From Candidatus Kuenenia sp. (lineage in GTDB: Bacteria; Planctomycetota; Planctomycetia; Planctomycetales; Planctomycetaceae): DNA of 34,660 bases. Both the position numbers and the translations under genes were made by a program. Positions within the stretch are counted from its first letter, which is position 1; the number at the start of each line of letters is the position of its first letter. The stretch is from NCBI GenBank assembly GCA_043722015.1, contig JAYSPO010001114.1:1-34660 (forward strand), given 5' to 3'. Below are positions 1 to 34,660 of the stretch, piece after piece. The notes below the pieces were generated by a model. The model saw only the letters and a program-made list of their open reading frames with translations, ran no database searches and was not told where the DNA came from.

Positions 1-30
1 CGAATTCCCCAGAAATTCCCCGTGTCGCCA

Positions 31-576
31 CTAAAATCCGAGAAGAACCAAATCTTTCTCGATTCCGTTGTACTCCAGACCTGGATTTGCATAGCGCGGC
101 GGGCGGCGAGTATGCTGCCACAGGCAGGATTCGTCGAAGCCAAAATGCCGGGGCGCGTCGATTTCACGTCCAAGCTGCCATTTGCCACAGATGCCGGTGA
201 TGTAGCCGGCGTTTTTGCACAGGGTGCCAAACGTCGTCTCCGTGCGAACCAGCGTCCCAAAATTCAGATAGTTGCGGATGTTGTAGCGGCCCGTCATCAG
301 CTGCACGCGCGTCGGAGTACACAGCGGCTGCACATGACAGTTCTCGAAGCGGACACCCGTAGCGGCAAGCTTGTCAAGGTTTGGCGTTTGGTACGACTGA
401 CCTCCATTCGCCGTGACGCATTCGTACCCGAAGTCATCCGCCATGATCAGGATGATGTTTGGCCGGGAGTTTTCCGCTGCGTGCGACGATGCAAACGGAG
501 TGAGCACCAGTGCGATCAGAAGTACGATAGTGTGTTTCACAGACTGCCTGAAATCCTGCCGATGCCCTGCGACCAT
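31..576 (-). CDS. Formylglycine-dependent sulfatase, N-terminal portion only; ends at an in-frame TAG after ~181 aa, so possibly truncated or pseudogenised
   Basis: Lies within ORF 31..1035(-). Recognisable content begins at ATG 574-576 with a signal-like [33 protein letters not shown]. Sulfatase motifs follow: [12 protein letters not shown] and the Cys-type active-site block [13 protein letters not shown]. The longer 5' extension overlaps the NHL gene and has no recognisable content. TAG at 31-33 arrives far earlier than expected for this family, and the same frame stays open to the window edge. Confidence 0.75.
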
Positions 577-738
577 TTGACAACCTTGCTTTTCCTGGAC
601 TAGAACTTGTTCACACCAAAGGGAATCGATTGAAGCTGAAGTCGATTTCGCCCGGACCAGACGCCGCGTAACGTTTGATCGTCCGGCTGCACCACAGTCT
701 GACCATTGCCGCTCAAAGTTCAACCAGGAATCCTGAAC

Positions 739-1743
739 ATGAAGAGTATTTTGAAGTCCATCGCCTTTACGGTTTTGTTGAGCATTGCGGTATCCGGCTT
801 TGCAACGGACAAAGTGGCACCGGTGCGGATGGGGGCCGGGGCGATGACGTTTGATACGGTGCCCGGCTGGGGACTCGGTGAAGACGGGAAGTCGGTCATA
901 GGTCCGACTCACGGCAGTGTCGTGATCGACAAGGCGGGCAATATTTACACCAGCGCCGATTTGGGCGTGTTTGTATTTTCGCCGGACGGCAAATTGATCC
1001 GCCGTTTCGTAGGTGACGAGTATACAAAAATCCATGACATGGAAATCCGCGATGAAGCGGAAGGAGAATTTATCTACGGTGCTCGCAACGCCAACGCTGA
1101 AGGGATCAAGTTCAGCGCGGAAACCGGCGACATTGTGCTGAAGCTTCCATTTCCCAAAGAATCAAAACTCGATCTGAAGCAGTTCAATCCAACGGCCATC
1201 ACGGTCGCCTCGAACGGCGATATTATTCTGTCCGATGGCTATGCCAGCAACTACATCTTCAAGTTTGACAAAACAGGCAAGTACCTGATGCACTTCGGGA
1301 GCAAAGGGAATGACCTCAAGCAATTCAACACGGCACACGGGATGACGCTGGACACGCGTTACGAGCCGCCTCGGCTGCTGATCTGTGACCGCAACCACCA
1401 GCCCAAGGGCCGCCTGCTGCATTACGATCTGGATGGCAACTTTATCGAAGAAGTGATCACTGGCCTGGGAATGCCGACCTCGGTCGCGATCCATGGCGAT
1501 TTTGTATCGGTGCCCGACCTGCAGGGACGAGTCGTGATCCTGGACAAGAGCAACAGGATTATCTCAGTACTCGGCCACAATCCGGATCCTGCGAAAGGCG
1601 GCAGCTATAACGTGCCTCAGGAGCAGTGGATCGAAGGCATCTTCAGCGGCACGCACGGATCCTACTGGGACAAAGACGGCAACCTGTACGTTCAGGACTG
1701 GAACGTCTCCGGCCGCCTCATGAAGCTGGTACGCGTGAAGTAG
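739..1743 (+). CDS. Secreted NHL-repeat / six-bladed beta-propeller protein (PAL-like)
   Basis: ATG 739 gives a signal-like [22 protein letters not shown]. Repeated blade-like segments are present: [41 protein letters not shown] and [10 protein letters not shown]. The listed start at 706 is a short upstream extension. Confidence 0.8.
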
Positions 1744-1884
1744 CAGAGCGAGTCGGACCTGGACGCATTGAGTGCAGCAATCAGCACCAGACGGCAAGCA
1801 GCAATGCATGCTGTTCTGAAAGTCGCTGAGTTCAGGCCCTTTGCGCATATTACATGAACTGAATTTTGGTCGTTCTCCAACTCC

Positions 1885-2042
1885 TTGGACTGCGGCAGCC
1901 TGCTGCCGCTTTCACCAGCCAGCCTGCTGGCGTCCGGTCGGGACACCATGTCCCGACTCCCGGAAGGCTCGTCCGTCTTTTGGCCCCCAGCGCTCGCAGC
2001 AGGCTGCGTCGCGGAAAGCGGCAGCAGGCTGCCGCAGTCCAA
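1885..2042. repeat. 158-bp nested palindromic element with 29-bp perfect terminal inverted repeats and internal hairpins
   Basis: 1885-1913 (TTGGACTGCGGCAGCCTGCTGCCGCTTTC) is the exact reverse complement of 2014-2042. Each arm contains the palindrome GCGGCAGC-NN-GCTGCCGC. Inner palindromes are GCCAGCCTGCTGGC (1918-1931) and CGCAGCAGGCTGCG (1995-2008). A central hairpin is TCGGGACA-cca-TGTCCCGA (1938-1956). Confidence 0.85.
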
Positions 2043-2293
2043 AAACGCTGGCGAATTCGGCGTTGCTCTCCGCCTCACTTTTAGTACATTTGTTCAGTTG
2101 AATTCAGTCAGGTCAAGAATAAATGCAGCACTGTCGCACAGGGGGTGTGCAGCGCAGATGAATCGGAGCCAGATCAGCTCTTCCCGCAATCCGGATTTGT
2201 CGTTTTCCAGCCATCGACATCAAGAATTCTTAACGAATTTTTGCAATCATCGTATCGATCAGGTTTGTCATCTTTTGTAAAGGATAGGCTCCT

Positions 2294-3412
2294 ATGAAAA
2301 CTCGAGTGCGCGGATTTACGTTGATTGAATTGCTGGTCGTGATTGCGATTATCGCGATCCTGATTGCTCTGTTGTTGCCAGCTGTGCAACAGGCTCGTGA
2401 AGCTGCCCGCCGAACGCAGTGCAAGAATAATCTGAAACAGCTTGGGCTCGCGCTGCACAACTACCTTTCGACGTTCGACAGTTTTCCGCCAGCTCGCCTG
2501 GCACCCGACTATTCAGTAGGCGGAGTTCAGGTTGCAAGCTATACGTCCTATCCGAACACTTTGCCTGCCGGTTCATCGACCGGATTTCGTTCGGTCCACA
2601 CGTTTCTGTTGCCATACATGGAGCAGGGCAACATCTACAACCTGATCGACTTTTCGAAGCCGACCTCTGTACGGATGACACAGAATGGTGCGCCTGTGAA
2701 CGCAAACTATGCCGCCTATGCGAACGCCGCAGGATTGTTCCTTTGTCCGTCAGATCCAAACTCAGACCGGATCATCACCGAAAACAACTATCGAGCGAAC
2801 TTTGGCGGCTCGACACCTCACGCAGGTGCCATCAGCACGACTCAAAATGGGGTCCTGTCCAGTGCGGGGAACGGTGCGTTTACGATCGGGAAAGTCACCA
2901 AGGATCGAGACTTCACCGACGGACTTTCGAATACTGCCATGTTTTCTGAACGCAGCAAGGGCAGCGGAAGCAACATGGCATCGGCGTTGCCGGATCGACG
3001 TTTCGACGTTATCACGTCACCGAACCGTCGTCAGGGGCCACTCGTGACGGATGATCTTTACAACGAATGTCTGAATGCTCCGCCGCTCGTTTCAAGTTTC
3101 AATTTCAATTCGATGGGACGCTGGCTGGCTGGCTCGGACTTTTCCAACGGCTGGCCATTCGGGTTCTATTCGGCCACGCTCTACAACCATGTGGCAACTC
3201 CGAACTGGAGAGGCTACGATTGCGGGAACTGGAGCGCGATCGCTGATGCACCTGGCGAATACGCAATCGTTTCTGCCCGCAGCCTGCATACTGGCGGGGC
3301 TCAGATTCAACTGGGTGATGCCAGTGTCCGTTTCGTCAGCGAGAATGTCGATTTGCAGGTATGGCGAGCCGTGGGAACCCGCGACGGCGGCGAAGTGATC
3401 GGCGAATTCTGA
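2294..3412 (+). CDS. DUF1559 domain protein with prepilin-type N-terminal cleavage/methylation motif
   Basis: The N-terminus is [57 protein letters not shown]. This combines the [10 protein letters not shown] pilin-like helix with the QCxNNLKQ signature typical of the large planctomycete DUF1559 family. ATG 2294 is preceded by AAGGA. Confidence 0.9.
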
Positions 3413-3445
3413 TTTGACTTGCGAAATTCAGCGATCGAGGCTCTT

Positions 3446-3892
3446 ATGCATTCTCGGATCTTGAGACTCATTCTGTGTCTGACTGTGGCACTGATGGGCA
3501 CAGCCGCGATCAGCGGCTGTGGCGGTGCCGCTGCGACGTCGATTTCGTCGAGTGAAAATTTGCTTGATGCTGGCTTGAAGGCGTTTCAGGAGAAGGACTA
3601 TGCCGCTGCCGAAACCCATCTTGCGGCGGCAATTGCAAACGGCCATCTGCAACCCGACTTAGGCGAAAACGCCCTGCGGTCACTGGCCGTGGCGCGAATT
3701 CGACTCGATAAATTGACCGCAGCTGAAAGTGACCTGATGTCGCTTTCACTGGGTGCCGCCGAGATGGACCTCTACTGGGTGGCGTGTGCCGAACTGGAGT
3801 TGAAAAAAGGCGATCAAGACGCTGCCAAGAACGCGGCCAGTCAGGCCCGTGAGATCAACCCGGACGTCGAACTGCCGCCCGAGTTGCAATGA
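3446..3892 (+). CDS. Small TPR-like lipoprotein
   Basis: ATG 3446 gives MHSRILRLILCLTVALMGTAAISGC, a signal peptide with a lipobox-like ISGC. The rest is Ala/Leu-rich and helical-repeat-like. It lies directly downstream of the DUF1559 gene. The listed start 3419 is TTG. Confidence 0.6.
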   Translation: MHSRILRLILCLTVALMGTAAISGCGGAAATSISSSENLLDAGLKAFQEKDYAAAETHLAAAIANGHLQPDLGENALRSLAVARIRLDKLTAAESDLMSLSLGAAEMDLYWVACAELELKKGDQDAAKNAASQAREINPDVELPPELQ

Positions 3893-4179
3893 ATTATGCC
3901 TCGCGCGGGCCGCAATGAAGTGGAGCCGGATTCGTGAGAATTCGGGACTTGGCCATGTCTCAGCCCGAAGTCTCACGACTTCGGCCACAATCAGAAGACC
4001 TCACTCAGACCTCACTCAGACCCGCGCGGAGTTGTGCTGCGTGCGCCATTACTTCCCTTGCCTCTCCAGGGGCGATAAAAGCTGGATAGCGATCGACTCG
4101 ACGCCGGAGAGTGACGCTCTGACTACGCAGTCATGTCCGCATTGAGCTTTGACCTAAGCACTCGTGCATAAGATCTTTC

Positions 4180-4249
4180 GTTTAACGGCGAGCCGCAGGC
4201 GTAGGCGGTGCAAGCTGGATTCGCCTACGCCTGTGGCTCGCCGTTAAAC
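4180..4249. repeat. Long imperfect hairpin (28-bp arms, 14-nt loop) with GTTTAAC termini
   Basis: GTTTAACGGCGAGCCGCAGGCGTAGGCG (4180-4207) pairs with CGCCTACGCCTGTGGCTCGCCGTTAAAC (4222-4249) with one mismatch, which is G:T on the + strand. An outer 8-bp pair is CTAAGCAC (4154-4161) / GTGCTTAG (4277-4284). It sits between convergent genes but has no U-tract. Confidence 0.85.
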
Positions 4250-4304
4250 AATTTGTGCCAACATAATTCTGACTGGGTGCTTAGCGCGTTTCGCGCCGCC
4301 ATAA

Positions 4305-5222
4305 TCAGCGTGCTGCGAGGCTGAACGTCGTGATCAGCGGACGATGGTCGCTGGTCTTGTCGCTGTCCGGAAAATCGTCAGGCCGGACGACAACAACAGA
4401 TTTCCCATGCCATCCTTTGGCACCATTGGCGACAAATACGAAATCCAGGATTGAGTCGGGATACCGATCGACTCGGCGATCAGTGATTTGGCGATCGTCC
4501 GACCAGTTGGAATCGATGAGCGGATCGGGCTTGAGCCAGGTCCAGACATTGCCTTCCATCATGGCGTCAAAGCCGGCATTGCCTTTCTGTGTCCGAAAGT
4601 CAAAGTCAAAATTGAAGTCACCGGCGGCAATGACGGGTTCTGTGGAATCCTGCGCCCATTTTCGCAACATCCTGGCCTGCTCCGTACGCAACTCTTCTTC
4701 GCCGCGGGCGAGGTGGTTGGCAATCACCCAGAAAGTCACGGAATTTGTCTTATCCAGCAGTTTCACCGCCAGTGGTGAGCGTGCTCGAAGTTCTCCCGGG
4801 CCGGAGGCATTCGTATCGTTCGCAAAATTGCCGCGTAGTCCACCGTAGCGATGCAGTTCGATCGCATCGCGAAGTTCAAAACGACTGGTGTCCACGATCA
4901 GCATCAGGCTGTCAGTGTCGGCAAAGCCACCGCTCGCCGATGTCACAAAATCGACGGGCTTCCCGAGTCCTTCCGCGGCAGCAGTTCTGAATGCGTCAAC
5001 AGTCTTCGGCTCAACTTCGCTGAGGACCAGAATTGAAAATCGCGTGGCTTCAGCGACCGCCATTTCTTTGATCTGCGCGGCAATCGTCGCGGGATCACTC
5101 ACCGGCGGCTGGCCGGGACGGTTGCTTTCGACGTTCCAGGACAAAATGCGAAATTCATCTGCCGGAACCGGCACACAAACCAACACCACGAAGACGACAA
5201 GGAAAAATCTTATTCCGCGCAC
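4305..5222 (-). CDS. Secreted endonuclease/exonuclease/phosphatase (EEP) family protein
   Basis: GTG start at 5222 with GGAGA upstream and a signal-like RGIRFFLVVFVVLVCVPVPA. EEP hallmarks are FRILSWNVES near the N-terminus and SDHRPLITTF at the C-terminus. Confidence 0.85.
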   Translation of the reverse strand: MRGIRFFLVVFVVLVCVPVPADEFRILSWNVESNRPGQPPVSDPATIAAQIKEMAVAEATRFSILVLSEVEPKTVDAFRTAAAEGLGKPVDFVTSASGGFADTDSLMLIVDTSRFELRDAIELHRYGGLRGNFANDTNASGPGELRARSPLAVKLLDKTNSVTFWVIANHLARGEEELRTEQARMLRKWAQDSTEPVIAAGDFNFDFDFRTQKGNAGFDAMMEGNVWTWLKPDPLIDSNWSDDRQITDRRVDRYPDSILDFVFVANGAKGWHGKSVVVVRPDDFPDSDKTSDHRPLITTFSLAAR

Positions 5223-5537
5223 AGGGTGTTTCTCCAGACAACGTACAACGTTGCAAAAAATGATGCCGTCCGCTTCTTTTGCGGCCCGGAGAAATGCGAT
5301 TCAGACAGGCACCAGTCGCGACCGACAGTTAGATGATTCATAGTCACTGTGTGATCTCGCGAACCAATTGCTGCGCACAGTAGCCGATGTCTGGATGAGG
5401 TACAAAACCACAACTCAGAAGGAACATGCTTTCTCAAGTCGAGCAAAGGGAAAGTCGGGCAAATGGTCCAGGTCTCAATTGCCTGAGCCATGCCCCGTTT
5501 TGATTCTTCAGATGGACACACATAGAACGGCTGTATG

Positions 5538-6935
5538 TCACCGTCGTTCGGGAATTCGGCTCAGAAAAAGACCCAGCCAAGTGGATACAATAATCATCAG
5601 AGTTGCATTGCTGCACACGGCCATCGTTTCTGCATTGTGTTGTTTCACGAGATTCGCAGTCATTCTGAGTTCGCCAATCTCAGCGGTCACAAGTCCGGGA
5701 TTTTGCTCGACAGCCGCGCTGCGCTGCGCCTCGTATTGATCAAGGAGCGGAATATACTGCAGCATTTTCAGATTGGCCCAGATGCACACACAGGCCACAA
5801 TCACGGTCCATCCGAAGGCGAGCCGACGATGCTGTGGATTCTTTGCGAGTGTCGCCATGATCACCGGAATCGCCAGTCCCGGAAGCAGCATTGCCGAATA
5901 GACGGCAATCTCCCAGAATCCAGGCCTTCGAACAGACAGCCAGAAGCAAATGCCCATCATGGCAACGCCTCCGGCAACGCATCCGCCCACGAGGCCTGCG
6001 CGGATTTTCTCCGAGCGGTTCAGTGCCAGTCGCCCGAAACTACTGGTCATCAGCACAAGTTCGAACAGTGCTGAAGCACACCAACTCATCCAGACGAACA
6101 TCAGATAACCGAGAGTCAGCGGCAACGCCAGGGGTTCCAGCACAGGGACAGACTTCATAAGTCCCTGCAGCAGGTTCTGACCCACGGGGATTCCGATCAT
6201 CAGTGCGAGCTGCACCTTCGGCGGGAAGCGTCCGATCCAGAGAAAGAAACTCAGCATCCAGCGATAGATGAAGAAACGCGCTTTCATCGCTTCGATGATA
6301 CCCTGGCGAGCCCATTCGAAATTCGGCTCCAGCCGCAGTGCTTCGCGAAAATGCTCCATGGCTTGCAGGGGTTTGCGGGCATGCAACTGTCGCCAACCTT
6401 CATTGGCGTGACTGAAAGCATTTTCCGGGTTCCTGCGGAGTTCCTCCTGAATGGTCTGCCCGGCTTCATCGCGTCGGCCAAGTTTCGTCAGAGCGATCGC
6501 CCGGAAATTATTGCAGCCAGCGTGTTCGGGGTCGCGTGCCAGTCCGGTTTCTGCCGCCTTGAGGCAGGCTTGCCAAAGTTGCTCTGTTGCTTCGATACCC
6601 GCCAGGACCGCGAAGTAATCCGCATCCGTCGGTTCCAGACGCAGCGCCTCGTTGATGGCATGACGGGCTTCGATCATCCGGTTCCGGGACCGCATCACCT
6701 GAGCCAGAGCATAGTGCGTGAAGGCGTTATCCGGCGCGGCGACAATCGCCTGACGTGCTTCGTCGGTGGCTGCGTCCCATGCCTTGCGATCTGACAGGCA
6801 CAGTGCCAGGAGTGCATGAGCCGTCGCATCGCCTGAGTCCTGTGCGAGTGACAGTCGCAGCTGTTCCTCGGCAAGGGCATGTTTGCCCTGCTGCATCAAC
6901 ATTTGGGCGCGCAGAATCAAGTGGGCAGTTGTCAT
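5538..6935 (-). CDS. TPR-repeat protein with a C-terminal polytopic membrane domain
   Basis: The N-terminal ~215 aa are TPR-like (e.g. AFTHYALAQVMRSRNRMIEARHAINEALRLEP, AFSHANEGWRQLHARKPLQAMEHFREALRLEP). About 6 hydrophobic helices follow (e.g. FFIYRWMLSFFLWIG, LTLGYLMFVWMSWCASALFELVLM, GLVGGCVAGGVAMMGICFWL). Its ATG 6935-6933 overlaps the TGA 6934-6932 of the upstream AAA+ gene. Confidence 0.75.
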   Translation of the reverse strand: MTTAHLILRAQMLMQQGKHALAEEQLRLSLAQDSGDATAHALLALCLSDRKAWDAATDEARQAIVAAPDNAFTHYALAQVMRSRNRMIEARHAINEALRLEPTDADYFAVLAGIEATEQLWQACLKAAETGLARDPEHAGCNNFRAIALTKLGRRDEAGQTIQEELRRNPENAFSHANEGWRQLHARKPLQAMEHFREALRLEPNFEWARQGIIEAMKARFFIYRWMLSFFLWIGRFPPKVQLALMIGIPVGQNLLQGLMKSVPVLEPLALPLTLGYLMFVWMSWCASALFELVLMTSSFGRLALNRSEKIRAGLVGGCVAGGVAMMGICFWLSVRRPGFWEIAVYSAMLLPGLAIPVIMATLAKNPQHRRLAFGWTVIVACVCIWANLKMLQYIPLLDQYEAQRSAAVEQNPGLVTAEIGELRMTANLVKQHNAETMAVCSNATLMIIVSTWLGLFLSRIPERR

Positions 6936-8284
6936 CGGCTGAGCTTCAGATAGCGAAGGATGTCGTCGTACTGCCCACCCTGGTTCGAATACAGGGCATA
7001 GTTGCGGGCCGAACTGAACCAGTCGCGGGTCGATGGCTGCACCTGCTTGACTGCGGCGAGCAGATCCCGGGTCGTGATGGGCTGCGGGCGACCGGTCTTG
7101 AGTGCTTCACTGAGCTTCGCTTCGATGCAGACATCGACGACAGCCTTCAGGTCTGCTCCAGAACAGTCTTCTGTCTTCTTTGCGATGGCGTCATGATCGA
7201 TGTTATCGACCGGCTTGCGCTGCAGCAGCAGCCGCAGGATCTCGGCCCGGCCTTCACGGTCAGGCGGCGGCACAAAAATGATCCGGTCAAATCTGCCCGG
7301 CCTGCGGAACGCCGGGTCCAGATGCCACGGCGCATTGGTGGCGGCAAGAATCAGCACGCCGTCGTTCGATGAAGCCACACTGTCTGTTTCGGTCAGGAAC
7401 TGATTGATCAGATGGCGGCCTGCGCTTGTTTTCATATCGGAACGCGATGCGGCCAGAGCGTCCACCTCATCAAAAAACATCACGCAGGGCTTGTTCCCGC
7501 GCGCGGACTGAAACAGTGCGTGAAGCGCTTTCTCGCTGTTCCCCATCCACATATCCAGCACGTCGTGAATTCCGATGTTCAGAAACCCCGCGCTGATCTC
7601 GCCAGCCGTGGCCCGCGCCAGATGTGTTTTGCCGCATCCCGGCGGACCGTACATGAGGATTCCACCTCCGACAGCCTTGCCATACGCTGCGAACATCTCG
7701 GGATGCTGCATCGGGTAGATGACCTTCATGCGAATCTCTTCCTTGAGGTTCGCCATTCCTCCGACGTCGCTGAATTTGATCTTCGGGCGTTCAAACTCCG
7801 CCCGCGTCGGAGTTGTGGATTCATTGTCTCCTTCCCAGGCTTCCCGGATTCTGCCATCCGAGATGCTGGACGACGCTTCCGAACCAATCCCCAGCCGCGC
7901 TTCAAGTTCGGGATCCTTCAGCGATGGGTCTGCCGAAATTGCTGACCGGTATTCCGTCACTGCGAACTCCGCATCGCCGCGCTGAATCTGCAGCCTGGAA
8001 TGCAGAAGATGGGCTGCCGCCGGAGTATCGCGTTTTGCGACAAGATCTTCGACAATCACCAGGGCCGGGGAATATTTCCCCTGTTGAAAAAAACAGTGTG
8101 CAAGGTCCAGCCTCAAACCCGCATCTTCGGACTTCGCTTCGACGAGCCTCCGGAACTCCGCTTCCGCTTCCTCCGCACGTCCGGAATGCATCAGCGTGGT
8201 CGCCAGCAGCCGACGAAGCGTATGGTTTTCCGGGGAACTTCTCAGTGCTTCCCGAAGTGAGTTGATCGTCGAATCGTCAGCCAT
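6932..8284 (-). CDS. TPR-domain AAA+ ATPase (classical Cdc48/FtsH-type AAA module)
   Basis: ATG at 8284 gives MADDSTINSLREAL; the listed 8419 start is a TTG extension. The N-terminal region is TPR-like. AAA motifs are Walker A GPPGCGKT (7625-7648), Walker B VMFFDEVDAL and the second region of homology ATNAPWHLDPAFRRPGRFDR. Confidence 0.9.
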   Translation of the reverse strand: MADDSTINSLREALRSSPENHTLRRLLATTLMHSGRAEEAEAEFRRLVEAKSEDAGLRLDLAHCFFQQGKYSPALVIVEDLVAKRDTPAAAHLLHSRLQIQRGDAEFAVTEYRSAISADPSLKDPELEARLGIGSEASSSISDGRIREAWEGDNESTTPTRAEFERPKIKFSDVGGMANLKEEIRMKVIYPMQHPEMFAAYGKAVGGGILMYGPPGCGKTHLARATAGEISAGFLNIGIHDVLDMWMGNSEKALHALFQSARGNKPCVMFFDEVDALAASRSDMKTSAGRHLINQFLTETDSVASSNDGVLILAATNAPWHLDPAFRRPGRFDRIIFVPPPDREGRAEILRLLLQRKPVDNIDHDAIAKKTEDCSGADLKAVVDVCIEAKLSEALKTGRPQPITTRDLLAAVKQVQPSTRDWFSSARNYALYSNQGGQYDDILRYLKLSR

Positions 8285-8350
8285 AGTCCGCTCAGAGTCA
8301 GGTTGAAGAAGCACGATGTCGCCCCTCACTGGTCCCGGGTGACACGCCAC

Positions 8351-8395
8351 TGGGAAGTGAGCGAACGGCAAGTGAGCGACTGGCAAGTGGATCTG
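8351..8395. repeat. Three tandem 15-bp units in a divergent promoter region
   Basis: The units are TGGGAAGTGAGCGAA, CGGCAAGTGAGCGAC and TGGCAAGTGGATCTG. They lie 67-111 nt upstream of the AAA+ ATG (8284) and 123-167 nt upstream of the DUF1264 ORF. Confidence 0.6.
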
Positions 8396-8517
8396 AGTCC
8401 AATCGTCCGCGCACACCAACAGAGAAAAACTCCAGAACCACAGCGTAATCAGAGTATTGAAGGGGGAACGGGATTTTGCCTGATCTCCAAAGATGAGTCA
8501 ATCGTCAGAAGTGGGTT

Positions 8518-8982
8518 TTGCCTGTCGGCCCACACGCGAAACTACTTGGCGTGGAATACGTTATCAGCAACGCCGCCTATCTCGCCCTACCGGAAGCTGA
8601 GAAGAAGTACTGGCACCCACACACCTATGAAGTGCTCAGCGGTGGTCTCGTCGCCCCCGGCATGCCGGAAGAAGACGAAAAGAATTTCATGAAAACTCTC
8701 CTCACTACCTGGGGCAAAGCGTGGCACACGTGGCCGGACCCGACGACTGTCGTTCCGGAGGGCGAGCCGCTTCTGATCTGGTCACTGACAGGTGATGGTC
8801 AGTGCGACCCCGCCGTGGTGGCTGCGCGCGACAAAGAGTTCGGCATCGATACCGCTGCGATCCGGGCTCGTCGCGGCAAGGAACTCGGACTGGAAGTGCC
8901 GCAGATTCCGCAGCCGAAATCGATGGATGCACTCGGTCGTCAGTGGACCGCCAGCGGCGACGACAAGCCGACGAAGAAGTAG
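8518..8982 (+). CDS. DUF1264 (OBAP-like) family protein, apparently lacking the N-terminal part
   Basis: AKLLGVEYVISNAAYLALPEAEKKYWHPHTYEVLSGGLVAPGMPE...TWGKAWHTWPDP matches my recollection of the central and C-terminal DUF1264 consensus. The ORF begins at a TTG just before this block, and the same frame has stops immediately upstream. Confidence 0.7.
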   Translation: MPVGPHAKLLGVEYVISNAAYLALPEAEKKYWHPHTYEVLSGGLVAPGMPEEDEKNFMKTLLTTWGKAWHTWPDPTTVVPEGEPLLIWSLTGDGQCDPAVVAARDKEFGIDTAAIRARRGKELGLEVPQIPQPKSMDALGRQWTASGDDKPTKK

Positions 8983-9001
8983 ACTTTGTTTGGCTATCGC
9001 A

Positions 9002-9307
9002 TCAGCCGATTTCAGCAACCACTTTGCCGTCTTCAATTCTGGCTTCGTACTGAGTCTGGCAGATACGTTGGTTCAGGCAATGCTGTCCCGTGCCGACATC
9101 GAACTGCCAGCCGTGCCAAGGGCAGGTGACGATGTTTCCGCGCAGCATGCCCTTACCGAGCGGACCGCCGGCGTGCGGACAGATGCCGTCGAGCACATGC
9201 AGGATACCGTCGATATTGAACACGGCGAAAATTCGGCCATCCGCGACAACTTCCGCACTGCTGCCCGGCGGAACGGATGCGACATCGATCAAGGCGACTG
9301 CAGCCAC
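9002..9307 (-). CDS. Rieske [2Fe-2S] domain protein (NirD-like / small Rieske ferredoxin)
   Basis: Rieske ligand boxes are CPHAGGPL and CPWHGWQFD, with the expected spacing between them. GTG start at 9307 lies 9 nt after the dipeptidase TAA, with AGGAG upstream. Confidence 0.85.
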   Translation of the reverse strand: MAAVALIDVASVPPGSSAEVVADGRIFAVFNIDGILHVLDGICPHAGGPLGKGMLRGNIVTCPWHGWQFDVGTGQHCLNQRICQTQYEARIEDGKVVAEIG

Positions 9308-9316
9308 GGTCTGTTG

Positions 9317-10483
9317 TTACTCCTGCTTCATCGATTTCGCCACATCTTCGGCATTGCGCAGGACGCGCATCACATTGCCGCCCAGAATTTTGTGGATCGA
9401 GTCTTTGTCGTAGCCTCGATTCAGGAGTTCCTGAGTGATCAACGGGTACGACGCGACGCTTTCCAGTTGTTCCGGAAGTCGTGGCACTCCATCATAATCC
9501 GAACCGATTCCCACATGATCGATCCCGGCGACTTTGACGAGATGATCGATGTGATCGACGACATCGTGCAGACTTCCGCGAGCTTCTTTGTTCAGTTTCA
9601 ACTGCGCGGTCGGTACGATGAACGCGGAAAAGAAATTCACCATCACCACGCCGCCATTCTTCGCCACCAGCGGCAGGACATCGTCCGGAACATTGCGGGG
9701 ATGATCACAGATGGCTCGGGCGCTGGAATGTGAAAAAATCACCGGCGCTTTCGTGGTGGCCAGTGCCGCCTTCATCGTTTCCGGTGACACATGCGACAGA
9801 TCGACCAGCATGCCCAGTCGATTCATTTCGAGCACGACGTCCTTGCCGAAGTCTGACAGGCCATGACTGACAGGTTCGTCCGTCGCCGAATCTGCCCACT
9901 TCAGCGATTTGGAATGCGTGAGCGTCATATAGCGGCAACCTTCGTCGTGGAGACGCTGCAGATTGCTGAGCTCATCTTCGATGCTGTATCCGCCTTCGAC
10001 TCCCATCATGGATGCAACTTTTCCGGACTTGACAATGCGTTCGATGTTATCGGCCGTGGAAGCAAATTCAAATGTCTCCGGATACCGCTGCATCATGGTT
10101 TTTACGATCGAAATCTGATGCAGAGTCTGCAACAGTGCGTCGCCGGTCTTATCGTGTTCCGCCGGGACGAACACAGACCAGAACTGAGCCTTCAGGCCGC
10201 CTTGTCGGAGTCGCGGGATGTCGGTGTGCAGGGTGGGCTGAGGTTTGGAAATATCGAGCGTATCGAACGACGAATTTCCTTTCTCACGAATTTCCCAAGG
10301 CAGGTCGTTGTGTCCGTCGAACAACATGCCTGAAGAGTGAATGGCGGTGGCTTCGGGCGTCAGCACGACTTTCGGACGAGCCGCGTCTTCGGCCAGCGAT
10401 GCAGCGGCAGAGAATACCAGGACAGCCGTGGTTCGCCGGAAAGTTGCCGTGAAGAGCCAGAATGATTGCTGTAGTCGTGTCAT
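9317..10483 (-). CDS. Membrane dipeptidase (peptidase family M19)
   Basis: M19-type motifs are present: FDGHNDLPWEIR, MTLTHSKSLKWAD, VDLSHVS, IFSHSSARA and GIGSDYDG. ATG 10483 gives a signal-like MTRLQQSFWLFTATFRRTTAVLVFSAAASLA. The listed 10522 start is TTG. Confidence 0.9.
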   Translation of the reverse strand: MTRLQQSFWLFTATFRRTTAVLVFSAAASLAEDAARPKVVLTPEATAIHSSGMLFDGHNDLPWEIREKGNSSFDTLDISKPQPTLHTDIPRLRQGGLKAQFWSVFVPAEHDKTGDALLQTLHQISIVKTMMQRYPETFEFASTADNIERIVKSGKVASMMGVEGGYSIEDELSNLQRLHDEGCRYMTLTHSKSLKWADSATDEPVSHGLSDFGKDVVLEMNRLGMLVDLSHVSPETMKAALATTKAPVIFSHSSARAICDHPRNVPDDVLPLVAKNGGVVMVNFFSAFIVPTAQLKLNKEARGSLHDVVDHIDHLVKVAGIDHVGIGSDYDGVPRLPEQLESVASYPLITQELLNRGYDKDSIHKILGGNVMRVLRNAEDVAKSMKQE

Positions 10484-10603
10484 TAGATCGTGCAGCCCAT
10501 AAAATCTGGCGGATCGGACCAATCACGCAGATCTGTACGATCGCTCGTCGGTCAAACGCCTGAGTATTATTCACAGGGAACCACACTAACCAGTTAAGCC
10601 CGA

Positions 10604-10975
10604 TTAGTAAACCGCCTGGTCGTTATTCCTGCTGCCTTGCGGTACACCGGGGGGAACACTCTCGGGGCCGACGGGAACGCCTTGCAGCAGGCGTTGTTCA
10701 GCGGCCTGGCGGGCGGTGCTGCGTGGACGTTCGTAACCCCTCGGGGAAGAATCCGTTGACGGACCGATGTCCGGATCAGGAAAGGGATCCTGCCGACTGT
10801 AGGCGGCGTTTTCAGCAGCCGGGAATTGACTGCACCAGGAAGGGAATCGAGTGTTCTGTGGATTCAGGCAGCCAGTGATACTTACCACTCCGACGCTCAC
10901 AAAATGCAGGAACCACGCCGACGTTCGATCACGAAGTCGGTTTGATTCTGCGTTGTGATTCGTCGTGGCATTCAT
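10604..10975 (-). CDS. Hypothetical small Pro-rich lipoprotein-like protein
   Basis: ATG 10975 gives MNATTNHNAESNRLRDRTSAWFLHFVSVGVVSITGC, a hydrophobic stretch followed by Cys, then a Pro/Gly-rich tail. There is no clear SD and no family I recognise. The longer listed ORF would overlap the end of the upstream ATPase gene. Confidence 0.35.
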   Translation of the reverse strand: MNATTNHNAESNRLRDRTSAWFLHFVSVGVVSITGCLNPQNTRFPSWCSQFPAAENAAYSRQDPFPDPDIGPSTDSSPRGYERPRSTARQAAEQRLLQGVPVGPESVPPGVPQGSRNNDQAVY

Positions 10976-11118
10976 AAAAATTGTATTCTGTTTGTTTTGA
11001 CACTCAGGAATGATTTCACTAACTTCCTCCCACGCAGATTTTTCTGCGGTCCCTTTGCATGGATGCGGGACGCGGCGAAGGCCACGGATGGCCGTTGCCG
11101 CATTTTGCGATCCACAGG

Positions 11119-14100
11119 TTATGCGGCTTTGAATGCACGCGCATTGGCCGCCCACTGAACCCATTCCGTCACTTCAGCAAGATCCGGCTTTCTGCTTTTG
11201 CGAATAATTCGTTCACCTTCTTTGGTGCTTGAAAACGGTTCGACAATGGCCAGCAGAGTTGCCGGGTTCTGTCCGGCCAGTCCTTCCGGGGTCGTGATCC
11301 CGCAGGCCACCAGAATCTGAGCATCGTGGCCACGCAGTTCCGGAATCTGACACATCAACCGCGATTGATGCTGCCATTGCTGAATCACTTGCGGCGTCAG
11401 GCGTCGATGGCTCAGCTTTTCGGAAATCCTTTCAGGTGTCATGTTCATCAGATCTTCCACCGTGCGAATGCCGATTGCTTCAAGCATCTGAACTGTCCGC
11501 GGTCCGATCGACGGTGCTTTTTCGATATTGCTGGTTCGATTGAGAAAGAATCGCAGACCACCGGAACGCTCAGCGACCTCCGAAACGTCAGCTTCTGCCT
11601 CAATGGTTTCCGTCCGTAATCGCGAGGTCTGACGACGGCGGCGTGCCAAGCGTTTTGCGCGGCGTTCTTCGACGTCAGCGTCCCCGCTGATCAGGCGACG
11701 ACGGCGGCTGGTACGCGGTAAACCTGAGTCCTGGTGACCGTGACCCTCACGCGACATCGCAGCCGTGGCACCTACGGAACTGGAATGGGATGCAGCCGTT
11801 GTGGTGCGCGGAACTGTACGCGGAGTTGATCGCACCGAAAACCGGGAACGATTATGACGGGCTTCATCAAGCGAACGGGTGAACTGACCGAAGCGAGCCC
11901 AGTTGATTGCCTGCTGACGATCGATCAGGCGTCCTCCGCGACGGTAGCGACTTCCGGACTCTGATCGCTGAAATTCCGACACTCGATCGAACACTGTTTC
12001 CGGACGCAGGCGGCTGAGTTCTTCGACGGTGCGAATCCCGGATGCGTACAGCAAAGCTGCATCACTGCGACGCAGCATCGGCACGCGAGTTGTCAATTCC
12101 GCCTGGCCCCGCAGTGCGTGTAGACGATCGACCGACAACTGGAAACCTTTCAAACGGGTCGTCTCCTGAAGCTGCGGAACCGTACGGCTCAGCAGATCAT
12201 CGATCGTCAAAATGCCGGATGTTCGCAGTGCTTCCAGCTCACCCAGCGTGATGCCGGCAAGGTCTTCCACACCGTGATCGACTTCCAGATAAAACAACCA
12301 GTTCGTGCCGTTCGGATGGATTGCCGCTTCGACCGGCTGCAGCGTCACCGGCTGGATCACGACCGGACTGACTTCCATGACCGGTTCGACGTACGCATGC
12401 AGAGTCGGCTGCGGCAGCACAGGTGGCAGCACGACGGGAGCAGGTTTGGGCTGTTCAGCGCGATGGTCAAACGTACGTACGTCAGCATTGAAACGAGCGA
12501 ACAGGTCACGCACATCTTTCTGACATGTGAAAAAGACGATCTGATGCCCCTCTTGAGCCAGCTCGGTCAGCAACGTCACCGCGGCATTTGCGCGTGCATC
12601 ATCCGATGTCACAAACACGTCGTCCAGAATCAGCGGCACATGTCCCTGAGTTTCCGAGCGTACCTGAATCAACGCCAATCGCAGCGCAAGGCCGACCTGA
12701 TCGCGCGTCCCGCGACTCAGTTGTGGCAGCGTCAGGTCTTCACTCGTATGCACGGTCTGAACCAGAATCCGATCCGGCACAGCGGCAGAGACTCTGCGGC
12801 ATTCTCCCTCGGTCAGTCGCTGAACGTACTGAGAGGCCAGTTCAAAAACTTTGGAATGACTGCGTCCCTTCAGGCGTTCGATCACTTCCCGCAAACTCGC
12901 TTCGGTACGATCCAACTGACGGCGATGATCTTCCAACAAGACAATTTCAGATTCCAACTGCGCGATTTGAGAGCGAAACGCATCCAGTTGTTCCAGCGTT
13001 GCCGCACCCGCCAGTTCCTGACGCAGCCGTTCCTGCAGCATGCGTTTGGTGTTGCGTGAATCTTCCGTTCCGCAGCGTTCAGCAACCAGGCGGCCACGTT
13101 CGGCTCGCAGACGTGCCAGTTGAGTTTCCACTTCTGCAACGGACCGATATCCGGACAAGCCCTGCGTGTCGGGACCAGACAATTCCTGATGCCCGGTAAA
13201 ACGACAGGCCAACTCGCTCTCTGGAACTGCACCTTCGGCAAGCACGTTTTCCGCTCGCGCCAGTTCCGCTCGCAGAGTTGCAATTTCGGATTCGAGCAGG
13301 CGTTCCATTTCAGCCGCGCCCGAATGGGTTCGTTCGGCAAGCATGGCCTGGAGCGATTCGAGATGTCGAGCGTTCGCTTGTTCGTGCTGACCGAAATATG
13401 AACATAACGCGGCAATTTCGCCACGCAAATGACGAACAACTTCGGCATCGTCCCTGCGTGCGGACTCGGAATGCGCGGATCCACCTAGGCGTTCCGTCAG
13501 AGTCTGTGTCCGTTCTTCCAGGCGAGAGACAATCGCGCGGATGGACTTTGCGGATTCCGCCGGCCGCATTGTGGCATCTCTCGCCGCTTGACGTGACGCG
13601 GTTTCGCGGGATATGAGTCCTCGAATTTCCCGCCACCTTTCCAGCCTGGCGGTGACCGTGCGAATTTCTCCTTCGATCGCCTGTCGGTTCAGTGGCAGTA
13701 CACTTCGACGACGAAGTTCGGCGAGGAGTTGTTCAAGCCGTAGAATTTCCGCATTGATCTCGCGACTACGAGCATCAATACTGTCGATACTGGCCGTTGC
13801 CGCATCGATTTCGCGAATGAGTTGTTCCACGCGCTCGGGCAGGTCAGCGGCAGGACGTCGAAGGGCTGCAATCTGGCCGTGCAGATCGCCCTGACGACGG
13901 CGATGTTCAGAGATGCGATGGACGATGCCGCCCTGCACTCCGTTTCCATCACGATCGCGAATCGTTTGAATCAGCGCGGCTTCAGCCTGCCGAAGTTCCG
14001 GATCATTGTCGCCGAGCCCCATGCCCGATTCCATACACAGTCGCGTCAGAAGTTCGAAGCGTTCCGCCTCTTCATAACCAACGGTGAAGACTTCACGAAA

Positions 14101-14469
14101 AACATCTTCAGTAACCCACGCCGGCAGCAGATTTCCCAGCCCTGAAGCTGAAAGTCGATCCAGTTCGTCGGTCACGGTGAATTGTTCGCTGGAACTTCCC
14201 ACCCCCACCCAGGAGCGACGCAGCGTGCGTGGGCCTCCCGCTGTCTGAATTCGCGCGTAGCCGGAGTCCGCATGAAGTTCGATCTGCGTCCACGGCGTGT
14301 TGCGCCGGTACCCGTACAGCAGGCCGCGCAGGAACCGGACAAATGTCGATTTTCCGGCACCATTCGGCCCGCAGAACACCGTCACGCGGTGCGACAGTTT
14401 TTCGACGGCAACGTTTTTGAGGGAACCAAATCGATCAATTCGAACATCCGTGAGTTGCATCACTGCCAT
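11119..14469 (-). CDS. SMC/Rad50/SbcC-YhaN-like coiled-coil ATPase with a C-terminal extension of two HhH (DUF4332-like) modules
   Basis: Walker A is GPNGAGKST (14344-14370). About 540 aa of Leu/Arg/Glu-rich coiled-coil-like sequence follow. Next come signature-like LSRGTRDQ, Walker B PLILDDVF and then IVFFTCQ. Beyond that are a Pro-rich linker, module 1 (about 11860-12297), an Arg/Ser-rich stretch, and module 2 (about 11134-11556, IEKAPSIGPRTVQMLEAIGIRTVEDL...GHDAQILVACGITTPEGLA). An alternative ATG at 14460 has better SD spacing (AAGGA). Confidence 0.85.
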   Translation of the reverse strand: MAVMQLTDVRIDRFGSLKNVAVEKLSHRVTVFCGPNGAGKSTFVRFLRGLLYGYRRNTPWTQIELHADSGYARIQTAGGPRTLRRSWVGVGSSSEQFTVTDELDRLSASGLGNLLPAWVTEDVFREVFTVGYEEAERFELLTRLCMESGMGLGDNDPELRQAEAALIQTIRDRDGNGVQGGIVHRISEHRRRQGDLHGQIAALRRPAADLPERVEQLIREIDAATASIDSIDARSREINAEILRLEQLLAELRRRSVLPLNRQAIEGEIRTVTARLERWREIRGLISRETASRQAARDATMRPAESAKSIRAIVSRLEERTQTLTERLGGSAHSESARRDDAEVVRHLRGEIAALCSYFGQHEQANARHLESLQAMLAERTHSGAAEMERLLESEIATLRAELARAENVLAEGAVPESELACRFTGHQELSGPDTQGLSGYRSVAEVETQLARLRAERGRLVAERCGTEDSRNTKRMLQERLRQELAGAATLEQLDAFRSQIAQLESEIVLLEDHRRQLDRTEASLREVIERLKGRSHSKVFELASQYVQRLTEGECRRVSAAVPDRILVQTVHTSEDLTLPQLSRGTRDQVGLALRLALIQVRSETQGHVPLILDDVFVTSDDARANAAVTLLTELAQEGHQIVFFTCQKDVRDLFARFNADVRTFDHRAEQPKPAPVVLPPVLPQPTLHAYVEPVMEVSPVVIQPVTLQPVEAAIHPNGTNWLFYLEVDHGVEDLAGITLGELEALRTSGILTIDDLLSRTVPQLQETTRLKGFQLSVDRLHALRGQAELTTRVPMLRRSDAALLYASGIRTVEELSRLRPETVFDRVSEFQRSESGSRYRRGGRLIDRQQAINWARFGQFTRSLDEARHNRSRFSVRSTPRTVPRTTTAASHSSSVGATAAMSREGHGHQDSGLPRTSRRRRLISGDADVEERRAKRLARRRRQTSRLRTETIEAEADVSEVAERSGGLRFFLNRTSNIEKAPSIGPRTVQMLEAIGIRTVEDLMNMTPERISEKLSHRRLTPQVIQQWQHQSRLMCQIPELRGHDAQILVACGITTPEGLAGQNPATLLAIVEPFSSTKEGERIIRKSRKPDLAEVTEWVQWAANARAFKAA

Positions 14470-14562
14470 CCTTAGCTTGAAATCAAGTGCTTTGTTTTTG
14501 CTTCGTCACTGGAAGACCTGGTCCTCGACCACGGGTCAGGTTTTTGTCATGGACAGCACGGT

Positions 14563-15690
14563 TTATGCCACCCGTCGCAGGAGATCCAGACCGACGGCCG
14601 CTTCGCTCCCCGCACCCAACGGAATTCCGGCGGAACTGTTCTCGATCAATCTGTTGCGATGGCCGAATTTCAGGATCCGCTCCCGCACGACTGCCGTAAA
14701 TTCCTTCGCAGCAATCGAAGGATGCTGACTGGCATCGACCGTGCTGTTGTCGGAAAACCGAATTCGATGCGGCCATGCTCCGGAATGCCCTGCGTGCAGA
14801 CTGCTCCGAAGATCCTTCAGCAGATCAAACTCACATAATGGTTCCATGACCGTTCCCGACAGCGTCAGCTGTCCATCGATCACCCATTCGACAACCATTG
14901 TGCAACGACCATTCGCGGACAACAATCGGCTGCGGTCATGGAGCAACTCGCCCAACTCCGATGCCGCCATTCCCTGTCGGCACGACACCAGTTCCAGAGC
15001 GAATCGAATCACATCCGTCACGCACGCGCGGGCAGTGAGCAATTGTCGCGACAGGTCGGCATCCACCAACTGGCAGCCGAAAGCCCCCCGCTCCAGCGGA
15101 CCGATGGACTGGGGACAACCGGCGGACATGCGCAGCAATCGGTCGTGTGCTGAGGCAACTCCATCAATGGAATCAGAAGTCGATGATGGCGTCAGCGATG
15201 GGACGGCAACGTATGCCAGATCAGCCAAAGGGCGCCGATCAGATTCCGTGCCGACTTCGATGCCCAGTGCGCCCGCGCGACCGCGAGTCGATGTTGGCGA
15301 CACTTGGTACTCGATTCGTTCAGCACCGTTTGACCAGACATCCAGGCGTTGTCCGGGGGCCACAAGAATTGCGTCCAATCGACGCAACGCAGCGTGGTCA
15401 GATTCCGGATGGCCAGCAATCACAAGTTGAATCCCGTGTTTCCGGAGGACCTGGGTCTGAGCTTTCAGCCATGTGATGGCTGGACCCAGATCCTGACTGG
15501 ATTCCGTTAATTTTCCGGCGATCAGCAGCAGGTGGCAGCGACCGGCGATGGCGGCTTCGATCACGTTGGTGACGGCCGTTCGAACCGCAGAACCAACTGC
15601 TTTTCGCAGCCAGTCGGGACTGTCGGAGAGCCCCGAGATTGGCGAACCAAGGCGAAGTGAGTCAGTATGTAAGAATCGAATGACAGACAT
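14563..15690 (-). CDS. SbcD/Mre11/YhaO-like protein with degenerate metallophosphoesterase motifs
   Basis: ATG 15690 is preceded by GGGAGG. The N-terminus VIRFLHTDSLRLGSP aligns with canonical ILHTSDWHLG / FIHAADLHLDSP but lacks the D and H. LLLIAGKLTE stands in for AGDLFD. LVIAGHPESD stands in for GNHD. The gene sits upstream of, and on the same strand as, the ATPase gene. Confidence 0.6.
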   Translation of the reverse strand: MSVIRFLHTDSLRLGSPISGLSDSPDWLRKAVGSAVRTAVTNVIEAAIAGRCHLLLIAGKLTESSQDLGPAITWLKAQTQVLRKHGIQLVIAGHPESDHAALRRLDAILVAPGQRLDVWSNGAERIEYQVSPTSTRGRAGALGIEVGTESDRRPLADLAYVAVPSLTPSSTSDSIDGVASAHDRLLRMSAGCPQSIGPLERGAFGCQLVDADLSRQLLTARACVTDVIRFALELVSCRQGMAASELGELLHDRSRLLSANGRCTMVVEWVIDGQLTLSGTVMEPLCEFDLLKDLRSSLHAGHSGAWPHRIRFSDNSTVDASQHPSIAAKEFTAVVRERILKFGHRNRLIENSSAGIPLGAGSEAAVGLDLLRRVA

Positions 15691-16046
15691 CCATGCCTCC
15701 CTGCAATGGAAGAATGCAGAACCTCCGGGCGCAATCCGTCACGCGCGGTGCAAACGGCGTGACTTTACAGAATGGCCCGAATCGTGCCTATAGCATTTCG
15801 GCAAAATCCGCCGAAGCCGGTCACACTGTCCTCGAATCCGCCGAATCTGAAAACCATTGCTTTTGCGTTCCCGCGGCCTCGGCATCGCTCAGGTTTGTGG
15901 ACCTGACTCCGCATCGGAAGGGCAAAAACGCTCCTGCGTTGGGTTTTCGTCGCTGGGAAAATCCGCTACCGTACGGACCACGAATCGCTCAATAGACTTA
16001 GTTGAGCCAACTTCCCACCATTACCAACCTGCCCGGAGCCCCTCAT

Positions 16047-17360
16047 ATGCTCGTCAAAGCGATTTTTCTTCCCTCGCTTCTGTCCGCGATTATTTTCAGC
16101 CTGTGTCACGTCAGTTCTGCTGCCGACGTGCCGGAAGGTTTTCATGCCATTTTTAATGGGAAGGATCTGACGGGCTGGCACGGAATGCCACACTTCGATC
16201 CGCGTGATCTGGCAAAGATGACACCTGAAGATCGTACGAAACATATCGCTGAATGGACCGCAGATTCAAAGCTGCACTGGTCGGTCGAAAACGAAGAACT
16301 TGTCAATGACGGACATGGTGCCTATCTGGCGACGGACGGCGAATACACCGACTACGAATTGCTGATTGAATACAAGACTGTACCGCTGGCCGACAGTGGG
16401 ATCTATCTGAAAGCGAGTCCTCAGGTACAAATCTGGGACACGACAGAAGAAGCCAAGTTCAACCTTGGTGCAAATAAGGGCAGTGGCGGACTGTGGAACA
16501 ACAGTGCAGGTGCGGAGGGCAAGGATCCTGCTGAGCTCGCCGACAAGCCGTTCGGAGAATGGAACAGCTTCCGGATTCGTCAGATTGGTGCGCGAACCAG
16601 CGTCTGGCTGAACGGAAAGCACGTCGTGGACAATGCGATCATGGAGAATTACTTTGATCGCGAGAATCCATTATTCCGCAGTGGACCGATCTGTCTGCAG
16701 ACACACGGTGGAGAAATTCGCTGGCGCAACATTTTTCTGCGGGAGATTCCGGCGGAAGAGGCCAATCAGATTCTGGCCGCAAGTCACGCCGACGGATTTG
16801 AATCCGGATTCAACGGTACTGATCTCACTGGCTGGGGCGGTGCCTCAGAAAATTACGAAGTCGTCGATGGGGCAATTCGTTGCAAAGCAGGTCATGGTGG
16901 GATTCTGCATACGACGGACGAATACGCCAACTTTGTCGTTCGACTGGAATTCGTGGTTCCTCCGTCAGGCAACAATGGTCTTGCCATTCGCACCAACGGC
17001 ACCGGCGATCCGGCCTACGCAGCCATGTGTGAATTGCAGGTGCTCGATTCTGAACACAAGAACTATGCCAACCTTGATGCACGTCAATACCACGGCTCAG
17101 CCTACGGCATGGCTGCTGCAAAACGGGGTTTCCTGAGACCAGCGAACACCTGGAATTTTCAGGAAGTCACAGTGAATGGCAGTACGATCAAGGTTGAACT
17201 GAATGGAAATCTCATTCTGAATGCCGATCTTTCCAAGGTCACTGAATACATGGCAAATTCACCGCACCCCGGCAAGGATCGATCCAGCGGGTTCTTTGGA
17301 TTCGCTGGTCACAATGATCCCGTCGCGTTCCGGAACATCAGCATCAAACGGTTGCCCTGA
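16047..17360 (+). CDS. Secreted protein with two DUF1080 (3-keto-disaccharide hydrolase-like) domains
   Basis: ATG 16047 gives the signal MLVKAIFLPSLLSAIIFSLCHVSSA. There are two copies of the DUF1080 pattern. The first is EGFHAIFNGKDLTGWHG...GPICLQTHGGEIRWRNIFLREI. The second is DGFESGFNGTDLTGWGG...FGFAGHNDPVAFRNISIKRL. Confidence 0.9.
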   Translation: MLVKAIFLPSLLSAIIFSLCHVSSAADVPEGFHAIFNGKDLTGWHGMPHFDPRDLAKMTPEDRTKHIAEWTADSKLHWSVENEELVNDGHGAYLATDGEYTDYELLIEYKTVPLADSGIYLKASPQVQIWDTTEEAKFNLGANKGSGGLWNNSAGAEGKDPAELADKPFGEWNSFRIRQIGARTSVWLNGKHVVDNAIMENYFDRENPLFRSGPICLQTHGGEIRWRNIFLREIPAEEANQILAASHADGFESGFNGTDLTGWGGASENYEVVDGAIRCKAGHGGILHTTDEYANFVVRLEFVVPPSGNNGLAIRTNGTGDPAYAAMCELQVLDSEHKNYANLDARQYHGSAYGMAAAKRGFLRPANTWNFQEVTVNGSTIKVELNGNLILNADLSKVTEYMANSPHPGKDRSSGFFGFAGHNDPVAFRNISIKRLP

Positions 17361-17509
17361 ACAACCCTTACCTCGCTTTTGTACCGGCAAGCTGACGCCT
17401 GCCGCTCGCCAATTGTGTCACGCATGACCGCGCGAGGTATTTCCAGTGCCTGCATCTCAGGTTGAGGACCGCCACACGCAACTGTAAAACGAACGGCAAG
17501 GTCGAGGTC

Positions 17510-19045
17510 TCAACCCGTGCCAAGGCCGCGGTCGAAGGCTTCTAGTTCGCGCGCATACGTATCGGTGATGGTTTCGAGTGTCCTGCGGGAGATTTTCCAG
17601 GACGGCTGGTCTTCTGTGGCGCGGTTGCAGTGTTCGGTCAGCAGGCGATACAGAAATCGGAAAAGATGCCGAGGTACGCGCAGTTTCGCAAAGCGGGCAA
17701 TCAGATCTTCGCGAGACACGTCGTCTGCAAAGAAATCCCGAATCGTGGATTGGGACGTTTTCGCATTGCCTGCCGCATCGCCTGCAACGGTATCCTCAGG
17801 CTGACACGCGCGGATGCGATTTGTAGCCATGTCGAACAGCGACTCGCCCGTCCATTCCAGCGAATTGATCAGGTTCTGTTTGTCCAGGCGAGAGCGTTCG
17901 TAGAATTCTTTCTCCTCCCGGTTCAGAAAGTAGACGACGTCGCGCGGCAACAACATTTTGAAACCGATGCCCGGATGTTTCAGGAACTTATTGTCGAACA
18001 TCGACCACAGAAAATCCCGCATCCGCTCCGCTGACCCGTTGATCAGATGCGGTTCATCGACGCGATCCACCAGCACAATGATGCTGGTAAATCCCATCGG
18101 CTTCAGTAGTCGTTGAAGTTTGGAAAGTAGTTCGTAACGGTCATCGCTGCGATCGCGGGACGGCATCGGCTGGTCGTCGATTTCCGATGCCGGAAAACGC
18201 GCCAGAATTTTACGCAGCGACGACGTTCCGTGTTCCAGAATTCGCACCTGCTTTGCGATCTGTCGAGCCCGCCACCAGAGCGAGACCGTCCGTTTCAGAT
18301 ACGGAATCCAGCCGACCGCAATGATCACGTAAAGCCACCACGACTTGAGTGCACTCAGCGTTTTCAGACCGTCCGCCCGGAACCCGCGCAGAGCAAACAA
18401 CAGGACCATGATCGTGATCAGGACGCCGACCAGGAATCGCCAGTGGACCGTGGGTGTCAGAAAACCAATCCGCCAGCGAATGTCCTTCCAGCGCCGCCAG
18501 TGTGACTGATCTGACGATTGATCATAGAACGCCGCCAGCATGAGCAGATCCCGCTTGCGCTGACGTGGCAAGTCGCGAATCTGCTGCAGCGAGATATCCG
18601 GATCTGTTGTGTGTCGATCGGCGATGACGTTACACAAACGCCGTGTGCTGAGCGTCAACAGGGCGTCCATATGATCCCACAATCGCCATTCCTTCAATGC
18701 CAGATCCGGGTTTCGCTTACGGCCTCGCAGGCGATCGCGGAACGTATCCAGAAACGGATTCAGGTCATCGTAGCTGATAACGAAACACCGTTCGGCGGGA
18801 TACCTGTGATTGTGTTCCTTCAGGGCTGTAATCAGTTGCAGCCGAATGGCCGTCTTGCCTGAGCCTTTCTCTCCAAATACGATCGATGTACTGGGATTGC
18901 GGCAATCACCCAGGACTTTGTCCCATGCCGGATGATGAATCGTTTCTGCACAGTGCTGCTGGAAAATATGGTCCGACTGTGCGTCTTCCTGGCTGAACGG
19001 ATTGATGTTGACTCCGTAGTGTTCAAGGAATTGTTGAATCTTCAT
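17510..19045 (-). CDS. KAP-like P-loop NTPase with a membrane hairpin inserted in the NTPase domain
   Basis: Walker A is GEKGSGKT (18851-18874), followed by a beta-strand-like CFVISYDD. Two hydrophobic helices, FLVGVLITIMVLLFAL and WWLYVIIAVGWIPYL, lie at about 18290-18463. Walker B-like IIVLVDRVDE follows about 260 aa after Walker A. The N-terminus FLEHYGVNINPF resembles ExeA/KAP-type leaders. Confidence 0.6.
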   Translation of the reverse strand: MKIQQFLEHYGVNINPFSQEDAQSDHIFQQHCAETIHHPAWDKVLGDCRNPSTSIVFGEKGSGKTAIRLQLITALKEHNHRYPAERCFVISYDDLNPFLDTFRDRLRGRKRNPDLALKEWRLWDHMDALLTLSTRRLCNVIADRHTTDPDISLQQIRDLPRQRKRDLLMLAAFYDQSSDQSHWRRWKDIRWRIGFLTPTVHWRFLVGVLITIMVLLFALRGFRADGLKTLSALKSWWLYVIIAVGWIPYLKRTVSLWWRARQIAKQVRILEHGTSSLRKILARFPASEIDDQPMPSRDRSDDRYELLSKLQRLLKPMGFTSIIVLVDRVDEPHLINGSAERMRDFLWSMFDNKFLKHPGIGFKMLLPRDVVYFLNREEKEFYERSRLDKQNLINSLEWTGESLFDMATNRIRACQPEDTVAGDAAGNAKTSQSTIRDFFADDVSREDLIARFAKLRVPRHLFRFLYRLLTEHCNRATEDQPSWKISRRTLETITDTYARELEAFDRGLGTG

Positions 19046-19070
19046 GATGCTGTGACTTTAATGTTCAACG

Positions 19071-19637
19071 TCAGTTCCATTCCGGATTGCGAACGTCGTG
19101 CGGCAGCACGCGAGTCATGCGATGTAGTTTTCGCATACAGACTTCCCAGAGGCCGTAAGGATCTTCCTCCAGCAACAGACTTCCGGTGGATGACAACACG
19201 TTCCAGTCGCCGCGCGCCATCTCACTCTCCAACTGACCTGCACCCCAGCCGGCATATCCGCTGATGAGTCGGAACTGGATGTTCATGTCCGGCGGCACTT
19301 TCTTTCGGACCACTTCATCAAACGAAGTTTCACTGCCTGCGAGAAATAGTCCCGGCGAGATTTCCTGATCCTGTTTGCCCAGCGTCACGCAGTTGTGGAG
19401 CACGAAGAGTGCATTTTGCTCAACAGGCCCGCCGCAAAAAACAGGGGCATCAATGCCGTTGACCGGGTCATGCTGCGCCAGTGCTTTTCCGATCGTGGTG
19501 CTGGTCGGGCGATTCACAATGAGCCCCATCGCGCTTTCCGACGTGTGTTCGAGCATCAACACCACGCTGCGATAAAAATTCGGGTCGCGCAGGTGATGCG
19601 CGGAGATCAGAAACGACCCCTGGAGTGAAACGGTCAT
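19071..19637 (-). CDS. YqgE/AlgH family protein (UPF0301)
   Basis: LQGSFLISAHHLRDPNFYRSVVLMLEHTSESAMGLIVNRP matches the family's N-terminal consensus. ATG 19637 is preferred over the listed TTG 19652. Confidence 0.8.
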   Translation of the reverse strand: MTVSLQGSFLISAHHLRDPNFYRSVVLMLEHTSESAMGLIVNRPTSTTIGKALAQHDPVNGIDAPVFCGGPVEQNALFVLHNCVTLGKQDQEISPGLFLAGSETSFDEVVRKKVPPDMNIQFRLISGYAGWGAGQLESEMARGDWNVLSSTGSLLLEEDPYGLWEVCMRKLHRMTRVLPHDVRNPEWN

Positions 19638-19688
19638 AAGTGGCCTCACCAAATCGGGCGAGAACGGTTGTGGACAGGAAATTGAGAG

Positions 19689-19772
19689 GCTTTAAAAAAG
19701 GCGTCAGGAACCAATCGTGCGGAGCACCCTCTGGGCCGTTTGGCTATTGGTTCCTGACTCCTTTTTTAAAGC
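19689..19772. repeat. Long imperfect hairpin (27-bp arms, 30-nt loop) in a divergent intergenic region
   Basis: GCTTTAAAAAAGGCGTCAGGAACCAAT (19689-19715) pairs with ATTGGTTCCTGACTCCTTTTTTAAAGC (19746-19772) with one mismatch. It lies between the starts of the YqgE-like gene and cutC. Confidence 0.85.
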
Positions 19773-19876
19773 GTACGGGAAAAACAGCCGTAGTGTGTTA
19801 TGATGACGATCTTGTTCAAGGCGGCAATGCCGATTTTTTGCTGTGATTACAAAAAAGTCCGGAAGATCTGCCTGGC

Positions 19877-20671
19877 ATGAATACTCCGCAACTGAACCCG
19901 GATCTGCATGTCGAGCTTTGCACTGGCGGCATTGATGATGTGCAGCTTGCCGCAGATTTGCAGGTCGATCGGATTGAACTCAACTGCGGCATGGCGGTTG
20001 GAGGCCTCACACCGCCCGCAGGCCTTGTCGCAGCAGCAAGGCGGATTTTTTCTGGTCCGATCATCGCGATGGTGCGTCCGCGCGAGGCGGGGTTTGCATA
20101 TTCGAAGGCAGAATTTACGCAAATGCTGGACGACTGCGAATTCCTGCTGGCGTCCGGAATCAACGGCATCGCCATCGGATGCCTGATGCCGGATGGCAAC
20201 ATTGATCTTGATCGATGCACACAGCTCCGTCGCATGTTTCCCGGAACAACGCTCGTCTGCCACAAGGCGTTCGATGTGACTCCGGATTTGCAGATTGCCA
20301 GTCGGCAGCTGATCGACTGCGGCTTCAACCGCATCCTGACGAGCGGTGGATGTGCCGCCGCGATTGACGGATGTCCCACGATTCGAAGTCTGCTCGACGC
20401 CTGGGGCAGCCAGATTGAATACGTTGTCGGTGGCGGCGTGCGAGCTCACAATCTCGAATTGATTGTTCGTGAATCAGGCTGCGATCAGATTCACACGGCC
20501 GTGCGCGGCGTGGTTGTGGATCCGTCCACGCACGGCAATGCTGCGCTGGATTTCGGCAACATCCACAATGACGGACTCGCAGGCTACGGTGCTGCTGACG
20601 GATCGCAACTTCGCGAACTGATGGCCGTCGCCTCAAGGATTTCCGAACGACGTTGTGTGACGGAGGCGTGA
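19877..20671 (+). CDS. cutC: Copper homeostasis protein CutC family
   Basis: LHVELCTGGIDDVQLAADLQVDRIELNCGMAVGGLTPPAGLV matches the CutC N-terminal TIM-barrel consensus (the LEVC...A...GADRIELC...GGLTPS pattern). Confidence 0.85.
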   Translation: MNTPQLNPDLHVELCTGGIDDVQLAADLQVDRIELNCGMAVGGLTPPAGLVAAARRIFSGPIIAMVRPREAGFAYSKAEFTQMLDDCEFLLASGINGIAIGCLMPDGNIDLDRCTQLRRMFPGTTLVCHKAFDVTPDLQIASRQLIDCGFNRILTSGGCAAAIDGCPTIRSLLDAWGSQIEYVVGGGVRAHNLELIVRESGCDQIHTAVRGVVVDPSTHGNAALDFGNIHNDGLAGYGAADGSQLRELMAVASRISERRCVTEA

Positions 20672-20673
20672 CG

Positions 20674-20973
20674 ATGACGCAATCACTGCCGATCATCGAA
20701 TCGTGCGATCACTGTTCTGCCTGCTGTCGTCGGACCCCGATTCCGCCATTTCAACCGGGTGAGGAATTTGTCTGGAACGTCCCTCCGGAATGGCTGATCC
20801 CCGTGGAGCAACGAATTGCGGCTGATCAGCAGTTTGAACTTCTGCCGTGCGTCTGGCTGGATCGGGACTCCGACCGCTGCCTGCATTACGACTTTCGTCC
20901 CCAGGCCTGCCGCGACTTTCAGATCAACAGCGATCTGTGTCGTCTGTCGCGCTGGGATGAGGAGGCGGGGTGA
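20674..20973 (+). CDS. YkgJ-family cysteine-cluster protein (UPF0153)
   Basis: The CxxCxxCC box is CDHCSACC, with a second cluster CVWLD...RCLHYDFRPQACRDF. ATG 20674 lies 3 nt after the cutC TGA, with GGAGG at 20662-20666. Confidence 0.75.
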   Translation: MTQSLPIIESCDHCSACCRRTPIPPFQPGEEFVWNVPPEWLIPVEQRIAADQQFELLPCVWLDRDSDRCLHYDFRPQACRDFQINSDLCRLSRWDEEAG

Positions 20974-21148
20974 CATCGAGTGAATTTCGGTGTGTGGCCC
21001 TTATCGTATGTTGCCCGATTTCGTGGACTCTACAGGATTCTATGTGCGATTAAGAAAACCGAGTTTACAGGTTGAATTCAAGCCCAACGAGCCGGCGCTA
21101 TGTGAGCCGGAGGCATCGTCCCTTGTCATTATCCACGAAAAGCTGACT

Positions 21149-21686
21149 TCAGGACATCAATAATCTCATACCCTCGATTCTTCCATGGAGTTTTTTGTAG
21201 CCAGTCCAGATGGATTGCCAGCCGGGTTCGCCGTCGTGTTTTCGCGCGAGGAAGCCGCCGAGTTTCGCCAGTTCGCGGAAGAATTCGTAAACCGTCAACT
21301 CCTGCCTGGCGAGTTTTGGTTTCATCAGCAGTAACCGGCAGACTTGTCAGCAGAATCCAGCGGATCGGAGTGACGCCTTTCGGAGCGTTGACTTCCTCCA
21401 CTACGAGGATGTTCGTGGCGATATCCCGAATCCCGCAGGACTTGACAAATGGGCTCTTCATTTTCGGCTGCGGCAGCGTCACGTGGGTTGAGCGAACCTG
21501 AATCGATGCGACTCGCGCGGGAACACCCGGACGTGTCCGCAGATGAAGCTCGTAGCTGCCGACCTGTGTGGAATGCGAGACCCCGTCTTCCATCGTCGTC
21601 ATGTCTCCCGATTCCAGCTGCACCACGCGATTGAGCTTTGAAGCTCGAATCAGCCAGTCGCAGCCTTTCTGCACAATGTGACACAT
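21149..21686 (-). pseudogene. IS4/Tn5-like transposase remnant: N-terminally truncated, internally deleted and frameshifted
   Basis: ORF 21129..21686(-) contains ARVASIQVRSTHVTL...TNILVVEEVNAPKGVTPIRWILLTSLPV. This parallels the Tn5 transposase segment ...SLSLRSGRITL...LNAVLAEEINPPKGETPLKWLLLTSEPV, recalled from memory. A different frame (21149-21304) encodes the family's C-terminal tail, ELAKLGGFLARKHDGEPGWQSIWTGYKKL. The DDE-bearing regions before and between these pieces are absent. Confidence 0.8.
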
Positions 21687-21801
21687 GGCTTCACCTTCCC
21701 TGACCAGCGTTTTACTCCTTCTGATCCTCCTTGATCATCGAAGCGGAATTTAACAAATTGATTTACCACAGAGGACCCAACGCGGGCTTCGCCCGCAACC
21801 C

Positions 21802-21971
21802 AAAGTAGCCATCACGCTCCGCCGTGATGAGCATTTGTCAGTCGACATTCATCAACCGAGACAGTTTTCCACGACCAGCCCCGTTTCATGGCCTGAAGAA
21901 CAATCAGCGCGGGCACTCCATTCAGGTGGCCCAGTTCAATGCTCGTCACGGCGGAGCGTGACGGCTACTTT
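21802..21971. repeat. MITE-like element with ~34-bp imperfect terminal inverted repeats around a ~102-bp core
   Basis: AAAGTAGCCATCACGCTCCGCCGTGATGAGCATT (21802-21835) matches the reverse complement of 21938-21971 (AAAGTAGCCGTCACGCTCCGCCGTGACGAGCATT), with 2 mismatches. Each arm carries an internal hairpin (CATCACG-ctccgc-CGTGATG). A GCGGGC-ttc-GCCCGC hairpin lies just upstream at 21782-21796. Confidence 0.8.
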
Positions 21972-22198
21972 TCGATTTTACCCTCATCGAGTCCGAACCC
22001 CGGTGAGAACAAAGTTGATGCACGAGAACAACCTCTACAAATTGCCGCCTGAAGATCTTGGCGGAGCAACAAGAAATCCACTGTTAGTCGTACAGACCAT
22101 TCAAGTCAACAACAATCGGCGTGCTCCGGTAGCAGACTTGCATGAATCTATCGCAGTTTCGGCCCCCCCCGCGCTCAGAAGCTGCGATTACTTTAGCT

Positions 22199-22440
22199 TG
22201 GACATTCATGTCCGAGATAAGCACCTCGGCAGAAGTCGTTTGGCATCATATCGTTTAACCGCGTGAGTAACGCCCCGCGATTGGCAGCGCAGCGCGGCCC
22301 GATGGGCACGCGGTTAAACGGAGAAACTTCTGCACTGATGATTATTGGCCACGCACCGTCGCAATGTCGAATGACGGTGAAGGCACAACGACGATCGCTT
22401 CGACAGTGTTTCATGGACATGCGACGGACATGAATGTCCA
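22199..22440. repeat. Degenerate foldback element with a GTTTAAC-terminated inner hairpin
   Basis: The outer pair is TGGACATTCATGTCCG (22199-22214) / CGGACATGAATGTCCA (22425-22440). The inner perfect 14-bp pair is CGTTTAACCGCGTG (22252-22265) / CACGCGGTTAAACG (22307-22320). A shared GCAGAAGT block sits in the same order on both arms, and the arms differ in length. Confidence 0.7.
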
Positions 22441-22697
22441 TCCTACACACCCGCGTTTCGTCTCGACCAGCCCTTCGGCGATCACCACAGTCTCCACAAT
22501 CAGAGCAATGACAGGGCCTTAGCGTTAGCGATCACTCTGGCGCGGTGGTAGGATAATCCCCACAAAGTCCTTCGAAATTGCAATAAATTCGCTTGGTCAG
22601 GAAAGCTTTCGAAGGGGCTTTTTGGGTAGAAGGATTCATACCCGATGCATTTTACGGAGTGCCACTCGTTGTCCCGCAGCCAGGTCAGGAGTCTCCC

Positions 22698-23192
22698 GTG
22701 CCAGTAAGTTCTGACTCTCAGAATCCAGCATCCCAGGTGGATTCTTCCCACCGCGAACCCTTGGCTGTGATCGGGATCGGGTGTCGGCTCCCTGGCGGCA
22801 TCAATTCGGCAGTCGAGTACTGGGACGCTTTACTCCGGGGACTCAACGCCATCTGCGACGTGCCGGAAGACCGCTGGACACATTCGCGGTTTCACGACAC
22901 CAATCCGGAAAAGTTTGGCTGCATCAGGAACGCGCGGGGCGGCTTTATCAACGGCGTCGACCAGTTCGACGCCGAGTTCTTCGGATACTTTCCTGCCGAA
23001 GCCCAGCGGATCGATCCGCAGCAGCGATTACTTCTCGAAGTCACTCACGAAGCAATGGAAGATGCCGGTCTGCGGCGCGATCAGCTGGATGGCGATTGCC
23101 GGCGGCGTCAACGTGATGCTGCGTCCGGAACCGTCGATCATGTTGTCCAAGGGTGGATTTCTGAATCCGGACCAGTACTGCAAGGCGTTTGA
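22698..23192 (+). pseudogene. Type I PKS 5' fragment carrying the N-terminal part of the ketosynthase domain, up to the deletion/frameshift junction
   Basis: GTG 22698 is preceded by AGGAG (22687-22691). The KS N-terminal consensus is EPLAVIGIGCRLPGG...DRWTHSRFHD...GGFINGVDQFDAEFFGYFPAEAQRIDPQQRLLLEVTHEAMEDAG. Homology stops at ...RRDQLDG (23093), and the rest of this frame is non-homologous until the stop at 23192. Confidence 0.85.
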
Positions 23193-26100
23193 CGCAGCTG
23201 CGAATGGCTACGTTCGCGGTGAAGGCGTGGGCATCGTGATCCTGAAGCCGCTCTGTAAGGCGATCGCCGATGGTGACCAGATTTACGCCTGCGTGCGTGC
23301 CACGGCAGCGAATCAGGACGGCTATCTGCCGGAGGGCTTCACCGTGCCCAACGTGTTTTCACAGGTGGCATTGCTGAGGACAGTCTACGCCGAAGCTGGG
23401 ATAGATCCTTCGTTGGTGGACTTTGTTGAAGCCCACGGCACAGGTACGCCCGTAGGCGACCCTGTCGAAGCCTCGGCGCTTGGTTCTGTCCTGGGGTTTG
23501 AGCGAACCGCCGAACAGCCCAACCTGATCATCGGTTCCGTGAAGACGAACCTCGGACATCTGGAAGGTGCCGCAGGCATTGCGGGATTTATCAAAGCGGT
23601 ACTCACAGCGCATCACGGTGTTGCTCCACCGAACTTGCATTTCCACGAACCAAATCCGGCGATTCCATGGGAGCAATATCGTCTGGAGGTGCCTACGCAG
23701 CCGACTTCGCTCAAACGCGGCGACCACCCATTGACAGTGGGTGTCAATTCGTTTGGCGCAGGAGGTGCCAACGCTCATGTCGTGTTGCAATCGCTGGCCA
23801 CAATCAGCCGCAGAGCGCTAGCCCCCGGTTCGGACATGCTTCCCGATAGCAAACCGGACGCTCGCGCGTACCGGCTGATGCCACCTGAACCCCTCGTTCC
23901 TCGCGGCACGTTGTACACCATCAGTTCCTCCAACCGCGATGCATTGCGAACACTGGCACTGCGGCATGCCGACTTCCTGGTTGAAAATCCGCATCGGCTC
24001 GAGGACATCGCCTTTTCCGCATTCACTCGGCGAAGCCATTACGCACAGCTGCTGGCGGTTGTTGGTAAATCTGCAAAGGACGTGGAGAGCCAACTTCGCA
24101 GGTTTGCTGATGGTGAGGCGGATACAACAACCCAAATAACGACGGTCACCCGTCGGAAGGAACCCAAACTCGCCTTCGTATTTTCCGGTCAGGGCGGCCA
24201 GTGGGCTCTGATGGGACTGCAGTTGATGCAGCGTGAACCGGTCTTTCGCCACTGGATGGAAGAAATTGACGCGAGTTTTCAGGGACTGGCGGGCTGGTCC
24301 CTGCTGGACGAGATTCGCAGGGAGGATGGTGAGTCCCGGGTGAACGACACGGTCGTTGTGCAGCCGGCGGTCATGGCGATCCAGATCGCGATGGTCAAAC
24401 TTTACGAGCACTACGGAATCCGGCCAGAAGGAATTGTCGGCCACTCAATCGGCGAAGTCGCGGCGGGATTTGCCGCTGGAGCGTTGACGCTCGAACAAGC
24501 GGTCCAGGTCATTTATCATCGTTCTCAGGCTCAGAATCTGGCTTCCGGCAAAGGCGGTATGCTGGCGGTCGGGCTCACGCAGGAAGACGCCCGCACTCTG
24601 ATCGCGGGTTACGACGGTCGCGTTTCCATCGGAGCCGTAAACGGTCCGGAGATGCTCACATTGTCCGGCGATACAGAACCACTGCAACAGATTGCACAGG
24701 TGCTGGAAACTCGTGGTGTCTTTAATCGACCGGTCCGGGTTCAGGTGGCGTATCACAGCCATCACATGGAACCAATCCGGAATGTCATGCTCGATGCGTT
24801 GATCCATGTGCAAGGGGTCAAAGCCACGATCCCGCTGTACTCCACTGTCACCGGCCATCGCGAAAACGGCGTGCATTTCAATGCGGAGTACTGGTTTCAG
24901 AACGCGCGCCAGCCGGTTCTGTTCACGGACGCCCTGAGCACTATGCTCAAGGACCACTACGACACGTTTGTGGAAATCGGCCCGCATCCTGTGCTGGTGA
25001 GCGGCTCTGAAGCTCTGTTCAGCAAGCGTGACACCGATGCCGTGATGGCTCCGTCGATGAACCGCCGGGATCCCGAGGTGACTGTGTTCCTCCAGAGCCT
25101 GGCACGACTTGCCGCGCGCGGACTTCAGCCGGATGTGACGAGGTTGTATGGTTCCGATTGCGGCTATGTCCGGTTGCCAAATTATCCATGGCAGCACCAT
25201 CGACACTGGTTCGAATCCCCTGCGGCCGCAGCAATGCGCAAGGGGCCTTTCGAGCATCCCTTCCTGAAGCGTAAGACGCAAATGGTCACCGAAGACGGCT
25301 TGGCCGTGTGGGAGGCGGCCCTGAGCGTACAGAAGTTCCCGTACCTTCGCGATCATCAGGTGGATGGCGAAATCGTCTTCCCGGCCACCGGCCACCTGGA
25401 ACTCGCATGGGCTGTGGCAAGTGAACAGTTTCGACACGAACCGTTTTTCCTTGAGAACATTCATTTCGACCTGCCGCTGATCCTGCCCGACAGCAGCCGT
25501 CATCCGCTGGACGTCCGGCTGGAGATCGTTTCCGGCGAAGGTGACTACCGCATCTGCAGTCGAGCAGCCGACAACGCAGTTGAGAATCCATGGACAAAGC
25601 ATTCGTCCGGCCGTATCAATACAGTCCATGACCGATTTGAAAAATCGACAGCCTCGCTCAATGACCTTCGGCAGCATTTTTCTGAAGGCGATGCATTGGC
25701 CGCAGATGCGTTCTACGAGACGATCAGCGCAGCGGGGCTGGCGTATGGAGAGAAATTCCGCTGCATTCAGGAACTGTGGCATCGTGGCCATGAGATGCTC
25801 GCGCAACTGCGGCTGCCTGATGAACTGTTGCACGAGTCGCAGCGGAACGCCATTCACCCGGCAATCCTTGATGCGTGTCTGCATGCTGTATTCGCCGATG
25901 TTCATCGCAACGGCGACGTTCATCGCATCTATCTGCCCTATCGTGTTGACCGGATCCGGTATTACGGCCAACCGACGCGGGATTTGTGGGCCAGCGTTCG
26001 AGTCACGCGCAACGATGAGCACTACCTTCATTCGGATACGTTGATCTTTGATGATGCCGGACTGTTGGTTGCCGAGGTGCTGGGCTTGACCTGTAAGAGA

Positions 26101-29100
26101 CTCACCGGTGCTGGTTCACATGCTGCCGACCGGTTGTATGAGGGTTGTTACGAGTACCGCTGGTTGCCCTCAAAACGTGACCAGAATCTTCACGGTCGGA
26201 TCTTCGATTACACGTCAGCCGTGCTGATTTCTGATGCGTCGGGCGTCGCAGAAGAACTGGCAGCACGGCTTGCGGCAGAGAGCATTCAGCCGCTGCTAAT
26301 TCCTTTCGGCGAAACACGCCAATTCGACGAACTATTGGCAAACGTGCCCCTGGATCGGCGGACGTTGATTGTGTTCGCGGCTGGGTTATCATCGATCCCC
26401 GCCGACTGGAAAGGACTTGCCCACTGCCCTGCTGTTCCGTTGCTGCTGCAACTTGCACAAACCCTGCAAAAGCGGGAAGGAGTGCCGCGTCTGTTCGTGG
26501 TCACCAACGGCGCGGCCGGTGTGCCGGGCGACCAGCATCTTGACCTTGGACAGGCGATTCTGCACGGACTGGCGCGTGTCATCAACAACGAATCCCCGAA
26601 TGTTCCGCTGACAGTGATCGATCTGAGTACCGCCATCCGGCCGTGCGAGATCGATGCGTTGTCCTGGGAACTGCTCCACGGTCGCCGGGATCGAGACGAG
26701 TCGGAAATTGCGATTCGCGGTGACGAAAGATTTGTCAGACAGTTGTTTCCCGTGGATCTCGACGCCGCCGAACAGGCAGCGACCTCGGAAGCAGAAGGAT
26801 TCGGCGGCGGCTACCGAGCCGACCTGCGTGATCCCGGTGTGCTCGATCATATCGTCTTTCGTTGTCTTCCACCCAGCAACCCGGGCGAAGACGAGGTGGA
26901 AATCGCCGTCAGGGCTGCGGCGTTGAACTTTAAGGACATCATGAATGCCATGGGCTTGCTGCCCGAGAAGGCCGTCGCTGGCGGACTGACTGGACATCGC
27001 CTCGGTCTGGAGGTTGCAGGTCGTGTTCTGCGTACAGGATGTTCAGTCCGGCATGTTCAGGCGGGCGATGAAGTGATCGCCCGCGTGTCTGAGGGTTTTT
27101 GCGGTCGAGTGACGACGCCGGGGCATTATGTGGTGGTCCGACCAAAGCAACTGACACCTGCGCAGGCGGCAGCGATTCCCCTTGTGTACATCACGGCCTG
27201 GTACTCGCTGTGCTACCTGTCTCGTATGGCCCGTGGCGAGACCGTCTTGATTCATTCGGCCGCTGGCGGAGTGGGTGGCGCGGCGATTCCGTTAGCGCGG
27301 CGGGTCGGTGCCACCGTGATCGCCACGGCTGGGACGAAGGAGAAGCGCGACTACCTGCGGCAATTGGGGGTCGAGCATGTCTTTGATTCGCGCTCTCTCG
27401 ACTTCTACAATCACGTCATGGATGTGACGGGCGGGCGGGGTGTGGATATCGTGCTTAATTCCCTGACGGGGCGTTTTATCCCTCAAAGCCTGAAATGCCT
27501 CGCACCGTTTGGCCGTTTCGTCGAAATCGGTAAGTCGGATCTTTATCGCAACACCAAGCTCAGTTTGGAGCGGCTCGGTGAGAACATCTCTTTCTTTGTA
27601 GTCGATGTCGATCGGCTGGCCGTCCATCAGCCGGATTTGCATCGACGGGCGATGACGGAGGTGATTGGCATGTTCGAGCGGGGCGAATTGGCGCCGCACG
27701 AAATCACCGAATTCCCAATTTCCAAGCTTCCCGATGCCCTCAGATTCATGACACGCGCTGCGTATCGGGGCAAGATTGTCATGAACATGCAGCATGATCG
27801 CGTGCGGACTCTGCCGTCCCGAAACGCTGCATTCCGGCCCGATCGCACTTACTTAATTTCTGGCGGTGCCAGTGGATTCGGGTTGGAGATTGCGCGCTGG
27901 TTGGCCAACTGCGGTGCGCGGTATCTGGTTCTGCTTAGCCGCAGCGGCCCGAAGAGTGACGCAGATCGGATCGCCGTCGAGACGATGAAAGAGTTCGGCG
28001 TCGAAGTCAGAATGGCTCAGGCAGACATCACTGACTCGGAGGCCATCGAAAGCTTGTTTCAGCAAATTGACGAGGAGATGCCTCCGCTGGCCGGAGTTAT
28101 CCACGGTGCCGCAGTGCTCGACGATGCGTCGATTCCCACGATGGATATGGAGCGTTTCACGCGAGTCTTTAACCCCAAGGCCCAGGGTGCCTGGAACCTG
28201 CACGAGACGACAGTCGCCGGTGGTGCACAGTTGGATTTCTTCCTGATGCTCTCTTCCATTTCGTCTGTGCTGGGGCTTTATGGCCAGGCAAATTATGCCT
28301 CGGCCAATTACTTCCAGGACGCGCTGGCTCAATACCGCCGACAACTTGGACTGCCGGCAACCTCCGTCAATCTTGGCGTCCTGGGCAGCTACGCTGGCAT
28401 GTCCAATTCTGAAAACGATAAACAGGACATCGTGGGCATTCTGGAGTCTCAGGGTATGTACGTCATGCCACTGAAAGATGTGCTTGCCAAGCTGGAATCG
28501 GCTTTGATTCAGCAGCCTGTCCAGCGGATGACCGCTCGGCTTGACTGGCCATGGTTTCGCATCGCCTATCCTCATCTGGCGCGGGATACTCGCTTCATCG
28601 AGGTGATGAGTGACGCCGCCCTGGCGCGTGCATTTCGCCCCAAAGGTACTGGCCTGCGCACAGAACTGGCGGAAATGGAAAGTAGCGAGCGAGTTGAACG
28701 ACTGCAGCAGGAACTGAAGAACAGGCTGGCGCGAATCCTTGACGCTTCTCCGGAGCGGTTCGATGTTTCTAGGTCCATCGATAGCTTCGGCCTGGATTCG
28801 CTGATGCTGACAGACCTGCAGGTCTCAATCGTCCGCGCGCTCAACGTCACTGTCCCGCTCATTAAGCTTCTCAAAGGACCGAGCATAGCGACGCTTGCCG
28901 CAGAATTGTTGGCTCAGATAGAGAACAGTGACTCGGACGATGTGGGCAACATGCAGGACGCCTCCGTTGCTGCCGAAGCCTTCACGCTGGCGGATCTGGA
29001 CGGAGTGCGAGTCATAAACCGCTGGCTCATTCGGGGAAACTGCGATGCCGATGCACCCATCCGCCTGATCTGCTTTCATTCCATGGGAGTCGGTGCGTCA

Positions 29101-29805
29101 CTGTTCACGAACTTTCTGCTTAATCCGCCGGATGGCTGTGACATTCTAGCTGTGCAAACTCCAGGACGCGAGAACCGGATTGATGAGCCGGTAGCAGAAA
29201 GCCTCGACGATTTGGCCGATCAGGTTGTAGCACAGCTATTGCCCTTATTCGATCGGCCTGTGGTCATGTGGGGGCACAGTTACGGCGGCATCGTGGCCAG
29301 CGAGGTCATTCGCCGCTTGCGCGAGCGCCACTACCGAGAGCCTGTTCATTACGTGGTGTCGGGTACGCTTCCGCCACATCTGGTTCACCTGCTACAAAAG
29401 CGGGATACTTTGCTCAAGGCAATGGTTGCAGACAACAGCCCGGAATATCTGATATCGCTGTCACGGTATGTAGATGACCCGGAGTTCATTAAGTCGATCC
29501 TGCCTCTGATGCGGCGGGATTATCCTCTGCTGCAGAGCTTCCGCTATCTGCCTCATGTGCCTGTCAGTTACCCAATCACAGCCTTCGCTGCTCGTCAAGA
29601 CGACATGGTGTATTCTGACGAAATTCGCGAGTGGGCTCAACACACGTGCGGTGGTTTTGAACTGATTGAAGTTGATGGTGACCATTGGTTCCTGAATCGT
29701 AACCGCGAACTCATCGTCGCCACGTTGCAGGACATCGCTGGAAGCCACATTGGAAATGACGCCGAGCATTTTGCTCAGGCATTGACCACAGGCGTGGACG
29801 AGTAA
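22915..29805 (+). CDS. Type I polyketide synthase: KS (C-terminal part)-AT-DH-ER-KR-ACP-TE. Homologous sequence begins at 23089 and continues the 22698 fragment in another frame.
   Basis: KS C-half: IAGGVNVML, EAHGTGTPVGDP, KTNLGHLEGAAG (23089 to about 23788). AT: FVFSGQGGQW, GHSIGE (Ser at 24445), VAYHSHHM. DH: HPFL...LRDHQVDGEIVFPATG (His at 25354). ER: LIHSAAGGVGGAAI. KR: ISGGASGFGLEIA, LDD, YASAN. ACP: FGLDSL (Ser at 28798). TE: GHSYGG (about 29272-29289), GDHWF. Confidence 0.95.
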   Translation: MAASGTRGAALSTASTSSTPSSSDTFLPKPSGSIRSSDYFSKSLTKQWKMPVCGAISWMAIAGGVNVMLRPEPSIMLSKGGFLNPDQYCKAFDAAANGYVRGEGVGIVILKPLCKAIADGDQIYACVRATAANQDGYLPEGFTVPNVFSQVALLRTVYAEAGIDPSLVDFVEAHGTGTPVGDPVEASALGSVLGFERTAEQPNLIIGSVKTNLGHLEGAAGIAGFIKAVLTAHHGVAPPNLHFHEPNPAIPWEQYRLEVPTQPTSLKRGDHPLTVGVNSFGAGGANAHVVLQSLATISRRALAPGSDMLPDSKPDARAYRLMPPEPLVPRGTLYTISSSNRDALRTLALRHADFLVENPHRLEDIAFSAFTRRSHYAQLLAVVGKSAKDVESQLRRFADGEADTTTQITTVTRRKEPKLAFVFSGQGGQWALMGLQLMQREPVFRHWMEEIDASFQGLAGWSLLDEIRREDGESRVNDTVVVQPAVMAIQIAMVKLYEHYGIRPEGIVGHSIGEVAAGFAAGALTLEQAVQVIYHRSQAQNLASGKGGMLAVGLTQEDARTLIAGYDGRVSIGAVNGPEMLTLSGDTEPLQQIAQVLETRGVFNRPVRVQVAYHSHHMEPIRNVMLDALIHVQGVKATIPLYSTVTGHRENGVHFNAEYWFQNARQPVLFTDALSTMLKDHYDTFVEIGPHPVLVSGSEALFSKRDTDAVMAPSMNRRDPEVTVFLQSLARLAARGLQPDVTRLYGSDCGYVRLPNYPWQHHRHWFESPAAAAMRKGPFEHPFLKRKTQMVTEDGLAVWEAALSVQKFPYLRDHQVDGEIVFPATGHLELAWAVASEQFRHEPFFLENIHFDLPLILPDSSRHPLDVRLEIVSGEGDYRICSRAADNAVENPWTKHSSGRINTVHDRFEKSTASLNDLRQHFSEGDALAADAFYETISAAGLAYGEKFRCIQELWHRGHEMLAQLRLPDELLHESQRNAIHPAILDACLHAVFADVHRNGDVHRIYLPYRVDRIRYYGQPTRDLWASVRVTRNDEHYLHSDTLIFDDAGLLVAEVLGLTCKRLTGAGSHAADRLYEGCYEYRWLPSKRDQNLHGRIFDYTSAVLISDASGVAEELAARLAAESIQPLLIPFGETRQFDELLANVPLDRRTLIVFAAGLSSIPADWKGLAHCPAVPLLLQLAQTLQKREGVPRLFVVTNGAAGVPGDQHLDLGQAILHGLARVINNESPNVPLTVIDLSTAIRPCEIDALSWELLHGRRDRDESEIAIRGDERFVRQLFPVDLDAAEQAATSEAEGFGGGYRADLRDPGVLDHIVFRCLPPSNPGEDEVEIAVRAAALNFKDIMNAMGLLPEKAVAGGLTGHRLGLEVAGRVLRTGCSVRHVQAGDEVIARVSEGFCGRVTTPGHYVVVRPKQLTPAQAAAIPLVYITAWYSLCYLSRMARGETVLIHSAAGGVGGAAIPLARRVGATVIATAGTKEKRDYLRQLGVEHVFDSRSLDFYNHVMDVTGGRGVDIVLNSLTGRFIPQSLKCLAPFGRFVEIGKSDLYRNTKLSLERLGENISFFVVDVDRLAVHQPDLHRRAMTEVIGMFERGELAPHEITEFPISKLPDALRFMTRAAYRGKIVMNMQHDRVRTLPSRNAAFRPDRTYLISGGASGFGLEIARWLANCGARYLVLLSRSGPKSDADRIAVETMKEFGVEVRMAQADITDSEAIESLFQQIDEEMPPLAGVIHGAAVLDDASIPTMDMERFTRVFNPKAQGAWNLHETTVAGGAQLDFFLMLSSISSVLGLYGQANYASANYFQDALAQYRRQLGLPATSVNLGVLGSYAGMSNSENDKQDIVGILESQGMYVMPLKDVLAKLESALIQQPVQRMTARLDWPWFRIAYPHLARDTRFIEVMSDAALARAFRPKGTGLRTELAEMESSERVERLQQELKNRLARILDASPERFDVSRSIDSFGLDSLMLTDLQVSIVRALNVTVPLIKLLKGPSIATLAAELLAQIENSDSDDVGNMQDASVAAEAFTLADLDGVRVINRWLIRGNCDADAPIRLICFHSMGVGASLFTNFLLNPPDGCDILAVQTPGRENRIDEPVAESLDDLADQVVAQLLPLFDRPVVMWGHSYGGIVASEVIRRLRERHYREPVHYVVSGTLPPHLVHLLQKRDTLLKAMVADNSPEYLISLSRYVDDPEFIKSILPLMRRDYPLLQSFRYLPHVPVSYPITAFAARQDDMVYSDEIREWAQHTCGGFELIEVDGDHWFLNRNRELIVATLQDIAGSHIGNDAEHFAQALTTGVDE

Positions 29806-29878
29806 TTGCAATGAATTCACCTGCCGGGGCTTGGAATGTCCGCTTATTCTGCGGCCACGTTGCCTGATTTTCGGTCAA

Positions 29879-32800
29879 TCACTCAGGAAACAAGATCTGG
29901 TAGTCCAGTGCGAAATCAGCACCCAGTGACTGCAAAGCTTGCCGGGCGGTGGTCAAGTCCTGCTGAGCTTCCGGCCAGCCATACTGCTTTCCGACCTGGC
30001 CGCGGGCGAGCAGCGTTTGGGCATGCTCAAACCGTGCCCCTTGTCTTTCTGCGACCTTAAGGCTCTCATCCAGATTCTTGCGTGCCTGACGAGCCTGCCC
30101 CTGCAGCGCGGCCATGAGACCACATTCCCGCAATGCATGCGGCAAGTCGGTCTGAAACGTTCTGGCAACCGACAAAGCTTGCCGCGCAGCTCGATGGGCG
30201 CTTTGAACAAGCTGCCGACGGCCATCTGGCGCAAAACTAGTTGACGTTCGCAATTGCAACCGATGCACCGTCGCCAGCCACGTCACAACGGGCGACACCC
30301 AGGCGTTCATGCCATTCTTCCGGCACACCGCGTGGGCTTGCATCAAAAAACGAATAGCCTCATGCAGTTCGTTCTCGCGAAAATGGCGGACGGCTTCAGC
30401 CAGCAATACAAGTGTGGTCGCCCACACATCATTTCTTTCCTTTTGCAGTTCTCGCTCGACAATCTCAACGGGCAATTGCCCGCCTGAGGCCCGCGACCAG
30501 ACGTCCAGAGCGAACCCCGCGACCTTATCATCGCCCATCGCACTGCACGCCTCGTACAACTCCTTGGATTCGGCGACCGCGTCTGCCAAATTCCCCTTTC
30601 GATAAAGTGCATTGGCGCTTTGCCACCACGCCATGTTTCTCTCCCAAAAATCGCCGGTCCGTTCGAGAAGTCGGATCGCTTCCCGGCAACTGCTGATGCA
30701 CTCGTCAAATCTCGCCGAGGCGAAGAACACCACGCCGAGGTAATGCAGCGATTGCCCTTGTCCGCAAACATCGCCCAGACCCTTCCGTATTTCGAGGGAC
30801 TTTCTCCCGAAGGTTTCTCCGCGACTGAGCCACGGAATCAGGGACAACACGGGTGCATGGCTCGCCCACGCGTAACCCAATTCGAGTGTGGGTGGATACC
30901 GTTCGGCGAGGTTTATAGAACGCAGATGCGTCCACAAACAGGGGATTTTGCCACGGTCGAAAAAGTAGGCTCGGGCCAAATGGACATGCACGCCGATGGC
31001 CAGCAACTCGTTTTTAGTGGCTGGCAGACTGCGACGAGCCAGAAACAGTTTTGGAAGCATCGTATGCAACGTTTGAACAGCCACTTCCCAGGCAAGTAAT
31101 AGCAAGAATCCCTCGGTACGGGTTGGAATTCTCCGACCCAGCAACCGGAGCGAACGCTCCATCGCGTCAATGCCGACTTTGTTGTCGCCTTGCTTGAAGG
31201 CGAGTTCGCCGAGCTTCCCTTCGATCTGGGCACGCGTGAGATCGTCACATGCCAAGAGCCTTGCCGCCTGGAACATTTGGGCTGCGGCCTGGTAACGACC
31301 ACGCAGCATGAGCACCTCGCCCAGGCTCTCGGCGACGCGATAGCGTGTCGCGTCGTCTGCACGCTCCGCGCCGCGCTCCGCTATCCGAAAAAGTTGTTCC
31401 GCAATTTCCAGGGCGTATTGCGATCGGGCTTGTCCAGCCATGGCCATCGCATACGGGAATGCCAGAGCCGATTCTCCTGCGGCATCGAAGTGGTAAGCCA
31501 GATCAAAGAAGTGCTTTGATGCCTGGATCCCTGCACCACCGGCCTTTTGGTTGTTAATCGCGGTGGAAAATCCGGTTGATGAATCGATGACAGGATTGAC
31601 ACCACTTTCGGTCGGCGGGATTGCCGATTCGAGAACGCCCGCAATCCGGTGATGGAGATCCCTCAATGCGTCGGCAGGCAAATGATTCAGGATCGTCTCG
31701 CGGATACGGTCGTGGTAGGTCTCGATCTCTTCCGCCTGGGCCGTGCCGCTGCTGCGGATCAGACGACCTGAACGCAGCACTGCCATCGCGCCACGTTCAT
31801 CAAGGCTCAAATCGGATGCCTGACGTGCCTCAGCAAGCCTGAGTGGCTGGCCAGACACCGCAACCACTTCAAGCAGGCGGCGTGGCTCCGCAGGCAACGC
31901 CTGGATGCGGGTCCACAAGACGTCGTCGAGAACAACAGCATGGGAGTTCGAGGTCTCGGCAACGTCCATGTTGGCGCCAACACATTGCACCAGTTCGTGG
32001 ACGAAGAATGGATTGCCACTCGACTCGCGCGCGATCGTCTCCGCCAGCGCCTGACTCGCGGAATCACGGCGGCCCAGCAGCGTCAAAGCCAGCTCGCAGG
32101 CTTCGTCATGGTCGAGCGAATCAACGGAGACCTGACGCTGATCAATCGCTGTCCCGAATTTTTCCAGCGCTCGGTGCAGGATCGCGAGACAGGGGCTTGT
32201 GTCCGCGTCTTCACTGCGGTAGCAAGCGAGCAGCATCAACATCGGCGCATCCGGCGGTCGCAATATCTCCACCAGTTGCGTCACGCCGTCGAGATCGCCC
32301 CATTGCAGATCATCAATGAACAGGACCAACGGCTTCCGATCACCGAGTCGGGCCAACAACTCACGCAACGCCTCGAAGGCCCGGCGACGCAGTTCATGCG
32401 CATCCGAAATCTCCACTGTTCTGCTGGGCGCTTCGGCGACTGCGGCCACACGCTGCAGAACGGGAAAGACCTGTGCAAGGACTTGAGCTTCTCTCGGCAG
32501 CAAGGCCTGGGCTTCATGTGTCGGGATGCGGCGGAGATACCGGCTCAGAGCGTCAACCAGACTGTCCAGAGCCTTGTACGGCACCGATTCGCGTTCATAG
32601 CACTTGCCAGCGAGCACGACCGCTTCGCCGTGCTGCACCAGATTATCCAAAAAATGCTGAGCCAGCATACTCTTTCCGGCTCCCGATCGACCATGCAGAC
32701 AGACGACTGCAGTACGCCCCTTCTGCACAGCGCTGAATGACTCGATCAGGTTCGCCATTTGCGATTCGCGGCCGACAAAAGTCGCTCGCTGCCCTGACAC

Positions 32801-33160
32801 CACGTTCCTGATGACGGTTGAGTTGCTTGAGGGCGTCTCCGTCAACCGCTGCAACACCTCACTTCCACTGGGACGTGCTTCAGGGGACTTTCGCAGCAAG
32901 GAAACACACAGGTGGTTGAGATCCACGGGAATGCCGGGGACTAAATCCGCGGGCGCTGCAGGTTCCCGCTGCTGCTTGTCGATAAGAACCTGAATCGGTG
33001 AACCAGTGAACGGCAGTTTGCCGGTCAGAGCTTCATACAACATCACACCGACGCTGTACCAGTCGCTGGCGGTGGACTGCGGCTGGCGGCCTGCTCGGGG
33101 GCCATGTATGCGACGGTCCCAGTCACATGCTGTTCCGTACTTTGATGGACACCTTTCCAA
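29879..33160 (-). CDS. C-terminal ~1070 aa of a Ser/Thr kinase-AAA(STAND-like)-TPR protein; a frameshifted continuation of 33043..33960
   Basis: From ...GRQPQSTASDWYSVGVMLYEALTGKLPF (kinase subdomains IX-XI). Then an AAA_16-like NTPase: FVGRESQ...VVCLHGRSGAGKSML and Walker B LVLFIDDLQWGD. A long TPR-like helical repeat region follows. Confidence 0.85.
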   Translation of the reverse strand: MERCPSKYGTACDWDRRIHGPRAGRQPQSTASDWYSVGVMLYEALTGKLPFTGSPIQVLIDKQQREPAAPADLVPGIPVDLNHLCVSLLRKSPEARPSGSEVLQRLTETPSSNSTVIRNVVSGQRATFVGRESQMANLIESFSAVQKGRTAVVCLHGRSGAGKSMLAQHFLDNLVQHGEAVVLAGKCYERESVPYKALDSLVDALSRYLRRIPTHEAQALLPREAQVLAQVFPVLQRVAAVAEAPSRTVEISDAHELRRRAFEALRELLARLGDRKPLVLFIDDLQWGDLDGVTQLVEILRPPDAPMLMLLACYRSEDADTSPCLAILHRALEKFGTAIDQRQVSVDSLDHDEACELALTLLGRRDSASQALAETIARESSGNPFFVHELVQCVGANMDVAETSNSHAVVLDDVLWTRIQALPAEPRRLLEVVAVSGQPLRLAEARQASDLSLDERGAMAVLRSGRLIRSSGTAQAEEIETYHDRIRETILNHLPADALRDLHHRIAGVLESAIPPTESGVNPVIDSSTGFSTAINNQKAGGAGIQASKHFFDLAYHFDAAGESALAFPYAMAMAGQARSQYALEIAEQLFRIAERGAERADDATRYRVAESLGEVLMLRGRYQAAAQMFQAARLLACDDLTRAQIEGKLGELAFKQGDNKVGIDAMERSLRLLGRRIPTRTEGFLLLLAWEVAVQTLHTMLPKLFLARRSLPATKNELLAIGVHVHLARAYFFDRGKIPCLWTHLRSINLAERYPPTLELGYAWASHAPVLSLIPWLSRGETFGRKSLEIRKGLGDVCGQGQSLHYLGVVFFASARFDECISSCREAIRLLERTGDFWERNMAWWQSANALYRKGNLADAVAESKELYEACSAMGDDKVAGFALDVWSRASGGQLPVEIVERELQKERNDVWATTLVLLAEAVRHFRENELHEAIRFLMQAHAVCRKNGMNAWVSPVVTWLATVHRLQLRTSTSFAPDGRRQLVQSAHRAARQALSVARTFQTDLPHALRECGLMAALQGQARQARKNLDESLKVAERQGARFEHAQTLLARGQVGKQYGWPEAQQDLTTARQALQSLGADFALDYQILFPE

Positions 33161-33960
33161 TCCAACTCGGCGGCCAGGCCAAAATCCAGCAGGACGACAC
33201 GACCTTCGCGCGTCACCATCACGTTGGAAGGTTTAATATCACGATGAAGTTTTCCAAGCGAATGCAGAGCGGTGATGCCATGGGCCAGTTGAAGAAACGC
33301 TACCCGCAGTCGGTCATTTTGATGCGGCGACAGCGGAGTTGAAGTCGCGCCGGAATTACGGGGAATGGCAACATTCTCGTCGCCGTGGTTCAGTTGTGTG
33401 AGCTCAGGATATTCGACGGCCTGATAACTGGCCGCTCCAGCCTCTGCCCGAATCCAGACAAGAAAGTGGTCCCCAATGATCAGTTCCATCGCAATGACAC
33501 ATTGCTGCCCGGTCGAGATCAATTCATACAGCCCGACCAGGTTGGTGTGTATCACATCCGCCAACGCTCGGAATTCCTGCTTCAGTCGATAGACGGCGGA
33601 CGGCTCCATGCGGTGAAGCGTTTTCAGAGCGACCATTTCCTGACGTTTGCGATCATAAGCATGGTAGACGATCCCCATGCCTCCACGCCCCAGTTGTCCG
33701 AGGATCTGGTAGTCGCCCACCACGGGCAGGCCCATGGCATTCGCCCGAGCCGCCATCAAATTCGGCCCAGTTTCGTCCGGCGTGCTGTGCAGCGATTGAC
33801 TCGTCTGCAGCGCGGACATCCGCTCGGCCAGTTGCTGAGTCAGCTCGGGACAATCCCGGCACAATTCCTCGGCACTCACGACCCGGCCCTCAACGCGATG
33901 CTGCTCCCACCGCAGCAATAGTTCAGCCAATCGTGGGTCAAGGGGCATGGGCAACGTCAC
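33043..33960 (-). CDS. N-terminal part of the Ser/Thr protein kinase (Hanks type), interrupted by a frameshift after APEQ
   Basis: Kinase motifs are the glycine loop GQLGRGGMGIVY, VALKTL, the catalytic loop HRDIKPSNVMV, DFGLA and GTVAYMAPEQ. The frame then runs into non-homologous AASRSPPPATGTASV and a stop at 33043. Confidence 0.9.
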   Translation of the reverse strand: MTLPMPLDPRLAELLLRWEQHRVEGRVVSAEELCRDCPELTQQLAERMSALQTSQSLHSTPDETGPNLMAARANAMGLPVVGDYQILGQLGRGGMGIVYHAYDRKRQEMVALKTLHRMEPSAVYRLKQEFRALADVIHTNLVGLYELISTGQQCVIAMELIIGDHFLVWIRAEAGAASYQAVEYPELTQLNHGDENVAIPRNSGATSTPLSPHQNDRLRVAFLQLAHGITALHSLGKLHRDIKPSNVMVTREGRVVLLDFGLAAELDWKGVHQSTEQHVTGTVAYMAPEQAASRSPPPATGTASV

Positions 33961-34320
33961 TCAAACTACAGGGGATGCGTGCGCCGTTACGACGAAAAAG
34001 TGGGGTAAGCTTCCAGCTTGCCGTTTGCCAATGACTTTTTCGTCACACGCTGCAAGCTTATGCCTCCTCGACAACCCACCAGTACCCGTCTTGACCGGGA
34101 TGAACTCGGAGGACCCCAGATTTCGTCGCAACGCTTTGATGGCCCCAACAAGTCACTCAAGTCCGCTGCCAAAAAGGTCGAGGAAAACGAAATCTGTAGT
34201 GGCATTGCCGACGGCACCCCAGCCCGAGTAAGTCTAACGAGGCATTTGCCGTAAAGTCAACGCCTTGAAATTGCGTGGTCGAAATCATGGGAATCTGCGA
34301 ATATGTCGCTTACAATAAGA

Positions 34321-34432
34321 GTTGATTTAATGGGGTCAGCCCCCCCCCCTACTCACGGTAGTCGAAGCCAAAAGACGTTTGGTTTTTCGCCTCGATTGCC
34401 GTCATGAAGAAGGCTCACCCCGCTAAATCAAC
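34321..34432. repeat. Short TIR-bounded element in a non-coding, more AT-rich region
   Basis: GTTGATTTAATGGGG (34321-34335) matches the reverse complement of CCCCGCTAAATCAAC (34418-34432) at 13 of 15 positions. A third copy of CTAAATCAAC is at 34538-34547. GCTCACCCC occurs at 34413 and 34514. A C10 tract is at 34340-34349. Confidence 0.55.
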
Positions 34433-34660
34433 TGGACTTAAATTGGGATAATCTTCCAGCCTGTCATGTTTGCCAAAGAGCGTTTGTTTCCATTCAGCGA
34501 TGGCAAGCTCGAAGCTCACCCCACGTAAAACTGTCGACTAAATCAACAGACCGCTACTTCGACTGTCCCAGATTCAGCTATGCGACCCCATCCAGCTCGC
34601 CTGGATGGTGAAGTAGATGGAGAGCTAGCCGTGCAACATCCCACGACCCCACCCATTCTT

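Follow-up and report, generated by a model that had tools for sequence, protein, structure and literature searches.

A predicted pseudo-nuclease of the Mre11 fold paired with a Rad50-like, DUF4332-bearing ATPase in Planctomycetaceae

Mre11-Rad50 is defined by an ATP-driven clamp coupled to a nuclease. Two neighbouring genes of Candidatus Kuenenia sp. (contig JAYSPO010001114.1, assembly GCA_043722015.1) raise the question of what such a complex does when its nuclease subunit appears to be catalytically dead. The window analysed, that is, the whole stretch of DNA, covered positions 1 to 34,660 of this contig (34,660 nucleotides). Gene A (14563..15690) is an ORF of 375 aa with the Mre11/SbcD/YhaO fold and is a predicted pseudo-nuclease. 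Gene B (11119..14469) is an ORF of 1116 aa, encoding a Rad50-like ATPase of the YhaN/SbcE type that ends in two DUF4332 modules. Both genes, and all features located below, lie on the minus strand.

A preliminary description of the DNA had reported two same-strand genes about 95 nt apart, and B was measured to begin 93 nt downstream of A. All motifs quoted there were recovered on the minus strand, HTDSLRLG, AGKLTE and GHPESD in A, and GPNGAGKST, LSRGTRDQ, LILDDVF and FFTCQ in the translation of B. Homologues of B begin at Met4 of its ORF (MQLTD, position 14460), which is possibly the true start and would give a protein of 1113 aa. Promoter and terminator scans gave no signal exceeding shuffled expectation. 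The GC content of the locus was unremarkable.

Fold and active site of gene A

Neither the single sequence of A nor its family profile had a useful match in Pfam, NCBIfam, PADLOC or PDB, and Pfam Metallophos (PF00149) did not match A even at E 1. Weak matches to Sortase and DUF1110 stayed below the cut-offs, and both assignments were rejected. The AlphaFold (AF2) model of A had a pLDDT of 85.5, and its best 50 Foldseek matches in the PDB were all Mre11/SbcD, with E down to 6e-8 and TM of 0.42-0.50 (normalised by query length). In a profile-profile comparison by hhalign, the A family matched SbcD and nearest relatives with 99.8% probability and E 4e-29 over 334 columns. Both methods revealed a calcineurin-like phosphoesterase fold with a Mre11-type capping domain, confirming the fold first suggested for the upstream product.

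An HMM bridge from A reached about 1,400 cluster representatives, typically of ~410 aa. Six of the seven scanned relatives of ~404-426 aa matched Metallophos, and their homologues carry the names SbcD or DNA repair exonuclease. The preliminary description expected the pair itself to be mislabelled as a DNA repair exonuclease. This is not so: in public sources A is a 'hypothetical protein' and B a 'DUF4332 domain-containing protein', and the exonuclease name sits on the neighbouring ~410-aa family.

The metal-ligand positions of A were aligned by MAFFT, using 48 members of the family together with 85 relatives of the Metallophos type and SbcD from E. coli, and, separately, by hhalign. Eight SbcD positions of motifs I-V were considered (D8, H10, D48, N83, H84, H184, H222 and H224, E. 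coli numbering). Both alignments agreed that none of the eight catalytic or metal residues is kept in A, where these positions hold S11, R13, K60, P95, E96, V146 or T148, S165 and T167. In the degenerate motif I (HTDSLRLG, 15646..15669, residues 8-15), D8 is replaced by S11 and H10 by R13, an arginine that 41 of the 42 family members share. In motif II (AGKLTE, 15502..15519, residues 58-63), K60 replaces the bridging Asp D48, position 60 being R or K in 36/42 members, and E63 stands in place of the second Asp. In motif III (GHPESD, 15397..15414, residues 93-98), N83 is replaced by P95 and H84 by E96; the ligand positions of this motif differ within the family and are therefore unconstrained. 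The earlier claim that every metal-ligand motif is substituted thus held at all eight positions.

Gene A is under purifying selection (dN/dS 0.07-0.15). Together with the Mre11 fold and the loss of all eight catalytic residues, this identifies A, as judged from its sequence, as a maintained pseudo-nuclease. Calcineurin-like phosphoesterase folds are kept as scaffolds after metal-ligand loss in the B subunits of eukaryotic replicative DNA polymerases and in Vps29. These belong to unrelated complexes, and none is known to be paired with a Rad50-like ATPase.

The AF2 secondary structure ends in two C-terminal helices (14566..14715; residues 326-343 and 363-374), the last of which is highly conserved. 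By analogy with the Rad50-binding domain of Mre11, they probably form the ATPase-binding element. A natural A-B fusion (P0112), found in one lineage and in four sources, retains only residues 1-315 of A, and these helices are absent from it. The fusion parallels known natural fusions of Mre11 and Rad50 (PMC3175470).

ATPase head, helical arm and C-terminal modules of gene B

The head of B exceeded the Pfam cut-offs for AAA_23 (38.0 bits, cut-off 27) and AAA_27 (28.0 bits, cut-off 22), and an alignment to Pyrococcus Rad50 and Foldseek both showed a Rad50-like head with an antiparallel helical arm. Walker A (GPNGAGKST, 14344..14370, residues 34-42) is intact. It is followed by a YhaN-type LSRGTxxQ signature (LSRGTRDQ, 12697..12720, residues 584-591) and by the Walker B and D-loop region (LILDDVF, 12613..12633, residues 613-619). 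The H-loop reads FFTCQ (12520..12534, residues 646-650), and in a family-level alignment Gln650 aligned with the His of FTCH in YhaN-type relatives. The Gln reported at the expected H-loop His is therefore real when the closest canonical relatives, with FTCH at this site, are taken as the reference. Aligned pairwise with Pyrococcus Rad50, B has Cys649, one residue earlier, at the position of this His; the family-level alignment to FTCH relatives was preferred.

Among 92 relatives of B, the H-loop His was missing in 87 and both Walker motifs were intact in 82. ATP-binding motifs were lost in about 10% of them, and ATP gating is therefore not essential to the function of the whole family. The proposed 'ATP-driven' action is made uncertain by these counts and by the stronger conservation of the DUF4332 modules described below.

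The helical coiled-coil region, as delimited by AF2 secondary structure (12814..14007, residues 155-552), is reduced in length compared with relatives and lacks a hydrophobic central domain; its maximum 19-aa hydropathy was 1.01, versus 1.78-2.71 in YhaN-type relatives. No CxxC occurs anywhere in B, and to this extent the zinc hook is missing, as had been noted. However, the disordered apex loop of the coiled coil is occupied by Cys422-x4-His427 (13189..13206), which is kept in 87 of the 92 relatives and reads CxCxxH in deep branches. This motif is a candidate analogue of the zinc hook and, from its residues, may bind zinc. A second conserved Cys/His pair, C356...H362 (LCxYxxxHE, 13384..13404), lies inside the long helix 335-406.

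Beyond the head, a linker of Pro/Val-rich composition (12295..12471, residues 667-725), disordered as judged from a pLDDT below 50, leads to DUF4332 module 1 (11860..12294, residues 726-870), a tandem helix-hairpin-helix (HhH). An Arg/Ser/Thr-rich basic linker (11551..11859, residues 871-973), mostly disordered and with 23 K+R in 100 aa, connects it to module 2 (11122..11550, residues 974-1116), which matched HHH_5, Cdd1 and TfoX_C. In Pfam, DUF4332 (PF14229) matched both stretches with E 5e-40, and the HhH-type models were above cut-off (HHH_5 43 bits, Cdd1 37.5 bits, TfoX_C 31.4 bits). The two copies matched one another with E 1e-16. The idea of a Rad50/YhaN-type ATPase that has gained HhH modules was thus supported on both counts, by Pfam and Foldseek for the ATPase and by the Pfam models for the two added modules. 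Conservation is higher in the DUF4332 modules than in the ATPase head, and constraint within B is strongest in module 1 (dN/dS 0.03-0.07). The modules are retained in relatives whose ATPase motifs have decayed. Given their HhH-type matches, they probably bind DNA.

Relatives, synteny and selection

The nearest relatives of A and B are Planctomycetota pairs of the YhaO/YhaN type, with an AAA_27 ATPase and a Metallophos gene upstream. The gene order is that of YhaO/YhaN (SbcF/SbcE), the gene for the phosphoesterase fold immediately preceding that for the ATPase, and B shares with YhaN-type proteins the LSRGTxxQ signature, the LDD Walker B and the absence of a CxxC hook. Unlike YhaO, A has none of the eight catalytic residues and no Metallophos match. 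Unlike YhaN/SbcE, B has a much shorter helical region, FTCQ for FTCH and no central hydrophobic domain, which is the defining feature of SbcE (PMC2811018); the apex Cys-x4-His and the two C-terminal DUF4332 modules further set it apart from the YhaN type. Compared with canonical SbcCD/Mre11-Rad50, A shares the fold, the capping domain and the C-terminal helices, and the operon logic is the same, whereas A is without the dinuclear metal site and B is without CxxC and the H-loop His and carries HhH modules.

The synteny of the pair in related genomes, which the preliminary description had proposed to survey, was confirmed. In Planctomycetaceae, Fuerstiella included, all of the roughly 45 loci with enough DNA had A and B side by side, and the divergences of the two genes tracked each other. 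The ORFs were intact in nearly all of these species-level loci, down to 33% identity, the exceptions being one split and one shortened B gene. Across both genes, dN/dS was 0.07-0.16. No third conserved gene was found beside the pair in the 6-kb flanks of 45 loci; the neighbours were metabolic and changed between clades, and no defence island or effector-like neighbour was seen around the pair. Phage and plasmid collections held no relatives of A/B beyond weak N-terminal matches to Rhizobiales megaplasmid genes. The latter are named 'DNA repair exonuclease'. The pair appears to have been inherited vertically inside a single bacterial family, and its setting is housekeeping-like, with varied metabolic neighbours, unremarkable GC and no phage or plasmid relatives.

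A probable change from DNA cutting to DNA holding

Since A has no catalytic residue and B has probable DNA-binding tails, the pair most likely holds DNA and does not cut it. On balance, we consider it probable that A/B is a Mre11-Rad50-type complex, descended from a Planctomycetota YhaO/YhaN pair, that was turned from DNA-cutting to DNA-holding. In such a complex, A would dimerise and dock on B through its C-terminal helices, with the structural role of a gate or scaffold. Two B heads would come together as a clamp when they bind ATP, and the clamp would be long-lived because loss of the H-loop His presumably slows hydrolysis. Duplex DNA would be gripped non-specifically by the HhH modules together with the basic linker, and the apex Cys/His could link two B arms, possibly via zinc. 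Chromosomal DNA would in this way be tethered or bridged under ATP gating, with no end resection, and the pair would be likely to organise chromosomes or to tether break ends in Planctomycetaceae. The pseudo-nuclease clamp originally proposed in place of a canonical SbcCD therefore stands as regards the inactive fold of A and the HhH modules of B, with the ATP drive as its uncertain part.

A more specific version can be offered only tentatively. The pair may be a Planctomycetaceae-specific nucleoid organiser that was built from a retired repair nuclease. Two copies of a dead Mre11 subunit and a Rad50-like ATPase with short arms, joined at a new Cys/His (possibly zinc) hook, would bridge or compact chromosomal DNA by means of the HhH modules, with ATP as a slow switch and not a motor. 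If true, an SMC-like organiser would have arisen independently of SMC, MukB and MksB.

Mre11-Rad50 also has nuclease-independent tethering and signalling roles. A break-repair function resembling these, with the cutting outsourced, is a rather unlikely alternative: A/B would recognise and tether ends and recruit a nuclease or helicase encoded elsewhere. It overlaps strongly with the DNA-holding explanation and differs from it in biological role alone. Descent from a YhaO/YhaN-type pair speaks for it, as members of this family in B. subtilis act in break repair (PMC2811018). The ATP-binding motifs intact in 82 of the 92 B relatives and HhH modules compatible with DNA binding are also in its favour. 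However, no nuclease or helicase gene was conserved beside the pair in 45 loci, and some lineages have lost the ATPase motifs while keeping DUF4332.

Of the three roles initially envisaged (DNA-sensing, chromosome-organising and anti-mobile-element), the last is the least supported, with no effector, island, third gene or phage/plasmid relatives. Lamassu evolved from SbcCD, and the long form of its LmuC goes back to the C-terminal domain of SbcD (PMC12663957). It resembles A/B both in this ancestry and in having a partner from the non-catalytic part of SbcD. Its SMC/Rad50-like ATPase, LmuB, is close to that of B in size (about 650 aa), in its short arms and in the absence of CxxC. The PADLOC LmuB model matched residues 21-657 of B (E 9.5e-17), and LmuB structures ranked 2, 4, 6, 7 and 9 among its Foldseek matches. 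We nevertheless regard a Lamassu/Wadjet-like anti-phage or anti-plasmid sensor, with its effector elsewhere or replaced by DNA sequestration, as improbable. Rad50, MukB and Smc5/6 scored about as well as LmuB, and PADLOC found neither an LmuA-like effector nor an LmuC match in A/B. LmuC is an SbcD C-terminal fragment or HTH-like, whereas A is a complete, inactivated Mre11 fold, and B has DUF4332 modules. The changing metabolic neighbours and the apparent vertical descent in one family argue in the same direction. Membership in Lamassu, which the LmuB HMM and Foldseek matches had prompted us to consider, was rejected for want of an effector, LmuC and a defence context.

That A is still an enzyme, using a re-wired site with or without metal, appears less probable still. 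Such a site could be built from H8, D10, E63 and H302, which are invariant in the family, and from the mostly conserved H182/D183. Non-canonical chemistry may also predate the A clade, as the neighbouring ~410-aa family is itself without motif III and without the first His of motif V. Against this, all eight canonical positions are lost, the basic residues R13 and K/R60 replace two metal ligands, the positions of motifs III, IV and V vary freely across the family, and the Metallophos match is missing at E 1. Finally, a functionless, decaying relic of a repair operon, which might be suspected from the lost catalytic motifs of A and the lost ATPase motifs of some B lineages, can be dismissed because both genes have a dN/dS of about 0.1, and the ORFs are intact in nearly all loci, the pair is strictly adjacent and new domains were gained and retained.

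The DNA-holding explanation would make A/B a second route, beside Lamassu, for repurposing SbcCD-type machines, and gives DUF4332, an uncharacterised domain, a testable context. The pair also draws attention to a larger Planctomycetota family that goes by the name 'DNA repair exonuclease' and has an incomplete active site of its own. Experiments are feasible, since the A gene (WP_077027815.1) occurs in the cultured species Fuerstiella marisgermanici and the full pair is present in Fuerstiella MAGs. In Planctomycetaceae, selection would have long kept a two-subunit architecture after the nuclease chemistry was gone, the ATPase weakened and DNA-binding tails added. With the architecture kept without the nuclease, A/B would be a natural separation-of-function mutant for tethering, bridging and sensing.

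Fold and active site of the upstream protein

The pair consists of gene A (14563-15690, minus strand), an ORF of 375 aa, and gene B (11119-14469, minus strand), an ORF of 1116 aa that begins 93 nt downstream of A. Their GC content equals that of the surroundings. Homologues of B start at Met4 of its ORF (MQLTD) and AAGGA lies directly 5' of this ATG, so the product is perhaps 1113 aa long. A 186-aa ORF (10604-11164, minus strand), with no Pfam match, overlaps the 3' end of B by 46 nt. ORFs at the equivalent position are confined to close relatives, which are similar enough for any sequence to be conserved. The ORF is probably not a gene.

Searches with A, both direct and with its family profile, gave no match in Pfam, NCBIfam, PADLOC or PDB sequences. 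Its homologues formed 79 clusters, all unannotated or 'hypothetical'; where an organism was named, it was a Planctomycetota MAG. The AlphaFold2 model, based on a 26-sequence alignment, was confident (pLDDT 85.5, pTM 0.78). Against the PDB, the 50 best Foldseek matches of the model were all Mre11/SbcD proteins, with near full-length coverage (for example 3qg5_C, E 6e-8; E. coli SbcD 7yzo, query-normalised TM 0.50). A profile search of 1.84 billion cluster representatives delimited A's own family, with about 60 members at E <1e-30, and below it about 1,400 remoter representatives, typically of ~410 aa. Pfam Metallophos was matched by six of seven scanned relatives of ~404-426 aa. Their homologues, which occur in Pirellulales, Thermoguttaceae and other Planctomycetota, carry names such as 'DNA repair exonuclease' or 'SbcD'. 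By hhalign, the A family aligned to E. coli SbcD and the ~410-aa relatives over 334 columns (99.8% probability, E 4e-29). The Foldseek and hhalign results bear out the Mre11-like fold proposed in the preliminary description.

The same description held that the metal-ligand motifs of A are substituted, and the peptides it quoted are present: HTDSLRLG (residues 8-15), AGKLTE (58-63) and GHPESD (93-98). Two independent alignments, by hhalign and by MAFFT (A, 48 family members, 85 relatives and SbcD), confirmed the substitutions, with none of the eight SbcD catalytic residues kept. In both, D8 corresponds to S11 of A, H10 to R13, D48 to K60, N83 to P95, H84 to E96, H222 to S165 and H224 to T167; H184 falls on V146 (MAFFT) or T148 (hhalign). 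The motif I and II replacements are conserved within the family (Arg13 in 41/42 members, Arg or Lys60 in 36/42), and the positions of motifs III, IV and V vary freely. Decay to a pseudogene is ruled out by the dN/dS of 0.07-0.15 against seven relatives. A is an Mre11-fold protein that lacks an active site and is under selection; a cryptic enzymatic activity has little support.

The ~410-aa family labelled 'DNA repair exonuclease/SbcD' (proteins P0138-P0227 and P0228-P0345; loci L053-L056) itself has an incomplete active site. It has GGxxD instead of GNHD at motif III, and in 77/85 Gly occupies the position of the first His in motif V. D8, H10, D48 and H224 are mostly retained, with H10 changed to R or D48 to N/G in several members. 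The family may bind only one metal, or drift towards inactivity. The mislabelling as an exonuclease that had been predicted for A and B applies to this related family instead.

The ATPase and its C-terminal modules

The N-terminus of B matches AAA_23 and AAA_27, both above cut-offs, and its C-lobe aligns to Pyrococcus Rad50 across the signature, Walker B and H-loop. Remote homologues are 'YhaN' or AAA_27 proteins. In the AlphaFold2 model (pLDDT 77.7) the head is split as in Rad50, helices cover residues 155-406 and 444-552, and the apex loop (408-441) is disordered. Foldseek matches to Rad50, Lamassu LmuB, MukB, Smc5/6 and JetC had similar scores. All motifs initially noted were found in place: GPNGAGKST (34-42), LSRGTRDQ (584-591), LILDDVF (613-619) and FFTCQ (646-650). 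B is a Rad50/YhaN-type ATPase with ATP-binding motifs, as the proposal of an ATP-driven clamp assumed. The ATP drive itself is doubtful. Both Walker motifs are intact in 82 of 92 family clusters, and His itself occupies the H-loop position in only 5, against 56 with Q and 21 with R. In a few lineages, besides an A-B fusion, degeneration affects Walker A, the signature, Walker B and the H-loop alike, with DUF4332 retained.

Each ~410-aa relative is followed by an AAA_27 ATPase of 1130-1170 aa, without DUF4332 and with a strongly hydrophobic central segment and an FTCH H-loop. B differs from these partners in four respects. It has Gln650 in place of the H-loop His, as had been noticed from the sequence; its helical region is shorter; it has a C-terminal extension of 450 aa; and it lacks the membrane-like central domain (maximum 19-aa hydropathy 1.01 versus 1.78-2.71) that characterises B. 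subtilis SbcE (PMC2811018). Overall, B is an ATPase of the YhaN/SbcE type that has been remodelled. In two of the partner ATPases (locus L054, 6631-10134; locus L055, 9366-12764) the strongly hydrophobic stretch is ~40-50 aa long and lies midway along the coiled coil. It resembles a membrane hairpin and fits the insoluble 'central domain' reported for B. subtilis SbcE.

A zinc hook had been considered missing from B, and CxxC is indeed absent. The apex loop nevertheless carries a hook-like pair, Cys422 and His427, kept in 87/92 clusters and appearing as CxCxxH in deep branches. A second pair consists of Cys356 (86/92) and His362 (79/92). We regard Cys422/His427 as a candidate hook analogue.

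The HhH modules that the ATPase was thought to have gained are two DUF4332 modules in the C-terminal extension (residues 726-870 and 974-1116, both with pLDDT >90), which match one another at E 1e-16. A Pro/Val-rich linker precedes the first, and a basic Arg/Ser/Thr-rich linker separates the two. Conservation within B peaks in these modules, with a mean column identity of 0.72-0.88 versus about 0.45-0.7 for the head, and module 1 has the lowest dN/dS of the protein (0.03-0.07).

Linkage and genomic neighbourhood

A scan of species-representative genomes yielded 49 loci, nearly all labelled Planctomycetota (Planctomycetaceae, Planctomycetales, Fuerstiella), with some labels 'Candidatus Kuenenia' or 'Chitinophaga'. 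The cultured Fuerstiella marisgermanici has A as WP_077027815.1. The suggested synteny survey showed A and B to be obligately linked: wherever a locus extended far enough past A, a B homologue followed in the same orientation. The pairing persists at identities as low as 33% (A) and 38% (B), and exact protein look-up found it on two contigs of remoter homologues. In nearly all loci spanning the gene, B is full length with both DUF4332 modules; it is split in L006 and shortened in L016.

In one lineage, A and B are fused (P0112, 1391 aa; also P0350-P0352), as found in Logan, JGI, ENA and NCBI assemblies. The fusion lacks the last ~60 residues of A, that is, its two C-terminal helices. This fits the idea that these helices would tether A to B. 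All four ATPase motifs are degenerate in the fusion, and both DUF4332 modules are intact.

Deep-branching DUF4332 ATPases occurred in two arrangements, either with a ~440-aa partner that has already lost several ligands (FRFLHASDLQLD, LAGGALN) or with no partner encoded directly upstream. No Mre11-like gene lies directly upstream of the ATPases P0444 (locus L057) and P0445, nor anywhere in L057, so a DUF4332-bearing ATPase can exist without a linked partner. On both contigs, Walker B reads LILND (Asp to Asn) and the H-loop His is kept.

The neighbours in the window are metabolic or housekeeping genes (M19 dipeptidase, Rieske protein, 3-keto-disaccharide hydrolase, AlgH, CutC), common only to loci at >=79% identity. 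No flanking family recurred in more than 8 of 45 loci. Relatives of A were absent from the phage collection, and the only plasmid matches, weak and N-terminal, were to genes named 'DNA repair exonuclease' on Rhizobiales megaplasmids. Together, these patterns favour a chromosomally inherited two-gene module rather than a defence island.

Three further features of the window were recorded. A 511-aa ORF (17510-19045, minus strand), two genes upstream of A on the same strand, has a P-loop (GEKGSGKT) and no Pfam match, and is not conserved beside the pair in other loci. A 2296-aa type I polyketide synthase (22915-29805, plus strand; KS-AT-DH-ER-KR-ACP-TE) probably starts further upstream, perhaps in the 22593-23192 ORF, as the ORF call cuts the KS N-terminus. 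A Ser/Thr kinase-AAA_16-TPR gene is apparently split over two overlapping reading frames (29879-33160 and 33043-33960, both minus strand), one carrying the N-terminal and the other the C-terminal portion of the kinase domain. Possible explanations are a frameshift, a pseudogene or a sequencing error.

Known systems and proposed role

The closest known system is YhaO/YhaN (SbcF/SbcE), from whose defining features the pair departs twice, first in its active site and second in the central domain together with the H-loop. Lamassu likewise derives from SbcCD (PMC12663957); the pair lacks its effector and LmuC. A defence role is less likely, and the anti-mobile-element module is the weakest of the three roles first proposed.

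With these corrections on ATP drive, hook, mislabelling and defence, the core proposal of a non-canonical SbcCD, a clamp with a pseudo-nuclease scaffold, is supported. An A dimer would dock on B, as in Mre11-Rad50, and ATP binding would close the B heads. In ABC ATPases, hydrolysis slows when the H-loop His is lost, so B would stay closed for a long time. The predicted HhH modules and the basic linker would bind duplex DNA non-specifically, and the apex Cys/His motif might link the two arms. Taken together, such a complex would tether or bridge DNA without resection, which is about equally compatible with chromosome organisation and with nuclease-independent tethering of breaks.
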